Of a DNA stretch of 64,000 nt, positions 1 through 64,000 are shown one piece after another. The notes beneath the pieces are model-generated. The model had not been told where the DNA came from, did no database searches, and was given only the letters and a program-made list of their open reading frames with translations. The stretch covers positions 13,087 through 77,086 of the forward strand of contig CAZLQM010000002.1 of assembly GCA_964561945.1 (NCBI GenBank). The letters are read 5' to 3'. The stretch is from an uncultured Gammaproteobacteria bacterium. Its GTDB lineage: Bacteria > Patescibacteriota > Microgenomatia > CAYXHB01. The translations under genes were made by a program, and so were the position numbers. Positions within the stretch are counted from its first letter, which is position 1. Every line of letters starts with the position of its first letter.

Positions 1-515
1 CGCTCCCTTACCCGATCCTGATCAACTACTTCAGTTTCGCTCATACCTCTAACAGGCATATACAAACTCACCTTGTCATTCACCAATTGCATCAAGTCTT
101 TATCTCCTGTCACCACCACTACACTTTCAAATTGGTTACTTTCCACAGCTCTTACGCACAAAGTCCCAATCACATCATCCGCCTCAAACCCAGCCTTATC
201 CAAAACCACCATTTTCATTGCAGCCAACAACTCTCTTATCTTACCAAACTGCTCAATTAATTTCTCATCACTTGCAGGCCGGTTGGCTTGATAACCGATA
301 AATAATTCCTTACGAAATGTCGGTTCAGGTCGATCCAAGGCCACCACTACGTGAGTTGGCTCCAAATCTTGTATTGCCCTGACTAACATTCTTGCCACGC
401 CATACACCGCCCCAATCTGATTACCTTGTGCATCACTCAACTCAGGCATTGCATGATACGCTCGATGAATCAAAGCACTCCCATCCACCAACAATAACTT
501 ATTCTTATTTGCCAT
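1..515 (-). CDS. polA: DNA polymerase I-like 5'-3' exonuclease domain, 5' part of the gene only; it continues beyond the window start
   Basis: Hand translation of the - strand from the ATG at 513-515 gives MANKNKLLLVDGSALIHRAYHAMPEL...GAVYGVARML...VVVALDRPEPTFRKELFIGYQANR...GFEADDVIGTLC...VVVTGDKDLMQL, the canonical 5'-3' exonuclease (FEN-like) motifs. It is not in the ORF track because it is truncated by the window edge. Confidence 0.6.
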   Translation of the reverse strand, partial: MANKNKLLLVDGSALIHRAYHAMPELSDAQGNQIGAVYGVARMLVRAIQDLEPTHVVVALDRPEPTFRKELFIGYQANRPASDEKLIEQFGKIRELLAAMKMVVLDKAGFEADDVIGTLCVRAVESNQFESVVVVTGDKDLMQLVNDKVSLYMPVRGMSETEVVDQDRVRE

Positions 516-535
516 CACTCAATTGTACCAAAGAT

Positions 536-2374
536 CTATTGCTCAACCTTAGGCCTCTCCTCCCCAATCAAAGTTGCAAACTCCTCGCCCTCCAAAGTCT
601 CAATTTCTAACAACTTATTCGCTATCAAATCTAACTTGTCTCGTTTATCCTTCAAAACAGCCACCGCTCGCTGATACGCCTTATCCAAAGACTTACCGAC
701 TTCCACATCTATCTTAGCCAACATTTCATCTGACACTGCTCCACGCTCCAACATCCCCTCATTTGGTCTTCCATAATACACTGGCCCCAACTTACTCATT
801 CCAAACATCATCACCATATTTCGAGCCACCATTGTAGCTCTCTGCAAATCACTCACAGCTCCACCAGTAAACTCGCTAAACACTACCTCTTCAGCAGCTC
901 TTCCACCCAACATCATCGCCATCGTATCTTCAAGTTGTGATTGAGTTTCATGCACACGATCACGCTCGGGATTAACCATCGTATACCCCAAAGCAATTCC
1001 TCGAGACACAATACTTATCCTGTGCACAGGATCAACGTGAGGCATATAAAAACTTACCAAAGCATGACCTGCTTCATGATATGCAGTCATTTTCTTCTCA
1101 AAATCAGTCTGCAATCGCCTCTTTTCTGGGCCCATCTTTACCTTAGTTGCAGCTTCTTCAATATCAGCAGGTGTAATTTCCTTCCGATCATTTTTAGCAG
1201 CTTGAATCGCAGCTTCATTCAACATGTTCTCAATATCAGCACCCGAAAACCCTACTGTTTGTCTTGCCACCCTAGTCCAATCTACATTACTCGCAAAAGG
1301 CTTACCTTTAGAATGAATTCCCAAAATATGTTTCCGACCGTCAACATCAGGTAATTCCAAATTCACTCTTCGATCAAATCGTCCAGGACGCAACAGCGCA
1401 CTATCCAATAGATCTCCCCTATTAGTAGCTGCCAACACAATCACATTATCATTGGGTGTAAATCCATCCATCTCAACTAGTATCTGATTCAGAGTTTGCT
1501 CTCTTTCATCATGGGCTCCGCTTGCAAACCCGCTACCTCTTTGTCTACCAATTGCATCAATTTCATCAATAAAAATAATTGCCGGAGCGTTCTTCTTAGC
1601 CGTCAAAAACAAATCCCTTACCCTACTTGCACCCACGCCCACTAACATTTCCATAAACTCAGAACCTGCCATCGAATAAAACGGCACACCCGCTTCCCCT
1701 GCCACAGCTCGAGCCAAAAGTGTCTTACCCACACCGCTTGGTCCGACTAACAACACACCCTTTGGGGTTCTTGCTCCAACCGCTTTGTATTTAGCTGGGT
1801 TTTTCAAAAAATCTACTACTTCCTCCAACTCATTTTTAGCTTCATCCACGCCCGCCACATCTACAAACTTCACACTCTGTTTACCTTTATCAAACAGTTT
1901 GGCTTTACTCTGACCAAAGCTAAACACAGAGTCTTGAGCTCCACGGGCTTGTCTAAACAAAAATAACAACAAGATCGCCATTCCTACAATCGGTAACAAC
2001 GAAAACAACAAATCACTCCAAATTTTAGACATCGAAGCATCTTTAATCTTGATCTGTGACGCCAATGGATCAATATCTGCATTCTTCAAGATCTCTGTCA
2101 CATTAGCAGTTCCTTCCTTACGCGCAACTCGTACATTTCCATCCTTATACGTCAAATTTAATAACTCACCATCCACCAAAACTTCCTCTACATTCCCCTC
2201 CTTAATGGCTCGCAAGGCCTCCGTCAAGGTTATTTCTTTATCTGCTGTTGGTTGTCTTACCAAACTCGCCAAAATTGGAAATCCAACCAAAAGCACCAAC
2301 AACCACACCAAAATACTTCGCAAATTGAACTTCATTTGCATCTTAACTTGTTTTTTAGAACTATTCTTAGCCAT
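536..2374 (-). CDS. ftsH: ATP-dependent zinc metalloprotease FtsH
   Basis: N-terminal TM, AAA+ Walker A GPSGVGKT, Walker [13 protein letters not shown] region, and zinc-binding HEAGHALV. Confidence 0.95.
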
Positions 2375-2431
2375 AACTAGCTTTTATATAATATCACGCA
2401 AACACAATCAACCCTTTCCCAAATTTAACCC

Positions 2432-3238
2432 TCAATTAATTTCAGTTCCGCCCCATTCAATCACACTAAATCCAACGCGATCAAAAGGCTCCAATCTCTG
2501 CTCCTCAACATTAATCGGAACATTAAGTTGCTTTAAAACCATAAACACTCTCAATACAGAATCCGGTTCCGGAGTTATTTCTAAAACTGCTTTGTCATCA
2601 TATTCTTTCTTAGTCGCAAATCGTACGAAATTATATGAATTATCTTTCATCTTCGGCAACCAATACACAATAAATTCATTATATTCTCGAGGAGTTAAAC
2701 CCAAATACTCTAACTTATCCTGCAAAAAACTCGCGCTATCTTCGCCTCTAACCACAAATCCTTCATTCATATCATATTTTCGTTCACCTTCCCCTTCCCA
2801 ATACAAATAACTATATTCTCGATTATCAGCTAAATTAATTAACCTTCCATCTGGAAAAGCCTTTACTCTCCATCCCTCATTATATTCAGGGTAAGTTACA
2901 CTTAACTCCCCATCCAGTTTTAATTTTATTTGCACCTCTTGCTCTTGAATTGGATACAAATAAATTACTGGCTTCTCTGATGCAGGTCGTTCATTAAAAT
3001 TCCAAGATCCATCTATAACATCACTTTCCTCATTAACAATTACCATCGGATCCATAACTTCTTCATCTTCAAAAGAATCTTTCTCAAAAAATATTCCTGC
3101 CTTTCCAAGCATCCTACCAGACACAACTAAACCCAAAATTATTACTCCTAACATCAAAATCTTAACTATTAACAAATACTTACGCTCTTTCACACCCACG
3201 AATCTCTTCATACTAATTAATAATATACACCAATTCAC
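2432..3238 (-). CDS. hypothetical membrane-anchored protein
   Basis: 268-aa ORF with one N-terminal TM (LLIVKILMLGVIILGLVV). No recognisable motifs. The likely start is the internal MKRF. Confidence 0.35.
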   Translation of the reverse strand: MNWCILLISMKRFVGVKERKYLLIVKILMLGVIILGLVVSGRMLGKAGIFFEKDSFEDEEVMDPMVIVNEESDVIDGSWNFNERPASEKPVIYLYPIQEQEVQIKLKLDGELSVTYPEYNEGWRVKAFPDGRLINLADNREYSYLYWEGEGERKYDMNEGFVVRGEDSASFLQDKLEYLGLTPREYNEFIVYWLPKMKDNSYNFVRFATKKEYDDKAVLEITPEPDSVLRVFMVLKQLNVPINVEEQRLEPFDRVGFSVIEWGGTEIN

Positions 3239-3642
3239 CTCACCAACGCACCCATTGCTACTTCTTCAGGCACCTCCCACAGGATCGCTCTATCTTCATC
3301 ATCAAAGGCCATGATCATTCCGCAGCTTTCCTCACCCATCATCTGCCTTGGCTTCAGGTTATACACAAATCCAAATTTTTTATTTATCAAATCCTCAGGG
3401 CTATACCACTTCCGAATCCCACTAAAAATGGTCCTAACTTCATCTTCACCAAATCTGACTCTTAATCGAATTAATTTATCACTCTTCTCCACAATAATTG
3501 CCTCCTCAACCAATCCTGCGCGTATTTCTATTTTGGCAAAATCATCAATTATTATTTCTTCCATATCCAGAATTTTAACATCTAATCCTATTATTCCCCA
3601 CTCAAATCTCTTGCCAATCTCATCTCTTTCATTCGCAGACAA
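3235..3642 (-). CDS. tRNA-binding domain protein (CsaA/Trbp111/MetRS C-terminal-like OB fold)
   Basis: FAKIEIRAGLVEEAI...KSDKLIRLRVRFGEDEVRTIFSGIRKWYSPEDLINKKFGFVYNLKPRQMMGEESCGMIMA matches the Myf/EMAP tRNA-binding domain pattern. The 5' end overlaps the upstream gene by 52 nt, so the true start is probably an internal Met. Confidence 0.5.
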   Translation of the reverse strand: MSANERDEIGKRFEWGIIGLDVKILDMEEIIIDDFAKIEIRAGLVEEAIIVEKSDKLIRLRVRFGEDEVRTIFSGIRKWYSPEDLINKKFGFVYNLKPRQMMGEESCGMIMAFDDEDRAILWEVPEEVAMGALVR

Positions 3643-4664
3643 ATCTCATTAACTTCTAATCTTCCTAAACACTCTTCAATTAATTGATTTGCAAACACAT
3701 CTCTTCTCAACTCACTTGCATAATAATTATAGTCATCTTTATGCCTGGCCAGTTCCTTCCTCAAACCAGCAGATTCCACAAACACAGGATCACTCGCACT
3801 ACCTACACTATAATTTTGAATATAAACCCGCCCATCATCATATCTAAATTTTACAAATCTTTCATTCTCCACATCCCCCTTACCTGCTCTTAACGCCACC
3901 TCAATTATTTGTCCATTAATTATTAACTCCAACTTAGCACTCACACCAAACCCCTTCCCAAAAGATTTATCAACATGAGACAAATCTGAAGCTTCGATCA
4001 ATTTCCAAGCTACACTCCCTCTGGTCCTTGCCCATGTTGAACCTATATCCAACAAGTGAAACCCCAAATCTAACTCAGGCCCAACCTCCAAGTATGGATG
4101 ACTTCCTTGTTTCCAAATCCGATCAATTACATACTGATAATACTCACTTCCCTCAATCAGGCTCATCTCAATTGATATAGGCAACTTACCTTGAGGTAAC
4201 TGCTCATACAATATGTCTGCTCTTCCATTGGCGTATTTCCCAGCCAAATGAAACTTAATTAATCCATCATCCATAACAAACTTTTTATACTTTTCCAAAT
4301 CTTGTGAGTTATCAGCATAAGGTTTTTCTACAAAAATCCGCATAGATAACTTTTTCTCTACTAAAGCCTCAATTATCCCTAATCTATCCCGAGGCGGAAT
4401 TACCAACGCTATTTCAATGTTCTCACTTTTAACCCATTTGCAAATCACATCCACCGTCTGAGCCACCCCACTTGTTCGCTCATAATCCCAATTTCCATTA
4501 CCTAGCTCTTCTAATACTTCATCTTTGGGTTCCAATCCCAAAATCCTCACAATCCGCACCAATCCTTCACGATTTGCCCTGGTCCAATATTTACCAACCA
4601 CCTGCCCCGCTCCTACCAATATAAAACTCAATGGCTCAAATTCAACCTTATCATCACCATACAT
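3591..4664 (-). CDS. Gfo/Idh/MocA-family NAD(P)-dependent oxidoreductase
   Basis: N-terminal Rossmann ILVGAGQVVGKY and the family-typical VEKPYA motif. Confidence 0.55.
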   Translation of the reverse strand: MYGDDKVEFEPLSFILVGAGQVVGKYWTRANREGLVRIVRILGLEPKDEVLEELGNGNWDYERTSGVAQTVDVICKWVKSENIEIALVIPPRDRLGIIEALVEKKLSMRIFVEKPYADNSQDLEKYKKFVMDDGLIKFHLAGKYANGRADILYEQLPQGKLPISIEMSLIEGSEYYQYVIDRIWKQGSHPYLEVGPELDLGFHLLDIGSTWARTRGSVAWKLIEASDLSHVDKSFGKGFGVSAKLELIINGQIIEVALRAGKGDVENERFVKFRYDDGRVYIQNYSVGSASDPVFVESAGLRKELARHKDDYNYYASELRRDVFANQLIEECLGRLEVNEICLRMKEMRLARDLSGE

Positions 4665-4683
4665 ATATCTTCATTATCAATGA

Positions 4684-4998
4684 TTATGATTCATCAAGAT
4701 AAAACTTAGTATCTCCCCTTGCATCAATCACATTATTAACTTCCAAATAACCCTGCGTGCTCGACTCAACTCCACATACAAATATTTCCGTCCTCTTAAT
4801 CATCTCACCTGCACGTCTATCGACTACAAAACCCCAAGGACCATTTCGATAATCTGTCATTGAGCCCTCATCTTTAGCAGATAAATTCCAGACCTCTCCA
4901 TCCCAGGGTTGGCGTACTACAACCTCAAAATTCGCATCAATACCACCCAATAATCGCGTTATAAAACCCGATTCCGGACTACTTCTAAACTTAGCCAT
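4684..4998 (-). CDS. hypothetical protein
   Basis: The ORF-track N-terminal extension (to 5097) runs through a tRNA gene. It was trimmed to the Met of MAKFRSSPESG. Confidence 0.35.
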   Translation of the reverse strand: MAKFRSSPESGFITRLLGGIDANFEVVVRQPWDGEVWNLSAKDEGSMTDYRNGPWGFVVDRRAGEMIKRTEIFVCGVESSTQGYLEVNNVIDARGDTKFYLDES

Positions 4999-5002
4999 AC
5001 CT

Positions 5003-5075
5003 TGGTTGCGGGGCCGGGAGTCGAACCCGGCCTGAGAGATTATGAGCCTCTCGTGCAGCCGTACACTACCCCGCA
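5003..5075 (-). tRNA. tRNA with CAU anticodon (Met-type; possibly tRNA-Ile2/lysidine or initiator), encodes 3' CCA
   Basis: Manual fold gives acceptor UGCGGGG/CCCCGCA (U1:A72), D-stem GUGU/GCAC, anticodon stem AGAGG/UCUCU, loop CUCAUAA and T-arm CCGGG-UUCGACU-CCCGG. It lacks the 3 G:C anticodon-stem pairs typical of initiator tRNA. Confidence 0.8.
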
Positions 5076-5141
5076 TGCAACGCAAATTGTAACACATGCT
5101 CTTCCTTACAGACTACAGCTTTGCTAGAATATCCCCAACAC

Positions 5142-5214
5142 GGCTACGTAGCTCAGGGGCAGAGCGGACGTTTCATAAGCGTCATGTCGGAAGTTCGAAT
5201 CTTCCCGTAGCCAC
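5142..5214 (+). tRNA. tRNA-Met (CAU), elongator type
   Basis: GGCUACGUAGCUCAG 5' end matches E. coli elongator tRNA-Met. Acceptor is GGCUACG/CGUAGCC, anticodon loop UUCAUAA and T-arm GGAAG-UUCGAAU-CUUCC. Confidence 0.85.
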
Positions 5215-5218
5215 AACA

Positions 5219-5521
5219 CTACTCCTGATCCTCCACCACCTTGGGCACATTCTCAGGCATAATCAACACTGTTTCGCCTTCTTTAACCATATTCAGCGTA
5301 TCTCTAGCTTGTTCCTCAATAAACTTATCAGTCTTGGCTTTTTCTACTTCCTTTTGCAATTTTACCCGTTCTCGACCCTCAGCTTTTACTCCCAACTCTA
5401 ATGCCTCAAGTGAATCATTAGCTTTTTTTTGAACCTCGATATTTCGCACCAGTAAAACTATAAGATAAATAAAAATCCCCAAAACTAATCCCAATTTAAT
5501 TAATTTTCTCTTCATAAACAA
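5219..5521 (-). CDS. septum formation initiator family protein (FtsB/DivIC-like)
   Basis: 100 aa with an N-terminal TM, a coiled-coil and the C-terminal ARDTLNMVKEGETVLI motif typical of FtsB/DivIC. Confidence 0.5.
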   Translation of the reverse strand: MFMKRKLIKLGLVLGIFIYLIVLLVRNIEVQKKANDSLEALELGVKAEGRERVKLQKEVEKAKTDKFIEEQARDTLNMVKEGETVLIMPENVPKVVEDQE

Positions 5522-5783
5522 ATTTTAACTAACATTATTATTACACATCACTTCCAATCAAATATATAAATTTTTATTCCAAATCATACATCTTGAATAT
5601 GCATAAACACTACTATATAAATAAATATCTTTTCATATAACTAATTTAATCCAATAAATTCTAACTTCAACTCATACTATTAAACTCAAAATCATTTTAG
5701 TACTAACCAACCCTTGCAAAATATTATAAGACTCTATATAATCGGCAATTGCTTCACAAATAAGCAAACAACTCATTAAAACT

Positions 5784-6683
5784 ATGGATAAAAAAACCCA
5801 AAAACAACCCCAAGAATCTCTCCTTGAGCTTCAACAGGCCCACAAAGAATTCGTCAAACATCTCCAAGGACTTAATCGATCCACCTCTACTGTGCTTGCC
5901 TACGGCAAAGACATTGATCAACTAATCGAATTTGTCCTCAAAGAACACCAAATCAACCAAGCTGATAAAATCGAACCCCAACATCTCAATGCCTTCAAAG
6001 ATTTTCTCAATAGCACCGGATACACAGCCAAAAGTATCTCACGAAAAATTAATTCTATTAAAACTTTTTTCCGCTATCTCAAACAACAAACAGGCCTAGC
6101 TCTAAACCCCGCCGAAAACGTCAAACACCCCAAATACGAAACCAAAGCTCCTCGCATCCTCACCCAACTAGAATATCGAGCCCTTAGAGATGCGGCTCGT
6201 GGCGACATCCGTACCGCAGCCATCATCGAAATCTTGCTTCAAACAGGTATTCGCATCGGAGAGCTTTCACTCCTCAAACTCCAGCACTTACACAAAGATC
6301 AGCTTGAAGTTCCACCTTACGAATCTCAACCAGGTCGAACTGTTCCCCTAAATCAAGCAGCTCAAACTGCAATCGAAAATTGGCTCCAGATTCGTCCCAA
6401 TGGTAAACCTAACGACTATCTATTCGTCACCAAAAACAATCGTGCTCTCTTGGTTCGCAACATCCGCACTTCAATTAATCGATACTTCAGACTAGCAGGC
6501 ATCAAGGACGCCAAAGTCAACGACCTCCGCCACACTTGGATTGCAACTCACCTTGCCAACGGAGCTTCCCTCGTCTATATCTCCAGCCTTGCAGGCCACA
6601 AACGCCTTTCCACCACCGAAAAATACCTAAACTTCATCAAAGACAAATTCTCCTCCGCTTCTCACAAACTCCGCGAACTATAA
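5784..6683 (+). CDS. tyrosine site-specific recombinase, XerC/XerD family
   Basis: N-terminal SAM-like core-binding domain. C-terminal catalytic region LRHTWIATHLANGASLVYISSLAGHKRLSTTEKYLNF carries the R...H-x-x-R...Y signature. Confidence 0.85.
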   Translation: MDKKTQKQPQESLLELQQAHKEFVKHLQGLNRSTSTVLAYGKDIDQLIEFVLKEHQINQADKIEPQHLNAFKDFLNSTGYTAKSISRKINSIKTFFRYLKQQTGLALNPAENVKHPKYETKAPRILTQLEYRALRDAARGDIRTAAIIEILLQTGIRIGELSLLKLQHLHKDQLEVPPYESQPGRTVPLNQAAQTAIENWLQIRPNGKPNDYLFVTKNNRALLVRNIRTSINRYFRLAGIKDAKVNDLRHTWIATHLANGASLVYISSLAGHKRLSTTEKYLNFIKDKFSSASHKLREL

Positions 6684-6686
6684 AAT

Positions 6687-7487
6687 ATGGGAGGCAAAGA
6701 CCATCGCCCCATTGCTTTTGAAATAGCTCGAGATATTTTAATCGAAACAAAACAAGGTCTAATTGAGGTACCTCCTCAATTCTCTACTACTGAAATTGCA
6801 GTTCTTATTCCTCCCAGGATTGACAATCAACTCTGTGACATCTGCTGGCAAATTCAATCCACCGCCCCAAACCAACCACACCAAACTACTCCCATAGCGT
6901 CTGGAAATGAGCAAGACATCGAACGCATTTTAGATACACATTGGCAATTAAATTATTCACACAGGATGCAAAAATGTCATAGATTTTTACAAGAACTTGA
7001 CCCACCCCATTCTCCCCAATTAGCACGCCAAGCCAATTTCCCACCATCTATTACAGCTCAAACTTCTCATTACCGAATAGCTACCCTAACCCCATCACAT
7101 GAGCTTAAAATCGAGCCACTCCAAGACCAATTAATAATTGATATCCAATGGGGCACTCTATCCCAAGATTTTCCCAACTCAATCATAGGACCAACTGAAC
7201 CCAACCTCCCATCAGACGAAAAACCCAATCTTCAATCCCGACTCCGAGCACTCAGCCCAAAAGCTAACTTTCACACCCCATTTCTTCCTCCTTTTTATAC
7301 TCATCAATCATTCCAAACATTTGCTCATGATTCAGATTCATTAAATCACCAAATAGAATCACTCAAAGAACCACATATCAGCATCTCTCATCTCCCCAAA
7401 GACGGTGATCCCACAACCAATACCCGAATAACTTTAACTTCTAATCTCACCCCGCTTAATCCCAAACCCCTCCACCATCGCCGTTAA
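6687..7487 (+). CDS. hypothetical P/Q/T-rich protein (doubtful)
   Basis: ORF starts 4 nt after the recombinase. Composition is driven by the C+A-rich + strand, with no motifs. It could be a real lagging-strand gene or spurious. Confidence 0.25.
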   Translation: MGGKDHRPIAFEIARDILIETKQGLIEVPPQFSTTEIAVLIPPRIDNQLCDICWQIQSTAPNQPHQTTPIASGNEQDIERILDTHWQLNYSHRMQKCHRFLQELDPPHSPQLARQANFPPSITAQTSHYRIATLTPSHELKIEPLQDQLIIDIQWGTLSQDFPNSIIGPTEPNLPSDEKPNLQSRLRALSPKANFHTPFLPPFYTHQSFQTFAHDSDSLNHQIESLKEPHISISHLPKDGDPTTNTRITLTSNLTPLNPKPLHHRR

Positions 7488-7672
7488 CATTGTCACCAAT
7501 TAGAAATAGCCAATTAATACCAGATCCCTCGCTCCGCTCTGGATGATAAACAATTTCATATCAAGTCAAAAACCATCGCTGCAACTATCGTCATTCAGAG
7601 AATATCTTCCGGCATCCGAGAAATCTCATTATTTAACAAATCTCTCAGTCTCCTTCTATAACATATTATTGT

Positions 7673-7913
7673 GTCCCCTCCCCAGATGGGAACAACCAAG
7701 ACATCTGACTTCATCCAAGATGAAATAACCTTCCCTTTAGCGGATCGAGTCAGTTGCAAAGCAACTCACACACAACATCAGCTCGTATCTCAGTGCCCCC
7801 AGCTGGGAACAACCAAGACATCTGACTTCATCCAAGATGAAATAACCTTCCCTTTAGCGGATCAAGTCAGTTGCAAAGCAACTCACACACGACATCAGCT
7901 CGTATCTCAGTGC
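7673..7913. repeat. two tandem ~120-bp direct repeats, each beginning with a degenerate copy of the 3' ~35 nt of the adjacent tRNA-Ile
   Basis: 7677-7795 and 7796-7912 differ at only ~3 positions. Each unit starts ccccag(a/c)tgggAACAACCAaGACATCTGACTT, paralleling the tRNA segment cccccagatgggTTCGAACCAtcGACATCTGACTT at 7913-7947. Confidence 0.85.
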
Positions 7914-7982
7914 CCCCAGATGGGTTCGAACCATCGACATCTGACTTATAAGATCAGCGCTCTGCCACTGAGCTATAGGGGC
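7911..7982 (-). tRNA. tRNA-Ile with UAU anticodon (reads AUA)
   Basis: Manual fold gives acceptor GCCCCUA/UGGGGGC, D-arm GCUC-AGUGGCA-GAGC, anticodon stem CUGAU/GUCAG, loop CUUAUAA and T-arm GAUGG-UUCGAAC-CCAUC. The ORF-track +ORF 7671..8069 is spurious. Confidence 0.8.
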
Positions 7983-8093
7983 AATGAACATATTTTAACA
8001 CTTACGTTTCCCATCACGAACCTGCCAAAACACTTGCCTCAGTTTAATACACGTTCACGAATTCAATGACCTTTTTGCGTCATTGCCACATTT

Positions 8094-8735
8094 CTAATCC
8101 CCATAATCCTCCGCAAACCCAAACTCTCCTGACTGATATAAAGCAGGATCCAAAAAACTAAAACCAGTAATCCCCCTCCTACTAATTTCATTTCGTAAAT
8201 CATCCCTCATTAAAGTCAGAAACACATCGTTGCAAACAAACATCGGTCTATGTTCAAAATTATCTAAATCTAATACCAAAATAGGAATTCCCTTATCAAA
8301 ATCCACCCATTTTGATTTTTGCTTATCCATTGCATCCAAATTCGGCTCCAAAAGATGGAAAACGTAATACTCCATATCTTTTAATTCATTTTCTCCCTTG
8401 TCGACCATACGAACTGGGAAAGTTTCAAACTTAACTCCAAATTCACGAACTAAATCAACCAATCTCTTAGAAAACAAACTAAATCCAGTATACGTAGCAT
8501 AATTATCCACAAGTCTATGCTTAGGATTTACCATAAACGTTAATTTCAAATCCACACCATATGGTTTAGTTTGACGTGGACTCTGAATAAAAACTCGGTC
8601 CTCTCCTTCACCACAATAATACTGCCTCTCATCTCTACCTGTTGGAGTCATCAATTTTGCTACAATTTCGCTTTTACCATGCAAATATATCCTTGTCCGA
8701 CAAATCCAATAACCTCTTTCCACCAACTCATCCAT
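8094..8735 (-). CDS. hypothetical protein
   Basis: 213-aa ORF with host-like composition and no recognisable motifs. Confidence 0.4.
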   Translation of the reverse strand: MDELVERGYWICRTRIYLHGKSEIVAKLMTPTGRDERQYYCGEGEDRVFIQSPRQTKPYGVDLKLTFMVNPKHRLVDNYATYTGFSLFSKRLVDLVREFGVKFETFPVRMVDKGENELKDMEYYVFHLLEPNLDAMDKQKSKWVDFDKGIPILVLDLDNFEHRPMFVCNDVFLTLMRDDLRNEISRRGITGFSFLDPALYQSGEFGFAEDYGD

Positions 8736-8795
8736 GACTCAACTTTATCATAACCACAAATCAAAATCTAAAATAAAAACTCTTCACACCAAACG

Positions 8796-9845
8796 CTATT
8801 CCCCACTCGTCTTGGGATCCTTATCGTTTTCTATACCTTCTTTTTTATCCAATCTTCCAACCAATTCAGGCAAAATCTCCTGACAATTTCCCAGTACAAG
8901 CCCATCCTCATTTCCCAAAAAATTTGGGGTTTCTTTATTCACCGATATAATCTGCACATCTCTGTTGTGTTCTTTAAAATATTCTAGAATCGCCCGATCA
9001 TCATGACTCAGTCCCACCACTAATATCATCTTCGTTCCTGGCGTTCGCAAGATTACTTGCCCAAATGCAGCTGCATCACTATCCATATGTGTAACCTTCA
9101 ATCGACTCCCATCAGCTTCATGTTTCAAATCAATATTCTCCGTCATCACCAAAGTCCCAGGTTTTTGACGCACGAGTTCTGCAATCGCTTTATGTGCTTC
9201 TGTAGATTCATCCGCGAACAACTGATCTCCAAATTCCCGGACCCTATCGAGCAATTCCTCAGGATTATCACGGAAAATCTCACCAAAATTTTTTCCTTCA
9301 CCATTTCCGGCTAAACCCAACTGCAACTGTAATTCTCCCATTCCCCAGACTGGTTTTTCACCGGACATAGAAATTCCCGCCCCTGTGTACACCACAATTT
9401 CCTCACCCCGCAGTTTCCCCAACTTCTCAGCCAGTTCCTTAACAATTATCTGCTTGACTTCCTTCTGATCTTCAATCTTTCGTGGCTTCAAGCCATCAAT
9501 ACAATAACTTCCCGCTTCCTGGGATCCTTGCTTAGCATCTCCTCCTTGATCCTCTGGCAGACTTTCCCTTCTGGGAAAACTTACGACCAACCCTTCTTCA
9601 GAGATTTCATACTTTTCATCAAATCCCAAACCTCTCGCATCTACCGCAATTGTCATCCCCACCTGCCCCTTTCCATCATTAACTTCAAAAAAACAATTTT
9701 CTCCTGTAGCCTTATTTCCAAAATTAAACCTGCAATATCTAGGCAACTGACCAAACTCTTCCTGACTAATCTCTTTAGTCATAGGAAACAGCAACTCTCC
9801 TGCCTTACTTTGATTAACCGAACTTTCAACTTTACCGTCTTCCAT
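8796..9845 (-). CDS. SIR2-like (sirtuin/DHS-like NAD-binding fold) domain protein with unknown N-terminal domain
   Basis: VVYTGAGISMSG (GAGIS Rossmann motif), EAHKAIAELV...TLVMTENIDLKHEADGS...KVTHMDS (TQNIDxLH..HG-like block, His retained) and ILVVGLSHDD (VxGTS-like). No Zn-binding Cys pairs. Confidence 0.45.
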   Translation of the reverse strand: MEDGKVESSVNQSKAGELLFPMTKEISQEEFGQLPRYCRFNFGNKATGENCFFEVNDGKGQVGMTIAVDARGLGFDEKYEISEEGLVVSFPRRESLPEDQGGDAKQGSQEAGSYCIDGLKPRKIEDQKEVKQIIVKELAEKLGKLRGEEIVVYTGAGISMSGEKPVWGMGELQLQLGLAGNGEGKNFGEIFRDNPEELLDRVREFGDQLFADESTEAHKAIAELVRQKPGTLVMTENIDLKHEADGSRLKVTHMDSDAAAFGQVILRTPGTKMILVVGLSHDDRAILEYFKEHNRDVQIISVNKETPNFLGNEDGLVLGNCQEILPELVGRLDKKEGIENDKDPKTSGE

Positions 9846-9857
9846 ATCACCATATTA

Positions 9858-12233
9858 CTACAAATGACTTCTTCTATTAATTTCCATCTCCACTTCCTCC
9901 CGATCTCTCCCATATTTCAACTTTGATAACTCCGCAATCATCGCTCCCACCTCAGGATTTTTCTCTCGAGCATCCTGTTCCAAATCCTTAGTCGTATCCA
10001 TACTAAAAGGTGGCACGGGCGCATTATTTACCATCGTACTCACATATGCATTAAATTTATCTACATTTATCAAATCATCCTCACTAAATACTCCGCGGAA
10101 CTCCTGTGCCAAAAATGGCGCATCTTCAATTCCCACTCTAAACATCACTTTAGTTCCTACATTACCAAAAATAGCACTCTTAATCTCAGGATCCATCTGC
10201 CCCGTAAACTGATTAGCCACAGTCAAATTAAGGTGATATTTACGAGCCTCAGCCAAAATCGTCACAAAATCTGGCGTAGCGAAATTCTGAAATTCATCCA
10301 CATACAGATGAAAATCCGGTCTTTGATCCTCAGGGACATCTGCTCGACTCAAAGCGGACATCAACAGCTTCGGCACCAACAATAATCCCAAGAAATTCGC
10401 ATTCATCTCTCCCAAAGCTCCTTTATTTAATCTCACAATCAAAATTTTCTTCTCATCCATGATCTGTCGGAAATTAAACGTACTTTCACTCTGACAAATA
10501 ATATTCCTCATCATCTTATTCGTCACAAACGGTCCAAACTTACTCACAATGTAATCCAACACCTCAGATTTATGGAAATCGGCCGTTTGAGCAATTTGAT
10601 CAGTCCAATATCTCCTCACCACAGGGTCTTTGACTTTAGGCAGTAGCTCCTGCACATACCTCATATCGGTTTGCAACCTTACGATCTCCATAAAAGTCCC
10701 GCCAGGCACAGCTTCCATCACCGTCAACATCGAGTTACGAATTGCATGCTCGAATCTCGGTCCCACAATTCCAGTCTTGTGCGGATCATATAACTTATAC
10801 ATCAAATTTATTACCACACTGGTCACAAAATGCCGTTCGTCCTCCGTCTTAGCATCCATAATATTCATTCCCATTGGTCTCTCCATATCAGCAGGATCGA
10901 AGAAAATCACATCTTCAGCTCTCTCTGGTGGAATATAATCTAATATCTGTTCAGCCAAATCATGAGGATCCACCACCGCTACTCCCTTACCTTCGCGAAT
11001 ATCTTGAATGATCATGGTTTTCATAAATTCAGTCTTACCCATACCAGTTTTCCCAATAATATACATATGTCGTTGGCGATCTTTCTCACGAATCGTCACA
11101 GGTCGTTCTACTCCGCGGAAAATACTCTTCCCTAAATAAAGTCCATCAACTGGAATCAACGGGGATGCTGGTGCTGACTTAGAAGTTAACCAATTAATAT
11201 TTGGTGTTTCTACTGTCTTGTTTGGGAAATGATACAAACTCGCCACCTCATCTACTGACAAAACCGATGCCTTACTCGAAAGATGTAACATCCGTGGATA
11301 ACGGTAAATAAAATCAGTCATAAAAGTCTGCGGAATCCATACTTTCTGCTCACTAAACCGATTATGTCCTGAATTAAATTGTTCAAATGAACCTTTTATG
11401 TTAGCCAAATGCTGTTTAGCTTGTTCTTGCGTGTCCGACACTACAACCAACCTCACTGTCACTTCAAACCCAGGCTTAGATAATTTATTATCCACCGCTT
11501 CTAACAATCTTGAATCCACCTTATAACTAGCTTTTTGAGGATCAGATTCTTTCTTCTTAGTATCAGAAATAAAACTCTTCCCTGCTTTTTTCCAGTCGCC
11601 CCCAATTCCAGTTAACAAAATCTGAATTACAGCTGACTCACGAGGACCCATTTTCCCCAAAGCACTCGTCACTGCACTCATTGTATCAACTGGCAAATCT
11701 TTATAGGTTCTAATTGGTTTGTATGTTGGATCAGCCAACCCCAACTGCGCCCAAGCTACTTCACCCTGCTCCTCAAAAATACTATATTCCTCCACTGCCC
11801 TCACATCAGCCCCATTATATGCACTATGAATTTGTTTCTCAATCAAATCATGCAAATGCTCTGGCACACTCAAATAATATGTAATATCACCATAACGAGC
11901 CACAATCTCCAAACTAATATGCTCTGGCGGTTGTGTAGAAAATATTCCTTTAGTCTTTTTAAGCACATTCAAAGAAGACAATATCTGCTCCATTGCATCA
12001 ACCTTAACCTCATTATCTCTTGGCACCCTTACTTGCAACAGAACCGTCTTCAACGATCGACTCTCCCGATCCTTCCATCTCTGCCACCATATAAAACCAA
12101 ATAACCCGCCCAGCATCAATCCCACCACCACAGCCACACCCAACAACAATCCCAACAAACCAAACACGATAGTCAACAAAGAGTCCATATTCCTATATTG
12201 TACACGCAAAACCCTTCCAAACTCACCTTCCAA
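9858..12233 (-). CDS. membrane-anchored FtsK/HerA-superfamily P-loop ATPase (VirB4/VirD4/HerA-like)
   Basis: N-terminal hydrophobic segment. Walker A IIGKTGMGKT is followed by VAVVDPHD (the DPxG[DE] feature of HerA/T4SS ATPases). Walker B is HLYVDEFQNF. Length 791 aa. Confidence 0.6.
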   Translation of the reverse strand: MEGEFGRVLRVQYRNMDSLLTIVFGLLGLLLGVAVVVGLMLGGLFGFIWWQRWKDRESRSLKTVLLQVRVPRDNEVKVDAMEQILSSLNVLKKTKGIFSTQPPEHISLEIVARYGDITYYLSVPEHLHDLIEKQIHSAYNGADVRAVEEYSIFEEQGEVAWAQLGLADPTYKPIRTYKDLPVDTMSAVTSALGKMGPRESAVIQILLTGIGGDWKKAGKSFISDTKKKESDPQKASYKVDSRLLEAVDNKLSKPGFEVTVRLVVVSDTQEQAKQHLANIKGSFEQFNSGHNRFSEQKVWIPQTFMTDFIYRYPRMLHLSSKASVLSVDEVASLYHFPNKTVETPNINWLTSKSAPASPLIPVDGLYLGKSIFRGVERPVTIREKDRQRHMYIIGKTGMGKTEFMKTMIIQDIREGKGVAVVDPHDLAEQILDYIPPERAEDVIFFDPADMERPMGMNIMDAKTEDERHFVTSVVINLMYKLYDPHKTGIVGPRFEHAIRNSMLTVMEAVPGGTFMEIVRLQTDMRYVQELLPKVKDPVVRRYWTDQIAQTADFHKSEVLDYIVSKFGPFVTNKMMRNIICQSESTFNFRQIMDEKKILIVRLNKGALGEMNANFLGLLLVPKLLMSALSRADVPEDQRPDFHLYVDEFQNFATPDFVTILAEARKYHLNLTVANQFTGQMDPEIKSAIFGNVGTKVMFRVGIEDAPFLAQEFRGVFSEDDLINVDKFNAYVSTMVNNAPVPPFSMDTTKDLEQDAREKNPEVGAMIAELSKLKYGRDREEVEMEINRRSHL

Positions 12234-12245
12234 AATACTTATTTC

Positions 12246-12587
12246 TCAACCCTTAAAGAAAGTCCTTGCCCCGTATTTTTTGATCATGTAAGTGCACCAC
12301 ACCGCCATCCATTTAGCGCTACTCTCCACTTGAGCAGCCAATCCTTGATGGAAACTCTGCTGAGTCGTTGGCAAAACCACAGCATCTTGCGGTAACTGAA
12401 AATCATCATTTTTAACCACCAACGAATCATCATTATCTTGTCCTGCCTGACCATCATCGTCATTACTAGGACCTTGAACGTCACCTTTTTCAACTTCCTC
12501 CAAATAATCATCTACCTCATTATTTTTCTCATAATCAACTGACTCAATACTATCTCGTCTAGTTTCAACTGGTATTTGCTCTGCCAT
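12246..12587 (-). CDS. hypothetical acidic protein
   Basis: 113 aa, D/E-rich. It sits 12 nt upstream of the ATPase in the same orientation. Confidence 0.3.
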   Translation of the reverse strand: MAEQIPVETRRDSIESVDYEKNNEVDDYLEEVEKGDVQGPSNDDDGQAGQDNDDSLVVKNDDFQLPQDAVVLPTTQQSFHQGLAAQVESSAKWMAVWCTYMIKKYGARTFFKG

Positions 12588-12647
12588 ATTAACCTAATGT
12601 TATCACGCCAAAAATAACCACAAAATACTCAAAAACACGCTTATAAA

Positions 12648-13343
12648 CTATTTGTCATTCTGCCACACCTGCTCTTTTTCTTGACAAACCCAAGCCGTGT
12701 ATCTTGCCATTACAAATAACCAATCACCCAATCTATTCAAATAAGGCAACCACCCCAACGCATACTCAGGAACTATCTCTCTAGTTCCACCACTATTTGA
12801 CTGCACTAATCTAACCATAGTTCGCTCTACCCTTCGCAACAATGATCTACTCACATGCAAAACAGCTCCCCCCACACCTCCACCAGGCAGTATGAAATTC
12901 TCTAATGTCGGCAAACTCTGCTCATAATCATCAATACTTTTCTCCATAGCACCAGTTCTCCCTAACCACTTATTTGCTTGCTGAACATAGTTTTCATCTG
13001 ACACCCCAGCCGTTTTTTTTTCATAAGTTTCCACTCTCCCTGATGCTGAAGGTCTTGCTATTTGCAATTTATTACTTGCCACTTGCGCTCCCAATTCTAA
13101 CAACTCACCCTGCACTTTCGTTAACTGTTTAACAACCAAACCCAAATCATCTCTCCGTGTATTATCTCCCATTTCTTCATACGTCGACGCCAAACTTTCG
13201 ATCACGCTAACCCCAAAGCCAATCTGACAATTCAATTCATCCAACTCACCCAACACCGCCACTTGCAATGACCCCTTCGACACTCGCTCACCCTGCCGCA
13301 AACTTGTCATCCCCTGATCCCCTGCTCGTGTATAGATTGCCAT
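12648..13343 (-). CDS. ATP:cob(I)alamin adenosyltransferase, PduO/MMAB type
   Basis: MAIYTRAGDQGMTSLRQGERVSKGSLQVAVLGELDELNCQIG matches the PduO-type N-terminal signature. Confidence 0.8.
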   Translation of the reverse strand: MAIYTRAGDQGMTSLRQGERVSKGSLQVAVLGELDELNCQIGFGVSVIESLASTYEEMGDNTRRDDLGLVVKQLTKVQGELLELGAQVASNKLQIARPSASGRVETYEKKTAGVSDENYVQQANKWLGRTGAMEKSIDDYEQSLPTLENFILPGGGVGGAVLHVSRSLLRRVERTMVRLVQSNSGGTREIVPEYALGWLPYLNRLGDWLFVMARYTAWVCQEKEQVWQNDK

Positions 13344-13367
13344 CGCAACTATTCTACCATTATTAAA

Positions 13368-14717
13368 TTAATCTCCAATCTTCAATTGATCCAAATCCGA
13401 CTGGTATTGCCCCCAATTATCATCCTTAAGTGATTGATAAGTAGACCACATCTTTTGCTCCCGTTCCAAATAAGTTTCCACATCCAGAACTCCAACTCCA
13501 CTCGACCTTGGAGCCACTTCGTTTTGCAACTTCAAACGTGCATCCTTAACATAATTAATCGATTTTAAATACTCCGTCCCCACACAAGAACTATACGATA
13601 CTAAATTATCAATTATGCATTGATTTATTTGTTCCCATAATCTAATTACCTCAGAAGACAAAACCAAGGCTCTCTCCAAATCCTTAGGATCATCAGCTGG
13701 ATAATAACTTCCGCCTCCAGCTTGAGCAATTTCCATGAGTTGTTGTTTTTCCTGATCATTTACCGCCAATCCAACCACATTTGTAGTTAGTTCAACTCCA
13801 CTCTCCTTAAGCATCCGTGCTTGCTCGACAGGATCTCCATCACAAGTCTCCAATCCATCAGACAATAATATTACAAAATTACCTTCACCTTCTCGATCCT
13901 TCAACATCTCTCCCGCTCTCGCCAATCCCCCCGCCAAGGGAGTCCATCCTGATGGTACTAATTTGTCAACACTCTCACCCACATTCTTAGTTCGTAAAGG
14001 AGACAACTCAGACACCACTTCAACTCCATTACACGATACCGATCTAGCTTCTTGAGACGAATTTCCCTTATGTCCATAAACCACTAGCCCCACATCTGTA
14101 TAACTGGGAAAACCCCGAGACAATACAGATTTCAAAGCATCAACGGCACTTCTCCATTTATTAACTCCATTTATATCTCCGTTCATCGAACCCGAAGCAT
14201 CCAATACAAATACCAAATTCAAACGCAATTTTGCCCTTGGCACATTTGTATAATCACCACAGCCAATCTCTCTCACACAATCATTGCTATTAGGATCATA
14301 CCCTAGAGCACTCTCCACATCGTCGGGGATAGAATCCTGATCACTATCTGTTTCTAAATCAAGCACATCATCACCTTGCAAATTTTCAATTGCTATTACA
14401 TCATTTTTTTTGTCTTTATTAACTAAGGTCGGATTATTACTTATCAAAAACAACAACCCCAAAACAATTACTACCACTAGAATTCCCAAAACCATAGCTC
14501 CATACAAAAAATACTTCGTTACACCATGTTTATGTTTAATAACATTTTTAGGTTGAACCACAACTTCTTTCTCAACCGCAGGCTCTGCAATCTTTGCTGG
14601 CATCTTATCAGCATCTACCTCCCAAATCTTAGTTGACAATGACAAATCCTCATCATCGCCAGATCTCCTAACGAAATGCCCTTTTATCTTTTGACCGTCT
14701 TCACTCATACATATCAC
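13368..14717 (-). CDS. von Willebrand factor type A (vWA) domain membrane protein
   Basis: TM helix then LVFVLDASGSMNGD (MIDAS DxSxS) ... GWTPLAGGLARAGEML. Confidence 0.75.
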   Translation of the reverse strand: MICMSEDGQKIKGHFVRRSGDDEDLSLSTKIWEVDADKMPAKIAEPAVEKEVVVQPKNVIKHKHGVTKYFLYGAMVLGILVVVIVLGLLFLISNNPTLVNKDKKNDVIAIENLQGDDVLDLETDSDQDSIPDDVESALGYDPNSNDCVREIGCGDYTNVPRAKLRLNLVFVLDASGSMNGDINGVNKWRSAVDALKSVLSRGFPSYTDVGLVVYGHKGNSSQEARSVSCNGVEVVSELSPLRTKNVGESVDKLVPSGWTPLAGGLARAGEMLKDREGEGNFVILLSDGLETCDGDPVEQARMLKESGVELTTNVVGLAVNDQEKQQLMEIAQAGGGSYYPADDPKDLERALVLSSEVIRLWEQINQCIIDNLVSYSSCVGTEYLKSINYVKDARLKLQNEVAPRSSGVGVLDVETYLEREQKMWSTYQSLKDDNWGQYQSDLDQLKIGD

Positions 14718-14741
14718 TTTAGCTTATTTTTCCATTACACT

Positions 14742-15365
14742 CTAGCTCTTAGAATTTACCAACGTAGATTCCTCCACCCAATCCATCGCCTGTACCAAAG
14801 TATTATGATCATGAGTTACATACCGCCGTCGACTTTCTATTTCCATCCCATACACTTCTGATAACATCATTTGCCAATACATCACATATACATAAGGTAC
14901 AATTGGTGGCAAACTTTCATTCCAATTAATCTTCGGTCGAAAAAACAAATTCCCTTCCAACAACCCCACAAACAAACCTAACGGTCTCCCCACAACTCCA
15001 ATCGCCACAACAGATTTGAGTATTACCTTCGGCCACTCAGGCAACTTTTCTGGCATCATTTTAAATAACTCTCCCACGAAGTCTTCTTGGGATTTACCTT
15101 CATAATATTGCCTAAAAAATGGTTCATTTTCTCCAACCGTAATATCTATTCCATCACACATCAAAATCTGCCCCTTATTCCTTCCTCGAGCCGCAATTTG
15201 CCACTTCAAACTCACTACTTCTTCAATTGTCTTCATCATTGATGCTCGTCGTCCCACCTCTACACCTTTTACCACCTCAATCTGCCAACTTCGTTCTTGT
15301 ACTATTTGTATCCTCTGGTCAATCTTAAATTTATTCCCCGTCGCATAGTAAATAACTGGTACCAT
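14742..15365 (-). CDS. RdgB/Ham1-family non-canonical purine NTP pyrophosphatase (tentative)
   Basis: N-terminal VIYYATGNKFK resembles the Ham1 ATGNxxK motif. Weak overall. Confidence 0.4.
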   Translation of the reverse strand: MVPVIYYATGNKFKIDQRIQIVQERSWQIEVVKGVEVGRRASMMKTIEEVVSLKWQIAARGRNKGQILMCDGIDITVGENEPFFRQYYEGKSQEDFVGELFKMMPEKLPEWPKVILKSVVAIGVVGRPLGLFVGLLEGNLFFRPKINWNESLPPIVPYVYVMYWQMMLSEVYGMEIESRRRYVTHDHNTLVQAMDWVEESTLVNSKS

Positions 15366-15394
15366 ATCTCCACTTTATCAGCACTTTTAATTAT

Positions 15395-17719
15395 TTACAT
15401 CGTACACTTACTCCAACCACACTGTGGACAGCTCACGCATCCATCTCGATAAATCGCCCCAGCTCCACATTCTTCACACACCACAGCATCTCCACTTCCG
15501 GGTTTTATAGCTTGCACACCAACAGTCTCAACTTTGGCAACCAAATCCACACTCTTCACTTCTTCTTTTTTCAAACTTTTTGGCTTAGCCAAATTCAAAA
15601 CCTGATCCTGCTTACTCCCATCTCGATAAATAGTAATACCCTTACACCCCAATCGCCATGCTTGTAAATAAGCTTCCTTCACGTCCTCAACACTTGCCTC
15701 ATTAGCAAAATTAATTGTTTTACTAATCGAATTATCAAACCATTTCTGCCATGCAGCTTGGATCTGCACATGCCAAGTTGGCTTAATCTCATGTGTCGTT
15801 ACAAACACCTTATACACCCATTCAGGCAAACCTCTCACTCCATGCAAACCTTCTTCTGCCACAACTGTTAATAAATCATCCACTGATAATATTTTCTCTC
15901 CACTGCTTCTTACAACTTTCTTCAAATCAAGATTATTAACTACTCCCTCAAAAACAGGATCTACAATCATAAACTCACGAGTTGGCTTATTATCTCTATT
16001 GTCTTCATTGAAAACCCGCTTCAAAGTCACCAACGAAAATACGGGCTCAATTCCACTCGAAGTGTTAGCTAACATACTTATAGTTCCAGTCGGAGCAATC
16101 ATCGTCAATGCGCAATTACGATACCGCTCCGCGCTCCCAGCGTATACCGAAATATCGAAATGAGGAAATACTCCTCTAATCCTAGCTAGTTCCAAACTCA
16201 TTTCTTCTGCATTTTTCTGAATAAACTTAGCAATCCTGCCTGCCAAACTCACGGCTTCTTTAGAGTTATAAGGAATCTTCATCATATAAAGCATATGGGC
16301 AAATCCCATAACTCCAAGTCCGATCCTTCTATTCCCATTTTTAACCATATCCTCAATTTCCTTCAAAGCATACGTATTCACCTCAATCATATTATCCAAA
16401 AATCTAATCCCCACTTTCACCGAACGTGCCAAATCGTCCCAATCAATCTCATATTTATCATCTCCATCTTCACTTTTATTAATCAAATGATTATGCAAAA
16501 TAATACTCGTCAAATTACAAGACTCATAAGGCAAAAGTGGAATTTCTCCACACGGATTAGTCGCATTCAAAGCTCCCAACGTCGGCGTTGGATTATCCTC
16601 TTCCAACCGATCCAAAAAAGCCAACCCAGGATCTCCTCCAATCCAAGCATGCTCCACAATTGTCGCAAACAACCGTTTAGCACTCACACGTCGAGTTATC
16701 TCTCCTGTCCTTGGATTAACCAAATTCCACATCTTATCTTCCAATACAGCCTCCATAAATGCGTCTGTAACCCCCACGCTAATATTAAAATTCTTAATGG
16801 TTCCATCCTCATCCTTCATCGTAATAAATTCTTCAATATCAGGATGATCCACATTCAAAATCGCAATGTTTGCTCCCTGTCTTTTAGCTCCCTGCAAAAT
16901 CTGTCCCAATACTGCCGAATACGCTTTGATAAAGCCTACCGGCCCAGTTGCTGCCCCAGGGACATTACGTACTTTATCACCCTGTGGTCGAATCTTGCTA
17001 AAATTAAACCCTGTCCCTCCATTATTTTTATGCACCACAGCAGCATCTCCCAAAGTCTTAAAAATCCTTGCAATATTATCCTCGATCGGCAGCACAAAAC
17101 AGCTTGACAACTGACCCGTACCCCCAGGGTTGCCTGCCTCAAACATCGCTTTACCAGCACATACGAACTTCCAATTAACCAATCTCTCATAAAACGCTCC
17201 CGTAGTTTCATCATACTCACCATTATTTGACCAGTTTAGCTCTGCCTTAGCCATGTGTCTTGCCACCCGCCAAAACATTTCACCCAAACTCTCAATCACT
17301 TCACCTTTCATATTAGTTCTCAGATACCTCTTCCGTGCAATCTCCATTCCCATTGGTGAAATTTCTGGCTCAACAATCTCTTTGTTATGTTTATCTTTTT
17401 GATGCTTCCTCTCTCCAAACAATATATAATACTTTGCGGTTTGGAAAAATCCCCCATGAGCCATTGCCGGCTCCACAACGTCCCTAATTTGCGCGCTACT
17501 CACTTCTCTTAAACCCAGTTTATCCAATGATTCTCTAATTTCTTTCAAAATTATTTTTGCTTCCTTCTCTCCATAAGCCTTGGTGTCTTTTCCTGCTTTA
17601 ACCACACTTTTAACTATCTTTTCCCAATCAAAATTATCCTTTTTCCCCGAGCGCTTTATAACAAATTCAATTCCTCTATCTTTTGCAGTCTTAGAAATTT
17701 GTTTCATCATAGCAACCAT
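15395..17719 (-). CDS. nrdJ: class II adenosylcobalamin-dependent ribonucleotide reductase with N-terminal ATP-cone and C-terminal Zn-ribbon
   Basis: ATP-cone (EFVIKRSGKKDNFDWEKIVKSV), active site NPCGEIPLLPYESCNLTSI and C-terminal CEECG...CPQCG. Confidence 0.9.
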   Translation of the reverse strand: MVAMMKQISKTAKDRGIEFVIKRSGKKDNFDWEKIVKSVVKAGKDTKAYGEKEAKIILKEIRESLDKLGLREVSSAQIRDVVEPAMAHGGFFQTAKYYILFGERKHQKDKHNKEIVEPEISPMGMEIARKRYLRTNMKGEVIESLGEMFWRVARHMAKAELNWSNNGEYDETTGAFYERLVNWKFVCAGKAMFEAGNPGGTGQLSSCFVLPIEDNIARIFKTLGDAAVVHKNNGGTGFNFSKIRPQGDKVRNVPGAATGPVGFIKAYSAVLGQILQGAKRQGANIAILNVDHPDIEEFITMKDEDGTIKNFNISVGVTDAFMEAVLEDKMWNLVNPRTGEITRRVSAKRLFATIVEHAWIGGDPGLAFLDRLEEDNPTPTLGALNATNPCGEIPLLPYESCNLTSIILHNHLINKSEDGDDKYEIDWDDLARSVKVGIRFLDNMIEVNTYALKEIEDMVKNGNRRIGLGVMGFAHMLYMMKIPYNSKEAVSLAGRIAKFIQKNAEEMSLELARIRGVFPHFDISVYAGSAERYRNCALTMIAPTGTISMLANTSSGIEPVFSLVTLKRVFNEDNRDNKPTREFMIVDPVFEGVVNNLDLKKVVRSSGEKILSVDDLLTVVAEEGLHGVRGLPEWVYKVFVTTHEIKPTWHVQIQAAWQKWFDNSISKTINFANEASVEDVKEAYLQAWRLGCKGITIYRDGSKQDQVLNLAKPKSLKKEEVKSVDLVAKVETVGVQAIKPGSGDAVVCEECGAGAIYRDGCVSCPQCGWSKCTM

Positions 17720-17754
17720 ACAAAGTCATCTAACCATTGGTCAATATCCAAAAA

Positions 17755-20313
17755 CTAACACTGCGCAAAACCGCAGCTATAGCACTTGGCACAACCTTCT
17801 TCATGTACTAGACTGGCAGTCCCACACTCAGGACAAATATCCCCCACAGACCTCTCACTAACATCCGCTTCTTCCAACGGTACACCACTCCCATCAATAG
17901 TTAACTGGACTTTAGTTTCATTAATTAAACTATCTTTTTTACCATTCAAATCTCCATCCCCAGAACCTATAAAACCCATATCGATCGCCAGCGCTTTCGC
18001 CAACGCATCAGGCAAAGACATCACCTTACTATGGCCAAATCCCACAGGCCTCATTCCTCCGATCCCCTTTAGTTGATCAATCACTAACTCAGCTCGTTCT
18101 TTAGAACTTAATCCCACAGCTGATTTCAAGTATTTAGAAATTATTCGCCCCAATGCCTCAGCCATAGCCTGCACATCAGATCCAGCTCTTCCTATATTTA
18201 TAAACAACTCAATTGGCGAACCATTTTCGTCTCGATTAACAGTTATCCAAGCGGTTCCCACTGGGGTCTTCAGTTTATACGTCCTTCCAGACATTACCAT
18301 AGGACGTATCCACTGTTTCACTTCAGCAATTTCTTCTTTAACCTTACTACTTACAACCTCATCTGTTTTCTTATCTTCATCTCTTATCAAAGTCCCCTCT
18401 CTTGATCCATCTCGCATATAAGACACTCCCTTACATCCCAATTCAAAGGCCAATGTATATAAATTCTTTACATCTTCTACACTATGAGAATTAGGAGCAT
18501 TAACTGTTTTACTAATTGAAGAATCTGTATATTTTTGAATTAGAGCCTGAATCTTTACATGCTCTTCAGGACTTAAATCATCAGCAACTGTAAAATAATC
18601 AGGTATATTTTCTTTACCATTTTCATTAATCCACTTTTCATACAACGGATGATACATCATCCGCGTTCCCAACCTATCCTTTTGAGTATATGAAAACGAA
18701 AACACTGGTTCTATCCCGCTAGAAACCCCTGCCAAAAGCGAAATCTTTCCCGTCGGCGCTTGCGTTAACAACAATGCATTTCTAACTCCGTAATTTCTAA
18801 TTTTCTCGCGTATCGCTTCTGGCATCGTTTGCATAAAACCGCTTTGCAAATACAACTCACTATTAAACATCGCAAAACTTCCCTTTTCATTTGCCAAATC
18901 CGCCGAAGTTTCATAAGCCACGTCTCTCATCAATTTATAGATCTTCTCAACTATCTCCAATGACTCTTTTGATCCATATCGAACTTTCATCTTAATCAAA
19001 GCATCAGCCAACCCCGTTGTCCCCAATCCCACTCTTCTTTCTCTTTTCTGAACTTTTTCTATAGATTTATATAAATACTTCTCTGCATCAACTGCATCAT
19101 CCAAAAACCTCACCCCAATCGCTGTCACTTTAGCCAATTCTTCATAATCAAACTTACCACTATCATCCACAAACGCCGCCAAATTAACACTACTCAAATT
19201 ACACACCCCCCAAGCAGGCAAACCTTGTTCTCCACATGGATTAGTTGCAATATTTTTCTCAAAATACCAAGTATTATTCATCGTATTATATCGATCCATA
19301 AACACCACTCCAGGCTCAGCGCTCGCCCATGCCGATTCACAAATCTTATCCCACAGCTCTCTTGCTTTAATCGTTTTATACACAATCACTCCATATCCTT
19401 TAGCTCTCCAATCTTCAATATCCCCCCTCCACTCAGATTTATAATTATCATCCTCACAATCAGCAAAAACCAAATCCCAATCATCATCATTCTTAACAGC
19501 TTCCATAAATTTATCCGACACACACACACTTAAATTAGCTCCCAAGATTTTATTCTGATCTTTCTTCACACTTATAAATTCCTCAATATCGGGATGCCAA
19601 TCCCAGAGCATTATCATCAAAGCCCCCCTTCTCGTCCCACCCTGCTGGATAATATCATGGGCTGCCACCGAATAAAGATTTGCCCAACTCACAGCTCCAC
19701 TACTTGTTCCATTGACTGTCTTAACGTACGAACCTCTGGGCCTCAACGAGGATAAATTAAACCCTACTCCTCCCCCTCTGGCACTTATCTCAGTCATATG
19801 CTCAAGCGTCTTAATTATTCCCTTGCGTGAGTCAATCGGACTAGGAATCACAAAACAATTAATCATCGTTGAATCCAACCCCGTCCCTGCCGTCGTCAAA
19901 AACCTGCCAGCCGGCAAGAATCTAAAATCCTCCATCGCCCCATAAAACTTCTCCTCCCATTCTTTTCTTAACTCAGAAGTATTCTCTACCTGCGCCACTC
20001 CCCAAGCCACTCGTCGCCACATCTGCTCTACAAATTTTTCTCGCACCTCCCCCTTATCATCCTTCATCGAATACCGATCTAAAAATAACTTCCGTCGAAT
20101 TCCTTCAAGTTCAGTTCCTTGATCCATATCTACGAAATGGGCTTCTTTACGCCAACTCTCATCACGATCCTGACTCACGACCTCAGTCTGTAAACTTGAA
20201 TTCTTCGCATTAAAAATTTCTTTCTTTACACCACCCAATCCATTAACTTGTCTATTCATATTGTTTCTATTTCTTTTCCAGTTACGACTGCGAATATAAG
20301 TTTGATTAACCAT
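17755..20313 (-). CDS. nrdJ: second class II ribonucleotide reductase paralog
   Basis: NPCGEQGLPAWGVCNLSSVNL, C-terminal CPECG...CYSCG, 852 aa. Confidence 0.9.
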   Translation of the reverse strand: MVNQTYIRSRNWKRNRNNMNRQVNGLGGVKKEIFNAKNSSLQTEVVSQDRDESWRKEAHFVDMDQGTELEGIRRKLFLDRYSMKDDKGEVREKFVEQMWRRVAWGVAQVENTSELRKEWEEKFYGAMEDFRFLPAGRFLTTAGTGLDSTMINCFVIPSPIDSRKGIIKTLEHMTEISARGGGVGFNLSSLRPRGSYVKTVNGTSSGAVSWANLYSVAAHDIIQQGGTRRGALMIMLWDWHPDIEEFISVKKDQNKILGANLSVCVSDKFMEAVKNDDDWDLVFADCEDDNYKSEWRGDIEDWRAKGYGVIVYKTIKARELWDKICESAWASAEPGVVFMDRYNTMNNTWYFEKNIATNPCGEQGLPAWGVCNLSSVNLAAFVDDSGKFDYEELAKVTAIGVRFLDDAVDAEKYLYKSIEKVQKRERRVGLGTTGLADALIKMKVRYGSKESLEIVEKIYKLMRDVAYETSADLANEKGSFAMFNSELYLQSGFMQTMPEAIREKIRNYGVRNALLLTQAPTGKISLLAGVSSGIEPVFSFSYTQKDRLGTRMMYHPLYEKWINENGKENIPDYFTVADDLSPEEHVKIQALIQKYTDSSISKTVNAPNSHSVEDVKNLYTLAFELGCKGVSYMRDGSREGTLIRDEDKKTDEVVSSKVKEEIAEVKQWIRPMVMSGRTYKLKTPVGTAWITVNRDENGSPIELFINIGRAGSDVQAMAEALGRIISKYLKSAVGLSSKERAELVIDQLKGIGGMRPVGFGHSKVMSLPDALAKALAIDMGFIGSGDGDLNGKKDSLINETKVQLTIDGSGVPLEEADVSERSVGDICPECGTASLVHEEGCAKCYSCGFAQC

Positions 20314-20335
20314 ATTAATTTTTTATAAACAATTC

Positions 20336-20785
20336 TTACCCCAATTCCTTATCAATTACTTTTCCAAAGTCAGCCAATGTCTCAAAAGCCAAATAAACAC
20401 TAGCAAACCTCAGCCAAGCCACTCTATCGATTTTTTTTAATCTTCGCAAGACTGATTTCCCAATCATTCTTGATGGCACTTCATTCAAACTACTTTTCAT
20501 CAACTCTCGCTCTACTCGATAAACCAACTCATCGATCTGATCACTATTAACAGGCCTCTTGCTACACGCTGCTCTGACTCCTTCAACTAACTTATTTCTA
20601 TCAAACTGTTCTCTTCTCCCATCTTTCTTAACTACTTGCAAAACTGGACCTTCTATCCGCTCATACGTTGTAAATCTTTTGTTGCACGCCAAGCAATCAC
20701 GTCGTCTGCGGATACAGTTCCCGCCTTCCGACATGCGCGACTCAAGTACTGTAGTTTGATCTCTATCACAAAAAGGACATCTCAT
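20336..20785 (-). CDS. nrdR: transcriptional repressor NrdR
   Basis: MRCPFCDRDQTTVLESR...CLACNKRFTTYERIE Zn-ribbon plus ATP-cone, immediately upstream of the nrdJ genes. Confidence 0.9.
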   Translation of the reverse strand: MRCPFCDRDQTTVLESRMSEGGNCIRRRRDCLACNKRFTTYERIEGPVLQVVKKDGRREQFDRNKLVEGVRAACSKRPVNSDQIDELVYRVERELMKSSLNEVPSRMIGKSVLRRLKKIDRVAWLRFASVYLAFETLADFGKVIDKELG

Positions 20786-20880
20786 AAAAATTGTTTAATT
20801 GTAAAAAATGCGTTGCCCTTTATGTATACATCCACTATCCATAGCGGTGTCAATATCCAATATCCACCAAATATAAAAAT

Positions 20881-21432
20881 TTACTCCCCTGTTTTACTTT
20901 CCCACATTTCCACCAATTCTTGTTGAGCTACCAATCTACCTCTCAAATCATCTGGCACTACTTTTTCCAAGATTGATATCACTTTTAAATATTCTTCTAC
21001 ACTCCACACTAACTCCATTTTCCACTGACCCTCAATCAATCCTCCTTTATCTCGCGCTCGATGCAAATACATCACCGATCTCTCAACACTAGCAACTGAT
21101 TCAGCTGGCAAACCCAATGACATCAAGTCCAAACCATACTTCAACCTCGACTGACCAATCTTCAACAGCCTCCTAGCCTGCTCGTGCTCACCACTCGTAC
21201 TTCGCCACCACCACCATTCACTCGCCGTTGACAAATAATATCCAGCCCCACCCCACTTAACCCGAGGAAACAAATCATCTTCACTCTCCATCGCAATAGA
21301 TCCATTCATCACTCCGCCAGTCTTAGGAACCACCATCAACAAATGCAACTTCCACAACGTCACCCCCAAAACCAAAAATCCCATCCCTAACCAAACCACT
21401 CCCCAAATACTCCACGTAATCTTTCTGTCCAT
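20881..21432 (-). CDS. hypothetical membrane protein
   Basis: N-terminal TM segments, no motifs. Confidence 0.35.
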   Translation of the reverse strand: MDRKITWSIWGVVWLGMGFLVLGVTLWKLHLLMVVPKTGGVMNGSIAMESEDDLFPRVKWGGAGYYLSTASEWWWWRSTSGEHEQARRLLKIGQSRLKYGLDLMSLGLPAESVASVERSVMYLHRARDKGGLIEGQWKMELVWSVEEYLKVISILEKVVPDDLRGRLVAQQELVEMWESKTGE

Positions 21433-21472
21433 TCTTGTTCAGTATATCATTCCAAACCTGTACAATATAACC

Positions 21473-23773
21473 ATGATTCCCAAATCACAAGCATCCAAAA
21501 TTAAATCCCTCAAACACAAATTTACCAAACGAAAATATCAAATAATTATCACAATTATTTTGTTACTTATTATTGGTCTTTTAGCCCTCTATCTCTTAAT
21601 CCTAAGAGAGCTTCCCTCCCCTCGCAATCTTACTAACTCTCCTTTTGCTGTCTCCACCAAAATATACGATCGCAACGACAAACTTCTCTACGAAATCTTC
21701 GCTGACCAAAATCGTACTCCCATTGCTCTGGATCAAATTCCCACCTATGTCAAACAAGCCACCATCGCCATTGAAGATCGTGATTTTTACAAGCATCAAG
21801 GCTTCGCCCTTACAGGCATTGGTCGAGCCATCATTAACAATACACTCTATCTCTTCTGTCAATTACCCCTTACCGACTGCCAAATCAACCTTCAAGGAGG
21901 CTCAACCATCACCCAACAATTAGTCAAAAACGCACTTCTCACTCCCGAACAAACCCTCCAACGCAAAATTAGAGAATTAGTTCTTACTTTCTTTGTCGAA
22001 CTTCTCTATTCCAAAGACCAAATCCTTGAAATGTATCTTAACCAAATCCCCTATGGTGGCACTTCTTACGGTCTTGAAGCAGCTAGCCAAACTTACTTTG
22101 GTATCAAAGCCCAAGATCTCACCCTCGCCCAAAGTGCCATCCTCGCTGGTCTCCCAGTAGCCCCAACTCGGTACTCACCTTTCGGATCAAATCCCGAAAA
22201 ATACAAAGAACGCCAACAAGCAGTTTTACGTCGCATGGTAGAAGACAACTACATAACCGAAGATCAATCCCAAGCAGCTCTCAACGAACCTATTAATTTT
22301 GCCAACCCTTCCAATCTTATTCACGCTCCGCACTTCGTCCTCTGGGTCAAGGAACTTCTCGTCGACCAATATGGTTCCAAAAAAGTTGAAACAGGCGGTC
22401 TTAGAGTCAAAACCAGTCTTGATCTAGATCTCCAAGATATCACCCAAGCCAGCTTATCTGCTGAAATTAATACACTTCAAAAATCCAATGTCTCCAACGG
22501 AGCCGCCTTGATAACCAATCCACTAACCGGCGAAATTCTCACCATGATCGGTTCAACCGATTACTACAACAACCAAATCAGTGGCAAATTCAACGTTCCT
22601 CTAAGTTATCGTCAACCAGGCTCCAGTATCAAACCACTCAACTACACCCTAGCATTTTATCAACACAATCTCAGCCCAGGTAGCATTATTTCTGATTTAC
22701 CCACCTGCTTCCAAGAACCACCACTACCCAGTTACTGTCCCCAAAACTACGATGGATCTTTCCACGGAGCAGTCTCTATCCGCAAAGCACTTGCCAATTC
22801 ATATAACATCCCCGCAGTAGAATTACTTGCCCTCAACGGAGTCACCAACTTCATAGATTTTTCACACAAAATGGGAATCACGGGCTGGGACGACCCTAGC
22901 CAATACGGATTATCCCTAACTCTAGGAGGAGGCGAAGTCCGCATGATTGATATGGCCGTGGCATACGGCACTCTCGCCAACCTAGGGGTCAAAGTCCCTC
23001 TCCATCCAATTCTCGAAATTAGCGACTACCAAAACCAAACTCTCTACCAACTCAATTGCCAACCTCCCACCATTGAATCCCTTGTCAAAGAAAGTAGTGA
23101 ATCCCAATTCTCATCTGGATGTCAAGCCACCCGCGTCCTTCCTCCAGGCCCTCCTTATCTAACCACCCACATTCTCACTGACCAAAACGCTCGCGCTACT
23201 ACATTTGGATCAACTCTCAACATTCCAGGGCGACCAGACGTGGCTGTCAAAACCGGCACCACCAACAAGCTTCATGACAACTGGACCATTGGTTATACAC
23301 ATACTCGACTTACCGCCGTTTGGGTTGGCAATAACGACAACACCGCCATGTCACGTATAGCCTCAGGTATTACAGGCGCAGCTCCCATCTGGCGCGATCT
23401 TATGAAGCAGGCTTTAATCGATCAACCTCGCATACAACTCAATCCTCCCGAAGGTATCCTTGGCACCCAAATCTGTTCTCTGACTGGCATGCTGCCCGTT
23501 GATAACTGCCCTACTTCTTTCGACCTCTTCCCCAAAGATGGTCTACCTACTACTGCCAATCCCATCACCCGCCAATGGCCAATCGACACCACCACACAGA
23601 GTCCATCCAAACCCAACACCCCAATCGAACAAGTCCAAATGATAGATAAACAAATAGTCTTTGATATCTTGGGCAATCCGATCTGCATTGATTGTGAACT
23701 CAAAAATCAATCCCAATACATCAGATATCCCATTCTAACTCCCACACCCATAGAAAAAAACATCTTCAACTAG
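21473..23773 (+). CDS. class A penicillin-binding protein (bifunctional glycosyltransferase/transpeptidase, PBP1A-like)
   Basis: GT51 motifs AIEDRDFYKHQGF and GGSTITQQL. Transpeptidase SxxK RQPGSSIKP, SYN (KALANSYN) and KTGTT. Confidence 0.9.
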   Translation: MIPKSQASKIKSLKHKFTKRKYQIIITIILLLIIGLLALYLLILRELPSPRNLTNSPFAVSTKIYDRNDKLLYEIFADQNRTPIALDQIPTYVKQATIAIEDRDFYKHQGFALTGIGRAIINNTLYLFCQLPLTDCQINLQGGSTITQQLVKNALLTPEQTLQRKIRELVLTFFVELLYSKDQILEMYLNQIPYGGTSYGLEAASQTYFGIKAQDLTLAQSAILAGLPVAPTRYSPFGSNPEKYKERQQAVLRRMVEDNYITEDQSQAALNEPINFANPSNLIHAPHFVLWVKELLVDQYGSKKVETGGLRVKTSLDLDLQDITQASLSAEINTLQKSNVSNGAALITNPLTGEILTMIGSTDYYNNQISGKFNVPLSYRQPGSSIKPLNYTLAFYQHNLSPGSIISDLPTCFQEPPLPSYCPQNYDGSFHGAVSIRKALANSYNIPAVELLALNGVTNFIDFSHKMGITGWDDPSQYGLSLTLGGGEVRMIDMAVAYGTLANLGVKVPLHPILEISDYQNQTLYQLNCQPPTIESLVKESSESQFSSGCQATRVLPPGPPYLTTHILTDQNARATTFGSTLNIPGRPDVAVKTGTTNKLHDNWTIGYTHTRLTAVWVGNNDNTAMSRIASGITGAAPIWRDLMKQALIDQPRIQLNPPEGILGTQICSLTGMLPVDNCPTSFDLFPKDGLPTTANPITRQWPIDTTTQSPSKPNTPIEQVQMIDKQIVFDILGNPICIDCELKNQSQYIRYPILTPTPIEKNIFN

Positions 23774-23785
23774 TACCATTAACCT

Positions 23786-24466
23786 ATGCCCAAGCCCCAA
23801 TCTCATAGATTTCCCTTTCGTAGCTTCATTACCACGATTAGTATTATTATCACTCTTGCGACTATCTACGCCTTTGCTCCTTTCATTCCTCAATCGATTA
23901 TCACTCCAAACCCCTCCATCAATCTTCCCTACCTCAACACTCAACCCCAAAACATATCCATTCAACTCCCCACCCGCACCCTTAATCCATATACCACACA
24001 ACAAGATCCGCTTGATGACAGATTGTCATCCCATCTCCTCAGTCCTCAAGATCAAGATCTTTTCCTCATTCAATTCAAACAACCTGTCTCCCTTACCAAC
24101 CTTTCTGTCCTTGCTTATTTTCCAACTAACACATACCTCATTAAATCCAACCTAAATCAAATCAAAAAACTTGCCCAAAACCCATTAACAAATTTCATCA
24201 ATTACTATGCACCCGAATATAAACTTTCCGATCAACTCATCACCAATCTTCCCATCCAAAACTCTCAAAAAACTATCAATTTAACTATCACCCTTGATCC
24301 TGCTCAAAATCAAGATAATTTATTTCAACAAATCATATCCATCGATCCCCAAGCCATAATCCAACCCAACTCTAATTCACCCTTGCTTTCTACTTTTCAA
24401 ATTCAAATTAAAGAATCCAGTATTATCAATATTGCTCGTCTTCCCCAAATCATCCTAATTCAATAA
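23786..24466 (+). CDS. hypothetical Q/P/N-rich secreted protein (doubtful)
   Basis: Low-complexity composition driven by strand bias. N-terminal hydrophobic segment. Confidence 0.25.
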   Translation: MPKPQSHRFPFRSFITTISIIITLATIYAFAPFIPQSIITPNPSINLPYLNTQPQNISIQLPTRTLNPYTTQQDPLDDRLSSHLLSPQDQDLFLIQFKQPVSLTNLSVLAYFPTNTYLIKSNLNQIKKLAQNPLTNFINYYAPEYKLSDQLITNLPIQNSQKTINLTITLDPAQNQDNLFQQIISIDPQAIIQPNSNSPLLSTFQIQIKESSIINIARLPQIILIQ

Positions 24467-24506
24467 TCAATCCTAATTTGAATATATAAACTATAATTCA
24501 TATTAG

Positions 24507-25688
24507 ATGTCCAAATCCAAACTCTCTTTAACAATCTTTTTATTAAGTCTAGCAATCATTATTGTCTCTTTAATTCTCAAAACCAAAATTTCCAATTCCA
24601 CCCAATTCACCTCACCCATTGGCACCCCCGTCGAAATAACTCCTCAAGGCAAATCCAACTACCAAGTTATCGGATTCCTCCCTTATTGGCAATTATCCGC
24701 CATTCCCTATATTCAAACTTCTCTCCTTACTCAACTAGCATATTTTGGAATTAACATTGACGATAATGGTCAAGTACAAACAAATCTTGACGACAAAACC
24801 AAAGAACTCGGCCTTCATCGCATTTCCAATGATCAAATCACAAAGGTGCTCGACAAACAACACACCACTAATGGCCAAAATACACTAGTAATCCGAGCCA
24901 TGTCCACCCCAAGTATTGTCTCAGCAATTGAAAACCAAAACACCCTTATTCCCGAGCTAATAAATATCAAAAACAAATATAATTTTGACGGCTTCAACAT
25001 AGATTTCGAACCCACTACCCAAACAGATCCCGAACTGGCAACTCAGGTTACCAACTTTGTCACTAAACTCAAACAAACCTGCCAATGCCCAATGTCGATA
25101 GATATCTACGCCTCTGCAGCTATCCAACCTCGAATCTGGCAACTCACCCCTCTTAGTAAAATAGTCGATTACATCATTGTCATGGGCTATGATTTCTACA
25201 GATCCAACTCCCCCCAATCAGGCCCTAATGCCCCTATCTACGGTAGTCCCGAACTCTGGAAATATGACCTTAACTCAACCCTCAACTCTATCTACACTCA
25301 AGTTCCACCCAAAAAAATTATTCTAGCCATACCTTGGTATGGTTACCAATGGCAAACTCTTAGCAATCAACCCAAATCAACAACCTTGGCCAACACAGGT
25401 ACCATGATTACATACTCAAACGTCCAAAAAACTATCCTTAACTGTCAATCCCTAACTTATAAAAACTGTCAAACAGGATACGATCCTGACGCACTAAGCC
25501 CATTTATCATTTACCAAGATAACAATCAATGGCATCAGCTTTGGTATGACGACACCCAATCCTTAGCCCACAAATATCAACTAGTCCAAGACCGTGAACT
25601 TGGAGGCATTGCCATCTGGGCATTAGGCTACGAAACACCTCATCTCGAACTTTGGCAACAAATCGATAACACCTTCTTCACTCAATAG
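24507..25688 (+). CDS. glycoside hydrolase family 18-like protein (chitinase/peptidoglycan hydrolase-like)
   Basis: N-terminal TM and FDGFNIDFEP (GH18 DGxDxDxE catalytic motif). Confidence 0.7.
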   Translation: MSKSKLSLTIFLLSLAIIIVSLILKTKISNSTQFTSPIGTPVEITPQGKSNYQVIGFLPYWQLSAIPYIQTSLLTQLAYFGINIDDNGQVQTNLDDKTKELGLHRISNDQITKVLDKQHTTNGQNTLVIRAMSTPSIVSAIENQNTLIPELINIKNKYNFDGFNIDFEPTTQTDPELATQVTNFVTKLKQTCQCPMSIDIYASAAIQPRIWQLTPLSKIVDYIIVMGYDFYRSNSPQSGPNAPIYGSPELWKYDLNSTLNSIYTQVPPKKIILAIPWYGYQWQTLSNQPKSTTLANTGTMITYSNVQKTILNCQSLTYKNCQTGYDPDALSPFIIYQDNNQWHQLWYDDTQSLAHKYQLVQDRELGGIAIWALGYETPHLELWQQIDNTFFTQ

Positions 25689-25783
25689 AACTCGTTATAC
25701 TTCCCACTTCCCCCTCCCAAATTCTAATGCTAGTATGATTCAAATTTTAAAAATTAATATTAAATTTCGGACAGCTAAGCACA

Positions 25784-27988
25784 ATGCCTGCCACAAAAAT
25801 AATCCTCCTATGCAAATTTATCTTCGCTCATATCGGTCGTCCATTTTTATATCTATTTGTATTAATCCTTAAATCCATATTCCACACCCTTCACTGGTTA
25901 ACTCACTCTTCCCTACCCTTTTTACTACTCAAACTTTCTCTTATTTTCATTATTATATTAAGCTCATTATCTCTAGCCAGTTTAACTTTTATTTATTTTT
26001 CACTACTCAAAGATCTCCCTCCACCTCAAGCACTTTCCTCTCTCAACCCACCGCAAACTAGCCAGATCCTCGATCGCAATGGACAACTCCTTTATCGACT
26101 TTATCAAGACCAAAATCGCACTTCAATTCATATAAATGAATTACCCAGTTACGTCATCAACGCTCACCTATCTATCGAAGATGCCAAATTCTATAGTCAC
26201 CCAGGCATCAGTGCTAGCGATATCACTCGTGCACTTCTCAACAATCTTGATCGTCGTCTTTGCAAAATTATTAACACACCTTGCCCCTCCACTCTCCAAG
26301 GAGCTTCCACTATTACCCAACAACTTATCAAAAACGTCTTCCTTTCTCCAGAACAATCCTATAAACGCAAACTCCAAGAAGCATATCTTGCGCTCAAAGC
26401 CGAAACCTACTATTCCAAACAACAAATCCTCGAACTATATCTTAACCAAATCTCTTACGGAGGCACCGCCTACGGTATCGAAGCTGCCAGCCAAACATAC
26501 TTTGGCATCAGCTCCCGCAATCTTAATCTTGCTCAAGCAGCCCTCCTTGCCGGTCTGCCCGCAGCTCCGACTGCCTATTCTCCTTTTGGATCAGATCCCC
26601 AAAAATCATTTACTCGCCAAAAACAAGTTCTTCTCCGTATGCTAGAAGAAAACTACATAACCCAATCTCAATACCAATCAGCTCTCAACCAGCCTATCAC
26701 TTTTATTCCCCCAAAAACTGATATTCTCGCTCCCCATTTCGTCATGTACGCTCGTGAACAACTCGAAAAAAACCTTACCAACCAAATCCTCTACCAAGGA
26801 GGAATTAACATCACCACCTCACTTGACTACAACCTCCAACAAAAAGCCCAACAAGCAATCGACACCGAACTGGCTAAACTCAAGAAACTCAACGTCACCA
26901 ATGCAGCTCTTCTTATCACCAAACCCAAGACAGGAGAAATCCTTGCTATGGTTGGCTCCGCTGATTATTTTGATACCGCCAACCAAGGTAATGTCAACGC
27001 CACCCTCAGACCACGCCAACCAGGATCAAGTATCAAACCCCTAACTTATGCTACCGCTCTAGAACTATCACTTACCCAAACTAATCCCCAATTCACCCCA
27101 GCTACCATAATCGATGATGCTCCAGTTGTTTTCAAAATTCCCGGCAGCCACGATTATCGTCCTCAGAACTACGACGGGCGCTTCCACGGACGCGTCACCC
27201 TCCGCACAGCCTTAGCTTCTTCATATAACATCCCTGCGGTCAAAATTCTCAACTCTATCGGTCTTAACAATCTCATCCAAAAAGCTCAAGAACTTGGCAT
27301 CACCACCTGGGACGACTCTTCACGATTTGGACTCTCCCTCACCCTAGGTGCAGGGGAAGTCACCATGGCCGACATGGCAGTAGCTTATGGAACATTTGCC
27401 AATCTCGGCTACCGCCACAATCTCACTCCCATACTTGATATTACCTCTACCAACGACGAACTCACCTATCCCCACCCTTCAAGATTTCCCTTTACCCAAG
27501 AACCCAAACTCGATCCCCGCGTTAGTTATCTCATCAATAGCATTCTCAGCGACCCTATCGCTCGAGCCCCAACCTTTGGAACTCATTCTAAGCTAAACAT
27601 CCCTAACCATATTGTCGCAGTCAAAACTGGTACCTCCAACGACCTTCGTGACAACTGGACCATTGGTTACACACCTGATTTCCTAGTCGCAGTCTGGGTG
27701 GGCAACTTCAACAACTCTCCCATGTCGCGCATCGCTTCAGGCATCACAGGCGCCACCCCAATCTGGAACCAAATGATGACCTATATGCTTAATGAATATC
27801 AACCCAACAATCTAGCCAATGGCTGGGAACAACCAGCAGGCTTAATCAAAACAGCCTCCTGTCATCTCAACTCCGATCAAGTATGCACCTGCACCAAGCC
27901 CGACTTCTTCATCGAAAGTACCAACCCCAAAATCCATACCTGCACACCCAATACCGCCACCTTCTCGACTCAACCCAACCAAACATGA
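25784..27988 (+). CDS. class A penicillin-binding protein, second paralog
   Basis: SIEDAKFYSHPGI, GASTITQQL, RQPGSSIKP, ALASSYN and KTGTS. Confidence 0.9.
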   Translation: MPATKIILLCKFIFAHIGRPFLYLFVLILKSIFHTLHWLTHSSLPFLLLKLSLIFIIILSSLSLASLTFIYFSLLKDLPPPQALSSLNPPQTSQILDRNGQLLYRLYQDQNRTSIHINELPSYVINAHLSIEDAKFYSHPGISASDITRALLNNLDRRLCKIINTPCPSTLQGASTITQQLIKNVFLSPEQSYKRKLQEAYLALKAETYYSKQQILELYLNQISYGGTAYGIEAASQTYFGISSRNLNLAQAALLAGLPAAPTAYSPFGSDPQKSFTRQKQVLLRMLEENYITQSQYQSALNQPITFIPPKTDILAPHFVMYAREQLEKNLTNQILYQGGINITTSLDYNLQQKAQQAIDTELAKLKKLNVTNAALLITKPKTGEILAMVGSADYFDTANQGNVNATLRPRQPGSSIKPLTYATALELSLTQTNPQFTPATIIDDAPVVFKIPGSHDYRPQNYDGRFHGRVTLRTALASSYNIPAVKILNSIGLNNLIQKAQELGITTWDDSSRFGLSLTLGAGEVTMADMAVAYGTFANLGYRHNLTPILDITSTNDELTYPHPSRFPFTQEPKLDPRVSYLINSILSDPIARAPTFGTHSKLNIPNHIVAVKTGTSNDLRDNWTIGYTPDFLVAVWVGNFNNSPMSRIASGITGATPIWNQMMTYMLNEYQPNNLANGWEQPAGLIKTASCHLNSDQVCTCTKPDFFIESTNPKIHTCTPNTATFSTQPNQT

Positions 27989-28000
27989 TACAAATTACAT

Positions 28001-28222
28001 ATGTCCAATCTCTCCCCGCAACTTGAGCAAGCCCTCTCCCAAGCCAAACAAAAAGGTCTCATTTCTCACACCAAGGCCCAAGGTGTCGGCTTCACTTCTC
28101 ACTCCCAACCCAATGAACCAAACGAACCTATCAACCAAACTTTATCAGGCATAATTACCACCTTAATCATCACTCTTTTTATCATAATTTTCATCGCCAT
28201 CGCTATCTACCTGTTTAACTAA
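28001..28222 (+). CDS. small membrane protein
   Basis: 73 aa with a C-terminal TM helix. Confidence 0.3.
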   Translation: MSNLSPQLEQALSQAKQKGLISHTKAQGVGFTSHSQPNEPNEPINQTLSGIITTLIITLFIIIFIAIAIYLFN

Positions 28223-28346
28223 ATATCCACAAACCCAGACTCATCAACACCGTTCCCAACATCACCACTAATAACACCACCCTCTCCTGATTATTTTCCA
28301 CTTTTTTCTTAACTACCTTCTTATTTTTACTCATACAAATTATCAC

Positions 28347-28973
28347 CTAAACCATAAACGCAGCCTCTTCCTCATCATCTTTCCAATTACGCTCCACATC
28401 TCTCATTCGATTCTCATAACGACCAATTGCATTCACAACTTCCTCAGGGCTAGTTACAATTTCAAAAATATCCACAGAGCCTTTTTGAATCTTCATATTT
28501 TTAACCAAAACCTCAACTATCTCTCTCCAAAAATCTCCGTACAACACAAATCCTTTATGTCTCCCTTTATATAACCACGCCAACAGCCACACTGTAGCAA
28601 ACTCCGACAAAGTCCCCGTTCCTCCATTCATCACCACAAAAAAATCACTCTCTGCAATCAACGTAAACATTCGCTCAATATAATTATGCGTCTCAATTTC
28701 TCGATCAGGTCTATTCCCCAAATATTTATCCTCGAAATTAGGTGCGTACCTTGGCTCTAGCGTCACAGTCAACGTATCCCCACTTACAGACTCGGCCCCC
28801 ATCGTGGCCGCCTCCATAACTCCAGGCCCACCGCCGTTAACCACGATATAGCCTTTCTCTGCTAATTTCTTGGCAACACCAAACGTATCCTTATACAAGT
28901 CCTCATCTTTAGGAGCTCCCGCATGCCCAAATATCGCCACCGACTTAACTTGCCTATCAACCATAATATTCAA
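28347..28973 (-). CDS. LOG-family protein (TIGR00730, cytokinin riboside 5'-monophosphate phosphoribohydrolase-like)
   Basis: VVNGGGPGVMEAA and VVMNGGTGTLSEF motifs. Confidence 0.8.
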   Translation of the reverse strand: MNIMVDRQVKSVAIFGHAGAPKDEDLYKDTFGVAKKLAEKGYIVVNGGGPGVMEAATMGAESVSGDTLTVTLEPRYAPNFEDKYLGNRPDREIETHNYIERMFTLIAESDFFVVMNGGTGTLSEFATVWLLAWLYKGRHKGFVLYGDFWREIVEVLVKNMKIQKGSVDIFEIVTSPEEVVNAIGRYENRMRDVERNWKDDEEEAAFMV

Positions 28974-29033
28974 TATATCACATTCACTCTTTACTTAAAT
29001 ACAAAATAATTCTTACTCAAATTATCAAACATC

Positions 29034-29636
29034 TTACTTATCGTACTCACCATTCCAAAAAGCACTATTTATCACCACGCTGTCTACCCCTTTTTTCTCT
29101 AGTTCCTCCATTATCTTAACTGTCACTCCACCATCCACTTCAATCACAAATCCATATCCTCGCAATTCTCGCAACTCTATCAAATCTCTAATCTTATCCT
29201 CCACCCTAGATTCAAATTTCTGTCCGCTTTTGCCCGCCTTAACTCCCATGACAAGAATCCTATCTACCCAAATAAGAACTTCACTATCTATCTCGTCTAT
29301 CTTTGTCTCCAAATCTATTCCTAACCCTGCCTCCATTTGCATCTCTTGAGCCTTTTCTACGAATTGTGCTTGATTGCTCATTTTTTCAATCTGCCCAATC
29401 ACGCGGATAACTCCTGCTTCCGCACATTCCTCAATCCAATCAATTGGTCCATTCACCATCAGATGACATTCCCAATCACTTCCCAATTTTATTTCCCTTG
29501 GTCTTATGGTTTTATTCTCATCAAACACTCCATCAATCACATCCAAATGACCACCCATTTTCTTGCTTTCAATAATACCCACCTGCTCATTACCCTTGGG
29601 AATTTCATCAGTTAAAACACTTACTCTTACTTTCAT
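29034..29636 (-). CDS. rpe: ribulose-phosphate 3-epimerase
   Basis: HLDVIDGVF, CHLMV, ILVMGVKAGKSGQKF and IEVDGGV motifs. Confidence 0.7.
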   Translation of the reverse strand: MKVRVSVLTDEIPKGNEQVGIIESKKMGGHLDVIDGVFDENKTIRPREIKLGSDWECHLMVNGPIDWIEECAEAGVIRVIGQIEKMSNQAQFVEKAQEMQMEAGLGIDLETKIDEIDSEVLIWVDRILVMGVKAGKSGQKFESRVEDKIRDLIELRELRGYGFVIEVDGGVTVKIMEELEKKGVDSVVINSAFWNGEYDK

Positions 29637-29919
29637 GCTTACATGCTATCACACTCCAAAAATAACGAACACTTCTTATCCAAATATTACATAAGTATCA
29701 TCCACTTCTAACTTTCATTCTATATATTTACAACAATGACAAATCTAGCTAAATCTCTTGATTACTCCAGATCTACCATGATCTGGATTATAAATTTACT
29801 CCTTATCCTATCTTTTGTTTTTCTATTCATCGCCTACAAAGTTCCCCTACTTCACGCATCTACCAATTCTTCTGCCCAAATCAATCTCCAACAACCCAAT
29901 CAAAGCCTCCTCAAGCCAA

Positions 29920-30669
29920 CTACTTTATCTCATAATTAATATTCACAATTACTTTTATCTCAGAAGTTCCAGTTTGTAACTCAGTTGAAGCCATTCCATC
30001 ATTAGCCTTCATTGATTCAAGTCCATACGCCGTCGGTCTAACTGGCGCATTTAAATCTTCGCTATACCCAATAATCCTACCTAATCCAAACCCAGCCACT
30101 TTAGCCACGTTCTCGGCTTTCACCTTAGCCTGTTCCACAGCTTCCTTCCGAGCTTCCTCCTCCAATTTGTCCTTATCCTCAACATCAAATACCACCCCTC
30201 CTACAGTATTTGCGCCATTGGCTGTCGACACATCAATTACTTGATTCACTAACTCAATATTCTTAATTTTAATTTTAAGATTGCTACTCGCACTATAACC
30301 TGTAATCTTTTGTAATCCATTATTCCAATCATAATTAGGATTAATACTATAATTAATTGTCTTTACATCTTTATCCGTATCAATCTCAATTTTGTCCAGA
30401 GCTTCAGTTATTCGACTTGTTACTTGATTTATCTCAGTTTGAGCTTGCTTTACCGTTGCACCCGTACTATTTACTCCAACCGTAACATATGCCATATCAG
30501 GCTTAACCGCCACGCTTCCTTCCCCCGTGACGCTAAACACATCGCTATTATTTGTCACACTACTAACCACAGACAAAGGCAAACCACCTGCCATTTTCGT
30601 ATACACGAATAATGCTAGGAAAAAAAACACAATTATCCCCAAAATAGTTGCCAATCCTTCTATCTTCAT
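29920..30669 (-). CDS. SIMPL/DUF541 domain protein
   Basis: Signal/TM, then SVTGEGSVAVKPDMAYVTVGV...AQTEINQV pattern. Confidence 0.7.
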   Translation of the reverse strand: MKIEGLATILGIIVFFFLALFVYTKMAGGLPLSVVSSVTNNSDVFSVTGEGSVAVKPDMAYVTVGVNSTGATVKQAQTEINQVTSRITEALDKIEIDTDKDVKTINYSINPNYDWNNGLQKITGYSASSNLKIKIKNIELVNQVIDVSTANGANTVGGVVFDVEDKDKLEEEARKEAVEQAKVKAENVAKVAGFGLGRIIGYSEDLNAPVRPTAYGLESMKANDGMASTELQTGTSEIKVIVNINYEIK

Positions 30670-30725
30670 TCTCTAATCATACCAAATAATTCAATTCTCT
30701 CAACAATTAGTCGTAGAATGTATTT

Positions 30726-31079
30726 ATGGATCCAATTCCCCAGCCCACTTATCCGGTTTGTCCAACTTGCCATGTCCCCTTACGTCCAACCGATTATTTT
30801 TGTTACAACTGCGGTGCCAACATCCACCCATCTCCACCTTCAACCTCAGCATCAACCCAAATTGTCCTCTATCTCAAATCCGCCCTTCTTCCTCCTTTGG
30901 GAATTTTTTCCGGACTCAGATACTTACGTCAATCCGATTCCAAATCACACTACGTTGGCATTACAGCCATTTTAATCACCCTTGCCTCAATTGTCCTTGC
31001 AATCGTCCTCACCGCTAAATTATTCAATGAAATTAACCGCCAAGTTAACGAACAAATGAATGCTATCGGAAGTTTCTAA
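30726..31079 (+). CDS. zinc-ribbon domain membrane protein
   Basis: CPTCHVPL...CYNCGANI then a C-terminal TM. Confidence 0.4.
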   Translation: MDPIPQPTYPVCPTCHVPLRPTDYFCYNCGANIHPSPPSTSASTQIVLYLKSALLPPLGIFSGLRYLRQSDSKSHYVGITAILITLASIVLAIVLTAKLFNEINRQVNEQMNAIGSF

Positions 31080-31591
31080 TTCTCCAAACTTTGCCTAAAA
31101 TCATCTACCTCCGCAAACGACTTCAAGCAAACAACTTTCTCATTATATTTTTTTATCATTTCTTCAATTCCCAGCTTATTCTTTTGATCCCCAATCTTGA
31201 ATTTTTTCAAAATTAAATGCTTATACAGCTTAAATAAATCAATTATGCTTTCATTATCCCGCGTTCTATTCCTCTGATACAAATTCCAAAACTGAGTAAT
31301 CAAATTAGGATATTTAAGACACACAATTATTTCCGCCTTTGCCAGTCCCCCTTCTACCAAAGACCGCGTCGATCCTTCCACAATCCAACTATCCTTATCC
31401 TGATCATATACTTTAGAAATATTTACCATACTTTGCTTTCTATCTTCTCTGACACTAAATTTTTTCTTCCAAAAAAAATCATCGGTCGCATAACTCTTAA
31501 TCCTTAGCTTCTTAGACAACTCAATTGCCAAGGTGCTTTTTCCTCGTCCCGCGTCACCAACTATTAAGATCTTTTTGTACTTCTTCAACAT
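31076..31591 (-). CDS. P-loop NTPase, adenylate-kinase-like/topology-modulation (FlaR-like) family
   Basis: KKILIVGDAGRGKSTLAIELSKKL Walker A. Start chosen at the internal Met preceded by an SD-like GAGGGG. Confidence 0.55.
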   Translation of the reverse strand: MLKKYKKILIVGDAGRGKSTLAIELSKKLRIKSYATDDFFWKKKFSVREDRKQSMVNISKVYDQDKDSWIVEGSTRSLVEGGLAKAEIIVCLKYPNLITQFWNLYQRNRTRDNESIIDLFKLYKHLILKKFKIGDQKNKLGIEEMIKKYNEKVVCLKSFAEVDDFRQSLEN

Positions 31592-31661
31592 ACTTTGCCC
31601 CTCAACCAATAATATACTCTCTATTCACCCTCGACAATTTCTCAACTTGAAGCTACATTAA

Positions 31662-33268
<1,607 letters not shown>

Positions 33269-33335
33269 TCTCCAGTCTAATTAAAAAACTACCTCCAATT
33301 TACCCGTGAACTTCCACCATCTACCACAAACTTAT

Positions 33336-34313
33336 TTAATCAAAATACCCCACGTCTCTTATAAGCTTCGTCACAGCTATTTCTACTGCCTTTTCATACC
33401 CTTGTTGATAATACCATTCAATCACGTCCAAGCCTTTCATAATCCGATACAAATATATTTTAACTTCAAAAGTATCATCCAACAATAACTTGTTCTCATA
33501 TCCTTTTAACAACCATTTTAACTGATAATCATCAAACCAATAATCCCAATTAGCCAGATCAGATAACGGTGAGTCGCTCCGCGCCAAACCCCAATCAATA
33601 ATTCCCACAATTTCAAAACCTTGTACCATAATGTGCTTTGGACCAAAATCACCATGATTAAGCCGTGGCTCAAAATTACACAACTCTATTTTATTGTTAT
33701 CGAGCAAAATAATAGATTTTTCAATATAATTTCTTCCCAAACCTATCGCATCTGCAATCAAGGACAGTTGCTCCTGCTTGTCAAGATACTCTATAACTAT
33801 TGACTCAGAGTCCAAATATTCACTTTCCCCTGGTTCTAAAAACGGGCCAAATCCCCTTGTCAGCACTGAATGAATCCTACTCAAAATTTGACCACTTTTT
33901 ACTAACAAATCCTGCTGTTCTTGCAATGACAAATCATGAAAATAAAGATTGCCCCTTTCTAATGCTTCCCCAACAATTTCTTCCATCACACAAAATGAAG
34001 CCTTTCCCTCCTCTATTTGTACTTCAACAATATCAATAATCGTAGGCACAGGAACCCCTACTGCTCTCGCTTGATCAACCGCCCAAGATTCATTCTTAAA
34101 TTCACCATCATCTCTTTGAGCAATTCTAAGAATAATGTTCTTATCACCACCCATGTCTAATCGATAAACCTCATTAATCTCACCAACCACAAGTTTTGTC
34201 TTAGATTGGGGAACTTTTCCGACCGCTCCCAAAACCACTTCATCAATTAATTTATCATTAACAAATGATCCAGCATGTATCCGTCCAAGATATTCTTGAT
34301 ACTTTTGATCCAT
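33336..34313 (-). CDS. aminoglycoside phosphotransferase (APH)/kinase-like family protein
   Basis: NHGDFGPKHIMV...IIDWG (HGD catalytic loop, DW metal-binding). Confidence 0.7.
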   Translation of the reverse strand: MDQKYQEYLGRIHAGSFVNDKLIDEVVLGAVGKVPQSKTKLVVGEINEVYRLDMGGDKNIILRIAQRDDGEFKNESWAVDQARAVGVPVPTIIDIVEVQIEEGKASFCVMEEIVGEALERGNLYFHDLSLQEQQDLLVKSGQILSRIHSVLTRGFGPFLEPGESEYLDSESIVIEYLDKQEQLSLIADAIGLGRNYIEKSIILLDNNKIELCNFEPRLNHGDFGPKHIMVQGFEIVGIIDWGLARSDSPLSDLANWDYWFDDYQLKWLLKGYENKLLLDDTFEVKIYLYRIMKGLDVIEWYYQQGYEKAVEIAVTKLIRDVGYFD

Positions 34314-34411
34314 AACTCAATACATCTTATTCCTCCATATCACTAATAACAATTAGCCATCCCTCTCCCATATCTATACTTTTAACATTTATAGATAATT
34401 ATGCCAAATCT

Positions 34412-34987
34412 TCAAACCCTCGCCTTAGAATTCCCCACCATCCACCACAACATCACACCCATCAACCCTGATGTTCCTATCATCAACACATAACCAAGCA
34501 TATAAAACACATTTCCCACCAACCAATCATATTTTATTATTCCCAAACTCGATAACAAATAATTCCAATCATGAATTGGATCAGGACTCAATAACGGCAC
34601 TAGATTTAACACCTGTTTTTGTGCATCTTTGACGTAAGTTCCCACATCTAACAAGTTAATCCCTAACCAAAACAAACTTAATTTAGTCGCAAACCGATCA
34701 TTAATTTTCATAAAATTAACCCAAGCAACTACTGGCACAACCAATTGTAATATCGTCCCTCCCGCCATTCCCAAAAACTCACTTCCCCATAATCCAAAAA
34801 TCACATGCCCAACTTCATGAACCACAAAGTCAACATTTTTGAAAACCACATCCGCATACCCAGGATCAATTAAATACCGAATTAACAAATAACCCATAAA
34901 TAACCATATAATCAGTCTTCCCATCCAAGCTCTCCCCACACTCCAAATCCTATCTTCTTCCAAAGAATTACTAATCCATCTAAACAT
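34412..34987 (-). CDS. polytopic membrane protein with HExxH motif (possible DUF3267-like zincin)
   Basis: HEVGHVIFG in a 191-aa multi-TM protein. Confidence 0.35.
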   Translation of the reverse strand: MFRWISNSLEEDRIWSVGRAWMGRLIIWLFMGYLLIRYLIDPGYADVVFKNVDFVVHEVGHVIFGLWGSEFLGMAGGTILQLVVPVVAWVNFMKINDRFATKLSLFWLGINLLDVGTYVKDAQKQVLNLVPLLSPDPIHDWNYLLSSLGIIKYDWLVGNVFYMLGYVLMIGTSGLMGVMLWWMVGNSKARV

Positions 34988-35019
34988 AATATAAATATAT
35001 CAATTCCAACTATACAAAT

Positions 35020-35784
35020 TTAATTATCCCAACAACTGATTTTAATATCTTGAGCTACACATCGATTCTCTAAACATTTAGCTCGTGAAAATATTGCATC
35101 AAACATTGGCTTCTTTGTTGCTTCGTTAACCGAACAATTCTTTGTCTTTTCTTTAAGTTGTAAGTCTGTATAACCATCAACATTAGCAATCCCTGCACAT
35201 TCGATCATTAATCCATGTACATAATTTTGATATTGATTATATGAACCTACCGAACAAAACGAATTTTTGTTAATACAATCTTTATCCACTCTACAATACT
35301 TACTATCTATTAAATATGGTTTAACATCAGGTACTTCAATTACAGAAGTTACTCCAAAATCATCGTTAGATAAATGACTCAAAGCCGCAAAGTCAAGACT
35401 AGTCACAACATAAACAATATTTATCAAATTATCATCCCTAAATGTAGAATCATACAATATTCTTCCCATAACCAAAGAATCTAACACCTCCAAATTCTCA
35501 CTAAATGATTTTTTGCCTATATTTTTAATAATCATCTTATATGCCTTTATATTTGTCTCATCCTGATTACTATCACCACTCGCAGTCACCCTATCTTCAT
35601 ACATACTCTTCATTAATTCCTTTTGGTAATTCATTCCCAACCAAAAACCACTCAATGGAAGTATTACAAAAAGAAATAAAGCCACTAATTTCGAAAACAA
35701 TGTAACAGTAATTAAAGATTTAGGAGTTTTAAATGCCTTAGGGGATTTCTTTTTCAGATAAATAATTATAAAAACAATCATCAC
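35020..35784 (-). CDS. hypothetical membrane-anchored Cys-rich protein
   Basis: N-terminal TM, C-terminal multiple Cys. Confidence 0.35.
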   Translation of the reverse strand: MMIVFIIIYLKKKSPKAFKTPKSLITVTLFSKLVALFLFVILPLSGFWLGMNYQKELMKSMYEDRVTASGDSNQDETNIKAYKMIIKNIGKKSFSENLEVLDSLVMGRILYDSTFRDDNLINIVYVVTSLDFAALSHLSNDDFGVTSVIEVPDVKPYLIDSKYCRVDKDCINKNSFCSVGSYNQYQNYVHGLMIECAGIANVDGYTDLQLKEKTKNCSVNEATKKPMFDAIFSRAKCLENRCVAQDIKISCWDN

Positions 35785-35887
35785 TAACTTTCAATAAACT
35801 CCACACCTTACTTCTTTATTGCCAACAAATTTTTATACCAACAAATTTGACCAATTACCGATAACCTCCTAAAATTCAATCCACGAA

Positions 35888-36550
35888 ATGCCCAAAGTCC
35901 TTCTGTTTTCTATCGTTGTTCTTATTCTTGCTACTCTGTTAATTTTAACAAAAAATAAACCCTCCCCCTCAGATCCCCAAACGTCCAAGACTCCCCCACC
36001 AACTTCAAACCTAAACCTCGCTCCTTCTCCCCAAGATCCAAAAACGCAAACCATAATCTATCCCACCTCCGAGTTCAAACAAAGAATCACTAAAAAACCT
36101 TTCGGAGTATATGTCTCTCCCACCAATTCTCCCATTCAACCCGAACGCTTTTCAGGCTATCACACTGGTGTTGACGTGGAATTTAAAGATACACAAATAA
36201 AGGTTCCTGTTTTCTCTGTCTGTGATGGCGAACTAGTTCTCTCCCAATGGATCAGTGGCTACGGTGGCACTGCCGTCATCCGATGCCAAAATAATTATTA
36301 CCTTTATGGCCATCTAAACGTTGATAGCATTACCCAAAAAATCCAAATCTCCCAAGGAGATCAGATTGCCATCCTAGGTCAAGGCAACACTCGCCAAACA
36401 GATTATGAAAGGAAACATCTACATTTTGGCATACACAAAAACTCACTTAATCTCAAAGGCTATGTCCAAACCCAAGAAGAACTTCAATCATGGATCGACC
36501 CGCTTGTCCTATTTAATCTTTCAACTCCATCCAACCCAAAAACTAACTAA
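35888..36550 (+). CDS. M23-family peptidase (LytM domain)
   Basis: GYHTGVDVEF ... YGHL ... HLHFGIH. Confidence 0.8.
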   Translation: MPKVLLFSIVVLILATLLILTKNKPSPSDPQTSKTPPPTSNLNLAPSPQDPKTQTIIYPTSEFKQRITKKPFGVYVSPTNSPIQPERFSGYHTGVDVEFKDTQIKVPVFSVCDGELVLSQWISGYGGTAVIRCQNNYYLYGHLNVDSITQKIQISQGDQIAILGQGNTRQTDYERKHLHFGIHKNSLNLKGYVQTQEELQSWIDPLVLFNLSTPSNPKTN

Positions 36551-36589
36551 CAAATCAATCAATGTATACTAAACCCAAAAGAACCAAAT

Positions 36590-38809
36590 ATGTCCAAACC
36601 CAAACCAATCATTGCCTTCATCGGCACTTACCCTCCCAGAGCCTGTGGCATTGCTACCTTTACCCAAGACTTACTCCAAGCAAATCGTAAATTCCTAGGC
36701 AAAGACATCTCCTGCAAAGTCGCCGCTATCAATCTCTCGCCTCTCGATCATCACACTTATCCTCCTGAAGTTAAATGGGAAATCATACAAAACAATCAAT
36801 CTGACTATCACGATCTAGCCATGTCTCTCAACAACAACCCCCTCATATCAGGCGTCATTATCCAACACGAATACGGAATATTTGGAGGAGAAGAAGGTGA
36901 ACATATTCTTTCATTTCTCCACAACTGCCACAAACCCATACTCGTCACACTACACACTGTACTACCAAACCCCAGTCCCAAAATGAAACAGGTCACCAGC
37001 GCCATTATCAAACGTGCTGATACAATCGTAGTCCTAACCCAAAATTCCCGTAGAATTCTTATCGAAACATATCCCTTTTCCCTAGGCAAAATATATGTCA
37101 TTCCTCACGGAATTCATCATACTGAGTTTTCCACCACTACAAAAGCCAAAAAGAAACTAAAACTCACCAACTCAACCGTGCTATCGACTTTTGGACTCCT
37201 CAGCCGTGGCAAAGGCATCGAATACGTCATCAAAGCTCTTCCTCAGATAATCCAAAAACACCCATCCGTTCTTTATCTTGTTCTTGGCGAAACTCATCCC
37301 GCCGTGCGCAGAGAAGAAGGCGAAAAATACCGCATGGAACTTGCCCAACTTGTTACTGACCTTGACCTTAAAAAACATGTCAAATTCTACGCTCAATATC
37401 TTAACTTAGATGATTTACTTGAATTTCTTCAAGCTACTGATATCTATATCTCAACCTCTATCAATCCCAATCAGGCTGTAAGTGGCACCCTTTCCTATGC
37501 TCTAGGCTCTGGTCGGGCTGTCGTAAGCACCACCTTTTCCCAAGCCAAAGAAATCATTACTCCCCAAAACGGGCGTCTTGTGCCAATCCAAAACTCAAAA
37601 GCAATCAGTATTGCAGTCAATGAAATATTAAGCGACCCCAATAATCTTTTAACCATGCACCAAAACGCATATAACTCAACCCGATCAATGCTTTGGACTA
37701 ACGTAGCCCAAGAATATAACAATTTACTAAACCAACTCGTTCTTCCTCCCATCAGTCTTAAACATCTTAAGAAAATGACCGACGAATTTGGTTTATTCCA
37801 ATTTGGTCTACACGATATCCCCAACAAAGAATTTGGCTATACTCTGGACGACAATGCTCGAGCTTTGATCGTTTGCAATCAACTTATAACTCAGAAATCT
37901 ACCCAAAAAAGAATCAAGCCTCTCCTTGATATATATCTTAATTTTATAGACTTCTGCCAAAAAGATGATGGTACTTTTGTTAACTACATCAATTACGACC
38001 ACAAGCACCCCACTACCCAAAACTCCCAAGAAGATATCTCCGATGCTACAGCCCGAGCAGTATGGGCTCTAGGAGAAATCATATCTAACCCCATACTTCC
38101 CTCTAAGACTAGAAATAAAGCCAAAGCCATTTTCACTCGCACTCTCCCCCATCTAAAAAGTATTCCTCATTTGCGCTCCAAAGCTTTCATCATCAAAGCC
38201 TTAGTTGCAGTGGAATCCGAATTCTCCACTCATCACCCAGAAATTTCCTCTCTCATCCAAGAACTTAGCACCACTCTAGCTACCAATCTTCACCAAAACT
38301 CACACGACTCATGGCATTGGTTCGAAAACCAACTGGGCTATAACAACGCTCTCTTGCCCGAGAGTTTGTCTATCGGAGGCAAATTCCTCAAAAATCAAGA
38401 ATATATTAATCTTGGAATTTCTTCATTAAAATTTCTTATTGACCAGACCTTCCAAACAAATATGTATGTTCCCATTGGTCACTCAAACTGGTATAAACAA
38501 AACGAAGAAAGAAGCACCTTCGATCAGCAACCCGAAGATCCAGCTTCCATGATACTGGCTCTCGCCACTGCATACAAACAAACAGGGCAACCAAGCTACA
38601 AGAACCTTGCCCACAAATGTTTCAGCTGGTTTTTGGGCAATAATAGTTTGCATCTCCCACTCTATAATTACCAAACGGGTGGCTGTCACGACGGACTTCA
38701 TCCTGATCGAATCAACCAAAACCAAGGAGCTGAGTCCCTCATCTCTTATCTCTTATCAAGATTAGCCATTAACGAAATCGACACCTATGAAAATCCAACA
38801 AAAACGTAA
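36590..38809 (+). CDS. glycosyltransferase family 4 fused to a C-terminal (alpha/alpha)6 glycoside-hydrolase-like domain
   Basis: N-terminal GT-B with EX7E-like region (GETHPAVRRE). C-terminal half GLFQFGLHDIPNKEFGYTLDDNARAL, typical of amylo-alpha-1,6-glucosidase/GH63-like toroid domains. Confidence 0.6.
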   Translation: MSKPKPIIAFIGTYPPRACGIATFTQDLLQANRKFLGKDISCKVAAINLSPLDHHTYPPEVKWEIIQNNQSDYHDLAMSLNNNPLISGVIIQHEYGIFGGEEGEHILSFLHNCHKPILVTLHTVLPNPSPKMKQVTSAIIKRADTIVVLTQNSRRILIETYPFSLGKIYVIPHGIHHTEFSTTTKAKKKLKLTNSTVLSTFGLLSRGKGIEYVIKALPQIIQKHPSVLYLVLGETHPAVRREEGEKYRMELAQLVTDLDLKKHVKFYAQYLNLDDLLEFLQATDIYISTSINPNQAVSGTLSYALGSGRAVVSTTFSQAKEIITPQNGRLVPIQNSKAISIAVNEILSDPNNLLTMHQNAYNSTRSMLWTNVAQEYNNLLNQLVLPPISLKHLKKMTDEFGLFQFGLHDIPNKEFGYTLDDNARALIVCNQLITQKSTQKRIKPLLDIYLNFIDFCQKDDGTFVNYINYDHKHPTTQNSQEDISDATARAVWALGEIISNPILPSKTRNKAKAIFTRTLPHLKSIPHLRSKAFIIKALVAVESEFSTHHPEISSLIQELSTTLATNLHQNSHDSWHWFENQLGYNNALLPESLSIGGKFLKNQEYINLGISSLKFLIDQTFQTNMYVPIGHSNWYKQNEERSTFDQQPEDPASMILALATAYKQTGQPSYKNLAHKCFSWFLGNNSLHLPLYNYQTGGCHDGLHPDRINQNQGAESLISYLLSRLAINEIDTYENPTKT

Positions 38810-39734
38810 TATCTTCCCCAATCAACAAATTTCCCGATACAATCTCGCTGCCTGGCAAACCCAAAGCAGCGATTCAGTTTTCTTCATCGGACGTGAGGTA
38901 AATCAACCGGGTTCTGTCGGCGAACCCGACACAGGCATTTTGAAGCTCTTCGAACTTAATACTAACAATGTCATTATTAACGAAAGAATCATCTGGAAAC
39001 CCAGATACGACGGCATCAATCTAGAAGATCCCCGCGCCCTTCAATTAGAAAACGACAAACTTATAATCGGAGTTACAGCCGTACTCCGTGACAAAAAAGG
39101 CGTCCCTGTACCTTTTCCCGCTATCATAAAAATTGACTCCAATAACACCTGGCAAAACGAACTCCCACCCTTTCTCATCATCGAGACTTTTGGTCCAGGC
39201 AAAAACCTCACCCCAATAAATAACACTACTTACTTATTCCGACCAGACGATCCAGAATACAATCACAAAATCCTAGTATTTTCGCTACACAACCAAGTCC
39301 CCGAGAAAATCTGCGACATCATCTTCCCCACTACTCTACCTTGGGCGCAGTGGCGCATCGGAACCACCATGCCACCCATTTGGATCAATGATCATGAAGC
39401 TCTCTTTATTATTCACGGTATAACCATCGAAAATAAAGACAACCAACCCAAATACATCTATAGCCTAGGCCGAGCCAAACTCACCCGCCACGATAACTGC
39501 TACGATCTAACTGTTGCCCCCGAACCGATTCTAGTTCCCGATAACTTCGTCGAAGAGGATGGCCAACCACTCGTTAATGAACTCCACCCCAATCTTCGTC
39601 GAGTGGTTTACTCTTGCGGAGGACTCATAAAGAAAAACAAACAAGATGCTCTATCCCTCTACGTTAACGTCGGTGACCGCACCACCTTTGAAGTCGATTT
39701 CTCCCTAGCTGAACTAAAAGAAGGCTTATTCTAA
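38787..39734 (+). CDS. GH130/DUF377-like beta-propeller glycosidase/phosphorylase family protein (tentative)
   Basis: LEDPRAL motif and size. It overlaps the upstream GT by 23 nt. Confidence 0.4.
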   Translation: MKIQQKRNIFPNQQISRYNLAAWQTQSSDSVFFIGREVNQPGSVGEPDTGILKLFELNTNNVIINERIIWKPRYDGINLEDPRALQLENDKLIIGVTAVLRDKKGVPVPFPAIIKIDSNNTWQNELPPFLIIETFGPGKNLTPINNTTYLFRPDDPEYNHKILVFSLHNQVPEKICDIIFPTTLPWAQWRIGTTMPPIWINDHEALFIIHGITIENKDNQPKYIYSLGRAKLTRHDNCYDLTVAPEPILVPDNFVEEDGQPLVNELHPNLRRVVYSCGGLIKKNKQDALSLYVNVGDRTTFEVDFSLAELKEGLF

Positions 39735-39818
39735 ATAATATATACTCTCCGCTATTTATCACAAATCCCCAAAGCACACTCTTACAGTCTTCTTTTTTAT
39801 CCGTGATAATCTATAATC

Positions 39819-40652
39819 ATGGCTCTTTGGGACAAAATAACCAGCCGTGGTCGCATCGAAGATCGCCGTTCAATGGCGCCTACTGCTATAGGAGGATTAG
39901 GCCTTGGTGGTATTGTAATTTATCTCTTAGCGAGTTACTTCTTGGGCGGACAAATAGATGTTAACCAAGTACTCAGACAATTAGAAGATGTCCAAATAGA
40001 ACAATCCCAAACCCAAAATGACAATTTCCAAGGACCCGATCAATACGAGACATTTGCATCAACAGTACTAGGCTCGAATAATGACTTATGGCAATCCATA
40101 TTTAAACAAATTAACCATACATACCAACCACCGACTTTAGTGTTATTTAGAACAGCCACCCAGTCTGCTTGTGGAACCGCGACTTCACAAGTTGGGCCTC
40201 ACTATTGTCCATTAGACCAAACCATCTATTTAGATGAAACTTTTTTTGATGAACTCAAAAACCAACTTGGAGCGCAAGGAGGCGACGTCGCTGAAGCCTA
40301 TGTCATCGCCCACGAAGTAGGTCATCATGTCCAGAATCAATTAGGCGTTATAAATCGGCAAACAAATTTAACCGATAATGACTTCTCCATAAAATTAGAA
40401 CTCCAAGCAGACTGTTACGCAGGTCTTTGGGCCAATTCAATTAAAAATGTAGGTGTCTTCCTACCCGGCGAAATCAACGAAGCAATGGATGCAGCAGCCA
40501 CCATCGGTGATGACCGAATCCAAGAAAAAATTACAGGCAGAATCACTCCCGAAACATGGACTCACGGTTCATCACAACAACGAGTCAATTGGTTCACCCA
40601 AGGATACCAAACAGGAGAACTTGCATCTTGTGACACATTTAACCAAGAATAA
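39819..40652 (+). CDS. YpfJ-family putative neutral zinc metallopeptidase
   Basis: N-terminal RGRIEDRRSM, TM, and HEVGHHVQNQLG. Confidence 0.8.
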   Translation: MALWDKITSRGRIEDRRSMAPTAIGGLGLGGIVIYLLASYFLGGQIDVNQVLRQLEDVQIEQSQTQNDNFQGPDQYETFASTVLGSNNDLWQSIFKQINHTYQPPTLVLFRTATQSACGTATSQVGPHYCPLDQTIYLDETFFDELKNQLGAQGGDVAEAYVIAHEVGHHVQNQLGVINRQTNLTDNDFSIKLELQADCYAGLWANSIKNVGVFLPGEINEAMDAAATIGDDRIQEKITGRITPETWTHGSSQQRVNWFTQGYQTGELASCDTFNQE

Positions 40653-40667
40653 ACAATTTATAATTAT

Positions 40668-41486
40668 TTAATCATTTTCCTCTTCTCCATAATACCCACG
40701 CATAGATCTAGGTAAATCTTGTGCCAATCTCCGCATATGAACATCTGTAATAAATTGAAATCTGTCATTTGACTCTTTAATCAATTCACCCTTCACGTTC
40801 ATTTTCACTAGCACCTCAGACAACGCCAACGGCTCCCCAAACACAACTCGAGGTTGTTCATCATGAAACTCACCCATCGCAATTGCCAAATCTGAATACC
40901 TCAGCCTCTCCTCTGGATCAAACCGACTCAATAATCCCAATCCTCGCGCTCCTTGTTTCAAACTACCATCAGTCCGCGTCGCCTCAGGTGCAATTCCAAA
41001 CACAGCCCCAGGTTCTGCAACTATTCTCTTCATCTCATCCGTCACCCTCCGTGTCTTAGACTCTCTATCCGACTGTTTATATTCAGAAGCTTTTGCATCT
41101 AGTCTGGACGGTTGCACTACCGGCAATAAATCAATTGCTCCTACCACCCCAATTAGTCGTAATCCCAACGCATTTACAGGATCCCGTCTTAAGCTGTAAT
41201 GGCTCTCAGCCACAGGAGCAATCCGTTGCTTAGCGTTAGGCAAATGAGCCAAAACCATCGCTGCCGGCAAAATTATATCTGCAAAACGCGAAAACCTCGG
41301 ACCTTTCTTATTATTCGTGTGATTTATATAAAACACCAACGAATTCTTCTCCAACAGCTTATCCGCCCGAACCAAGTTTTCTCGACTTTCGTCAGAAAAC
41401 TCCAATCCCCACTTGTCCAAACTATAATTCCATATCGATTCTGCCACTTTGACAACACTTGCTCCAACCATTCGTCCTTCTTTCAT
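40668..41486 (-). CDS. hypothetical protein, weak acyltransferase-like motif
   Basis: GIAPEATRT resembles PlsC motif III (FPEGTR), but no clear HX4D. Confidence 0.3.
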   Translation of the reverse strand: MKEGRMVGASVVKVAESIWNYSLDKWGLEFSDESRENLVRADKLLEKNSLVFYINHTNNKKGPRFSRFADIILPAAMVLAHLPNAKQRIAPVAESHYSLRRDPVNALGLRLIGVVGAIDLLPVVQPSRLDAKASEYKQSDRESKTRRVTDEMKRIVAEPGAVFGIAPEATRTDGSLKQGARGLGLLSRFDPEERLRYSDLAIAMGEFHDEQPRVVFGEPLALSEVLVKMNVKGELIKESNDRFQFITDVHMRRLAQDLPRSMRGYYGEEEND

Positions 41487-41552
41487 TCACGAAATAATAC
41501 CACAACCAATTCATACAAATCCTAACGCAATTCAATAAATATTCATTTATTA

Positions 41553-41582
41553 ACAAAAAATGGGTGGCTTACGGTGCCACCC
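41553..41582 (-). terminator. rho-independent terminator
   Basis: On the - strand, GGGUGGC-ACCGUAA-GCCACCC hairpin followed by AUUUUUUGUU, ~100 nt downstream of the 41682 stop. Confidence 0.5.
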
Positions 41583-41681
41583 AACCGCTCATGTTTAATG
41601 AGAACCTACTTACCCAAATTCACACTTTCTTCACCTGCGCGGGTAACACAGAAGGTGTGTGGCAAAATTTCAAGGTCCAAA

Positions 41682-42122
41682 TTACTCTTCTCTTTCTCCC
41701 ACATCCATCAACAAACACCTGACAATTTCCTGCGTATAATCTGGATTAGACAAATCTCCCCCTAACCTCTCTTCAATTAATAAAACAAGCTCTTTTTCCC
41801 GACTCGTAACAGACATCCTAAAATCAATTCCCAATTCTGGATATATCTCATTTAACAATTCATTCTGACTTTGCTCTAACATAACTACTTTTTCTACTAC
41901 TTCTAATAATCGACCACCACATAATGGATATTCACTTTCTAGCGCATTTGCCACTTCTCCAAAAATTCTATCCATTTTTATCAAATAACCTTCATGCAAA
42001 CGCAACCGATACAACCCCAGCATATTTTTCCACAACACACTAACTTCTTCTTCATGCAACACCTCCACTTCCAGCATGTCTCGAGAAATATCATTAATTT
42101 TTTGTTTCAATTCAGTATTCAT
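41682..42122 (-). CDS. hypothetical protein (possible C-terminal part of a kinase-like gene)
   Basis: 4-nt ATGA overlap with the upstream ORF. Confidence 0.3.
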   Translation of the reverse strand: MNTELKQKINDISRDMLEVEVLHEEEVSVLWKNMLGLYRLRLHEGYLIKMDRIFGEVANALESEYPLCGGRLLEVVEKVVMLEQSQNELLNEIYPELGIDFRMSVTSREKELVLLIEERLGGDLSNPDYTQEIVRCLLMDVGEREE

Positions 42123-42322
42123 ATATTTTCTTGAAATAATTTATCACAACGTTTCCGTATTTCTCTAACATAGTAATCAGGATTTTTTTCTACTCTCCTT
42201 GTCTGAGCTGACTCCCAGTCAATCGGAAAAAGTTCCTCTTTACCATTAACAATTCTTACCAGAACATTCCCTTCGTTCATGTCACTAAAAAATATTCCAT
42301 GAACTATTACCATCTCTTCCAT
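42119..42322 (-). CDS. kinase-like catalytic-loop fragment
   Basis: IVHGIFFSDMNEGNVLV...FPIDWESA resembles the HGDxxxxN...IDxE of the APH/Kdo/choline-kinase fold. 67 aa only. Confidence 0.3.
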   Translation of the reverse strand: MEEMVIVHGIFFSDMNEGNVLVRIVNGKEELFPIDWESAQTRRVEKNPDYYVREIRKRCDKLFQENI

Positions 42323-42891
42323 TCTATTTCTAAACTCAAGTTTTGCTTCCTCTGGGATTTCCTAGATACTTTTGCTCGATAGTGATTTAATGGCAAACCC
42401 ATATAAGGCATATCCAAAAATTCAACCACTTCATATCCCCGAGATGGATCTTCCTTAAGTTCTCTCACACTTCCTTTTTCCACATTTTCCTCCACACCAA
42501 ACAAATCCAAGGCTTTTCTCCACATGCCTATCTCTTTCTCTACACGAGAATTAAACAATGAATTCCCAGCACATTTCCGCACTCTCCCCGTATCTAGATT
42601 AACATGAATCGAAAGCGGATCTCCGTCCTTACGATCTTTAACAATTTCTACAAACCCCTTAAAAATTTTAGAAGACCGTGTTTCCCATCCATCTAACCTA
42701 ACCACTTTTTCTTCAGGGGCTTCCTTTATCTCAAAGCGCCTATCTCCCCCAAGGTCAATTCCCAATTGAGCAACTTCCGACATCCCACCCAGTATACCAT
42801 TGCCGTTCCCAAAAAAAGGACGGGATAAACACCCACCCATCCTCTGACAACTGATTAACCAAAGATTTTTGTTCATACCAAACCCCCACAA
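42307..42891 (-). CDS. hypothetical protein (possible N-terminal part of kinase-like gene)
   Basis: 16-nt overlap with the 42119..42322 ORF, compatible with a frameshift. Confidence 0.3.
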   Translation of the reverse strand: MWGFGMNKNLWLISCQRMGGCLSRPFFGNGNGILGGMSEVAQLGIDLGGDRRFEIKEAPEEKVVRLDGWETRSSKIFKGFVEIVKDRKDGDPLSIHVNLDTGRVRKCAGNSLFNSRVEKEIGMWRKALDLFGVEENVEKGSVRELKEDPSRGYEVVEFLDMPYMGLPLNHYRAKVSRKSQRKQNLSLEIEWKRW

Positions 42892-43125
42892 GCGCTACAC
42901 ACTACTGTTCCCATTTGTTCTCTCCTTATCTCAATAAACAATAAAATACTCACGTCCAGTGACGCTCTTTACATCCTCTTGTCAAAGATACAAAAAAACG
43001 TCACGGTTCATCAAATAATCTATAATTTACTAATAAGACTCCGGACCCCAAAATCGTCGTAAATAACAATTCCAATCCAGAATCAAAAACATATTACATC
43101 GCAATTTATCATATACTTATAGACC

Positions 43126-44325
43126 ATGAATCTACACTCAAACCAAACCTACTGGCCCACCAAAAACAACTCTCTTCCCCAGTTCCCTTCATTAAACTCC
43201 AACGAAACATGTGAGGTAGTAATAATCGGCGGCGGCATAACTGGAGCTCTCATTGCTGATTCTTTTTCTCAAGCTAATATCCCAATAACCGTCATCGACA
43301 AACGCAAAATTGGCCACGGTAGCACTAGTGCATCTACAGCTCTCCTACAATACGAAATAGATATCCCTCTTTACAAATTATCCCAACAAATCGGAAAACC
43401 CAAGGCTATCACTGCCTACCAACTATGCGCCCAAGCCATCTCGTACATCGATCAACGAATCCAAACTCTAGACTCAAACTGCAATTTTGCATACCATCCC
43501 AGTCTATATTTTTCTAATATAAGTGATGACCCAATTAATCTAAAAAAAGAATTTGTAGCCCGCCAAGAGGCTGGTTTTGATGTCCGATACTTACAATCTA
43601 ACCAAATCCAAAATCAATATCACTTCACTGCTACCTCAGCAATTCAGTCACAGCTCGCAGCCCAAGTTGACCCCTACCAACTCACCCATGCACTTCTCGA
43701 ATCTGCTCAAAAAAGAGGTGCCAAAATATACGCCAACACCTCTATTACAAATATTGACACCAGCTCCAACGTCACTCTAACCTGCCAAAACGGCAACACT
43801 ATTTATGCTAAAAAAGTAATCTTTGCCACGGGCTACGAAACCCAAAAGTATCTCCAAGAAAAAACCGCTAAACTCCTCAGCACCTACGCCTGTGTCACCC
43901 AACCTTTGCCCGAAAAATACATTTGGTCCAATCGCTCTCTGCTATGGAACACCAATGATCCCTATTTCTACGCCCGCACCACCTCAGATAATCGTATTTT
44001 GTTTGGTGGAGAAGACATCCAATCCTCCGATGATCATCAAAGAGACCAAAAAATCAATTCCCAAACCCAAGCCCTCAGCCAAACCCTATCCCAGCTTTTT
44101 CCTGATATACCCTTCAAAATCCAATACTCATGGGCAGGCACATTCGGAGAGACCACCGACGGATTACCCTACATCGGCATATCCCCCGAATGGAACAATG
44201 CTTACTTTGCCTTAGGCTACGGAGGCAACGGAATTACCTTTAGTGCTATCGCCGCTCAAGCGCTACTTGCATTACATCAAGGACACGCCCCTCAGTATCT
44301 AGACCTATTTAGATTCGGCAGATAA
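43126..44325 (+). CDS. FAD-dependent oxidoreductase (DAO family)
   Basis: VVIIGGGITGALIAD Rossmann GxGxxG, ~400 aa. Confidence 0.75.
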   Translation: MNLHSNQTYWPTKNNSLPQFPSLNSNETCEVVIIGGGITGALIADSFSQANIPITVIDKRKIGHGSTSASTALLQYEIDIPLYKLSQQIGKPKAITAYQLCAQAISYIDQRIQTLDSNCNFAYHPSLYFSNISDDPINLKKEFVARQEAGFDVRYLQSNQIQNQYHFTATSAIQSQLAAQVDPYQLTHALLESAQKRGAKIYANTSITNIDTSSNVTLTCQNGNTIYAKKVIFATGYETQKYLQEKTAKLLSTYACVTQPLPEKYIWSNRSLLWNTNDPYFYARTTSDNRILFGGEDIQSSDDHQRDQKINSQTQALSQTLSQLFPDIPFKIQYSWAGTFGETTDGLPYIGISPEWNNAYFALGYGGNGITFSAIAAQALLALHQGHAPQYLDLFRFGR

Positions 44326-44352
44326 ACAATTCTCTCAACCCTGTTATCTTCC

Positions 44353-44628
44353 TTACTTTAATCCCAAACGGTCTATAAGAATATTTCTCGGATAAAACTG
44401 AACTAAATTGATTGCAAGAGAAAAACTGCCATCCTTTAATTTCTTTTCCTCAATGACAAATTGCTCATTAACTCCACACTCTGCCTGCTCAACAACTTGA
44501 TCCCAAACCAATCTCACCCCACGCTTCACATCTTCACTATCACAAATTATCCCAGCTTCCTCTGATACAACACAAGGGATGTAACGCTCTCCATTCATGA
44601 GAGCAATTCTAACACACGTAATTACCAC
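44353..44628 (-). CDS. hypothetical protein
   Basis: 91-aa ORF. Confidence 0.25.
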   Translation of the reverse strand: MVITCVRIALMNGERYIPCVVSEEAGIICDSEDVKRGVRLVWDQVVEQAECGVNEQFVIEEKKLKDGSFSLAINLVQFYPRNILIDRLGLK

Positions 44629-44753
44629 AACAGTTTAATCTAATTTCTTTAATTACTTCATCCCGAACTAGCTCAAACATTAATTCTGCCAAAATACCCA
44701 AAAATCAACCACAACCCCTACTCACGCCATTGAGTCTATCCCAAAATAACCTT

Positions 44754-44975
44754 TTAGTTATTTTTTGAAAAAAATCTAGTCAGCGGTCTAATTGCAAAAA
44801 TCACCAGCCCAAAAAACAATATCCAAGGATTAACCGACAGGAAAAAATTCGCAAACGCTGGCCAAACCGCCAACAAAAACATCACAAAAAACATCACCGC
44901 TATTTTGGTGCTGCCCATATCCCACATATCTAGATTTTTAATTCTTTTGTTTAATTCATCTATCACATATATCAC
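44754..44975 (-). CDS. small membrane protein
   Basis: 73 aa, two hydrophobic helices. Confidence 0.3.
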   Translation of the reverse strand: MIYVIDELNKRIKNLDMWDMGSTKIAVMFFVMFLLAVWPAFANFFLSVNPWILFFGLVIFAIRPLTRFFSKNN

Positions 44976-45096
44976 CTCCTTTTATTTTCATATACAACCT
45001 CATTATCCTACTAATCCGCTATATTGTAAAAAGATCTTCACACCTTTCCGATTCAATAAAACACACCCTCACCATCATGCTAAAATTTTTGTAAAC

Positions 45097-45855
45097 ATGA
45101 AACATCGACTCTCCCTAGTCATCCGCATTGCTATTTTTATATTCCTCTGGCTATTTGGTGTTCCTTATATATTTAGCTTTTTTGCAGAAAAATCTCACCT
45201 CCTAAATCTCCCAGGTTTTGATTATCCCGACACCATTATTAGTCCCATAATTTTCCTAATGCTTTTCTATTTCTACTACCCAATACTAAAAAAATATCAT
45301 TTCAAACCCTGCACCTCTTCCGTATTTGCAGGATTAATTCTTTTTATCTCTGCATCATTATCATATCTCAACCTCTATTCTTGGTTTTATAACCTATACA
45401 TAAACGGTCATATCCTTAATCCATGGCTCCAACTTGCAATTATTTATACCATCCTAATCGGCATATATGGTGGACTATTTTTAGCAATATTTTCATACAA
45501 ATTCATAACCTCGCACAAATCTCTGATTCTAACTTTTTTTATCTTCAACACAACTTATTACATCCTCTATTACTACCTTTTTGCAAACTGGAGTATCTTT
45601 TCTTCCATCACTACAATTCTCGTCTTCCACGCTCTCAAGCTTTTTCTCCCACAAACAAGCATGATCATTGACGGCACCAACATCAGTCTATTTATCAATG
45701 ATTTTTCAGTCGGGATCAGCAAAACCTGTTCCGGTGTCATGCTTATTCTACTTTTTTTTATTCTATACTCACTTTTCTGTTTCAAAAACCTCAAAAATAT
45801 TAAACTACCAAAAACAATATTTTTTTTACTCATAGGCACACTTCCTCGGATTTAA
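45097..45855 (+). CDS. polytopic membrane protein, unknown function
   Basis: At least 7 hydrophobic helices. Start trimmed to MKHRL. A CSG tripeptide in a TM helix is vaguely reminiscent of exosortase-family motifs (speculative). Confidence 0.4.
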   Translation: MKHRLSLVIRIAIFIFLWLFGVPYIFSFFAEKSHLLNLPGFDYPDTIISPIIFLMLFYFYYPILKKYHFKPCTSSVFAGLILFISASLSYLNLYSWFYNLYINGHILNPWLQLAIIYTILIGIYGGLFLAIFSYKFITSHKSLILTFFIFNTTYYILYYYLFANWSIFSSITTILVFHALKLFLPQTSMIIDGTNISLFINDFSVGISKTCSGVMLILLFFILYSLFCFKNLKNIKLPKTIFFLLIGTLPRI

Positions 45856-46252
45856 GCAATAACTCTCAAATCTAACGAAGCCATTTACATTCATCAGTCC
45901 TCATAATCCACACATCCATACACCACATCCTCAAAAAATATCAATATCTCACCACTCCAAAAATATCTAGCATAACTTTTAAGTAATCCACATTTACTAC
46001 ATCGATAAGTAATTATTTCTTTAGAATTCTCCAATTTAGTAAATAATCCTCCTCCGCTTATCTTTGTAGTCCATTTGGATTTTACCGCACCGCCATATGC
46101 ATAGTCCGCGATAAAACCCGCTTCTCAAACACCTCCACATTCAGGACACTTTTGAGTTACTTCCACAAATTCTAAGTTTGATTTTAGCATATATTACCCA
46201 AACCCCTTGCCTCACTCAACTAAGAAACAAACCTCTACGATTACCCCAAGCA

Positions 46253-46756
46253 TCATTCTCCAACCGCTTTTTTGATTGTCTCAATATCAAGCTTTTTCAT
46301 TGGCATAAATGCTTCTGTTACAGCCTCAGATTTATCTGGATCTCTCATATACTCATCCAAGATCCTAGGCGTAACCTGCCATGTCACACCGAATTTATCT
46401 ATACACCAACCACATTGTTCCGCTTCAGGTACAGCTGAGAGCTTTTCCCAAAAGAAATCGATTTCTTCCTGAGTTTCACATTCAATAATAAAAGAAACCG
46501 ATCCATTCAGCTTAAATTGTTCAATCGGTCCTCCATTCAGAGCCATAAAACTTATCCCGTCTAGTTCGCATTCAATAGCCATGACAGAACCTTCAGGCCG
46601 TCCAGAAACTTCTTCAGAAGCCTTAGGCGCTCTTGTAACATCTCCAAGTTTGGCCTCATGATTACCGGGCGCTGATCCAAAGACATCTAAATAATACTTC
46701 ACTGCCTCTTCTCCGTCATTATTAACAAACCAAATACATGTAATCAATCTACTCAT
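46253..46756 (-). CDS. PhnB/YjdN-like VOC (glyoxalase-fold) family protein
   Basis: ITCIWFVNNDGEEAVKYYLDVFG and the overall pattern of the PhnB-like family. Confidence 0.65.
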   Translation of the reverse strand: MSRLITCIWFVNNDGEEAVKYYLDVFGSAPGNHEAKLGDVTRAPKASEEVSGRPEGSVMAIECELDGISFMALNGGPIEQFKLNGSVSFIIECETQEEIDFFWEKLSAVPEAEQCGWCIDKFGVTWQVTPRILDEYMRDPDKSEAVTEAFMPMKKLDIETIKKAVGE

Positions 46757-46998
46757 TCCACTTATTTTACTATATTGATTATAAAAATCTTCGTATTAAT
46801 ACTGTAAGAAATAAAACCAAATGCCCTACACCTAACCAATTCACATCTATTGAAAATATAATTATTGGCTCCCCAATTCGGCAGTTATGTTGTATCAATT
46901 GTTTCCCCAGGATCTACTAGCACAAATGAAGATAAAACTAGAGATCCTAAAGGAGCTACTAGGATCAGAATCACAATATGAAACTGTGGAGGTGAAAA

Positions 46999-47202
46999 AT
47001 GGACAATTTTGCAGATTCGCTGTATAAAATAAGAACTAGGCAAGGTAAGTTTGTTAGCCAAGTAAAGCTCTCAAAACTTTCTGGATACACTCAAACCTAC
47101 ATTTCGTTAATCGAAACGGAGAGAGTAAATCCAAGCAAACGTTGTAAAAGAGATCTTCTCCGAGCTTTGGGCGTAGATTCCCCTCATACCTATATTTCAT
47201 AG
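46999..47202 (+). CDS. XRE-family (Cro/C1-type) HTH transcriptional regulator
   Basis: LSKLSGYTQTYISLIETERVNPS matches the HTH_XRE pattern. 67 aa. Confidence 0.55.
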   Translation: MDNFADSLYKIRTRQGKFVSQVKLSKLSGYTQTYISLIETERVNPSKRCKRDLLRALGVDSPHTYIS

Positions 47203-47209
47203 AGAGAAT

Positions 47210-47600
47210 TAAGAAGATGTGTCGTCTTGGGTGCCCACCCTTGGCTTGCGGCCATCGTCTTGATTGTTTTGATAGAAGCGGTGAAACCCTAAGAAGTATC
47301 CGCAGGATCCCTTCAATATGAGTGATAATGCTCGAAGGGACGCCTAGACGTAACTAGGGATTGAGTCTAGGTAGAAGCCGTTGTTGCCCTAGCAAGGATG
47401 AGAGTGTAAGAACTGTACACACGGCAACCGTGCAGTCGCCAATGTGCAACCTCTTGAAAAGCCTGGGGTGAGGAAGAATCCAAGTCCTCAGATGCGTCCC
47501 TGAATGTAATTGCGGAGCTTCTATCAGCAAACACAAGACTACTAGGTATAAGGTTTTTCGGCATTAAATTGCCTAGGGGAACCTTATGCCTAATAAGGAA
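47210..47600. ncRNA. unclassified G-rich non-coding region with local hairpins (candidate structured RNA or element border/att region)
   Basis: ~400 nt with no convincing ORF. Composition unlike both host and neighbouring genes. Hairpins include CACGG-CAA-CCGTG. Confidence 0.25.
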
Positions 47601-47629
47601 AAAAATAATCAAATAACAATTTCAATCTG

Positions 47630-48286
47630 GTGCTAAACTATAGATATATGAACACATCCAAGAAAATTCAACTTACCCTCGTAATAATTGCCCTGATTGT
47701 TGTTGGTGTGTTGATCTGGAACAGGAAGAAACAAAGCCAGGTTGTAGCAAACATCAATAGTTATGAAGATTGTGTAGCTGCTGGCTATCCCATCATGGAG
47801 ATCTATCCAGAGCAATGTAAAACCCCAGACAACCGTACCTTCACCAGACAAATTTCAGCTACTGACGATTGGCAAGAACAAACCATTGAAGAAATTGGCC
47901 TTACCTTGCGTTATCCCGCCAACCTTATATATAGACAAGAAATTGCAGACAACGCTGGCACCATTCGAGCCGTTGGGTTTTACCTAGAGAACAATGATCC
48001 AAACAAACCTTACACCCTCTATGGACTCTACCAAGCAGATCGGCCAGCTACTATAGATGATCTAGAGAGAGCCAAGACTGAAATGGACACCGCCACTATC
48101 AAACCAGTGGAAGTTGATGGCTTTAGCGGTATTGAAGGATTGATCGAGGGTGAGAAAACCCGTTATATCACCACTCTACTAGTTGGCGATAAACTCTTCT
48201 CCGTTTCCACAATTCCACCAACTCAAGAAAACAAGACTATAACAGACAATATCTTAGCAACGTTTGCTTTTAACAATGATAACTAA
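47630..48286 (+). CDS. hypothetical secreted/membrane-anchored protein
   Basis: N-terminal TM/signal (IQLTLVIIALIVVGVLIW), no motifs. Confidence 0.4.
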   Translation: MLNYRYMNTSKKIQLTLVIIALIVVGVLIWNRKKQSQVVANINSYEDCVAAGYPIMEIYPEQCKTPDNRTFTRQISATDDWQEQTIEEIGLTLRYPANLIYRQEIADNAGTIRAVGFYLENNDPNKPYTLYGLYQADRPATIDDLERAKTEMDTATIKPVEVDGFSGIEGLIEGEKTRYITTLLVGDKLFSVSTIPPTQENKTITDNILATFAFNNDN

Positions 48287-48785
48287 CCTTGCATCTCAAC
48301 CCCTCATTTTGGTATTTTCCCTTGTCGTTTTGGCTGTTATCGCAGTATTGATTGGTAAAACTAAGCAAAAAACTAATCCTTCCAAATATAGCTACACCAA
48401 AAAAGATTTCTTCATGTCCCGAGCAGAACATGAGTGCTACGATGCCCTCATTCAAGCGGTTGGACACGACTACTATATCTTTGCCCAGGTACATCTACCC
48501 ACGATTGTCAGCCACACCATCAAAGGCCAGAGTTGGCATGGGGCGTTGAGTCACATCAACAGAAAGTCAGTTGATTTTGTTTTGTGTGATAAAAGCTATA
48601 TTTCCCCCAAACTAGCCATTGAGCTAGACGACAAGTCACACCAGGAGGAAGATAGAAAAATTCGGGATCAAGAGTTAGAGCGAATCTTATCCCAAGCAGG
48701 GGTTCCATTACTTCGTCTGGAGAATCACGGCAGTTTTGACAGTACAGCCATCCAAAAGCAAATTCAAGAAAAATTGCTCTCCTAA
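48264..48785 (+). CDS. DUF2726-family protein (restriction-endonuclease-like fold), N-terminal TM
   Basis: SRAEHECYDALIQAVGHDYYIFAQVHL ... VDFVLCDKSYISPKLAIELDDKSH...DRKIRDQELERIL matches the DUF2726 pattern. Confidence 0.6.
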   Translation: MLLTMITNLASQPLILVFSLVVLAVIAVLIGKTKQKTNPSKYSYTKKDFFMSRAEHECYDALIQAVGHDYYIFAQVHLPTIVSHTIKGQSWHGALSHINRKSVDFVLCDKSYISPKLAIELDDKSHQEEDRKIRDQELERILSQAGVPLLRLENHGSFDSTAIQKQIQEKLLS

Positions 48786-48833
48786 AACCAATTTTTATCG
48801 AGAGATATCTTTACTTTCGCTAGTGACAGACTA

Positions 48834-51263
48834 CTAGTGTTTTTTTACACGCTCCTCAATAATCTCCTGTAAAACCTTCAAGTCTGCCTCGTTCCATAGC
48901 CTAAACCGCACCTGCCCATACTTATTATCTCGATCCAGTACCGATTCTGACTTAGATAATCTCTCCCTCAACACGGCAATTTCTTCAGGTGTCGTAAACT
49001 GCAACTCCCCATATACCCAATGATTAGCGTAGTAATAAAACAAAATCATCTCATCGTCTTTTTTCAGACTATGATATGAACCTGCCCCGCCTTTTTGGAT
49101 ATACACCTCACCATCTGGGAACGTCTTATTTATCCATTCGGGAATACTAGCCACCGCACCCCGCACAAATTCACTCTTCACCCGAGCAATCGTTTCCTCT
49201 TCGGTTTCGGGCAACTTAATCCCTTTCTCCTTAATCTCTCCCACATTCCCTTGCTCAACCACCTTACTCGTAGCCCGCAATATCTGGGAAAACCACTCCA
49301 ACGCTGCCTCTCCATCCCGCTGCAACACCCGATCAATCTCTCGATTGTGCTTCACTGCATTGCGAAAATCTTTGTAAGCAATAAACCGTTTCTCCACCTC
49401 AAACTTAGATCTGAATATCTGCTCAAAGTATTTCCAGTTTTTCAGGATGATATTGGAGTAATCCATAATGTCACAAAACTCCAACAAATCCTTAACCGTC
49501 AGCTCTTCCCATTTCTTAGAGGGGTTCTTTTTTAGAAACTGCGTGATCTTCTTTTTAGCATTACCCTGCACATCAGAAGGTATCACCTTATCCCAATAAT
49601 CCTCACCCTCCTCATCCAAAAGCACCGCATTTATCAACGCCCGCAGTTGGATTTCTATCTCATCAATCGCCTTATTGGCATTATGTCCCGCCACCTGCAA
49701 AATCTTAGAACCCACCAGCCGCTCAAACTCATCGAAAATAGCCTGTGATCTATTCTGGATAAACTCACCATAGTCATTATTACGAATCGAGTCATCGTAG
49801 GAAATCAGTTGTGCATCCAACGCTTCCCTAAAATCTGGGTTTTCCTGATCATATTCTGCAAAATAGTCACTAGGGGCTTTCCTGCGAATCTCCTTGTTTA
49901 ATTCAGCAGGAATAAAACAGAAGTTGGATAACAAATACTCTCCAGGGATTTTGTTAGCTTTGAGATAGTGGCGGGGAAAGATGTGGTGTTTCTCAGGGCT
50001 ATTAAACTCAGCACAGATGTTTCGATCCAAAGCAAAAGCCTGGTTGGTTTTGAAGTGTCGAGGTTGACGTAAGGCCAACATACAGAAAAAAGCGTTGCGA
50101 ATAGCCGACTTGGTGCTGATCCTACTCTTGGCGATCTTGTCCTTATCCAACGTGATCGGATAACTAATCTTCACTTCCTTACCCTCAACCAGCTTATCAA
50201 ACAACACCCGCCGATCCTCTTCCATCCGTGTCTCACGGGAGGTAGCGTACCGCTCGCTCAATGCCGACTGCCAAAACCACTCATGCACTCGCTCAGTCAT
50301 CACTTTATCTAACGATCTCCCAGGGATCTTAAAGTACAAATAGGCCAGCAGTGAGATCATGGGTGGATACGGTACAAACTCGTATATCTTGGCTCCCAAA
50401 TTGTTAGACAAAAAATCAACCGATAGCTTGATAGCGTTGGCAATCTCTTCCCAGTGTTCCTTCAACTCTTCTTTGTTTAGCTGTAGTTGGTACGACTTCC
50501 TGCAATAACCCTTAATAATCAGTGATGCTGCATGAACCACCACCTCAGGCGGGATCTTGCCAAACCCTTTATCTTCCAAATACTTAGCCAACTTTAGGTA
50601 TTCAACCTTCAAGTCAAAATCCTCACCCCACGTACTAGCCACCACTAAGTCAAAAATAGATAGTCGTTTACCACCCTGATTGATCCGCTCAAATATCACA
50701 ATCGCCTCATCCAATTCCTTCTCCCGAACAAAGATAACTGATAACGGATAGCTGGAAAAAATGCTGTTACACTTATCAAAGATCCGTTTCCGTTGATCGG
50801 TTAGTTTGTTGTACATCTGGAACTTGTTGTCTCCCAAAATATCCCGCAGTGGAGCAGCGTTGTCATGTTCCCGATACCGAATCACAAATTTTTCCTTGTC
50901 AAAGTCAAAACAAATCTGAGAGTAATCAGTGCCGTTAATGGTTAAGCCCTTGATAGCAGCATAGAGGGAAGTTGCCCGTTGTTGGCCGTCCAAGATGTAG
51001 CGAATTGAAGTGTAGGTGTCAGGTGTGGGCAAATCCAGTTCGGCGATGTTTCGATAAAACAGGTTATATTTCTTGTCAGCATCCCAGACAAAAAAGCTTC
51101 CAATCGGATACTCCTTATAGATAGAATCCAACAACTTCACCACTTTAGATCGTTCCCACACAAAATCTCTCTGAAATCTAGGGATCCTCAAATGCCCATG
51201 CTCGATGTCATGGACAATATCTGATAGCTTTAACTCATCAACTTTTATTTTCTGTATCTGCAT
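48834..51263 (-). CDS. GmrSD-family type IV (modification-dependent) restriction endonuclease (DUF262 + DUF1524) with ~250-aa C-terminal extension
   Basis: DUF262 signature RIPRFQRDFVWE...LDGQQRATSL. DUF1524 His-Me signature SPEKHHIFPRHYL. Confidence 0.85.
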   Translation of the reverse strand: MQIQKIKVDELKLSDIVHDIEHGHLRIPRFQRDFVWERSKVVKLLDSIYKEYPIGSFFVWDADKKYNLFYRNIAELDLPTPDTYTSIRYILDGQQRATSLYAAIKGLTINGTDYSQICFDFDKEKFVIRYREHDNAAPLRDILGDNKFQMYNKLTDQRKRIFDKCNSIFSSYPLSVIFVREKELDEAIVIFERINQGGKRLSIFDLVVASTWGEDFDLKVEYLKLAKYLEDKGFGKIPPEVVVHAASLIIKGYCRKSYQLQLNKEELKEHWEEIANAIKLSVDFLSNNLGAKIYEFVPYPPMISLLAYLYFKIPGRSLDKVMTERVHEWFWQSALSERYATSRETRMEEDRRVLFDKLVEGKEVKISYPITLDKDKIAKSRISTKSAIRNAFFCMLALRQPRHFKTNQAFALDRNICAEFNSPEKHHIFPRHYLKANKIPGEYLLSNFCFIPAELNKEIRRKAPSDYFAEYDQENPDFREALDAQLISYDDSIRNNDYGEFIQNRSQAIFDEFERLVGSKILQVAGHNANKAIDEIEIQLRALINAVLLDEEGEDYWDKVIPSDVQGNAKKKITQFLKKNPSKKWEELTVKDLLEFCDIMDYSNIILKNWKYFEQIFRSKFEVEKRFIAYKDFRNAVKHNREIDRVLQRDGEAALEWFSQILRATSKVVEQGNVGEIKEKGIKLPETEEETIARVKSEFVRGAVASIPEWINKTFPDGEVYIQKGGAGSYHSLKKDDEMILFYYYANHWVYGELQFTTPEEIAVLRERLSKSESVLDRDNKYGQVRFRLWNEADLKVLQEIIEERVKKH

Positions 51264-51303
51264 ATCGTATTTTAGTAATTATTACTAAACTCAACACATA
51301 AGG

Positions 51304-54300
51304 CTATTTCTCTCCCGTCCAATCGCGGGCTAACAATTCTGCTTGCTCCAACATCGTCTTGGTTGCACTTTCCTGTTTATCTGGTGGATATTTGTACTTC
51401 TTCAACAACCGTTTTACATAAACTCGCAACCTAGCTTGAATACTCTCCTTAATCGTCCAGTCTATTGTTGTATTCTTGCGAAGCATCACCACCAACTCTT
51501 TAGCCATTGCCTTCAAGGTTTCATCTCCCAACTCTCGCACGGCACTCTCGTTGTTAGCTAGTGCATCATAAAAAGCCACTTCATCCTCAGTTAATCCCAA
51601 ATCTTCACCTTTGTTTTTCTCTGTCTTAATCTTCTTGGCCAGCTCTAACAATTCGGCAATAACCTGAGCTGCTTCAAGTGTGCGGTTTTGGTATTTCCTA
51701 ATCGTTTCCGCCAGCATTTCGGCAAAAGATCGAGACTTCACCAAATTGGTTCTTTCCATCATCTTTAATTCGTCATTCAAGAGTTTCTTTAACAGTTCCA
51801 AGGCCACGTTCTTGTGTTTCAAATTCTTCACTTCCTCTAAAAATTCCTCAGAGAAAATAGAAATGTCGGGAGCTTTGATGCCAGCTGCCGAGTAAATATC
51901 AACCACCGCATCAGAAGTCACCGCCGTTGAGACGATTTGTTTGATAGCTGCATCATAATCTTCATCTGTCGGGCCTCCTCCATGAGGTTCCATTTTGACT
52001 AATCCACTCTTAACAATCTGGAAGAATCCCACCTCGTCTTTAATCTCCAATGCCTTGTCGTGTGGTACTGCCAAAGAGAATGACTTAGATAGTTCAGTCA
52101 CCGCTTTCAAGTATCGTTTCTTTCCATCTGTTAACCCCAAAACAAAATCTGTAGCTCCCGAAATAACCTGAGTTCGCTCACCAGGAGTACCAGTAAAGTA
52201 TTTTTGATAGTCATATCCATGCAACATTCCCTTAACCACTTCATACTTTTCCATCAACACCGCCACCGCTTCATCCTGTGGGATAGCTGTTTCTTGTCTA
52301 TCGGTTTCGCTGTAGTAGGAGAGGGCTTCCTTCAGTTCAGGAGCAATGCCAATATAGTCAACGATCAAACCACCTTGCTTATCCTTATACACTCGATTCA
52401 CCCGAGCAATCGCTTGCATCAACCCATGCCCCTTCATCGGTTTGTCTACATACATAGTATGAAGAGAGGGCACGTCAAAACCAGTTAGCCACATGTCTCT
52501 TACGATCACCAACTTCAACTCATCCTCAGGATCTTTCATTCTTCGAGCCATTTCATCGAGTGCATGTTTAGGGCGAATGTGAGGCTGGAAGTTCATCGGA
52601 TCGGCAGCACTGCCTGTCATCACAACCTTGATAAACCCCTTGTTATCATCATCACTATGCCAATTGGGGCGAAGTTTAACAATCTCGTTATACAAATCCA
52701 CCGCAATTCTACGACTCATGGCCACGATCATACCCTTACCATCAATGGCTGATAATCTGTTCTCAAAGTGATCCACTAAGTCACGAGCTACCAAAGCAAT
52801 TCGTTTTTCCGATCCCACCATTGCTTCCAACCTTGCCCACTTACTCTTCAGTTTTTCCTTTCGCTCAACCTCTTCACCCTCGGTTAATTCTTCAAATTCT
52901 GGATCAATTCTTGGCTGTTCTTCTTTCTTCAATTCAATTCTGGCAAGTCTAGCTTCGTAATAGATCGGTACGGTAGCATTATCTTCAACTGCTCGTGTCA
53001 CATCATAAACATCAACATATTCACCAAACACTGCCCGAGTATTCCTATCCGTTAATTCAACAGGTGTACCAGTAAAACCAATAAACGAAGCGTTAGGTAG
53101 AGCATCACGCAAATGACGAGCAAACCCAGTGATAAATTCATACTGGCTTCGATGTGCCTCATCCGCAATCACCACAATGTTTTTCCGATCAGACAACATG
53201 GGGTATGAAGTATGGCCATTTTGAGGTAGAAACTTTTGGATAGTGGTAAAGATAACCCCACCAGAGGCTACATGTAGTAATTCTTGTAACTGTTCTCGAC
53301 TATCAGCTTGCTTGGGGGTTTGCCTAAGCAATTCACTACATCGAGAGAAAGTACCGAAAAGCTGTTGATCCAAGTCATTGCGATCCGTCAACACAACTAA
53401 AGTCGGATTGTTTAGCTCCTGCACCACTTTGCCTGAATAAAACACCATTGTTAGACTTTTACCTGATCCCTGCGTATGCCACACCACACCAGCCCGCCTG
53501 TCTCCCTCCTCTTTGGTAGCCTTCATAGTACTTTCGACTGCTTTATTAGTCGCATAGTATTGATGATAAGCCGCTGCCTTCTTGATAGTTTTATCGCCAT
53601 CCGTATCAAAGACAATAAAGTTTGAGATCAAATCCAGTAAACGACTCTTATCAAAAATTCCTTTAAGTAAGACTTCCAACTGTGGCAAGGCAGTAGGGGC
53701 AAGTTCTTCACCATCAACAGTTCGCCAACGAGTAAACCATTCGATACTTGCCGATATTGTACCCACTCGAGCATCAATTCCGTCACTGATGACGCAAAGT
53801 TCGTTATAGGCAAAGAGGGTAGGAATATCTTGTTTGTAGGTTTGAATCTGGTTGTAGGCGTTTTTTACTGTTGCCTTCTCATCCCCAGGATTCTTCAATT
53901 CAATCACCACTACAGGCAAACCATTCACAAACACTATTACATCTGGCCGTCTGTTGCGGTTGTTTTCAATGATCGTATATTGATTGACTGCCAAAAAGTC
54001 ATTTGATTCTAAATCCCCAAACTCAGCCAATTTCACCTTATCGCCAGCCACCGAGCCATCATCCCGCATGTATTCAACATCCACCCCATCACGCAAGTAT
54101 CCATGAAAGATCTTGTTGTTCATTACTAAACTAGGGGTGGCGTGGGCAACCTGCACCACCTTCTTAAATGCTTCTTCCTTGGCATCTTCGGGAATATCTG
54201 GGTTGAACTTGTTGATAGCACTTCGAAGTCTATCTACCAACACCACATCACCATAGCTCTCACGTTCTGGGTTCTCACCGTCCGGAGGAGGGGCAATCTC

Positions 54301-54384
54301 AGGGCCTCCAACCACTGAGTATCCCAGCTCTTCGAGCCAATCAAGGGTTGCTAGTTCTAGATCTGTTTCTGTGTATTTAGCCAT
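51304..54384 (-). CDS. hsdR: type I restriction enzyme R subunit
   Basis: N-terminal [22 protein letters not shown], helicase motif I TQGSGKS, motif II DEAHRSQ, 1026 aa. Confidence 0.95.
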
Positions 54385-54386
54385 TT

Positions 54387-55679
54387 TTATCTGCTTTTTT
54401 TTAACTTATTCAACATATTATTGAAGGTGTCTCTTAAGTCATCATAAGTGAATATCTTTATATTTTTTAGTGAGTTATTTAGTCTCTTAAAGTCATTTTT
54501 CATTTTTACCTTTTTGCTGTTACTAAAACTGCTGGTTTGTTTGCCTGCCAACATTGATCTAGAGCCAGCGATGATATAGACACTCGGCCTTACAGCATCA
54601 ACATTTATATTGTATTCATCTCTTATATTTTTGATTACTTCTGCTTCTCTGCCAACAACGGCATCAATATAATTTTCAGATTGTGAGACAGCTTTAGCTA
54701 TATCAGCATGCCAATAAAAATTGTTTCTTCCCGAATCGAAACTTAGAATCTGTGTTAGATGAGTTTTGATTTCATAAATATCCAAAAAACTATAAGTGTC
54801 CAAAAGTATGAAGTCTGGATAATTTACTTTTTTGTCTCCGAATACTTTTTCCTTTTCAAATCTATCGACATACCCAAAGTTAAAATACAAAATGTTATCT
54901 CTTAGGAAGCCTTGCCATTTATCTTCTAATCGTTTTGAGTTAGATTTTTGATTCAAGATCTTGTCGAAATCCTCAAGGATTTTTTCGAAATATATATAGT
55001 CAACCTCTTTCTTTGTAGCAACAATTTTTTCTTTGCTCTGAGTAGTCTGGTTTTTTAATGAGTTTGATAAAAGACTCGTGAGCTTATTCACCTCATCATC
55101 TGTCAAATCCGTGGCATTAACACCATATCGACTGAAAATTCTTGATATTTCCCCAGTCGGATATCTTTGTGTTGCTTTCTTAAATGCTGAAGGGAAAATA
55201 TCATATAAAAGATTATTTACAATCGTTTCTGACTCATCCTTATGCTTCGTAAGCATGTCTTTTATTTGTCTACGAGCTTTTTCAAGCACTTCGTAACTGA
55301 GAACAATTGTTCTTTTTAGTATCTGAGATGAACGTTTTTGTGATACTACCAATCTGTTAACACTGGGGTACTCCTTTTGGAGTTTATATAAAAGTGGGCT
55401 AAGCTCTCTGGTGAATCCATACCCCGTCTTATATGATTTAAGAAAACCTGGCGGTAACGTTTTTATAACAGCAACATCTTCATAACAGATTTCTTTGATA
55501 TTGTTATACTTTTGTTTCCCATCCCTCAGATTAAAAGGAAAGTGTGCTTCTTTATGCTTATAGACTTCTCTGGATTTCCTATCTATCGCTCCAGATTCAT
55601 CTGCATAGAAAAACACTGTTTTATTTTTTAGTAGCTGCTTTTGATACTCTGCCTTATCGACTTTTACGTTTTTATGCAT
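54387..55679 (-). CDS. protein with C-terminal Shedu/DUF4263-like PD-(D/E)xK nuclease-fold domain and unknown N-terminal domain
   Basis: [17 protein letters not shown]...[27 protein letters not shown]...[17 protein letters not shown] has the D...D/ExK...Q..Y arrangement of DUF4263. Start is 2 nt upstream of hsdR and 7 nt downstream of the ATPase. Confidence 0.5.
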
Positions 55680-55686
55680 ACATTGT

Positions 55687-57102
55687 TTACAGATTTATTT
55701 CTTTCAAATACTCACGCATTTTTTCTATTGAACTTCTCAGTGAAGTTGGACCTGGCCTACCATTATCCCGAGCGTGATGAATCTGATTTCTTATAAAAGT
55801 GTGTACACTAACCTCATTCGGATTACCCATCCAAGGTGAATTGGCTGGTTCATTATGTACTCGCTGGAAATAATCTACATCGTATGGTTTAATCTTTTTT
55901 CCTTGTCCGTTTTGATAATATAACTCCTCATATAGTTCGTTATGATATTCCTCGGTAGCCAATCCAAAAGCTAAAAAGTTGACTTCGCTAGACGAAATAT
56001 AGGGCAACAGTCTATCCTCCACTGGAACTACTGACACATCATTACCATTTTTTTTCAAAACATTTGCCTGCACTGATTCATTGAAAAACAACTGTTTTAC
56101 TAACAAGGGTGAATGTGTGGTTATTATTATTTGTGCAGTTTTAGAAAATTCGATCAATAAATCTACAAACTTACCTTGAAGCGATGGATGTAAATGCAAC
56201 TCTGGCTCGTCTATCAACACGATAAGTTGTTTACCACTCTGTTGAGAAAGATAGAAAGAATACAGCAATGAAAAGATCATCTCATAACCAGATCCCATCA
56301 TATCTAAAGGAATTTGTTGATTGTTTTCCTTCTTCTTAGCAAAAAAACACTTTCCAAATGGTTGCCAATTGTCAACAAAGTTGAGTGAAATCTTCGAACC
56401 GCTCACTTCCTCGAATTTATTGATTGCACTTACCAATAATTCATTTTCCACTGAAGCCTTAACCGCATCCAGCTTCGCACTTTCGTCTTCAATCCCATCT
56501 TCTTTACCCTTAATATACTGATAGTTGAAGTCCTCCATTAAACGATCAAAGCGGGTAGAGTTGTATGTCCCAGATCTAATTTGAAAAGTCCTATTTCGAT
56601 CCAAAAATAAAATATCATTTTCACTAAATCTTTGCCCCTTAAAAGGGTTGTTTACGTTAACACGAAGATCAGGACTGTTATCGCTAGGCTTCGACTGATT
56701 ATCTGCCTTAATAAATTTTTGATCGCTGACAACAATCGAAGATAAATATGATTGATTTCCTCTAGATCTAACACCCGCCTCAAAAGAAAAACCCTTCGCT
56801 TGAAATGAGCCTCTCGGCATTGTACCGTCAACCTCGAAGTTTCCACTAGCTAAGACTTCGATATGAGATTTCTTGTCAGGATCATCAAAATCCTGCAAAG
56901 AGAAACTCTCTGCCTTGTAATTCAAAAGTGGTAGTGCAATAGCATCGAGTAACGCTGTTTTTCCACAACCATTCTCACCAACAAACACAGAAAGGCCACT
57001 GCCCTCATTAGTGTCATCAGGAATGTTAATATCATCCAAAGTAAATATGCTTTCCGATGGAAATAGCCTAAAATTTTGTACTTTTATTGTTTTTATAAAC
57101 AT
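55687..57102 (-). CDS. ABC-type (AAA_15/AAA_21-family) ATPase with possible HEPN-like (R-x4-H) C-terminal tail; PrrC/OLD/PtuA/AriA-like
   Basis: IKVQNFRLF, Walker A GENGCGKTALLDAI, LIVLIDEPELHLHPSLQ (Walker B/D-loop), IIITTHSPLL (H-loop) and C-terminal FIRNQIHHARD. Confidence 0.6.
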   Translation of the reverse strand: MFIKTIKVQNFRLFPSESIFTLDDINIPDDTNEGSGLSVFVGENGCGKTALLDAIALPLLNYKAESFSLQDFDDPDKKSHIEVLASGNFEVDGTMPRGSFQAKGFSFEAGVRSRGNQSYLSSIVVSDQKFIKADNQSKPSDNSPDLRVNVNNPFKGQRFSENDILFLDRNRTFQIRSGTYNSTRFDRLMEDFNYQYIKGKEDGIEDESAKLDAVKASVENELLVSAINKFEEVSGSKISLNFVDNWQPFGKCFFAKKKENNQQIPLDMMGSGYEMIFSLLYSFYLSQQSGKQLIVLIDEPELHLHPSLQGKFVDLLIEFSKTAQIIITTHSPLLVKQLFFNESVQANVLKKNGNDVSVVPVEDRLLPYISSSEVNFLAFGLATEEYHNELYEELYYQNGQGKKIKPYDVDYFQRVHNEPANSPWMGNPNEVSVHTFIRNQIHHARDNGRPGPTSLRSSIEKMREYLKEINL

Positions 57103-57104
57103 AC

Positions 57105-57797
57105 TTAGCCAATAAGATCGTCAACTTTAATTTCACCCGCCAACATTAATGGCATAATTTTATTAATTATCGCTTTTATGCTTTTATTTCTGTCATGGAT
57201 TCTTAACATTTCTTCAGCAGTACTAGAAGATTGCTCGATAGGGACACCTAATAACTCCACATATTGGAGAGAACTAATAAAATTGACTACCTTATCTTGT
57301 TCTTCCAGAGTAGGTACTGCAATTTCGAACTCAAACAAATCATACTTATACAATTCAGGATAGGTTGAACCGTTCGCAACCTTATCAAGATACAACTTAT
57401 TCACCTTTAACCAGTAGGCGAGGTATTTTGGCCTTATCATTGGGCCACACTCGAAGTTAAGAAACCCTTGATTTGTGGCCATTGGAACGGAGTTAATAAC
57501 GACACAACCAACAGGTGCTCTTTTTGACAACATCACAGTTCCTGGCTGAAGAATTTTTGCTGAGCTACTTGCTATACCTTCATGAGTTACATATCTTTCT
57601 GTCGAACTCACATAGAGTTGTCCATCTAGATTTGTGATTTCTTTTGGGGTTAACCATGGGATATTCCCTCCCCAGTAGTTATCGTTTCTAGTACTCGGTG
57701 TACTACCACTGCTGACATTTTTAATAATGCCATCTTTTGAAGGCATTAGAGTACTTTTTAACCACTTTGTCGGTTGATCTAAATATGGTTTAGCCAT
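57105..57797 (-). CDS. hsdS: type I R-M specificity subunit, single-TRD (half-size) form
   Basis: GSTPSTRNDNYWGGNIPWLTPKEI...LQPGTVMLSKRAPVG pattern of an HsdS target-recognition domain. 230 aa. Confidence 0.85.
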   Translation of the reverse strand: MAKPYLDQPTKWLKSTLMPSKDGIIKNVSSGSTPSTRNDNYWGGNIPWLTPKEITNLDGQLYVSSTERYVTHEGIASSSAKILQPGTVMLSKRAPVGCVVINSVPMATNQGFLNFECGPMIRPKYLAYWLKVNKLYLDKVANGSTYPELYKYDLFEFEIAVPTLEEQDKVVNFISSLQYVELLGVPIEQSSSTAEEMLRIHDRNKSIKAIINKIMPLMLAGEIKVDDLIG

Positions 57798-59316
57798 TTT
57801 TTACTTTCAACAAATTTTCTTTAACTAATAGTGATAACTTTGTAACTTCATTTAAACGTCTTTCAATAATATCCATAGAGGTTACTAGCTCATCTTGACT
57901 TACCTCAATCTTTTCCTCATCACTAAAACCAACATACCTACCAGGAACCAGGGCATATTGATGTTCAGCGATTTCTGACAATTTTGCAGAGTAAGTAAAA
58001 CCAGAGGCATTTATATATTGTGGTTGAGTTTTCCATTTTTTATATTCATTGACTATTCGTGAAATTTCTTCGCTCTTAAATACCTTATGCGTTCTATCTT
58101 CCAGCACACCCCATGATCGAACATCAACAAACAACACCTCCCCTTGTCGGTTCCTCTCATTTGTCCTTTTGTTTCTTGTTACAAACCAGAGTGATGCTGA
58201 AATTTGTGTGTTGTAGAACAATTGTGTGGGCAGTGATATAACACAATCTATTAAATCGCTATCAACCAATGACTGTCTTATTTGTTTTTCAGATTTCTTA
58301 TTTGTTGACAATGATCCATTTGCAAGAACAAACCCAGCGATGCCTGTAGGTGAGAGGTGATGGATAAAATGCTGAATCCAAGCATAGTTAGCATTGCCAG
58401 TGGGCGGAGTGCCGAATTTCCACCGCACATCATCTTTGTATTTCTCTCCACCCCAGTCACTATCATTGAAAGGAGGATTGGCCAAAACAAAATCAGCCTT
58501 TAGATCTGGATGCTGATCTTTGGCGAAACTATCGGCATTTCCCTCACCTAAATTCCCCTCGATACCTCGAATAGCCAAGTTCATTTTGGCTAACTTCCAA
58601 GTAGTCGGATTGCTCTCTTGTCCGTATACCGCAATATCACCAACTCTACCGCCATGCTCCTCTACAAATTTCTCGCTCTGAACAAACATCCCACCACTAC
58701 CACAGCAGGGATCAAATACACGGCCTTTGTAGGGCTCTATCATCTGTACCAACAGCTTTACCACAGAAGCAGGAGTGTAGAACTCACCGCCACCTTTACC
58801 CTCGGCACTGGCAAATCTACCGATAAAGTATTCATACACACGGCCTAACAAATCCTTTGACTTTGATTCTTTATCACCCAAACCAAGAGAGCTAAAAATA
58901 TCAATAATTTCACCCAATCGTTGTTTGTTGAGATCAGGGCGAGCATACCTTTTAGGGAGAACGCCCTTAAGGCTCGGGTTTTCCTTTTCGATGGCGATCA
59001 TGGCATCATCCACAATCTTGCCGATTTCTGGCTTCTTGGCGTTTTGCTTTAGGTAATCCCAGCGGGCAATCTCTGGCACCCAAAATACATTTCTCGCCTT
59101 GTAGGCGTCTTTGTCTTCCCACTCACCGTCATAGGCTTCTGTGTCATTCTTGATGGATTGATAGGTTTCTTCGAAAGAATCGGAGATATATTTGAGGAAA
59201 ATAAGGCCAAGCACCACATGTTTATATTCAGCAGGATCCATGTGGCCACGCATCTTATCTGCTGCTGCCCATAATTTCTTTTCGAAACCAAGATTAGCTG
59301 ATGTTTGTTTTGTCAT
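57790..59316 (-). CDS. hsdM: type I R-M N6-adenine DNA methyltransferase subunit
   Basis: HsdM N-terminal domain, SAM motif DPCCGSGGM and catalytic VLANPPFN. Start trimmed from 59424 to the MTKQ Met to remove overlap with the Xis-like gene. Confidence 0.9.
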   Translation of the reverse strand: MTKQTSANLGFEKKLWAAADKMRGHMDPAEYKHVVLGLIFLKYISDSFEETYQSIKNDTEAYDGEWEDKDAYKARNVFWVPEIARWDYLKQNAKKPEIGKIVDDAMIAIEKENPSLKGVLPKRYARPDLNKQRLGEIIDIFSSLGLGDKESKSKDLLGRVYEYFIGRFASAEGKGGGEFYTPASVVKLLVQMIEPYKGRVFDPCCGSGGMFVQSEKFVEEHGGRVGDIAVYGQESNPTTWKLAKMNLAIRGIEGNLGEGNADSFAKDQHPDLKADFVLANPPFNDSDWGGEKYKDDVRWKFGTPPTGNANYAWIQHFIHHLSPTGIAGFVLANGSLSTNKKSEKQIRQSLVDSDLIDCVISLPTQLFYNTQISASLWFVTRNKRTNERNRQGEVLFVDVRSWGVLEDRTHKVFKSEEISRIVNEYKKWKTQPQYINASGFTYSAKLSEIAEHQYALVPGRYVGFSDEEKIEVSQDELVTSMDIIERRLNEVTKLSLLVKENLLKVKNG

Positions 59317-59344
59317 AATTTTCTTAATTCTCTTATTTAATTTT

Positions 59345-59536
59345 CTATCTATTACGCGAGATGTACGCTTCGATGTCTTTCTTGCGATACCGTCTATCTC
59401 CCACACCTTTGCGATTGCCCACACGGACGGCTTTGAGTAATCCCTGCCTGTCCCATCGCCGAAGCGTCTGGGTGCTTACATTCAAAATCTTTGCTGCTTG
59501 CTTAATGGAAAGCAATTCCTCAAGTTGTTCATTCAT
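59345..59536 (-). CDS. excisionase/MerR-type HTH (HTH_17) DNA-binding protein
   Basis: LSIKQAAKILNVSTQTLRRWDRQGLLKAVRVG. Confidence 0.65.
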   Translation of the reverse strand: MNEQLEELLSIKQAAKILNVSTQTLRRWDRQGLLKAVRVGNRKGVGDRRYRKKDIEAYISRNR

Positions 59537-59843
59537 ACAAGTTAATCTTTATTATACAAAATTGTTCAAACAAAAAGAATGTATAAATCTAGTTAGTGGC
59601 TAGTTTATTACCCCTACTTATTAACTGGATTCCTATTAACTCCAAAGACTATTTCTTACTGATTTTGCCTAGAAGTAATAGACTTGAAACAGAAATAACT
59701 AGGGATGTTCATAACCCTAGTTACATTTACAAAATATGTGTATGTAGGGATATAAACCCAAGGCTGACAACATCTCAGACAGACATGCTTTAAATTCAAT
59801 GGAGATCAAAATGTACAATCCTGCTGGGGAGGGGTATGCCTGA

Positions 59844-60083
59844 TCACTTATCTTCTTTCTTACTAAACAACGTTTCCTTAACTGGATAGTCATTGCTTCC
59901 ATATTCATCCAAAAAATCTTCAATCGCTTTTTGTGTAAACCTATACTTCCCTTTAGTGCCAGGCAACTTAACGTACTTGATTTGTTCATTACGACACCAA
60001 CGCCTTACGGTTTCACCGCTAACGCTAAACATTTTCATTAGATCTTCAACTGTGTACTTAAACTCAAGATTTATGTTGGACAT
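59844..60083 (-). CDS. excisionase/AlpA-type HTH (HTH_17) DNA-binding protein
   Basis: LMKMFSVSGETVRRWCRNEQIKYVKLPGTKGKYRF. Start trimmed to MSNIN. Confidence 0.6.
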   Translation of the reverse strand: MSNINLEFKYTVEDLMKMFSVSGETVRRWCRNEQIKYVKLPGTKGKYRFTQKAIEDFLDEYGSNDYPVKETLFSKKEDK

Positions 60084-60397
60084 AATAAGTAGGATTGTAA
60101 ACATTTTATGCACGCAATGCAACTAGTGCTTGACATTCAGTTAATAATTGTTAATAATGAGGTTATGTTGCATAACATGTATAACGTGCATAATAAGAAG
60201 GGATGTCAAACAACCAAGAGTGAATGGTTGGATGTACTAGCCCAGAAGATCGCCGAAGTTCGGTTATCAGAACTTGGGTTTAATTTCATCCCAGGCATTG
60301 CCCCTTACTTCAAAAGGTTCAGGAAAAGTCTGGAGGCTAAGGCCTTCATAGTTAAGAGTGTGAGTTTAGTAAGAAATGATCCAAATACTATAAAAAG

Positions 60398-60715
60398 ATG
60401 AAAAAACGTGCTTACGGTTTCGTTAGGTGGAACAAAGAGAAAAACTCAACTCCCCCTCTCGAAACACAGAAAGCACGCATCAATGACTACTGCAACAAAA
60501 ATAAACTCGAATTGGTAGAAACTTTTGTTGACACTTCATCCCCCGTTCATAGTGTGTTCGATCAAATGATGTCTAGGTGTAGGAAAAAAGACTCAATCCA
60601 AGAGATTGTAGTCACTAGCTGGGACAGGATTTCTGATGACGAAACCGAATTTTGCCTCATCGAAACTATCCTAGATCGAAAACATATTAAGTTAATCAAA
60701 TTGGAGGAACTATGA
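60398..60715 (+). CDS. resolvase N-terminal-domain-like protein lacking catalytic serine
   Basis: Collinear with serine-recombinase catalytic domain (..ELVETFVDTSS...IQEIVVTSWDRISDD), but the YxRVSxxxQ position reads FVRWNKEKN. Confidence 0.4.
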   Translation: MKKRAYGFVRWNKEKNSTPPLETQKARINDYCNKNKLELVETFVDTSSPVHSVFDQMMSRCRKKDSIQEIVVTSWDRISDDETEFCLIETILDRKHIKLIKLEEL

Positions 60716-61176
60716 AAAACAAAAAACAAACCAAGAAAGCAGTGGTGTACGCCAAAGTAGCATCACCAGCAGTAGATACTACCCAACAATCAACTGATTC
60801 ACAGGAAAGGGCATGTAGGGAGTGGGCAAGGCAAAATGGTTACGAAATTGTCGGCGAGTATCAAGACGTTTGCTTCAATGACTCAAAACTAGACGACAGA
60901 AAAGCATTGATTGATACCATTGCGAGATGTCAGAGCAAAACTAGCCCGATTGACGTATTGCTTGTTACAGATTTGGATAGGTTATCCAGAAACACCGTTG
61001 AGCTACTTTTTATCAAAAGCCAGATTGATTTGAACGGCACAAAAATAATTACTGTAAACCAGCAAATGACAGAAGATTTCACAAAAGGCCAGCTATTCGA
61101 ATCTGTTATCGCAAGTGCTAATGCTTTTTCTAGAACAATTGAAAGGAGGAAATATGAAAAAAGCAGTAATCTATAA
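60712..61176 (+). CDS. resolvase-domain paralog (N-terminal domain only, catalytic Ser apparently replaced)
   Basis: Residue-by-residue paralog of the downstream recombinase N-domain (AVVYAKVASP vs AVIYNRVSDA; VLLVTDLDRLSRN vs VLLVIDTDRLARN). SD GGAGGA upstream. Confidence 0.5.
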   Translation: MKNKKQTKKAVVYAKVASPAVDTTQQSTDSQERACREWARQNGYEIVGEYQDVCFNDSKLDDRKALIDTIARCQSKTSPIDVLLVTDLDRLSRNTVELLFIKSQIDLNGTKIITVNQQMTEDFTKGQLFESVIASANAFSRTIERRKYEKSSNL

Positions 61177-62644
61177 TCGCGTATCTGATGCGGGACAACT
61201 TGAGGGACAATCCTTAGAGGTACAGCAAGAGTTGTGTGCTAAATGGGCACGAGAGCACCAGTATCAAGTAGTAGGCGTGTTTACCGATGCAGCCAAGAGT
61301 GGCACCAAAACAGTCGGGCGTGAGGCTTTGGATGATGCCATTATTAGATGTACAGACAAATCTGATCCAGTTGATGTGTTACTTGTCATTGATACAGATA
61401 GACTTGCCAGAAACGAGGTTGATCACTTCTTTATCAAAAATGAATTGAAGAAAACCAACACTCGAATAGTGGCTATCAATCAACCGATGATAAATGATAC
61501 TGCTGAAGGCCAGTTTTTCGAAACCATCATGGCTGGCACCAATGCCTTTTATAGTAGATTGACAGGTAGAAAAGTTAAGAAAACCTTAGAGAAGAAATGC
61601 CGAGATGGTGATTGGCCAGGCCCTCCGCCGTTAGGTTATGTTAACGCCAACATTGGCACCAAAGACAAACCTCATCGAGTTATAAAGATTGATCCAGAAC
61701 GAGGAAAATACTTGACTGAGATGTTTCGGCTGTTTAGCACGGATAAATACAGTGTCGATCAGATCCGAGATATGCTCTATGAGGATGGATTGAGATCCAA
61801 AAATGGCAAAAAAGTGTCTCGCAGTTGCCTCTACAGCTACCTCAAAAATGTTTTCTATATTGGCAAGTTCGTATATAAGGATGAAGAGTACAGAGGAAAT
61901 CACAAACCACTTACCACCAAGACGATCTTTGATCTATGTCAGAAGATAATGGAGAGAAACAACCACAACGCCTGTAGACGAAGGAAATACAAATGGTTGC
62001 TTACAGGTGTGGCCTACTGTCATAAATGTGGCTCCAGACTGTATTGCAGCCATAACCACAAAAAGAAGATGGCCTACTATCACGGCTCATACCCTAAAGG
62101 TTGTAAGCAATATATACCATTGGAAGAGTTAGAGGATTTAGTAGCCGAAGAGTTGAAAAACATCAAGTTTTCAGAGGAGTTTAAGCAAAAGATACATGAC
62201 AAAGCCAAAGAGTTGATCCAACAGACAAGAGAGTCCCGAAATGAGGAGGTTCAGCGTCTAAGGAACAAGGTTAAGGCTCTAGAGACAAGAAGAAACATCC
62301 TAGAAGATAGCCTGCTGGATGGAACAGTTGATAAGGCCACTTTTAAGAGGAAGCATGGGGAGATCAACTATGAGATCCAGGGATACGAGAATGATATTGC
62401 CAATATCGAAAACCAGAGAGGCTTTGATGTTAATCTAGCCTCCGAGATACTCGATCTGGATACCAATCTATACGAAACGTACCAGAACGCCGTTTTTGAG
62501 GCCAAGAAGCATTATCTATCTATTTTCTTTGAAAAAATCGAGGTAGCAGACAAAAAGATCCAACATGTAACCTATTCGCCATTGTTTCAAAAACTACTTG
62601 ATGCCGAACAGGTTACAGTTAGTTCGAAAAGGCTCCCCGACTAG
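61154..62644 (+). CDS. large serine recombinase (integrase)
   Basis: Resolvase domain IYNRVSDAGQ...DRLARN, recombinase domain, Zn-ribbon CHKCGSRLYC, coiled-coil. Strong SD AGGAGG at 61145-61150. Stop codon lies inside the 3' end of tRNA-Asn. Confidence 0.85.
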   Translation: MKKAVIYNRVSDAGQLEGQSLEVQQELCAKWAREHQYQVVGVFTDAAKSGTKTVGREALDDAIIRCTDKSDPVDVLLVIDTDRLARNEVDHFFIKNELKKTNTRIVAINQPMINDTAEGQFFETIMAGTNAFYSRLTGRKVKKTLEKKCRDGDWPGPPPLGYVNANIGTKDKPHRVIKIDPERGKYLTEMFRLFSTDKYSVDQIRDMLYEDGLRSKNGKKVSRSCLYSYLKNVFYIGKFVYKDEEYRGNHKPLTTKTIFDLCQKIMERNNHNACRRRKYKWLLTGVAYCHKCGSRLYCSHNHKKKMAYYHGSYPKGCKQYIPLEELEDLVAEELKNIKFSEEFKQKIHDKAKELIQQTRESRNEEVQRLRNKVKALETRRNILEDSLLDGTVDKATFKRKHGEINYEIQGYENDIANIENQRGFDVNLASEILDLDTNLYETYQNAVFEAKKHYLSIFFEKIEVADKKIQHVTYSPLFQKLLDAEQVTVSSKRLPD

Positions 62645-62704
62645 GACTCGAACCTAGAACCTTGAAGTTAACAGCTTCCTGCTCTGCCATTGAGCTATCG
62701 GGGA
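62633..62704 (-). tRNA. tRNA-Asn (GUU)
   Basis: Manual fold gives acceptor UCCCCGA/UCGGGGA, D-arm GCUC-AAUGGC-AGAGC, anticodon loop CUGUUAA and T-arm CUAGG-UUCGAGU-CCUAG. Confidence 0.85.
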
Positions 62705-62829
62705 TTAATTTTTAAATAGCCAATACTTACAAAACCCAAAAAGTACCAACTGCACGCTATTATACTCAAAACCCCCAAATTTTAGAAACACTAAAAAACT
62801 CCTCCCGTTGTGATATAAATTTATCTACC

Positions 62830-63681
62830 ATGAACGAAACACCCTATCCCACAATCACCAGATTCCCCATTCCACCACGATCCACCGCCGAAAAGCTCAA
62901 GTCACACATCCATCAAGTCATAGACTTTGGAACAACTCAAGAAGATCAAAAAATCAGTCATGTACTTGAACAACTAACCCAAAAACCCCTACCCAAAGGA
63001 AAACTTCTTCAATCTAGCCTCAGATTTGTTCTATCCCATTTCCCGCAGAAATTTCGTGACAAACATTTTAATAATTACTTTGCAAACGCCCCAATCCCCG
63101 ACGATAACACCCAGCTTGAAGTCATAGGTGAAGGCGGAGTTAACAAAGTATTTGCCATCTCTCTGGACTCTCAATCACCTTCGATTGCAATCGGAATAAG
63201 TAAAAAAGATTTCGAATCCAAAGACGAAGCCTTTACATTTGCAGAACATCAACAACAAGAGCATGACTTAATCGCATCCTTCTTCCAACACATTCCTAAT
63301 GTTATTCCTGACGAACAATACGCTATTTTTCAAGGGCCTCGCCAAAAATATAACGTCATGCACTTCCAAAACTTTGTTGAAGGTCCAATCCGAGATTTTT
63401 TTGATATGCCCGCACAAGAACTCCAAGCATTAATCCAATCCAATCCTCAATTCAATGATCAACTTAAAAAATTTGCACAAACCTGCCATGAACATTCTGA
63501 TTTTTTTATCCAAAGCCAAATTGATTTCCTCGGCCCCAAGAATCTTGCCATAATTGGAAAAGAAGGTCGCGAACAATTATTATTCCTCGACCCGCACTTC
63601 CGACTCAGCGACCACACACCAGACAAAGAACAAGAAATTTCCAACCGAATTGACTATCTCAGTACTGTTGCAAATCTCTAA
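62830..63681 (+). CDS. hypothetical protein (host-like composition)
   Basis: 283 aa. VIGEGGVNKVFAI is faintly kinase-glycine-loop-like. No firm motifs. Confidence 0.3.
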   Translation: MNETPYPTITRFPIPPRSTAEKLKSHIHQVIDFGTTQEDQKISHVLEQLTQKPLPKGKLLQSSLRFVLSHFPQKFRDKHFNNYFANAPIPDDNTQLEVIGEGGVNKVFAISLDSQSPSIAIGISKKDFESKDEAFTFAEHQQQEHDLIASFFQHIPNVIPDEQYAIFQGPRQKYNVMHFQNFVEGPIRDFFDMPAQELQALIQSNPQFNDQLKKFAQTCHEHSDFFIQSQIDFLGPKNLAIIGKEGREQLLFLDPHFRLSDHTPDKEQEISNRIDYLSTVANL

Positions 63682-64000
63682 TCTCATCCTCCCAATCTAA
63701 TAACTACAATTCCCTCCAATCCAAAGACCCAATAAATATCTTATAGTATTGCAATAACAACTTACATGCAGTATAATCGCCAACAAGGTTTCTTGTATCA
63801 ATGATCTAGTCATTTTCGACCGGATTAATATACATCTAAACCGCTCTTTGAAAATCCAAGTTTATAAGAATTAGAAAAATCTCGTTTGCTTGTTTATCGT
63901 TTTAAAACAAGCCCCTGTGTTAGCATAAATTTAAGTTTTTCTTGTTCCCTTCGGGGACAGAAAGGAAGTGTCTCATGCGCAACTGGCGCAATCTTACATG

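Follow-up and report, generated by a model that had tools for sequence, protein, structure and literature searches.

In the SIR2-HerA (Nezha) defense system, SIR2 is assembled as a 12/14-mer on a HerA hexamer, and its NADase is activated by this assembly. The catalytic set of the Nezha SIR2 consists of Asn, Asp, and His residues (N163, D165, and H212; PMC11472057). Homologues of the VirD4-type type IV coupling proteins (T4CPs) are widespread in Patescibacteria, where 5,713 of them were found in 2,918 of 3,035 genomes; 148 of the 5,713 lie near virB4, and the authors considered these homologues possibly exapted (PMC12102498). Among the sirtuins, the SirTM enzymes (class M), in which the catalytic His is replaced, ADP-ribosylate in place of deacylating (PMC4518038) and thus provide a precedent for sirtuin-like enzyme chemistry without deacylation.

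The window analyzed here, a 64-kb stretch of DNA from a Patescibacteria (CPR, Microgenomatia-like) genome, encodes a small acidic protein, a membrane-anchored ATPase, and a sirtuin-like protein in succession (Table 1). These three minus-strand genes and their motifs had been described in a first-pass annotation, and all of them were found where it had placed them.

Table 1. Positions of genes, domains, and motifs at the locus (window coordinates; ATPase residues in 776-aa numbering)
Feature	Position	Strand	Remarks
DivIC	5219-5521	-	conserved chromosomal neighbor with the Xer recombinase
Xer-type tyrosine recombinase	5784-6683	+	Pfam Phage_integrase and Phage_int_SAM_1 on the identical JGI contig; closes the variable slot
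266-aa ORF, function not assigned	6687-7487	+	variable slot, downstream of the recombinase
213-aa protein, function not assigned	8094-8735	-	after the sirtuin-like gene
349-aa sirtuin-like protein	8796-9845	-	ORF; begins 12 nt past the ATPase stop
Sirtuin-like protein, zinc-ribbon-less SIR2-type Rossmann domain	8841-9470	-	residues ~126-335
Sirtuin-like protein, family-specific GLSHDDR motif	8994-9014	-	residues 278-284; in place of the sirtuin GTSxxVxP segment
Sirtuin-like protein, private N-terminal beta-rich domain	9561-9779	-	residues ~23-95
ATPase ORF	9858-12233	-	791 aa, TTG start; ORF open to the TTG at 12233
Coupling-protein-like (VirD4/TraD-type) ATPase, 776 aa, N-terminal DUF8128 region	9858-12188	-	start at 12188 from homologues
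ATPase, Walker B DEFQNF	10281-10298	-	residues 631-636
ATPase, DPHD	10959-10970	-	residues 407-410
ATPase, Walker A GKTGMGKT	11031-11054	-	residues 379-386
ATPase, N-terminal hydrophobic membrane anchor	12081-12188	-	residues 1-36; Kyte-Doolittle
113-aa acidic protein	12246-12587	-	ORF; conserved upstream companion of the ATPase; C-terminal motif S..W.A.WC...IK

The ATPase and its acidic companion

The ATPase had been read as a 791-aa protein. The ORF does run from the TTG, but approximately 120 homologues are 770-781 aa long and their first residue corresponds to the Met at residue 16 of this ORF; translation therefore likely starts at the ATG at 12188 to give 776 aa. Kyte-Doolittle values over 19-residue windows exceed 1.6 only at residues 1-36, which form a single N-terminal hydrophobic stretch, and the Walker A, DPHD, and Walker B residues are invariant across a 26-sequence alignment. 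The protein scores above the Pfam cut-offs for DUF87, T4SS-DNA_transf, TrwB_AAD_bind, and TraG-D_C (28.2 vs 20.1 bits for PF02534, 27.3 vs 20.5 for PF10412, and 22.2 vs 22 for PF12696). These data agree with its first-pass description as a membrane-anchored P-loop protein of the FtsK/HerA superfamily.

Over residues 382-701, the ATPase is matched by the NCBIfam models of TraD (TIGR03743, E 1.8e-16) and VirD4-like CD1115 (NF045973, E 7.8e-11), at scores far under the equivalog cut-offs (59.7 vs 366 bits and 48.8 vs 647 bits). HerA models cover just ~40 residues around the P-loop (~379-423, E ~3e-4), and the PADLOC model mad8 also touches the protein (E 1.9e-16). Matches in the PDB are weak and limited to the P-loop, and they point to the T4CPs DotL and TrwB (E ~1e-3). 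Judged from these matches, the ATPase is closer to T4CP/VirD4 proteins than to HerA, as had been anticipated in the first pass. Its homologues number more than 4,924 and are 58-62% identical in Woese-, Shapiro-, Pace-, and Amesbacteria (precomputed family PF26449, DUF8128), and identity is ~60% across the orders of Microgenomatia. On sequence grounds, it is thus classified as a VirD4/TraD-type coupling-protein homologue present in nearly all Patescibacteria.

Like the T4CPs (VirD4, TraD, TrwB, DotL, and the orphan homologues of PMC12102498), the ATPase possesses an N-terminal anchor followed by a P-loop motor that bears the GxTGxGKT, DPxD, and DEFQN motifs, and, as for most T4CP homologues of Patescibacteria, its gene has neither virB4 nor a relaxase gene in its vicinity. 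No T4SS channel gene (VirB4 etc.) or relaxase family was detected among the ORFs scanned in the 64-kb window, in agreement with the small fraction of such homologues near virB4 (148/5,713; PMC12102498). In contrast to the T4CPs, ~340 residues (DUF8128) separate the anchor from the P-loop, the equivalog cut-offs are missed by far, T4SS genes are absent from the 64 kb, and a small acidic partner is conserved upstream. Homologues of this 113-aa partner were found upstream of the ATPase by tblastn in L001 (79% identity), L006 (45%), L007 (44%), and L008 (28%), and an unannotated gene of 115-120 aa occupies the same place in L040, L041, and L042, matched by position and not by sequence. The partner has no match in Pfam, NCBIfam, PADLOC, or PHROGs. 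The ATPase may assemble into a ring at the membrane and spend ATP on moving its substrate, DNA or protein, up to or through the membrane.

The sirtuin-like protein and its family

The 349-aa protein carries the SIR2-like blocks GAGIS (residues 155-159), TENID (235-239), THMD (252-255), and GLSHDDR (278-284). Its best match to the NCBIfam CobB models has an E value of 1.8e-10 (40.2 vs a cut-off of 243 bits and 34.6 vs 320), Pfam SIR2 (PF02146) gives 19.6 bits, below the gathering cut-off of 24, and Sir2-Af2 in the PDB is matched at E 1.4e-7 when the single sequence is the query and at 1.2e-14 when the family profile is. The sirtuin resemblance is therefore beyond chance. The AF2 model (pLDDT 89.6, pTM 0.88), in which an acidic low-confidence linker connects the N-terminal domain to the Rossmann domain, shows a DHS-like/sirtuin NAD-binding fold, so that the first-pass assignment as sirtuin-like holds.

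The nearest relatives in both sequence and structure are the class III/U deacylases Sir2-Af1/Af2, CobB, SIRT5, and PfSir2A, with which the protein shares a Rossmann NAD-binding domain containing GAGxS and xNxD. The NAD+ pocket is kept, with GAGIS, H218 (corresponding to H80 of Sir2-Af1), and N237 and D239 of the nicotinamide pocket. In contrast to these sirtuins, the protein has TENID for TQNID and GLSxDDR for GTSxxVxP, the FR arginine is gone (M169 aligns at its position), and an extra N-terminal domain of ~100 aa, not assigned to a fold family, is present. The zinc ribbon is also absent from the model, where only six residues (254-259) lead from the H253 strand to the next Rossmann helix at residue 260; Cys occurs solely at positions 38, 51, 115, and 321, and the two CxxC pairs of the ribbon are lacking. 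The SirTM sirtuins retain the zinc domain and an invariant Gln/Arg pair, neither of which is seen here, and their genes share operons with those for GcvH-L, LplA2, and a macrodomain protein, which are likewise not seen here.

The protein belongs to an unannotated sirtuin-derived family of 308 representatives at E<=1e-10, for which no curated model reaches its threshold; the named members are from Patescibacteria and one Woesearchaeota archaeon. Across 80 family sequences, G155, S159, N237, and D239 are invariant, and the GLSxDDR motif is strongly kept (D282 in 79/80, D283 in 72/80, R284 in 70/80). Relative to sirtuins, the window protein has gained E236 of TENID and the GLSxDDR motif, and its zinc ribbon and FR arginine have been lost. 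The family does not conserve the catalytic His and tolerates other residues at its position, which is His in 34/80, Arg in 21/80, and Lys in 7/80. A His at or beside this position is found in the window protein (H253, one residue out of register when aligned to Sir2-Af1 by HMMER) and in 14 of its 16 close relatives, so that deacylase chemistry is conceivable for this subfamily.

An ordinary CobB-like NAD+-dependent lysine deacylase that merely lacks the zinc ribbon is nevertheless unlikely. The nearest relatives and the retained H253 speak for it, but the zinc ribbon forms half of the peptide cleft, the FR arginine position is taken by Met, a charged DDR replaces the segment lining the acyl-lysine channel, the catalytic position varies as described, and the scores fall far short of every curated cut-off (40 vs 243 bits, for instance). 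The protein is predicted, as the likeliest case, to bind NAD+ and to cleave it or to transfer ADP-ribose to a protein or small-molecule acceptor; lysine deacylation is less likely, and the N-terminal domain would choose the target or a regulator. Fusions within the family to HD (P0004), HAD acid phosphatase (P0171), and alpha/beta hydrolase (P0232) domains, together with a LigT 2H-phosphoesterase gene overlapping the end of the sirtuin-like gene in L011, an HD neighbor in L013, and pentose-phosphate genes kept close in L003 and L011 despite rearrangement, hint that the family works in connection with nucleotides or ADP-ribose, with the phosphatase and 2H-phosphoesterase links each coming from a single locus or protein.

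A stand-alone DSR-like defense NADase, whose N-terminal domain would sense a phage protein, is quite improbable. Such a role would be in keeping with the faster divergence of the N-domain (47% identity between the window and L001, vs 61% for the SIR2 domain), with the position of the gene in a variable slot, and with a second paralogue (L010) in the same MAG as L001. However, PADLOC gave no match for the protein, no homologue was found in the viral contigs searched, structural similarity to defense SIR2s is low, and family members elsewhere lie among housekeeping and metabolic genes (EF-Tu, MnmA, TIM, and pentose-phosphate genes), not in defense islands. The composition of the gene (GC 0.43, GC skew -0.45) is similar to that of its neighbors, as opposed to a skew of -0.11 to -0.23 in the restriction/defense island at 48.8-59.4 kb of the window; it is fully ameliorated and host-like, as the first reading had put it.

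Linkage of the two genes across genomes

Six syntenic genomes lack the sirtuin-like gene while keeping the order CobAT, small protein, ATPase, Xer, and DivIC. With ATPase identity and the content after the ATPase in parentheses, these are L040 (91%; DUF2164), L041 (74%; none), L006 (73%; PadR and a 165-aa gene), L042 (72%; none), L007 (66%; a 176-aa gene), and L008 (60%; none). The Xer recombinase has an identical position and orientation in all six and is a conserved chromosomal neighbor. The slot between the ATPase and the recombinase is therefore variable, and the sirtuin-like gene sits in it; among the syntenic relatives compared, it follows the ATPase only in L001, whose ATPase is 97.6% identical. 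The 266-aa ORF in the same slot has no PHROG match and no homologue in the other loci compared.

Conversely, 29 other sirtuin-like loci, corresponding to ~27 independent ones, were compared. The ATPase adjoins the sirtuin-like gene in 0 of the ~27, 14 of which extend 2.4 kb or more upstream, far enough for an adjacent ATPase to be seen; many of the loci are short, and their retrieval with two peptide patterns biases the sample toward the closer sirtuin-like subfamily. A T4CP gene lies 6.8 kb from the sirtuin-like gene in L016/L027, a distance compatible with chance. The two genes thus lack conserved linkage and are probably chance neighbors.

They also differ sharply in evolutionary rate. Between the window and L001, the ATPase is under very strong purifying selection (dN/dS 0.013), whereas the sirtuin-like protein is 54.8% identical with a dN of 0.38 and saturated dS, and its third-position identity is 0.43 vs 0.63-0.65 in the flanking genes. 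The 213-aa protein encoded after it is 59% identical (dN/dS 0.36); its gene occurs at this place only in L001, L002, L004, and L005, which reduce to two genomes, that of the window and the one most closely related to it. The sole Pfam match of this protein, Imm43 at E 0.097, is non-significant, and nothing was found in the PDB, PADLOC, or PHROGs.

The best explanation, with a probability of approximately 0.7, is that two unrelated genes, an orphan T4CP homologue and an accessory sirtuin-derived enzyme, have become neighbors in one shallow lineage. The first would be a phylum-wide "orphan" coupling-protein homologue composed of a membrane anchor, DUF8128, and a VirD4/TraD-type P-loop motor, with its own small acidic protein upstream, and the second a fast-evolving, cytoplasmic member of the family described above. 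The 12-nt spacing and the lack of a terminator-like site in between suggest that the two are co-transcribed here, which leaves room for a lineage-specific functional link; co-transcription is probably only a result of where the sirtuin-like gene landed.

In one form of such a link, the ATPase would receive the sirtuin-like protein as a substrate or effector to be exported into the episymbiont's host cell, with the 213-aa protein as its cognate immunity protein or chaperone. T4CPs are established recruiters of secretion substrates (PMC12102498), the three genes are closely packed on one strand, the sirtuin-like and 213-aa genes occur together in both the window and L001 and evolve fast between constrained flanks, and the faint Imm43 match would fit an immunity role. 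This scenario is very unlikely, since that match is non-significant, no 213-aa homologue lies beside any other family member, no other member adjoins a T4CP, T4SS channel genes are absent from the window, and the other members reside among housekeeping genes. The secretion or translocation ATPase with a SIR2-like partner that the first-pass annotation had offered is likewise unsupported, given the absence of conserved linkage.

The other reading offered there was a divergent SIR2-HerA pair. As in Nezha, a SIR2-fold gene adjoins a gene for an ASCE/FtsK-HerA-superfamily ATPase. In contrast to Nezha, the 349-aa protein is not a defense-clade SIR2 with the N/D/H catalytic set, and the ATPase is membrane-anchored and broadly matched by T4CP models instead of being a soluble HerA-type protein with a beta-barrel and a RecA-like core. 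An abortive-infection pair in which the ATPase senses phage DNA and activates a SIR2-like NADase to deplete NAD+ is highly implausible. The 12-nt adjacency, the mad8 and HerA matches, and the rapid evolution of the sirtuin-like gene, common in defense genes, speak for it, but it is contradicted by the comparative data, with no conserved two-gene operon (six syntenic genomes and 0/~27 loci), and PADLOC gave no match for the sirtuin-like protein. Two outcomes had been named as counting against the first-pass reading: the ATPase does, in substance, group with the VirD4 type, and the 349-aa protein does have a DHS-like fold after all.

Meaning for Patescibacteria

A SIR2-HerA-like defense system with a membrane anchor would have deserved notice; the genome comparisons do away with this idea and guard against calling a new defense system falsely from adjacency alone. 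The family departs from the sirtuin rules on the zinc ribbon, catalytic His, and FR arginine with its NAD pocket intact, which makes it a candidate for novel chemistry on NAD+ in organisms obliged to scavenge nucleotides. It could tentatively represent a new class of minimal sirtuin-derived NAD+-cleaving or ADP-ribose-transferring enzymes, encountered to date in ultra-small symbionts and characterized by a missing zinc ribbon, a catalytic His that can be dispensed with, a new TENxD/GLSxDDR active-site signature, and a private N-terminal domain. If this is the case, the class could supply nucleotide salvage and pentose-phosphate metabolism, on which these organisms depend, with ADP-ribose or ribose-phosphate, or it could modify a target picked by the fast-evolving N-domain. 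The highly constrained DUF8128 ATPase, in turn, has a conserved small acidic partner and, within Microgenomatia, a fixed place by Xer and DivIC, and this partner and position offer concrete handles on the role of the orphan T4CPs of Patescibacteria.

Identity of the ATPase

The 113-aa, ATPase, SIR2-like and 213-aa genes lie in succession on the - strand (table below), with 12 nt between the ATPase stop and the start of the SIR2-like gene and no terminator-like site seen between these two genes. The genes and motifs described in the first-pass annotation are all present in the ATPase and the 349-aa protein, so that observation is confirmed. The ATPase carries a Walker A motif (GKTGMGKT, residues 379-386), DPHD (407-410), a Walker B motif (DEFQNF, 631-636) and one N-terminal hydrophobic stretch (1-36). 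Of more than 4,924 homologues, the best 120 almost all measure 770-781 aa and begin at the Met corresponding to ORF residue 16, and these lengths and starts make the shorter of the two frames tabulated most likely the true gene.

Coordinates of features, in the window unless a comparison locus (L) is named
Feature	Coordinates	Strand	Basis or remark
113-aa acidic protein	12246-12587	-	ORF list
ATPase ORF, 791 aa from TTG	9858-12233	-	ORF list
ATPase gene, 776 aa	9858-12188	-	most likely start
SIR2-like protein, 349 aa	8796-9845	-	ORF list
213-aa protein	8094-8735	-	ORF list
Region of ATPase-Xer linkage	5219-12188		
Xer-type recombinase	5784-6683	+	
117-nt unit, tandem duplicate	7680-7913		97% identity
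Repetitive ORF	7671-8069	+	
tRNA-Ile(TAT)	7911-7982	-	
tRNA-Met(CAT)	5003-5075	-	
tRNA-Met(CAT)	5142-5214	+	
PduO-type cobalamin adenosyltransferase	12648-13343	-	Pfam match
Putative ribonucleotide reductase	15395-17719	-	by eye
Putative ribonucleotide reductase	17755-20313	-	by eye
Defence island, first part	48834-59424	-	
Defence island, second part	61115-62644	+	
tRNA-Asn	62631-62704		
Small acidic protein homologue, L006	4312-4581		
Small acidic protein homologue, L007	4304-4627		
Small acidic protein homologue, L008	5750-5986		
ATPase called as two ORFs, L004	1756-4088		344 + 445 aa
SIR2-like/HD fusion, L003	7095-8828		577 aa
SIR2-like and LigT-type genes, L011	9929-12121		overlapping
SIR2-like/GT2-HEAT protein, L012	2-5062		1,667-1,686 aa

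Four Pfam models match the ATPase over their cut-offs (DUF87, T4SS-DNA_transf, TrwB_AAD_bind and TraG-D_C), the DUF87 match being confined to the P-loop region, and in NCBIfam it is matched by TraD-type coupling proteins (E 1.8e-16 and 3.7e-13) and a VirD4-like family (E 7.8e-11, residues 382-701), all well under the equivalog cut-offs. The HerA models of PADLOC cover only ~40 residues around the P-loop, and the top PADLOC match, mad8 (E 1.9e-16), is an ATPase domain of the same superfamily. Across the four genes PADLOC returned ATPase-domain matches alone (mad8, DndH and the HerA P-loop), with no match for the SIR2-like, 113-aa or 213-aa protein. Similarity between the ATPase family profile and the solved DotL and TrwB structures is weak and restricted to the P-loop. 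The homologues among the matches listed are ~60% identical over their full length, with DUF8128, on which no literature was found, precomputed in their N-terminal half. The closest belong to Woesebacteria, Shapirobacteria, Pacebacteria, Amesbacteria and unclassified Patescibacteria; the window is therefore part of a Patescibacteria (CPR) chromosome, probably of the class Microgenomatia.

VirD4-type coupling-protein homologues occur in 2,918 of 3,035 Patescibacteria genomes, yet only 148 of the 5,713 homologues lie near virB4; the one in Ca. Southlakia epibionticum is non-essential, and the authors of that survey raised the possibility of exaptation (PMC12102498). No T4SS component was found among the window ORFs scanned. 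Judged from the domain models, the homologues and the survey, the ATPase is the orphan, phylum-wide coupling-protein homologue, a known kind of gene, and not a HerA, which upholds the coupling-protein alternative that had been offered for it at first. It belongs to the T4CP family at the superfamily level and would work like one, but it is an equivalog of none of the T4CPs characterised so far.

Residues 228-773 of the ATPase also match phrog_5156, a family of unknown function (E 3.7e-84); phage- or prophage-classed sequences therefore share its architecture, and these could come from phages of Patescibacteria or be contigs assigned to the wrong class. In L004, the JGI assembly copy of the window contig, a frame change around residue 340 splits the ATPase; the window lacks this change, which is an assembly or strain-level frameshift.

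The variable slot and the question of pairing

A backbone consisting of genes for a VWA protein, a cobalamin adenosyltransferase, a small acidic protein, the ATPase, a Xer recombinase (opposite strand) and DivIC is kept in six genomes. The SIR2-like gene is absent at this locus in all six syntenic genomes, where the interval between ATPase and Xer holds a DUF2164 gene (81 aa) in L040 (ATPase 91% identical), ~1 kb without a called gene in L041 (74%), PadR and a 165-aa gene in L006 (73%), a 176-aa gene and small ORFs in L007 (66%), and nothing in L042 (72%) or L008 (60%). Because the content between ATPase and Xer differs across genomes, this interval is a variable slot, and the SIR2-like gene occupies it; among the compared genomes, the SIR2-like and 213-aa genes are found at the ATPase locus only in L001, the closest other genome (ATPase 97.6%).

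The converse comparison gave the same picture. In part with a 16-sequence alignment, 29 further SIR2-like loci were retrieved, two of them duplicates, and in none of the ~27 independent loci does the ATPase adjoin the SIR2-like gene; 14 of these have at least 2.4 kb upstream, sufficient to reveal an adjoining ATPase. On one Moranbacteria contig (L016 = L027), an ATPase 42% identical lies 6.8 kb upstream with five ORFs between; at about two such genes in a genome of ~1 Mb, this proximity is compatible with chance. All-against-all BLAST of the flanking ORFs at the 29 loci revealed no recurrent partner, apart from the local synteny that near-identical contigs share (L011 = L018, L016 = L027) and one transporter-like cluster of a generic sort. 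The functional pairing of SIR2-like protein and ATPase proposed in the first-pass annotation was thus not borne out.

Between the window and L001 the ATPase and SIR2-like genes contrast in evolutionary rate (table below). The ATPase is among the genome's most constrained proteins, and third-position identity is 0.43 in the SIR2-like gene against 0.63-0.65 in neighbouring genes, with a flanking-gene synonymous divergence of ~0.9-1.2. Within the SIR2-like protein the N-domain is more divergent than the SIR2 domain (47% vs 61% identity). A tightly co-evolving complex of the two proteins is unlikely, and the rates agree with an accessory gene on which selection is relaxed or diversifying, or with allelic replacement. 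A second paralogue, 44% identical, occurs in L010, from the same MAG as L001.

Divergence between the window and L001
Protein	aa identity	dN/dS	Remark
ATPase	97.6%	0.013	synonymous ~1 substitution/site
Adenosyltransferase	91.8%	0.038	
VWA protein	89.7%	0.063	
113-aa protein	78.8%	0.15	
213-aa protein	59.1%	0.36	
SIR2-like protein	54.8%	not computable	dN 0.38, dS saturated

The candidate partner of the ATPase is the 113-aa protein, not the SIR2-like protein. Its homologues are detectable in L001, L006, L007 and L008, down to an ATPase identity of 60%, and a similar-sized unannotated gene, matched by position and size, lies upstream of the ATPase in L040, L041 and L042; a C-terminal S..W.A.WC...IK motif can be seen in the copies from the window, L001 and L008. 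In each of the six syntenic genomes, which are Microgenomatia-like, the ATPase adjoins the Xer-type recombinase, with DivIC (FtsB-like) following Xer in L006, L007, L008 and L042, while the L040 and L041 sequences stop before any DivIC call is possible; the Moranbacteria locus L016 does not show the linkage. This fixed position raises the idea that the ATPase could have an FtsK-like role as a membrane DNA pump acting with Xer at division. The 213-aa protein was considered as an immunity protein and rejected (Imm43 E 0.097, not significant; no PDB or PHROGs match).

The gene region has the GC content and extreme GC skew of its surroundings, as the first-pass annotation had held in calling its composition host-like. 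This fully host-like composition rules out recent transfer of the SIR2-like gene and, together with the finding of no direct repeats flanking the SIR2-like and 213-aa genes, led to rejection of a mobile-element origin of the slot. Taken gene by gene over window 1-46000, the skew lies between -0.36 and -0.51 throughout, on either coding strand, a strand asymmetry far beyond the usual bacterial range; it is common to the closest relatives (|skew| 0.34-0.43 in L001, L003, L006 and L007), more distant Patescibacteria are without it (0.03-0.2), and P, Q, H and T seem visibly enriched in proteins encoded on the C-rich strand. A defence island elsewhere in the window encodes GmrSD as well as a type I R-M system (HsdR, HsdS, HsdM). 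Between hsdR and hsdS it has two inserted genes, one for Shedu SduA_C and one for an AAA_15/AAA_21 ATPase, and a large serine recombinase overlaps tRNA-Asn; the island's skew of just -0.11 to -0.23 suggests that, unlike the SIR2-like gene, it was recently acquired. Within the slot, the 117-nt tandem duplication abuts the 3' end of tRNA-Ile(TAT) and gives rise to the repetitive ORF. Two tRNA-Met(CAT) genes on opposite strands stand back to back with 66 nt between them. Near the adenosyltransferase, two adjacent large ORFs with Cys-rich C-terminal tails resemble B12-dependent ribonucleotide reductases.

Fold and conserved residues of the SIR2-like protein

The 349-aa protein contains GAGIS (155-159), TENID (235-239), THMD (252-255) and GLS (278-280), and its sequence similarity to sirtuins covers the first half of the SIR2-like domain. 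CobB-type NCBIfam models match residues 147-254 (E 1.8e-10), and Sir2-Af2 is matched at E 1.4e-7 with the single sequence and 1.2e-14 with the family profile; the Pfam SIR2 score is under threshold (19.6 vs 24 bits). AlphaFold2 with an 80-sequence alignment gave a model with pLDDT 89.6 and pTM 0.88, the model from only five sequences being poor (pLDDT 63). In structure comparison the model scored highest against PfSir2A (3u31; 18.7), Sir2-Af1 (1ici; 18.6) and SIRT1 (17.4), followed by SirTM (5a3a; 14.7), and lower against Avs5 (10.2), ThsA (9.9), the Paenibacillus SIR2 of SIR2-HerA (8w9l; 9.9) and E. coli HerA-Sir2 (8j4u_A; 8.6); Foldseek concurred. The comparison therefore supports the DHS-like sirtuin fold anticipated at first for the protein, but not a place in the defence clade. 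Taken with the architecture of the ATPase and the distribution of the two genes, the protein differs from SIR2-HerA in every testable defining feature, namely SIR2 clade, HerA architecture and conserved co-occurrence (PMC11472057).

Although the fold is that of sirtuins, the protein lacks their zinc ribbon and falls below curated thresholds, and its agreement with them in the catalytic His is ambiguous. Only six residues (254-259) lead from the H253 strand to the next Rossmann helix, and its cysteines (38, 51, 115 and 321) are unable to build the ribbon, with which half of the peptide cleft is gone. M169 stands at the position of the sirtuin FR arginine, TENID replaces TQNID, and GLSHDDR replaces the GTSxxVxP segment. 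In the 80-member alignment G155, S159, H218, N237 and D239 are invariant and D282, D283, R284, K291, D314, D320 and Q322 nearly so, whereas in the catalytic-His column 34 members have H, 21 have R and 7 have K (H 14, R 2 in the 16 closest relatives). Residues ~23-95 make up a beta-rich domain of their own, for which no relative is detectable in either Pfam or PDB, a nanobody match of its profile (E 0.011) being spurious; this domain may serve as a specificity or regulatory module.

Family distribution and predicted chemistry

A word-indexed search found 5 proteins only and one with an 80-sequence profile found 6. When 1.84 billion representatives were scanned in full with a HMMER profile, 460 proteins scored E<=1e-3 and 308 scored E<=1e-10, mostly of 310-360 aa. 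Pfam SIR2 weakly touches 62 of 80 members, and 17 are also touched by TPP_enzyme_M, a DHS-like domain. In a cluster look-up of ten representatives, nine were singletons and the cluster of the Woesearchaeota fusion protein had two members. The named genomes are Microgenomates, Moranbacteria, Saccharimonadales, unclassified Patescibacteria and one Woesearchaeota archaeon. Three family contigs from two MAGs bear the label 'uncultured Gammaproteobacteria'; one of them, L001 (= L009), shares synteny with the window, a second, L010, derives from the same MAG, and at least this MAG is therefore evidently mislabelled. Viral contigs yielded no relatives of the protein, and searches found neither a published description of the family nor relevant work on Patescibacteria sirtuins.

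The SIR2-like protein keeps the N and D of the nicotinamide pocket, GAGIS as the pyrophosphate loop, and GLS and D/N303 as contacts of the adenine ribose, which argues for NAD+ binding as a predicted property. Loss of the zinc ribbon, DDR in the channel segment, loss of the FR arginine and R or K at the catalytic His argue against lysine deacylation, which is unlikely as the common chemistry of the family; residual deacylase chemistry is possible in the window's H253-keeping subfamily. A precedent is provided by SirTM sirtuins, ADP-ribosylating enzymes that have another residue in place of the catalytic His (PMC4518038).

Family members are fused to an HD phosphohydrolase (P0004), a HAD acid phosphatase (P0171) or an alpha/beta hydrolase (P0232). 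In L003 the SIR2-like/HD fusion lies beside DeoC, transketolase and PfkB, in L011 a LigT-type 2H phosphoesterase gene overlaps the end of the SIR2-like gene with TIM, RpiB and Rpe nearby, in the Woesearchaeota archaeon (L012) the domain forms the N-terminus of a GT2-HEAT protein, and in L013 an HD gene neighbours the SIR2-like gene; RpiB, Rpe, LOG, transketolase and DeoC are linked to the gene in both L003 and L011, in different arrangements. These fusions, neighbours and pentose-phosphate linkages hint at products of nucleotide or ADP-ribose type. Together with the conserved NAD+ residues, the features that argue against a deacylase and the SirTM precedent, they make NAD+ cleavage or ADP-ribosyl transfer the tentatively favoured chemistry. 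The ATPase is of a kind already known and the SIR2-like protein a variant of the sirtuin kind, whose family may, with a probability of roughly 0.35, represent a new class of sirtuin derivatives that are minimal and process NAD+, found to date in Patescibacteria and a Woesearchaeota archaeon.

Follow-up and report, generated by a model that had tools for sequence, protein, structure and literature searches.

Does the stretch of atypical composition that ends at a tRNA gene in this window (the whole 64,000-nt stretch of DNA analysed here) represent an inserted element, and if so, where does it end, what moved it, and what does it carry? The initial annotation placed a foreign defence island at 46790-62704, with host DNA of C and A excess on either side. 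An extreme C excess of the host + strand is indeed present (GC skew −0.43), and the skew of −0.434 over 1-46866 and −0.337 over 62705-64000 stands against −0.122 over 46868-62637. In 1-kb windows, host GC skew averages −0.44 (46 windows, sd 0.09) and island GC skew −0.13 (15 windows, sd 0.11), a difference significant in a Mann-Whitney test (p=2e-8), and an unsupervised maximum-likelihood segmentation of G versus C with two breakpoints returned 46880-62719 as the foreign segment, so that the proposed break in skew coincides with the predicted ends on both sides. The A excess did not hold, as host AT skew lies anywhere between −0.10 and +0.15, with an overall value of +0.03. On the + strand, GC3 skew is −0.65 to −0.79 in host genes of either orientation and −0.39 to +0.01 in island genes. 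Within the segment, G+C is low (0.33-0.38) over 54.4-57.8 kb.

The exact ends are given by an empty site. The contigs L058 (ENA ERZ795034) and L060 (JGI 3300014350), both from metagenomes of sibling samples, match window positions 39295-46874 at 99.9% and then run straight into 62631-62799, with an 8-bp overlap at the junction where GGCTCCCC occurs once; the reconstructed attB is found there verbatim, and the tRNA-Asn sequence at the L058 empty site is the same as in the window. Sibling samples also yielded contigs with the occupied junctions (L001/L002 and L056/L057/L059), and these are 100% identical. Beyond the tRNA, the island-free strain has an acetyltransferase where the window has a 283-aa ORFan, and this different DNA indicates a sister strain rather than a fresh excision product. 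Because the empty site joins the flank to tRNA-Asn exactly at an 8-bp core, the true island is 46875-62638, or 15,764 bp counting one copy of the core. The interval first proposed thus began about 80 bp too far to the left and took in the host tRNA-Asn(GTT) at 62631-62704 (− strand; ARAGORN and Rfam, 64 bits), which is intact, lies outside the island as its integration target, and has its 3′ end pointing toward it.

One may postulate instead that this is a resident host defence locus, in which composition reflects orientation or expression and the recombinases are invertases for phase variation of hsdS; type I systems are often phase-variable via recombinases, and the hsdS gene here is of half size. 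The exact empty site in a 99.9%-identical strain refutes this scenario, however, and host genes of both orientations have host-like skew, there is no second hsdS, and inverted repeats in the island do not exceed 34 nt at 71% identity. We accordingly give it practically no credence.

Insertion left the common core GGCTCCCC at both ends, as attL at 46867-46874 and as attR at 62631-62638. The attR copy overlaps both the tRNA 3′ end and the recombinase gene: it comprises the last four acceptor-stem bases, the discriminator base and the CC of the tRNA, and the same bases encode Leu-Pro in the recombinase. Within the common core of 7-8 bp, (G)GCTCCCC, the crossover maps to GCTCCCC. The window has three copies of the octamer where 0.8 would be expected, and a count of three is also attained in 5 of 100 shuffles, such that the count alone is not significant; it is the empty site together with a sister island in another host that identify the octamer as the real att core. 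An octamer common to the left end and the tRNA end had been pointed out from the start, one position off (46868-46875 rather than 46867-46874), together with the remark that no obvious direct repeat defines the left boundary; this same octamer is the crossover core. The sequence around the core shows weak dyad symmetry, with 11-12 of 22 positions matching.

The sister island (L048, on SRR29876768_54316) is 19.4 kb long and resides in a different host, beside that host's own tRNA-Asn of different sequence and between different flanks. The two islands share a backbone, at 82-95% identity, but not their central cargo. Similarity runs from exactly 46868 of the window, with T in L048 in place of G at the position immediately before, into the tRNA, where it ends, and is bounded by the cores. 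Skew break, empty site, core and sister island therefore all agree on integration at the 3′ end of tRNA-Asn, as originally proposed. Serine integrases are reported to have common cores of 5-8 bp, and tyrosine integrases that act at tRNAs cores of 25-76 bp (PMC8092301); an 8-bp core fits the behaviour of the former.

The probable catalyst is a large serine recombinase of 496 aa at 61154-62644 (+ strand, counted from the ATG at 61154; the ORF lister starts it at GTG 61115) with Resolvase, Recombinase and Zn_ribbon_recom domains (PF00239, PF07508 and PF13408). It keeps all residues that are invariant in the family, including S11, R9, R83 and R86, in a 34-sequence alignment that contains this protein, and shares approximately 25% identity with the integrases of phiFC1 and A118. 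Its last codons, R-L-P-D-stop, cross the att core and enter the tRNA; the ORF ends at 62644, within the tRNA 3′ end, as the initial annotation had noted. The recombinase would act on two sites, an attP in the last codons of its gene and an attB at the very 3′ end of the tRNA-Asn(GTT) gene, and exchange inside the core would duplicate the core at both ends and leave the tRNA intact, altering only its 3′ trailer. At attR, the tRNA gene reads CCT in place of its encoded CCA. The predicted junction of the excised form is GTTAGTTCGAAAAGGCTCCCCAATTCGGCAG.

Related loci show the same arrangement. The core followed by the 3′ half of a tRNA-Asn was found at 17 of 21 informative loci whose recombinase is at least 44% identical, and loci with recombinases 31-36% identical abut tRNA-Lys or tRNA-His; at every tRNA-adjacent locus the recombinase ORF ends inside the antisense tRNA, 10-42 nt in. 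An attP within the integrase gene is known from myxophage Mx8, where intP becomes intX, and from SSV-type archaeal integrases. Integration-dependent immunity has also been mentioned for mycobacteriophages (PMC8092301). As in those systems, the crossover falls in the 3′-terminal part of the recombinase ORF and makes the integrated and free forms differ in their C-terminus; in contrast, those enzymes are tyrosine recombinases, and here the residues beyond ...RLP alone change.

Upstream of the recombinase lies a conserved module that adjoins the variable cargo slot. The recombinase operon opens with a small conserved ORF at 60108-60401 (+; 90% amino-acid identity to L008, dN/dS 0.14), whose start is likely internal, giving a product of about 70 aa. 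Two resolvase-domain-only proteins follow. One, of 105 aa (60398-60715, +; PF00239 E=2e-9), lacks the catalytic R and S residues, as read from its alignment to the N-terminal profile of the recombinase, and has an identical counterpart in L008; the other, of 154 aa (60712-61176, +; PF00239 E=2e-23), has Ala at the nucleophile position, a substitution found in the Ser column across four diverged elements, and shows a dN/dS of 0.16 at dS 1.7. These had been taken for truncated resolvase paralogs; rather than decayed fragments, both are conserved genes without the nucleophile serine, kept by purifying selection. The two Xis-type HTH genes proposed earlier both belong to HTH_17 (PF12728) with PHROG excisionase-type matches. 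The first (59345-59536, −; PF12728 in L001; PHROG excisionase/regulator E=1e-11) is MerR-like, stands at the head of the cargo operon and is kept in every island whatever the cargo, in the same position in L004, L008, L009 and L062; the second lies at 59844-60083 (−; PF12728 E=1.5e-10; PHROG_66).

With this module, the island may well still be able to excise, perhaps aided by the HTH_17 or dead resolvase-domain proteins. A genuine insertion that has since become fixed and lost excision is unlikely, though it deserves real weight: no circular excised form or attP junction has come to light, the metagenome collection scanned being one without the source sample, integration strips the recombinase C-terminus of everything past the core, and the encoded CCA has been changed at attR. 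However, the recombinase, the two att cores and every gene of the module remain intact under purifying selection, presence or absence is polymorphic between strains with a 99.9%-identical flank, and near-identical backbones occur in different hosts.

The central cargo consists of a type I restriction-modification operon in which hsdR, hsdM and hsdS stand together. The methyltransferase gene hsdM (57790-59316, −; N6_Mtase E=4e-103, HsdM_N) is given the start called by JGI in L001 (508 aa), which the ORF lister extends to 59424; hsdS (57105-57797, −; Methylase_S E=8e-20, one domain) encodes a half-size protein of 230 aa with a single target-recognition domain, the homologue in L009 having 427 aa; and hsdR (51304-54384, −) encodes the restriction subunit (HSDR_N, SWI2_SNF2 and T1RH-like_C; PADLOC REase_I 1176 bits). 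Between hsdS and hsdR sit an AAA_15/AAA_21 ATPase that is AriA/PtuA/GajA-like (55687-57102, −) and a Shedu-type nuclease, an SduA protein with the DUF4263 (SduA_C) domain (54387-55679, −; PF14082 E=3e-20; PADLOC SduA E=1e-26). Pfam and PADLOC matches thus bear out the proposed hsdMSR genes and embedded ATPase/nuclease pair. This slot varies among islands with 77%-identical hsdM and hsdR, and in L009 its equivalent of the Shedu gene is a 25%-identical SduA. In the copy described here, the pair has been inserted into the type I operon. PARIS or HEC candidates are known inside hsd or Hma operons, and the ATPase and nuclease pair between hsdS and hsdR resembles such loci. PARIS itself was considered and rejected: although the ATPase scores against AriA models at E=2e-34, its nuclease partner is of the Shedu type (DUF4263) rather than a Toprim/DUF4435 AriB. 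Canonical Shedu, in turn, is a single gene, whereas here it is paired with an ATPase.

A second backbone block occupies the far end. Its 809-aa DUF262 (GmrSD_N) protein (48834-51263, −), a candidate type IV restriction enzyme, matches PF03235 (E=1e-31) over residues 13-209 only and the PADLOC models PDC-M55C, HEC-05 and PDC-M34B, and its gene has 95% nucleotide identity to L008/L052 and L048. The initial annotation had assigned it to the GmrSD family; the N-terminal DUF262 agrees with that assignment, but a scan of the C-terminal half alone at E<=1 gave no DUF1524 match in Pfam, with an HHIFPRHYL motif visible by eye only. The remaining genes are a DUF2726 protein of a restriction-endonuclease-like fold family (48264-48785, +; PF10881 E=6e-29), conserved in L048; a 218-aa backbone protein with an N-terminal membrane anchor (47630-48286, +; 93% nucleotide identity to L048) that had no match in Pfam, PADLOC or PHROG; and a 67-aa XRE-type HTH regulator (46999-47202, +; HTH_31 E=7e-6, HTH_3 E=2.6e-4) that also matches PADLOC control-protein and capH models and differs from L048 by substitutions on third codon positions. 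Both the DUF2726 and the XRE gene had been recognised earlier. The left end itself, 46875-47129 (+), comprises the P′ arm of attP, the upstream region and the 5′ half of the XRE gene, and differs from L048 by one substitution in 255 nt, against a divergence of approximately 5-7% elsewhere. Judging by family membership, the cargo would serve anti-phage protection.

Two further origins bear on this gene content. The locus could be a decayed prophage or phage satellite that retains its integrase and some defence genes, given that PHROG matches place the recombinase and the HTH_17 proteins in integrase and excisionase families and that distant relatives of the recombinase are the phage integrases of phiFC1 and A118. 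This is improbable: no capsid, terminase, portal, tail, lysis or replication gene was found here or in approximately 12 related islands inspected, the recombinase has a single relative on a viral contig, at 26% identity, and one compact architecture across hosts points to an element type rather than independent decay. PHROG matches in the island are limited to integrase, excisionase and one family of unknown function, and Pfam gave no virion or packaging genes. An integrative conjugative or mobilisable element is improbable as well. The element does move between hosts, and a weak VirD4/TraD-like protein in the host part of the window (9858-12233) could in principle mobilise it, but no relaxase, oriT-associated or type IV secretion gene occurs in the island or its relatives; the island ORFs of at least 90 aa gave zero relaxase, secretion-system, capsid or terminase matches. 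We consider it very likely that the 15.76 kb of 46875-62638 form an integrative genomic island, incapable of self-transfer and integrated by a serine recombinase at the 3′ end of tRNA-Asn(GTT), with swappable defence cargo; its route of transfer from cell to cell is one that we only infer.

Among known systems, the SCC/SCCmec elements of staphylococci carry Ccr large serine recombinases and integrate at the 3′ end of rlmH/orfX. The likeness extends to a cassette without transfer genes that is moved by a large serine recombinase, short direct repeats, swappable cargo, a conserved housekeeping gene as target that is entered at its 3′ end and stays functional, and the possibility of tandem arrays (compare L023). 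The target here is a tRNA gene rather than a protein gene, however, and the host phylum differs; there is one recombinase predicted to be active alongside dead resolvase-domain paralogues, where SCCmec has two active Ccr paralogues, and the recombinase ORF here itself crosses the att core. Genomic and defence islands with tyrosine integrases, such as P4-like islands, and Prochlorococcus tycheposons likewise integrate at tRNA 3′ ends with modular cargo that includes defence genes, and share the hotspot character, with strain-variable DNA on either side of the tRNA and each integrase clade tracking one tRNA. Their partial-tRNA repeats of approximately 25-76 bp differ from the 8-bp core without a partial tRNA copy seen here. 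Tyrosine recombinases were reported in 910 of 937 elements of the tycheposon study (bioRxiv 10.1101/2020.12.28.424599); assignment to tycheposons was rejected, the recombinase here being a serine enzyme rather than a tyrosine recombinase of the tycheposon clade, with no replication gene in the island, where tycheposons usually have such genes.

Phage serine integrases (A118, phiFC1, TP901-1, Bxb1 and phiC31) share the domain architecture, the short common core and small excisionase or directionality-factor candidates encoded close by, though the recombinase here is only about 25% identical to characterised large serine recombinases. Characterised phage serine integrases have protein-coding or intergenic targets that are usually disrupted (PMC8092301), whereas the present clade targets tRNA 3′ ends without disruption, in non-phage islands. 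The island family is found in Patescibacteria (candidate phyla radiation), many members of which have tRNA-Asn elements; the host phylum is taken from where the island's relatives occur. Islands targeted to tRNAs are a known kind, and what was previously undescribed is a short-core form driven by a serine recombinase and widespread in Patescibacteria.

The description of the interval as holding only mobility and defence genes is correct for the set described, to which one gene without known function and a candidate structured RNA must be added. The latter (47275-47462, +; fold z-score −4.0) lies in a non-coding stretch of approximately 47203-47629 and had no match in Rfam. It is 78% identical to L023 8968-9156, and 10 of 53 predicted pairs are compensatory. 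Its covariance model, R1, found only two copies in 40 loci, those of the window and L023, and L048 has unrelated filler at this position; the candidate RNA is sporadic cargo, not backbone.

The initial annotation had read a foreign defence island integrated at a tRNA-Asn(GTT) gene (62631-62704, minus strand, by ARAGORN and Rfam), and this reading was correct: the island is real, recently acquired and precisely bounded. The + strand of the window is exceptionally C-rich, with a GC skew of -0.434 over positions 1-46866 and -0.337 over 62705-64000 versus -0.122 over 46868-62637 (host versus island in 1-kb windows, p=2e-8). Because host genes of both orientations share a + strand GC3 skew of -0.65 to -0.79, the C bias is a property of the strand and not of coding; values for island genes range from -0.39 to +0.01. 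A maximum-likelihood two-breakpoint segmentation that was given no prior coordinates placed its breakpoints at 46880 and 62719, matching the earlier claim that a host C excess is lost across the island. The A excess also ascribed to the host + strand proved inconsistent along the window. The host regions (1-46866 and 62705-64000) show extreme replication-strand asymmetry, with a GC skew of about -0.43; among 18 other Patescibacteria host flanks, the only near values were -0.33 in an Amesbacteria MAG and -0.30 in a Beckwithbacteria MAG.

The stop codon of the large serine recombinase (61154-62644, + strand, 496 aa) lies at 62642-62644, within the tRNA-Asn 3′ end as had been proposed, and the octamer GGCTCCCC is found at both 62631-62638 and 46867-46874; this shared octamer had been noticed before, with its left copy placed one base too far to the right. 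The occurrence of the octamer alone is not significant, and we accept it as the core because two independent comparisons, with a sister island and with an empty site, decide the matter. The sister island, on contig SRR29876768_54316 (L048/L062), was reached through a member of the GmrSD cluster; its backbone is 82-95% identical to that of the window island, and the similarity starts exactly at window position 46868 and ends in the tRNA. Outside the sister island all is unrelated, the tRNA-Asn sequence and the housekeeping neighbours both being different, and the surrounding host skew is only -0.14 to -0.18. That host has T before GCTCCCC where the window has G, and the exchange therefore lies within GCTCCCC.

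For the empty site, contigs encoding exactly the VOC-family protein immediately left of the island were looked up, which gave six from sibling samples. Three of the six show the left junction occupied (100% identity), and L061 (SRR5576005, 1,026 bp) stops 46 bp before the core and cannot tell occupied from empty. The contigs L058 (ENA ERZ795034) and L060 (JGI 3300014350) are 99.9% identical to window 39295-46874, from which they run straight into 62631-62799, with the two alignments sharing an eight-base overlap that is the core octamer. The reconstructed attB is found verbatim in these empty-site contigs, whose tRNA is identical to that of the window. Two of the checks that had been suggested, comparison with a related genome having an empty tRNA-Asn site and alignment of the island ends, arrive at a precise junction at the same core, and from the empty site and the sister island together the island therefore spans 46875-62638, or 15,764 bp with one core copy counted. 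The reconstructed junctions read ...GTTAGTTCGAAAAGGCTCCCCAATTCGGCAGTT... for attP and ...ATATAATTATTGGCTCCCCGACTAGGACTCG... for attB. The tRNA-Asn gene ends in ...GCCA in the empty site (L058) and in ...GCCT at attR (window 62630-62633); the 3′ CCA is retained in those members of the family that have TGG (Trp) as the recombinase codon here. A search for dyad symmetry around the core, intended to fix the central dinucleotide, returned weak signals only, and a degenerate attB/attP/attL/attR pattern run over metagenome contigs matched only an unrelated tRNA-Asn (L055) and missed even the known attR contig, which deprives this negative of weight. A shufflon or phase-variation reading was ruled out, as there were no meaningful inverted repeats.

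Scans with Pfam, PADLOC and PHROG confirmed the gene list previously assigned to the island: besides the recombinase and two ORFs with only a resolvase domain, there are an XRE gene, a pair of HTH_17 genes, hsdM with a half-size hsdS and hsdR, the last two separated by genes for an AAA_15/21 ATPase and a Shedu-type nuclease, and one protein each of the DUF262 and DUF2726 families. Given the half-size hsdS, the recognition motif is expected to be palindromic. Transfer, replication and virion genes were absent from the island in the Pfam and PHROG scans. The gene order that recurs next to the tRNA consists of a cargo-heading HTH_17 gene, a second HTH_17 gene, a small ORF, the resolvase-like ORFs and the recombinase. 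The cargo slot extends from the first HTH_17 gene to the DUF262 gene, and its contents vary although the DUF262 genes are 95% identical: a type I R-M system with the ATPase and Shedu nuclease in the window, a type ISP enzyme with an SMC-like ATPase in the related island L008/L052, and a PLD-SNF2 helicase with an MmeI-like enzyme in the sister island (L048/L062). The G+C content of the hsd operon falls to 0.33-0.38 in the stretch that runs from hsdS through the Shedu gene, versus 0.41-0.44. In another related island (L009), hsdM and hsdR are 77% identical at the DNA level, yet hsdS is full-size and the Shedu gene just 25% identical. Judging from these sequence comparisons, this stretch is a slot nested in the cargo slot. 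Independent assemblies of the occupied strain end at window 53571 (hsdR; L056/L057) and 56712 (ATPase gene; L001/L002), and the Shedu/ATPase slot (53.6-56.7 kb) is unassembled in both pairs; these breaks may result from population heterogeneity in the embedded slot.

Two truncated resolvase paralogs had been annotated, and resolvase-domain-only ORFs are indeed present on the + strand at 60398-60715 (res105) and 60712-61176 (res154); the implication that they are debris does not stand. The alignment of res154 covers the whole catalytic domain and its D-R-x-S-R motif is kept, its nucleophile column is Ala in four diverged elements, and comparison with L008 gives a dN/dS of 0.16 at a dS of 1.7. 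The smaller ORF, res105, has neither R9 nor S11, and L008 encodes the identical protein. Both, as read from sequence, are conserved pseudo-enzymes, and they may be subunits with a partner or directionality role.

At E<1e-10 the recombinase has 290 homologues, which, where named, are Patescibacteria/Microgenomates proteins; the characterised serine integrases A118, phiFC1 and TP901-1 are only about 25% identical to it. The phylum of the host is inferred from where relatives of the island occur. In a survey of 50-odd loci, 21 were informative and had a recombinase of ≥44% identity; in 17 of these the core is followed by the tRNA-Asn 3′ half. The exceptions are L023 (10001-19696), where two elements stand in tandem at a single tRNA-Asn and the second recombinase adjoins the tRNA; the long-tailed forms L027 and L054; and L008/L052, a 266-kb contig with no tRNA 3′ of the recombinase. 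Our first reading of this last junction was that it may be an attP or a pseudo-site; after the recombinase (L008 11475-11600, equivalent in L052) comes a conserved stretch that codes for a tail (LKDLFCNH..EF), and its recurrence in P0292 shows that it is not random. Recombinases at 31-36% identity adjoin tRNA-Lys(TTT) or tRNA-His(GTG), such that sub-clades are each specific for tRNA-Asn, tRNA-Lys or tRNA-His. In L018 and L025, ARAGORN missed the tRNA-Asn(GTT) because a group I intron (RF00028) interrupts the gene in the anticodon loop, between CTGT and TAA (L018 6900-7107, 75 bits, Beckwithbacteria MAG; L025 11540-11754, 69 bits, Daviesbacteria MAG); L016 and L041 probably carry intron-bearing tRNA-Asn genes as well, since the tRNA 3′ half is present without an ARAGORN call.

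In each of the 16 tRNA-adjacent loci tested, the recombinase ORF extends into the antisense tRNA and stops after 10-42 nt; across the clade the attP core is therefore part of the gene's final codons, where (T/A)GG CTC CCC encodes W/R-L-P. Integrated copies terminate in antisense-tRNA peptides (...DSN...), and about 25 of 120 homologues have a conserved tail of ~40 aa (...IT.LED..Y...LRE....IK...) directly after WLP. One joint reading, which we consider unlikely, is that these are Patescibacteria-wide tRNA-targeting serine-recombinase cassettes whose gene spans attP, that integration swaps the ~40-aa tail for a few antisense-tRNA residues such that free and integrated enzymes differ, and that the dead resolvase paralogues, which purifying selection maintains, are partner subunits setting direction. 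The 16 of 16 loci in which the ORF spans the core and the recurrent tail after WLP speak for this reading, as does the tandem array L023, in which the upstream recombinase gains the conserved tail through read-through into the left end of the next element. The window island, however, speaks against it: in its reconstructed attP the recombinase ORF continues for 50 open codons (about p=0.03 by composition), but these showed no similarity to the tail in two profile searches (best E about 97). The left end of the island was therefore rejected as a source of the conserved tail, and we claim no switch for this element. The resolvase-like pseudo-enzymes also occur only in the closest subclade, which weighs against the joint reading. 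No attP junction was recovered; the recombinase predicted at the circular junction would measure 545 aa, and the 90% cluster of the recombinase has no 545-aa member.

Targeting of tRNA genes is usually a habit of tyrosine integrases, which leaves repeats of 25-76 bp, and the common cores of serine integrases are typically 5-8 bp (PMC8092301). The present elements resemble the former in their targeting but differ in having a short core in place of such repeats, and they share the 5-8 bp cores of serine integrases, which this family couples with tRNA targeting; insertion at tRNA 3′ ends is here very probably performed by serine recombinases. A tRNA-targeted island is as a kind already textbook; the variant, with a serine recombinase as driver, an 8-bp core, an ORF crossing attP, a Patescibacteria-wide family and tRNA-specific clades, is undescribed as far as our literature searches show, these having returned no description of the element family. 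Candidate-phyla-radiation bacteria are uncultured and have tiny genomes; to our knowledge they mostly lack CRISPR, and we know of little documentation of how they acquire or exchange phage defences. This locus provides a fully delimited example of a recurrent family that carries defence genes, R-M, Shedu and DUF262 among them, from one of these bacteria to another: attL, attR and attB are exact, there is an empty site, and a second host has a sister copy. The short att sites and phylum-wide conserved tRNA targets could be of use in genetic tools for them, and the variable cargo slot is a hunting ground for new defence genes.

Window 47245-47600 (core 47275-47462, + strand) contains a candidate structured RNA, roughly 190-260 nt long, with a fold z-score of -4. 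A second copy, 78% identical, occurs at another position in the island of L023 (8968-9156), with compensatory changes at 10 of the 53 predicted pairs; these are the only two copies among 40 loci, and the sister island has an unrelated 713-bp non-coding filler at this place. The region had no Rfam match, and a pattern scan of viral contigs gave none.

Strain-variable DNA flanks the tRNA-Asn gene on both sides. Directly outside attL lies a VOC/PhnB-like gene (46253-46756, minus strand) whose protein falls in a cluster of 129 members (≥90% identity), one from a WWE3 MAG among them, the clusters of other host proteins having 1-3 members; its GC3 skew is an intermediate -0.49, and the gene may have entered the same hotspot at an earlier time. 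On the other side (62800-63686) is a 283-aa ORFan, for which a search for relatives returned itself alone, and the island-free strain has a 163-aa acetyltransferase instead (L058 51-559). A flanking DAO oxidoreductase had no relative in the genome-contig collection scanned. The host region also contains a divergent tRNA-Met(CAT) pair and a tRNA-Ile with anticodon TAT (within 5003-5214 and 7910-7982), a weak VirD4/TraD-like coupling-protein homologue (9858-12233), and two tandem NrdJ-like ribonucleotide reductase paralogues and two PBP1A paralogues (15395-20313 and 21473-27988).

Follow-up and report, generated by a model that had tools for sequence, protein, structure and literature searches.

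The window that we analysed is a stretch of 64,000 nt, and it contains a mobile island with defence genes, from an uncultured bacterium of the Microgenomates (CPR). A gene-free segment close to the left end of this island, 47203-47610, holds a homologous unit of about 405 nt that we call type A. A first reading of this DNA, made from its letters alone (the sequence-only reading), had marked a G-rich segment of ~400 nt without a convincing ORF at 47205-47625, with a small XRE gene before it and a secreted-protein ORF after it; the segment is real and its neighbours are as described, and only its bounds needed adjustment. The features of the locus are as follows.

About 46865..62704: island with the RNA; its left module is orf46-XRE-RNA
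46887..47027, + strand: orf46, a conserved 46-aa ORF that overlaps the start of the XRE gene
46999..47202, + strand: XRE-family HTH regulator of 67 aa, with HTH_31 and HTH_3 matches
47190..47646: exchangeable cassette, replaced at locus L068 by an unrelated 712-nt segment (type B RNA)
47203..47610, + strand: type A structured RNA, the whole homologous unit of about 405 nt; homology extends from just behind the XRE stop codon to an A-rich tract near 47610
47354..47536, - strand: ORF of 60 aa, overlapping the 81-aa ORF
47367..47612, - strand: ORF of 81 aa, overlapping the 60-aa ORF
47648..48286: signal-peptide-like 212-aa ORF (secreted protein) that follows the segment

The right module of the island, which abuts tRNA-Asn, holds HTH_17-like genes together with a resolvase and a large serine recombinase, and Pfam places Resolvase, Recombinase and Zn_ribbon_recom domains at 60712-62644. 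The cargo, supported by Pfam, consists of a secreted protein, DUF2726, GmrSD, HsdR, a Shedu-like gene, AAA_15, HsdS and HsdM, and includes a type I R-M system; cargo is variable between loci, with defence genes in the window. At about 46.85 kb, the left boundary of the island, GC skew shifts from about -0.45 to about -0.15. Both end modules recur at locus L072, where the recombinase is 83% identical at the amino acid level and the cargo is different; islands of this kind measure 9-16 kb. By its gene content and composition, this is a large-serine-recombinase integrative island. The sequence-only reading had put the G-rich segment at the island's left end, which is right in that the segment lies near that end and wrong in that it is not the extreme end, since orf46 and the XRE gene lie outside it. 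By tblastn, orf46 precedes the XRE gene at every RNA-linked locus (73-96% identity) and at more distant loci (40-43%), and it has no Pfam or PHROG match. Our alignment of the XRE family has 36 members.

By composition count, the G content of 47203-47610 is 26.0% as compared to 13.1% for the whole window, and the segment ranks first for G among all 408-nt windows of the 64 kb. The + strand around it is strongly C-rich, whereas the segment itself is G-rich, and CTAG palindromes occur at 14.7 per kb in the segment and at 2.3 per kb in the window. Beyond the window, we found type A homologues at three loci (L066, L067 and L027) that are 70-92% identical. At three loci (the window, L066 and L067), no more than 3 nt separate the XRE stop codon from the start of type A, which has the same orientation; L027 carries type A at about 70-79% identity, compensatory changes included, and no XRE gene precedes it on the 1557-nt contig. 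Two conserved blocks, sought as exact patterns in the viral collection, gave no match, translations of the antisense ORFs used as pseudo-proteins (degenerate multi-block) found none in viral or metagenome contigs, and blastn against phage and plasmid collections found no type A match. As the scans of metagenome and viral collections yielded no further copies, the family is rare or poorly sampled.

The only ORFs of at least 40 aa in the segment are the two overlapping minus-strand ORFs, which the sequence-only reading had described as lacking motifs; a Pfam search of both gave no match even at E<=1. Substitutions relative to the window, sorted by position modulo 3, number 16/17/23 in L066, 8/9/7 in L067 and 40/38/50 in L027, with no codon periodicity in any of the three comparisons, and indels between type A homologues are mostly 1-2 nt. 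In a HMMER search of 1.84 billion proteins, the 60-aa antisense ORF had two matches only. The better of these (E=4e-31) is a tandem repeat of 1817 aa with a unit of ~56 aa, and each copy matches weakly, so that the score is inflated by repetition; both matches appear to be repeat artefacts, to judge from the best one, which is the one that we looked at.

We also compared the segment with known RNA families. An Rfam scan of the whole window at gathering thresholds returned 4 tRNAs only and nothing in the segment; this test covered every Rfam 15 family, among them RNase P, tmRNA, SRP, 6S, cobalamin, ROOL, GOLLD, HEARO, raiA, OLE, group I/II introns and self-cleaving ribozymes. This agrees with the sequence-only reading, which had seen no RNase P, tmRNA, SRP or cobalamin motifs. 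A permissive Rfam scan of 46700-48000 (1.3 kb) gave three chance-level matches with E from 4.6 to 9.8, one of which touches type A, at its 3' tail, and Rfam scans of the homologue loci assigned no family. ARAGORN found 4 tRNAs elsewhere in the window, no tmRNA, and neither in the segment. We therefore rejected a tRNA, tmRNA or tRNA-like element: the resemblance of a CTAG-rich hairpin to a tRNA T-arm, noted from the letters, is superficial, and by covariation this hairpin is a simple stem (helix P5 below).

To assess folding, we compared the free energy of the segment with that of shuffled sequences and found z-scores of -3.85 (+ strand) and -3.84 (- strand); none of the 100 shuffles reached an equally stable fold. 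RNAalifold applied to the window and L027 gives 97 pairs, 16 of them compensatory. From four type A sequences, one truncated, we built a model with 16 helices and 88 pairs in all, one of the helices being a loop-loop pseudoknot; standard pairs make up 97.5% of pair cells in this model. Sixteen of the 88 pairs changed on both sides, as compared to 6.4±1.8 in shuffles (0 of 500 reach this number) and to 0-1 in six slid controls; three of the four sequences are close (87-92% identity), so most of this covariation comes from L027. In a strand test there are 23 G-U cells and 3 A-C cells, and 97.5% of cells pair on the + strand as compared to 91.1% on the - strand. This asymmetry of G-U wobbles points to selection on the RNA strand. 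Across these four sequences (n=4), type A behaves as a conserved structured RNA, and a scan of the segment for promoters and terminators found nothing above chance. The folding energy and the covarying pairs are two of the checks that the sequence-only reading had suggested, and both favour the "structured" part of the structured regulatory RNA that it had listed among its options, with compensatory changes in three independent homologues.

In this fold, a long closing helix, P1, surrounds nested helices P2-P9, and the loops of P5 and P6 form a pseudoknot; two small hairpins lie 5' of the core and a conserved tail lies 3' of it. All three hairpins that had been picked out by eye are located in the segment: GGGTGCCCACCC at 47229-47240, CACGG-CAA-CCGTG at 47420-47432 and the CTAG-rich hairpin at 47344-47370. 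The parts, all on the + strand, are listed below.

47229-47232/47237-47240, + strand: leader hairpin Ha, in all four homologues, 75% paired
47242-47245/47251-47254, + strand: leader hairpin Hb, in all four homologues, with one G-C to A-U compensatory change
47258..47279 with 47517..47538, + strand: closing helix P1, 20 pairs, 98.3% of cells paired; both sides changed in three pairs, and G-U variants occur
47299..47304 (UCCGCA) with 47511-47516 (UGCGGA), + strand: P2, of near-invariant sequence, so that covariation is uninformative
47309..47339, + strand: hairpin P3/P3a, CCCUUC...GAAGGG with inner GAG/CUC, 100% paired, three pairs changed on both sides (L066, L067, L027)
47340..47343 (5' strand ACGC) with 47494-47497, + strand: P4, with a C-G to U-A compensatory change in L027
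47344..47370, + strand: hairpin P5, CUAGAC/GUCUAG, 6-bp stem, two pairs changed on both sides (L067, L027)
47380..47399, + strand: hairpin P6, whose loop (47388-47391) pairs with the P5 loop
47355-47358 with 47388-47391, + strand: P5-P6 loop-loop pseudoknot of 4 bp, 100% pairing, one compensatory event
47400..47455, + strand: P7 domain around P8 and P8b, 100% paired; changed on both sides are single pairs in P7 and P8b and two pairs in P8o
47412-47436, + strand: P8, inside the P7 domain, with tip CACGG-CAA-CCGUG at 47420-47432
47462..47492, + strand: variable hairpin P9, unrelated in sequence between the window and L027 and a stem-loop in both; RNAalifold gives 7 compensatory pairs
47539..47610, + strand: 3' tail with A-rich end and conserved block GCCUAGGGGAWCCUUAUG (47571-47588)
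47582-47587/47593-47598, + strand: predicted hairpin Ht in the 3' tail

Ha and Hb are also present in L027, the locus that has no XRE gene. The change in the pseudoknot, likewise in L027, is from G-C to A-U (CUAGGG/CCCUAG to CUAGAG/CUCUAG). For the 5' strand of P2, RNAalifold also offers a pairing with GCGG(U/A) at 47278-47282. In the 3' tail, sequence differences among the window, L066 and L027 fall in the 5' half and leave the 3' half almost unchanged, and the terminator scan saw nothing similar to an intrinsic terminator there. Type A is a well-supported new class, with only four distinct sequences.

When we aligned the window with L068 by blastn, we found that the two are 95.3% identical over 46868-47189, 93.1% over 47647-48771 and 95.6% over 48856-50906, with no similarity between 47189 and 47647 and with clean breakpoints. 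The type B RNA that takes this place in L068 is ~650 nt long, is unrelated to type A and folds with z = -5.85, and L035 and L036 also have flanks as in the window and a different element in the slot. In other lineages, downstream of XRE homologues with 75-89% identity, there is a type C RNA of ~420 nt, which folds no better than shuffled sequence (z = -1.03); a fourth variant, type D (L042), has no sign of structure (z = -0.07). A G-rich ORF-free region follows every examined XRE homologue that is at least 75% identical to the XRE protein of the window, and among homologues with examined loci the XRE C-terminal tails track the type of the downstream RNA. A covariance model of the type A core gave no match to types B, C and D even with filters off, and comparison of the four types by sequence, k-mers and covariance model revealed no homology beyond a ~35-nt leader of B and D, which in type C loci lies inside an extended XRE ORF. 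We found no common motif or fold for types A, B and C, and it is their shared position that suggests they may be functional analogues. We regard type B as a strong candidate for a structured RNA class and type C as a moderate one. Three contigs (L067, L041 and L043) break in or just after the slot.

Taken together, these data make it reasonably probable that 47203-47610 (+) is the gene for an independently folding non-coding RNA of ~405 nt, type A, of an undescribed family, situated in an exchangeable slot of the island; it appears to be neither a cis leader, nor an attachment site, nor a pseudogene. Among the alternatives, type A might be the 3' UTR of an orf46-XRE operon, acting in cis as a stabiliser, processing platform or attenuator and with no function of its own. 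This is unlikely, even though type A begins within 3 nt of the XRE stop on the same strand at three loci, no separate promoter stands out, a G-rich ORF-free region follows every close XRE homologue that was examined and the XRE tail varies with the RNA type. L027 retains type A, compensatory changes included, with no XRE gene upstream on its short contig; a pseudoknotted fold of 16 helices goes far beyond what a stabiliser needs; and replacement by non-homologous segments of 400-650 nt is hard to explain for such a UTR.

It is less likely again that the structure acts at the DNA level in a single strand, as a replication or transfer origin or as a recombination site of the excised island. The position near one end of a mobile island, the contigs that break at the slot and the enrichment of CTAG palindromes would all fit such an element. 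Sites of serine recombinases are about 50 bp long, not 400 bp, however, and the segment measures ~400; orf46 and the XRE gene stand between it and the island boundary; neither direct repeats nor a second copy of the tRNA-Asn region turned up; Pfam shows no obvious relaxase or Rep gene; and the nested multi-junction fold, the G-richness and the 23-to-3 G-U asymmetry are typical of RNA. The more specific proposal of the sequence-only reading, that this is the attachment or recombination region of the island, finds no support, given the genes outside the segment, the missing repeat and the wobble asymmetry. We also rejected an att site of the island at the RNA because the boundary lies left of orf46 and there is no repeat of tRNA-Asn or of the right end, the latter being a weak test as serine-recombinase sites share few bases.

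Three further readings we consider very improbable. At four loci (the window, L035, L036 and L068) the secreted-protein gene comes immediately after the slot, on the same strand, as would be expected of a 5' leader or riboswitch for that gene (at 47648 in the window). This reading is largely refuted by gene orientations: the genes after type A are convergent in L066, type A lies downstream of the secreted-protein gene in L027, and the gene that comes after type C in L044 and L072, for a Na/Ca exchanger, is convergent. At 26 other genome loci with the secreted protein, nhmmer found 0 matches to types A and B, a GC-rich ORF-free stretch lies beside the secreted-protein gene in L012 only, the one locus of the 26 where the RNA might be linked to this gene, and no riboswitch model of Rfam matches the segment.

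Alternatively, type A could serve a defence reverse transcriptase (retron or DRT) as template or partner RNA, since the RNA of L027 is immediately adjacent to an ORF for a reverse transcriptase that has a YADD motif and matches RVT_1; close relatives of this protein (one 99% identical) score 4.7e-138 or better against PADLOC RT_UG13b. There is scant chance of this: the L027 gene is convergent with the RNA strand, the other three of the four loci (the window, L066 and L067) contradict it in having no reverse transcriptase near type A, and in L032, where a reverse transcriptase of the same family is part of a type I R-M operon, type A is absent. We dropped the L027 enzyme as a type A partner, as it is of the UG13b type that belongs to type I R-M operons.

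A divergent housekeeping or large RNA (RNase P, tmRNA, 6S, ROOL, GOLLD or HEARO) that Rfam missed in a CPR genome is comparably improbable. CPR RNAs can be aberrant, and the size and G-richness of the segment are typical of RNase P RNA or tmRNA; yet the best permissive Rfam match has E=4.6, ARAGORN is negative, and a housekeeping RNA would not be swapped for unrelated sequence in a 95%-identical relative or sit in an island. The decayed or frameshifted protein-coding gene suggested by the sequence-only reading is the least probable of all, and we rejected any coding gene or pseudogene here as far as these searches reach: the overlapping 60- and 81-aa ORFs exist, but they have no Pfam match, the protein search gave only the two apparent repeat artefacts, and the segment shows no 3-periodicity, mostly 1-2 nt indels and substitutions that are compensatory across helices.

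If type A is an independent island RNA, it would be transcribed with, or just after, the XRE gene, would fold into a compact particle and would act in trans for the island, most plausibly as a determinant of specificity, immunity or conflict. Such a role would account for the exchange of non-homologous alleles while the flanks stay conserved. RNA swapping of this kind is a signature of diversifying selection and points to a role at the RNA level in conflict among mobile element, phage and host; our best guess is that type A may be a trans-acting, island-encoded RNA under diversifying selection. The slot resembles the immunity regions of heteroimmune phages, where a non-homologous segment beside a repressor-type gene is swapped between near-identical elements, and in the CI RNA of P4 and the c4 RNA of P1/P7 the specificity determinant is an RNA. 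These RNAs, however, are <100 nt and act by antisense pairing, whereas those of the slot have complex folds and lengths of 400-650 nt; the XRE protein at the slot stays 95% conserved, unlike in heteroimmune phage immunity regions; and a search of the window for target complementarity to type A found none. An immunity function of type A would be pure conjecture. Tentatively, and with considerable doubt, we propose a wider scheme in which Microgenomates serine-recombinase islands carry an "RNA slot" after orf46-XRE, where non-homologous, ornate RNAs of 400-650 nt (types A, B and C, and perhaps others) are swapped like immunity cassettes and might set the specificity of a new RNA-based system of island immunity, incompatibility or anti-phage conflict, perhaps by self-assembling or by partnering small proteins.

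Type A also shares traits with two groups of known RNAs. ROOL and GOLLD often occur in prophage or mobile contexts, and they, raiA and OLE are, like type A, hundreds of nt long, with multi-junction folds, tertiary contacts and no coding potential. Type A differs from them in that it matches none of their Rfam models; it is smaller than ROOL or GOLLD and, unlike these, is tied to the orf46-XRE pair in a CPR serine-recombinase island, in a slot common to non-homologous RNAs. ROOL, GOLLD and OLE are reported to form homo-oligomers (PMC12286853). Type A has palindromic CUAG-rich loops, and its predicted loop-loop contact could in principle be intra- or intermolecular. The second group comprises HEARO/omega RNA (IscB-TnpB), IS110 bridge RNA and the non-coding RNAs of retrons and DRT systems, which have a fixed place beside a conserved element gene, as type A does; such guide and scaffold RNAs of mobile elements are also structured, 150-400 nt long and fast to diverge between lineages. 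In contrast to these systems, the type A locus has no IscB, TnpB, IS110 recombinase or consistently linked reverse transcriptase; its only fixed neighbours are the 46-aa ORF and the 67-aa HTH protein, and the HEARO model does not match.

Large RNAs with intricate folds are seldom met in bacteria, and several of them have opened up new biochemistry, as with HEARO, which proved to be the omega RNA, and with ROOL and GOLLD, which assemble into RNA cages. To our knowledge, the non-coding RNA content of the CPR is almost unexplored, and this locus gives one well-supported new class (A), one strong candidate (B) and one moderate candidate (C). The swapping of unrelated RNAs between flanks that are 93-96% identical, in a defence island, is an unusual arrangement, and it provides a search rule for more such RNAs, which is to look downstream of the XRE family.

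We found that the segment at window 47203-47647 is bounded on the left by an XRE-family gene (46999..47202, with HTH_31/HTH_3 matches in Pfam) and on the right by a 212-aa ORF (47648..48286) that has a hydrophobic segment at its N-terminus, the neighbors that the sequence-only reading had named as an XRE regulator and a secreted protein. That reading also called the segment G-rich and non-coding, and both points hold: G makes up 26% of the segment as compared to 13.1% on the + strand of the whole window, the segment ranks top for G among 408-nt stretches of the 64 kb, and its only ORFs of at least 40 aa are two on the minus strand (60 and 81 aa), which overlap. None of 100 dinucleotide shuffles folds as well as the segment (z = -3.85 for the + strand, -3.84 for the - strand), a comparison that the same reading had proposed, and the hairpins it had picked out are present:

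47420-47432, hairpin CACGG-CAA-CCGTG
47229-47240, hairpin GGGTGCCCACCC
47344-47370, CTAG-rich hairpin

The proposed Rfam scan found no family in the segment: with Rfam 15 at gathering thresholds, the whole window yields four tRNAs and nothing else, and relaxing the thresholds over 46700-48000 turns up three matches at chance level (E 4.6 or worse), only one of which touches the RNA (type A below), at its 3' tail. ARAGORN found no tRNA or tmRNA in the segment, and blastn of the segment against phage and plasmid collections gave no match.

Homology of the type A RNA extends from just after the XRE stop codon (~47203) into a run rich in A near 47610. From the names borne by homologues of neighboring proteins, the organism is a Microgenomates (CPR) bacterium, and two further contigs carry the window's sequence unchanged. 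We compared four distinct sequences, namely the window, L027 (nhmmer E=1e-50; mean column identity 79% in the first alignment), L066 (complete, 87% identical) and L067 (a Curtissbacteria contig, 92% identical, cut by the contig end), and L027 contributes the greater part of the covariation. RNAalifold on the window and L027 gave 97 pairs, 16 of them compensatory, and the model was then refined by hand from covariation. The final model has 88 pairs, 97.5% standard across the four-sequence alignment; 16 pairs are changed on both sides as compared to 6.4±1.8 in column shuffles (0/500 reach 16) and 0-1 pairs in each of six slid controls. The helices are thus kept with compensatory changes, which bears out the structured RNA that had been suggested from sequence. 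The elements of the model are:

Ha and Hb, leader hairpins
P1, 47258-47279 with 47517-47538, closing helix of 20 bp
P2, helix
P3/P3a, hairpin
P4, P5 and P6, further elements
P7 domain, enclosing P8 and P8b
P9, variable hairpin
3' tail, conserved block 47571-47588 and hairpin Ht
47355-47358 (P5 loop) with 47388-47391 (P6 loop), loop-loop pseudoknot of 4 bp

The weaker parts are outer P1 and hairpin Ha, and the support for the pseudoknot is a single double change in L027 (CUAGGG/CCCUAG to CUAGAG/CUCUAG). Because G-U pairs exceed A-C mismatches 23 to 3, pairing reaches 97.5% when the fold is read on the + strand and 91.1% when it is read on the - strand. From this wobble asymmetry and the G-richness, we therefore take + as the strand of the RNA, which is also that of the XRE gene.

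To the left of the RNA, the + strand GC skew is -0.28 to -0.58 over window 1-46 kb (G about 8-16%) regardless of gene orientation, and + strand genes at 21473-27988 and 43126-44325 are likewise C-rich; from about 46.85 kb to the window end the skew is about -0.15. This change marks the island boundary sharply. The asymmetry of the first 46 kb is far stronger than usual replication skew. The weak-skew region contains:

46887..47027, orf46
46999..47202, XRE
47203-47610, + strand, type A RNA
47648..48286, secreted protein
48264..48785, DUF2726 protein
48834..51263, GmrSD
51304..54384, HsdR
54387..55679, Shedu-like SduA_C protein
55687..57102, AAA_15 ATPase
57105..57797, HsdS
57790..59424, HsdM
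59345..59536 and 59844..60122, two small HTH_17-like ORFs
60712..61176, resolvase
61115..62644, large serine recombinase
62631-62704, tRNA-Asn

In L072, a 225-kb contig, the architecture is that of the window with different cargo (orf46-XRE, non-coding region, Na/Ca exchanger, secreted-protein homologue, Mrr, HTH_17, resolvase and recombinase), and the recombinase is 83% identical to the window's. Because the two share modules around different cargo, we read the region as a serine-recombinase integrative island with type A in its left-hand module. The sequence-only reading had put it at the island's left end; membership of the left-hand module stands, and the extreme end does not, as orf46 and the XRE gene lie further left. 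The large serine recombinase is convergent with the tRNA-Asn gene and overlaps it by 14 nt at its 3' end; the window's island may have inserted at or in the tRNA-Asn region. In L072, the homologous recombinase has no adjoining tRNA-Asn. The orf46 product (MLYQLFPQDLLAQMKIKLEILKELLGSESQYETVEVKNGQFCRFAV, 46 aa) overlaps the XRE gene start by 29 nt, is kept upstream of XRE homologues at identities down to 40% and has no match in Pfam or PHROG; it could act as a small protein partner, perhaps in a toxin-antitoxin-like or co-regulatory way. The Shedu-like SduA_C (430 aa) and AAA_15/AAA_21 ATPase (471 aa) genes at 54387-57102 interrupt the type I R-M operon between hsdR and hsdS-hsdM.

A mere 3' UTR of the XRE gene, whose stop codon type A directly follows, is improbable because L027 keeps type A, with compensatory changes, on a 1557-nt contig that has no XRE gene upstream; type A is probably more than that. 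A decayed or frameshifted gene, another option of the sequence-only reading, is not supported: the 60-aa and 81-aa minus-strand ORFs have no Pfam match even at E<=1, substitutions between L027 and the window fall 40/38/50 by position mod 3 with codon periodicity absent, and indels between homologues are mostly 1-2 nt. HMMER with the 60-aa antisense ORF against 1.84 billion proteins gave two matches, which we take to be repeat artefacts; the best (P0276) repeats a ~56-aa unit in tandem, with a weak match in each copy, and its score is inflated because the weak match repeats in every copy, so we take this match as a statistical artefact. P0276, from outside the window, is an 1817-aa predicted 'protein' of about 30 such copies; in DNA terms this is a repeat of ~168 nt whose frame stays open, and it is odd in itself. 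The attachment or recombination region that had also been offered does not fit the internal position of type A, the lack of any repeat of the tRNA-Asn region near it or its RNA-type G-U asymmetry. A reverse-transcriptase partner is also rejected: the RT in L027 (801-1556, - strand) adjoins type A but is convergent, there is no RT near the other three type A loci, and an RT of the same family, also found in L030, sits in L032 (4001-5320) in a type I R-M operon without type A (HsdM, unknown gene, HsdS, RT, HsdR); close relatives of the L027 RT, one of them 99% identical, fit PADLOC's model for UG13b. A leader of the next gene is rejected, as the next genes are convergent in loci L066, L044 and L072 and type A sits downstream of the secreted-protein gene in L027.

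In loci L035 and L036, the secreted protein is 87% and the XRE 78-85% identical to the window's, and the gene order is the same (orf46, XRE, non-coding, secreted protein, with DUF2726 beyond in L036); the non-coding part is type B, ~650 nt and unrelated to type A. L068, whose XRE is 95% identical to the window's, is the decisive case for slot exchange. Its blastn matches to the window are:

46868-47189, 95.3%
47647-48771, 93.1%
48856-50906 (GmrSD), 95.6%

Between them, blastn found nothing in common between window 47190-47646 and L068 501-1212. The left breakpoint is 13 nt upstream of the XRE stop codon and the right one coincides with the start codon (ATG) of the gene that follows. Type B (L068:520-1165, L036:855-1500, L035:1241-1889, also L070 and L071) folds very well (z = -5.85) and shows a few compensatory changes, its variation is concentrated in hairpins and it has no match in Rfam; we regard it as a separate candidate, ~650 nt long, for a new large structured RNA.

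Scanning metagenomes with the XRE family yielded 29 loci, and after every XRE of 75-89% identity among them the next 390-1180 nt are ORF-free, GC-rich and G-skewed. A third element, type C (~420 nt), is common to seven of these loci. Type C is seen at:

L037:1690-2117
L044:2738-3197
L072:10244-10795
L039, L040, L041 and L043

Its covariation is moderate (nine pairs changed on both sides as compared to 3.8±1.4 in shuffles and no more than 3 in slid controls) and its fold energy ordinary (z = -1.03). Type D (L042) is yet another sequence, with its structure unsupported (z = -0.07). A covariance model built from the core of type A, with 147 positions and 40 pairs, found, with filters off too, the four type A copies and none in B, C or D. 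The XRE C-terminal tail follows the RNA type, with ...TYIS* for A, ...SQV* for B and ...KFQV* for C, where the ORF runs on to 80 aa. XRE homologues at a greater distance (56-63% identity) are without such a region and have a protein gene directly next, a glycosyltransferase in L052 and L056 and, it appears, homologues of it at several further loci. Types B, C and D share an upstream leader of ~35 nt, which contains a GGGYGWAAWTCCC hairpin and ends in CARGGTTTAG (L036:859-893, L042:2708-2742, L037:1661-1695 and the same region of L043); in type C loci, it falls within the extended XRE frame. Because unrelated RNA sequences start straight after GGTTTAG, this motif is a possible common junction, processing site or start point. 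In L012, a 277-nt ORF-free, G-skewed stretch (3631-3907, GC 0.45) runs from directly 3' of the secreted-protein gene to the contig end, an arrangement similar to L027; it resembles none of types A, B and C and is a possible additional RNA type.

Type A has a conserved complex + strand fold, belongs to an island module and is exchanged allelically with an unrelated structured RNA. We conclude that this structured RNA is real and had not been described before, and that the exchangeable slot it occupies in a CPR defence island is unusual, on evidence that is small yet internally consistent. It would be transcribed together with, or just after, the XRE gene, fold into a compact particle and act in trans for the island, and the overall description as a ~405-nt folded, island-borne, slot-exchanged ncRNA acting in trans seems to us somewhat probable. 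Non-homologous alleles between near-identical flanks are a classic sign of diversifying selection, as in phage immunity regions, specificity subunits and defence loci. Because unrelated alleles swap in this way here, a specificity or conflict determinant of the island is the role we favor, tentatively and by analogy, while judging it rather unlikely to be correct. Among the closest known kinds are ROOL and GOLLD, large ornate RNAs that are associated with mobile elements and whose function is unknown, and element-linked guide or scaffold RNAs; RNA-based phage immunity is close as a concept. No sequence or structure model that defines these kinds fits type A. ROOL and GOLLD are reported to be oligomeric (PMC12286853).

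Elsewhere in the window, 44975-46250 is AT-rich (GC 32-37%) with short or doubtful ORFs, and two gaps there, of about 600 nt and about 400 nt, lack genes in the calls made on L001, a contig identical to the window. There is also a tRNA-Ile with anticodon UAU (tat) at 7910-7982, which is uncommon in bacteria, where AUA is usually read by a lysidine-modified CAU tRNA.

Follow-up and report, generated by a model that had tools for sequence, protein, structure and literature searches.

The window analysed here, a stretch of 64,000 nucleotides from an uncultured bacterium, carries on its minus strand a type I restriction-modification (R-M) operon that is interrupted by two further genes (Table 1). 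In the direction of transcription, hsdM and hsdS are followed by the genes for an ABC ATPase and a Shedu nuclease, and these by hsdR and a gene for a GmrSD-like protein. The order and the ORF coordinates had been given in a sequence-only reading of the locus and stand as described; when called mechanically, the hsdM ORF reaches a GTG at 59424, beyond 59316. The same reading put all the junctions at 2–8 nt or in overlap. From hsdM through hsdR this is right (hsdM and hsdS overlap by 8 nt, and the gaps read from the sequence are 2 nt for hsdS-ATPase, 7 nt for ATPase-Shedu and 2 nt for Shedu-hsdR), but the GmrSD-like gene lies 40 nt from hsdR. No convincing terminator was found within the operon, and terminator-like sites are not commoner there than in shuffles.

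The HMM calls for HsdR, HsdS, HsdM and GmrSD_N are all far above threshold. The Methylase_S match of HsdS is a single stretch (aa 27–179; Pfam). The GmrSD-like protein also matches the PADLOC models PDC-M55C and HEC-05, as well as PDC-M34B over aa 531–661, a stretch that includes FRNAVKH. NCBIfam gave nothing for the Shedu or the GmrSD-like protein, and for the ATPase only sub-threshold matches to generic ATPases. The GC content of the Shedu gene (0.329) and of the ATPase gene (0.367) is lower than that of hsdR (0.438) and hsdM (0.413). With a restriction-endonuclease-like gene at one edge and recombinase genes and a tRNA at the other, the R-M operon and its embedded cargo are best read as sitting on an integrative island.

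Table 1. Genes and domains of the R-M operon and of the island around it (positions in the window)
Feature	Position	Strand	Evidence
DUF2726 (restriction-endonuclease-like) gene, island edge	48264..48785	+	Pfam DUF2726 5.9e-29
GmrSD-like type IV restriction protein with extra C-terminal region, 809 aa	48834..51263	-	GmrSD_N 1.3e-31
hsdR, type I R-M restriction/translocase subunit, 1026 aa	51304..54384	-	HSDR_N, SWI2_SNF2, T1R_D3-like, T1RH-like_C; PADLOC REase_I 1176 bits
Shedu (SduA) nuclease, 430 aa	54387..55679	-	Pfam SduA_C 2.6e-20; PADLOC SduA PDLC00384 1.4e-26
DUF4263 / PD-(D/E)xK nuclease domain of Shedu, ~aa 250-415, E252, D289, E303-I-K305, Q333	54435..54932	-	
ABC ATPase fused to HEPN-like domain, 471 aa	55687..57102	-	
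HEPN-like C-terminal domain of the ATPase, aa 362-471, R438-N-Q-I-H442-H443	55690..56019	-	
hsdS, half-size specificity subunit, 230 aa, one target-recognition domain	57105..57797	-	Pfam Methylase_S 8.2e-20; PADLOC Specificity_I 4.8e-40
hsdM, type I R-M methyltransferase	57790..59316	-	Pfam N6_Mtase 3.5e-103, HsdM_N 1.1e-29; PADLOC MTase_I 1.8e-205
Mobility end of island	59844..62704	.	Pfam HTH_17, Resolvase, Recombinase, Zn_ribbon_recom; ARAGORN tRNA-Asn
HTH_17 excisionase-like gene, mobility end	59844-60122	-	
Three serine-recombinase genes, mobility end	60398-60715, 60712-61176, 61115-62644	+	
tRNA-Asn, mobility end	62631-62704	-	ARAGORN

The ATPase belongs to the AAA_15/AAA_21 clade of ABC ATPases, as had been proposed. 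The Pfam HMMs match at 2.1e-32 (AAA_15) and 7.5e-26 (AAA_21), the PADLOC models for AriA, PtuA and GajA at 1e-17 to 1e-34, and the top sequence match among solved structures is an OLD nuclease (6p74). The motifs quoted in the sequence-only reading are all present and conserved in an alignment of 57 homologues, where Walker A (G42-T49 with K48), Walker B (D298/E299), the signature residues (G270/G272/E274) and the H-loop (H330) are invariant. Residues 161–185 are strongly conserved, yet they are of low confidence in the predicted structure. Pfam AAA_13, which we take to be the family that covers the PrrC and RloC ATPases, gave no match to the protein even at E <= 0.1, the best matches being AAA_15 and AAA_21. 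A TOPRIM domain is absent from the protein, which ends in a helical domain of ~110 aa.

This tail had been thought to be a HEPN-type RNase domain. Its predicted fold is the four-helix up-down bundle of the HEPN superfamily (in which helices 2 and 3 are often separated by an insert), and its R438-N-Q-I-H442-H443 motif sits where the third core helix ends, the position of the conserved Rx4-6H in HEPN domains (PMC3710099). R438, H442 and H443 do not vary among 36 diverse sequences and are kept even by relatives of 26–37% identity. The searches by likeness gave no such support: the tail alone had no match in Pfam or PADLOC, its domain profile retrieved nothing relevant from PDB sequences (hmmsearch), and no PDB entry reached significance with Foldseek (best E-value 3.7). 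Because no significant profile or Foldseek match ties the tail to a recognised HEPN family, its membership in the superfamily is probable, not proven, and the tail may be an RNase.

The second embedded gene had been read as a Shedu-like DUF4263 nuclease of the PD-(D/E)xK fold, and the profile searches agree. The SduA_C match reaches 73.6 bits, where the cut-off is 27, the PADLOC SduA match spans aa 66–428, and a profile of the family matches the solved SduA structures 8ti8 (3.3e-26) and 8ps4 (4.1e-24). E252, D289, E303/K305 and Q333 show no variation among 64 aligned sequences and align with the PD-(D/E)xK motifs I–IV of B. cereus SduA, as these have been defined (bioRxiv 10.1101/2023.08.10.552793). 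The N-terminal ~190 residues belong to no Pfam family (a weak match to Peptidase_M41 is below threshold) and are common only to a PADLOC SduA subfamily model. The single protein is a poor query: with phmmer against PDB sequences it returned only noise and in a metagenome scan no matches, so that a family profile and an alignment query, respectively, were required.

Homologues of the ATPase are found in very distant phyla at 50–75% identity, and the ABC-HEPN family as a whole amounts to ~130 clusters at 50% identity; the homologues number ~1,300. The gene also occurs inside other type I R-M loci, a point that the sequence-only reading had proposed to check: in 19 homologous loci it lies between hsdM/S and hsdR. 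Of 34 loci, 10 have HsdS as the neighbour upstream, and ~12 more have a different DNA methylase or a Res subunit there. R-M types I, II and III are all represented among the genes to which the family is linked; in L020, L021, L023, L040 and L061 the ATPase gene is immediately 5' of hsdR. Members are also often near RhuM- or Fic-type genes, neighbours noted before for the group of PrrC, RloC and APECO1_4465 (PMC3710099). In other places the gene has no R-M gene nearby (L002, L054, L034-L036 and a Klebsiella plasmid, where it is solitary, flanked by two IS elements, and retains FIRNHIHH), and in L054 and L015 it is monocistronic. A co-directional gene within 150 nt 3' of it is absent in ~27 of ~60 loci and the remaining neighbours are heterogeneous, with no TOPRIM, HNH or UvrD-like gene across the ~60.

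In a minority of loci the ATPase gene is directly followed by a PD-(D/E)xK gene. Three families are represented: Shedu in the window, PDDEXK_1 (Cas4-like) in L159 and L160, which hold the closest ATPase homologues, and Mrr_cat in L003, the latter three loci having a gap of 8 nt or less. The recurrence of such genes, from three families, counts against full independence and could hint that they serve the ATPase as swappable effectors. We keep this idea as a minority rival only: most loci are without such a gene, and PADLOC has the Mrr_cat neighbour as a single-gene candidate in its own right (PDC-S02, 2.6e-147).

The two genes do not travel together. Shedu is found in none of 68 ATPase loci (tblastn, with HMM profiles concurring) and the ATPase in none of 80 Shedu loci by tblastn; HMM profiles place it in a single one of the 87 loci that match a Shedu profile. 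Part of these absences is truncation, as many metagenomic contigs are short. By gene context, the Shedu homologues, at 27–71% identity, thus behave as single genes in the other 86 loci, in keeping with the experimental demonstration of Shedu as a single-gene system. The exceptional locus (L152) is closely related to the window, with HsdR at 84.5% and Shedu at 89% identity and the same ATPase-Shedu order. Its ATPase is 73% identical to that of the window, no closer than ATPases of unrelated contigs at 74%. In the corresponding slot of L153, HsdS is followed by a Shedu protein 71% identical to that of the window, a TM protein and HsdR, and in L156 by a protein of 182 aa, Shedu and HsdR, both without the ATPase. 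Shedu without the ATPase is also found beside other R-M or defence genes, and its embedding within R-M loci is already published.

As nearly all other loci have one of the embedded genes without the other, they are stacked neighbours and do not make up a new two-gene system. We therefore consider it likely that the hsdS-hsdR gap holds two autonomous single-gene defence modules that arrived separately and have nothing in common but a promoter and a mobile island; the earlier interpretation as a whole is partly supported, but its core, an undescribed module of ATPase and Shedu, is not. That interpretation saw the ATPase as sensor and Shedu as effector of one system, perhaps with both RNase and DNase output and kept latent by the R-M complex. 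Adjacency in one operon, the repeated order in L152, the PD-(D/E)xK genes close behind the ATPase in L159, L160 and L003, and the existence of pairs of an ABC ATPase with a PD-(D/E)xK protein (such as HEC-02 with its NERD protein) speak for it. We nevertheless hold it to be unlikely in view of the missing co-conservation, of the L153 Shedu that fills the same slot without the ATPase, of the single-gene status of Shedu and of the Mrr_cat neighbour, and of the ATPase having a conserved effector-like domain of its own and occurring alone. All the junctions of the operon being equally tight, spacing does not discriminate a pair from independent genes.

The strong linkage of the ATPase gene to R-M types I, II and III could also mean that the protein is an accessory or regulatory R-M subunit and no toxin, its tail being a non-catalytic module that binds nucleic acid or protein and modulates restriction, e.g., via DNA loading or sensing. 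Binding without catalysis is known for some HEPN domains (PMC3710099), the tail has no HEPN match by Foldseek or sequence profiles, and the conserved but poorly modelled residues 161–185 could mark a partner interface. A dedicated subunit would hardly be expected to serve R-M systems of unrelated enzymology or to occur with no R-M gene nearby, and the invariance of R438, H442 and H443 down to 26% overall identity is as expected of a catalytic Rx4H; we regard this role as improbable. More improbable still is that one or both genes are decaying passengers, functionless now. Defence loci are known sinks for inserted genes, and the GC content of the two, below that of hsdR and hsdM, also speaks for this view. 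Both ORFs are, however, full length and have lost no catalytic motif, and the 60–75% identity of the ATPase to homologues from distant phyla implies strong purifying selection.

On the reading of two separate modules, the first shares its architecture and its place in the genome with the anticodon nuclease PrrC. Its ATPase head would dimerize upon ATP binding and gate the HEPN domains, in which RNA cutting needs two Rx4H motifs to be juxtaposed. The RNase would stay latent until a phage signal is received, the likeliest being interference with the adjoining R-M enzyme or with DNA, and once triggered it might cleave tRNA or mRNA and abort the infection. While the domains, folds, motifs, gene order and missing co-conservation are shown by the analysis, we infer the RNase activity, its latency, what triggers it and possible crosstalk with the R-M complex. 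The second module, by analogy with the solved SduA proteins, would be an autoinhibited, oligomeric PD-(D/E)xK DNase that is kept in check until its N-terminal sensor region releases it.

The 7-nt spacing within one operon and the recurrence of the order in L152 count against full independence of the two genes, and some functional coupling of ATPase and Shedu in this lineage is conceivable. A bolder proposal, which we rate as a long shot, is that ABC-HEPN proteins of the AAA_15 type are portable PrrC-like guard RNases on R-M systems of types I, II and III (in CPR, Bacteroidota, Bacillota and others), fired once anti-restriction factors of a phage disable the R-M enzyme next to them. In this lineage the ATPase might, in addition, be wired to the adjacent Shedu DNase, so that RNase and DNase would act in one coordinated abortive response.

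The locus illustrates that adjacency within defence operons can mislead: two closely spaced genes whose domains seem to complement each other are, in our reading, separate cargo here, and hence there is no new system to be named from it. The ABC-HEPN family is the more useful lead, as it is widespread and R-M-linked and has a tail without a Pfam or PADLOC model. If it acts like PrrC, R-M-guarded RNases extend well past Enterobacteria and type I systems, and the family would offer annotation pipelines a new single-gene model.

Among known systems, the HEC candidates (Payne et al., 2024; e.g., HEC-02, ABC ATPase with NERD) are likewise ABC-ATPase genes nested in a multi-gene restriction system. 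In the HEC pairs ATPase and nuclease are taken as one system, whereas the adjacent nuclease of the window is not co-conserved with the ATPase. OLD, Gabija GajA, PARIS AriA and Septu PtuA have an ATPase head of the same clade. They differ in their effectors, which are TOPRIM domains, the AriB TOPRIM, the PtuB HNH or the GajB helicase partner; the window ATPase is without TOPRIM and without a conserved TOPRIM, HNH or helicase partner, and its effector would be the fused HEPN-like domain. The Shedu proteins of B. cereus (8ti8) and E. coli (8ps4) have the DUF4263 motifs I–IV, a family-specific N-terminal region and a single gene, as here, and Shedu is in general often embedded in R-M systems; a point of difference is that the N-terminal ~190 residues here have no Pfam match.

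The closest parallels are to the ABC-HEPN fusions, which, like the embedding of PrrC in R-M loci, are already in the literature. APECO1_4465 and ERFG_01251 (Anantharaman et al., 2013) are such fusions, compared here by description only; ERFG_01251 proteins carry an N-terminal HEPN/TOPRIM-NTD1 domain, which is not seen in the window ATPase. PrrC and RloC also combine an N-terminal ABC-type ATPase with a C-terminal HEPN-type domain bearing Rx4-6H, although their heads are of the AAA_13 type and that of the window ATPase is nearest to OLD, PtuA and AriA. The insertion point, between hsdS and hsdR of a type I operon, is that of prrC in the E. coli prr locus (hsdM-hsdS-prrC-hsdR), as the sequence-only reading had pointed out, and it holds in the window and in the 19 homologous loci. 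Unlike in the PrrC arrangement, the family described here is also found with type II and III methylases and Res genes, and is sometimes solitary.

The ATPase and Shedu genes of this type I R-M operon are not a pair. The best-supported reading is that they are two autonomous modules stacked in a variable cargo slot of the operon. The sequence-only reading had proposed a single undescribed two-gene defence module guarded by R-M; what it observed is borne out, and its interpretation only in part. The six-gene minus-strand operon has the gene order and coordinates described there (see table), and all the domain calls are backed by profile HMMs. The tight junctions were read off the sequence for hsdS-ATPase (2 nt), ATPase-Shedu (7 nt) and Shedu-hsdR (2 nt), with an 8-nt overlap of hsdM and hsdS, but hsdR and the GmrSD-like gene are 40 nt apart. 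Terminator-like sites are no more frequent than in shuffled sequence. HsdS has half the usual size (230 aa) and only one target-recognition domain. As expected of a truncated HsdS protein, it would need to dimerise, recognising a symmetric bipartite site.

Features of the window and of compared loci (L handles; other genomes or metagenomes)
Feature	Position	Strand	Remark
hsdM	57790-59316	-	compact operon
hsdS	57105-57797	-	compact operon
ATPase gene	55687-57102	-	compact operon; 471 aa
ATPase aa 161-185	56548-56622		conserved segment
Shedu-like gene	54387-55679	-	compact operon; 430 aa
hsdR	51304-54384	-	compact operon
GmrSD-like gene	48834-51263	-	compact operon
Island end	59844-62704		HTH_17 excisionase-like gene, three consecutive serine-recombinase genes, tRNA-Asn
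tRNA-Met (CAT)	5003-5075	-
tRNA-Met (CAT)	5142-5214	+
L151 GmrSD-like gene	1359-3851		directly adjacent to Shedu; 57% identical protein
L085 GmrSD-like gene	11675-13411		639 nt downstream
L155 GmrSD-like gene	9449-12007		~2 kb from Shedu
L153 membrane protein gene	2117-2887		256 aa, multi-pass
L156 gene overlapping Shedu start	6463-7011		182 aa
L049 ATPase homologue	10001-11446		11 in-frame TGA codons
L062 ATPase homologue	9743-11206		5 in-frame TGA codons

Judged by its sequence, the Shedu-like protein is a bona fide Shedu nuclease, and the DUF4263 assignment made earlier holds. The protein matches Pfam SduA_C with 73.6 bits (cut-off 27) and a PADLOC SduA model with 1.4e-26 over residues 66-428; its family profile matches the solved SduA structures of B. 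cereus (3e-26) and E. coli (4e-24). Among 64 aligned homologues (23-89% identity), E252, W255, D289, K305, Q333 and G86 are invariant and E303 nearly so. The E, D, ExK and Q positions line up with SduA motifs I-IV as defined by Gu et al. (bioRxiv 10.1101/2023.08.10.552793). No Pfam family matches its N-terminal ~190 residues.

The tail of the ATPase (aa 362-471) carries R438-N-Q-I-H442-H443 at the end of the third core helix, directly past a hairpin insert. Exactly this placement is described for HEPN domains, in which an insert between helices 2 and 3 is common, with the Rx4-6H motif after it (Anantharaman et al., 2013; PMC3710099). The R, H and H are invariant across 36 diverse sequences, including a Klebsiella plasmid protein at 26% identity. 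The HEPN-type RNase motif called from the sequence fits in position and invariance. The domain goes unrecognised by Foldseek, Pfam and PADLOC and in searches of PDB sequences, so that its assignment to HEPN is well supported, not proven. Proteins named in connection with the tail are Cas13h1, two MNT-associated HEPN toxins, AbiA, HI0074, Las1, TTHA0636 and AF0298. The domain forms 133 clusters at 50% identity and is confined to the C-terminus of ~420-560-aa proteins, besides shorter entries that are probably fragments. Further upstream, aa 161-185 (ENDILFLDRNRTFQIRSGTYNSTRF) is among the most conserved ATPase segments (N162, L165, L167, R171, G178, N181, T183 and F185 are invariant) and is modelled with pLDDT < 50 despite this conservation. 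A possible explanation is an interface that becomes ordered only upon dimerisation or upon contact with a partner or nucleic acid.

The independence of the two genes is seen from both sides. On the ATPase side, 68 loci in species-representative genomes (homologues at 31-67% identity) span Patescibacteria, Zixibacteria, Omnitrophota, Bacteroidota, Clostridia, Bacilli and one Woesearchaeote; none of the 68 has a Shedu gene, by tblastn or by HMM profile. The ATPase lies between hsdM/S and hsdR in 19 of them and directly abuts hsdR in five (L020, L021, L023, L040, L061). Of 34 non-redundant loci, 10 have HsdS directly upstream; in ~12 others the upstream gene codes for a different DNA methylase or a Res helicase. 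Downstream genes are heterogeneous (including SLFN/AlbA_2, Fic, RhuM, Mrr_cat, NUDIX and PRiA4_ORF3) or absent; the ATPase is monocistronic in L054 and L015, and one copy stands on its own on a Klebsiella plasmid, flanked by two IS elements. The in-frame TGA codons of the homologues on two MAG contigs, L049 and L062, fall at conserved glycines of the Walker A and signature motifs (e.g., SE*S*ITLFL*EN*TGKT, L*SGVEM). It follows that TGA is apparently decoded as Gly in these hosts (genetic code 25) and that members of the family occur in such lineages too.

On the Shedu side (80 metagenomic loci and seven contigs with closer homologues), the ATPase was found in L152 only. Co-conservation, which the sequence-only reading had named as a check, thus comes down to one locus closely related to the window (84.5% identity for HsdR, 89% for Shedu), and even its ATPase, at 73% to that of the window, is no closer than ATPases on unrelated contigs. 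Shedu homologues of 71% (L153) and 47% (L156) identity occupy the hsdS-hsdR slot without the ATPase, and another (L157) lies downstream of an MmeI-like methylase. In these two loci the slot also holds a small unannotated gene: in L153 one for a multi-pass membrane protein, after Shedu, and in L156 one that overlaps the start of Shedu. Their products have no significant Pfam match and no PADLOC match. That the ATPase and Shedu nonetheless form one two-gene system is improbable. The closest ATPase homologues, L159 (75%) and L160 (73%), do have a Cas4-like PDDEXK_1 gene within 1-8 nt downstream, and in L003 an Mrr_cat gene comes next, so that three PD-(D/E)xK families adjoin the ATPase in a minority of loci and could represent a swappable effector. 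However, with neighbour proteins that are 86% identical, L159 and L160 count as a single lineage; the L003 Mrr_cat protein matches a single-gene candidate of PADLOC in its own right (PDC-S02, 2.6e-147); and most ATPase loci have no such neighbour.

For the two autonomous modules, folds, motifs, gene order and independence are matters of observation, and the mechanism is proposed. The ABC head would dimerise upon ATP binding and so govern whether two HEPN Rx4H motifs come together. The RNase may stay latent until a phage-derived signal arrives, on the model of PrrC, which according to the literature EcoprrI keeps silent and the T4 Stp peptide sets free. Shedu would work separately, as an autoinhibited DNase.

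The association of Shedu with GmrSD recurs more than that with the ATPase: GmrSD-like genes adjoin or lie near Shedu homologues at three further loci (L151, L085, L155). The GmrSD-like protein of the window has a long additional C-terminal region. PADLOC PDC-M34B matches its aa 531-661, which include an FRNAVKH (RNxxxH) motif, and the stretch may therefore be a second HEPN-type domain of the operon.

The GC contents of Shedu (0.329), ATPase (0.367) and hsdS (0.375) are lower than those of hsdR (0.438) and hsdM (0.413), consistent with later insertion of the cargo genes. The R-M/defence block has the appearance of an integrative island that entered at tRNA-Asn: at its end lie the excisionase-like gene, the serine recombinases (two of them short, the third of full length and carrying a zinc ribbon) and the tRNA, which overlaps the end of the last recombinase gene by 14 nt. 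Throughout the first 46 kb (1-46000), where long ORFs lie on both strands, GC skew, (G-C)/(G+C), is ~-0.3 to -0.6 in every 1-kb bin; skew so strong and gene-strand-independent is unusual. From ~47 kb on (47000-64000), through the defence island, it is only ~-0.29 to +0.10. As this break coincides with the island, recent acquisition is suggested. Elsewhere in the window, two tRNA-Met genes are arranged divergently on opposite strands, 66 nt apart.

The ATPase resembles PrrC in architecture and, as had been noted from the sequence, in genomic location: an ABC head with a HEPN-like tail, between hsdS and hsdR. It differs from PrrC and RloC in failing the family sequence test, with no match at E <= 0.1 to AAA_13, their Pfam family. 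Nor does it fit the definitions of OLD, PARIS, Septu or Gabija, as it has neither a TOPRIM domain nor a conserved partner. Shedu genes within R-M loci are already published (602/5,499 Shedu genes), and the nesting of defence genes inside other systems has been described in general (Payne et al., 2024). A catalogue of 2013 covers fusions of ABC ATPase and HEPN that sit in R-M operons and frequently have RhuM/Fic genes nearby (PrrC, RloC, APECO1_4465 and ERFG_01251; PMC3710099). The locus is best classed as an R-M operon carrying a stack of single-gene defence modules of known kinds. The part of it worth experimental effort is the AAA_15-type ABC-HEPN family, which is widespread, uncharacterised and without a Pfam or PADLOC model.
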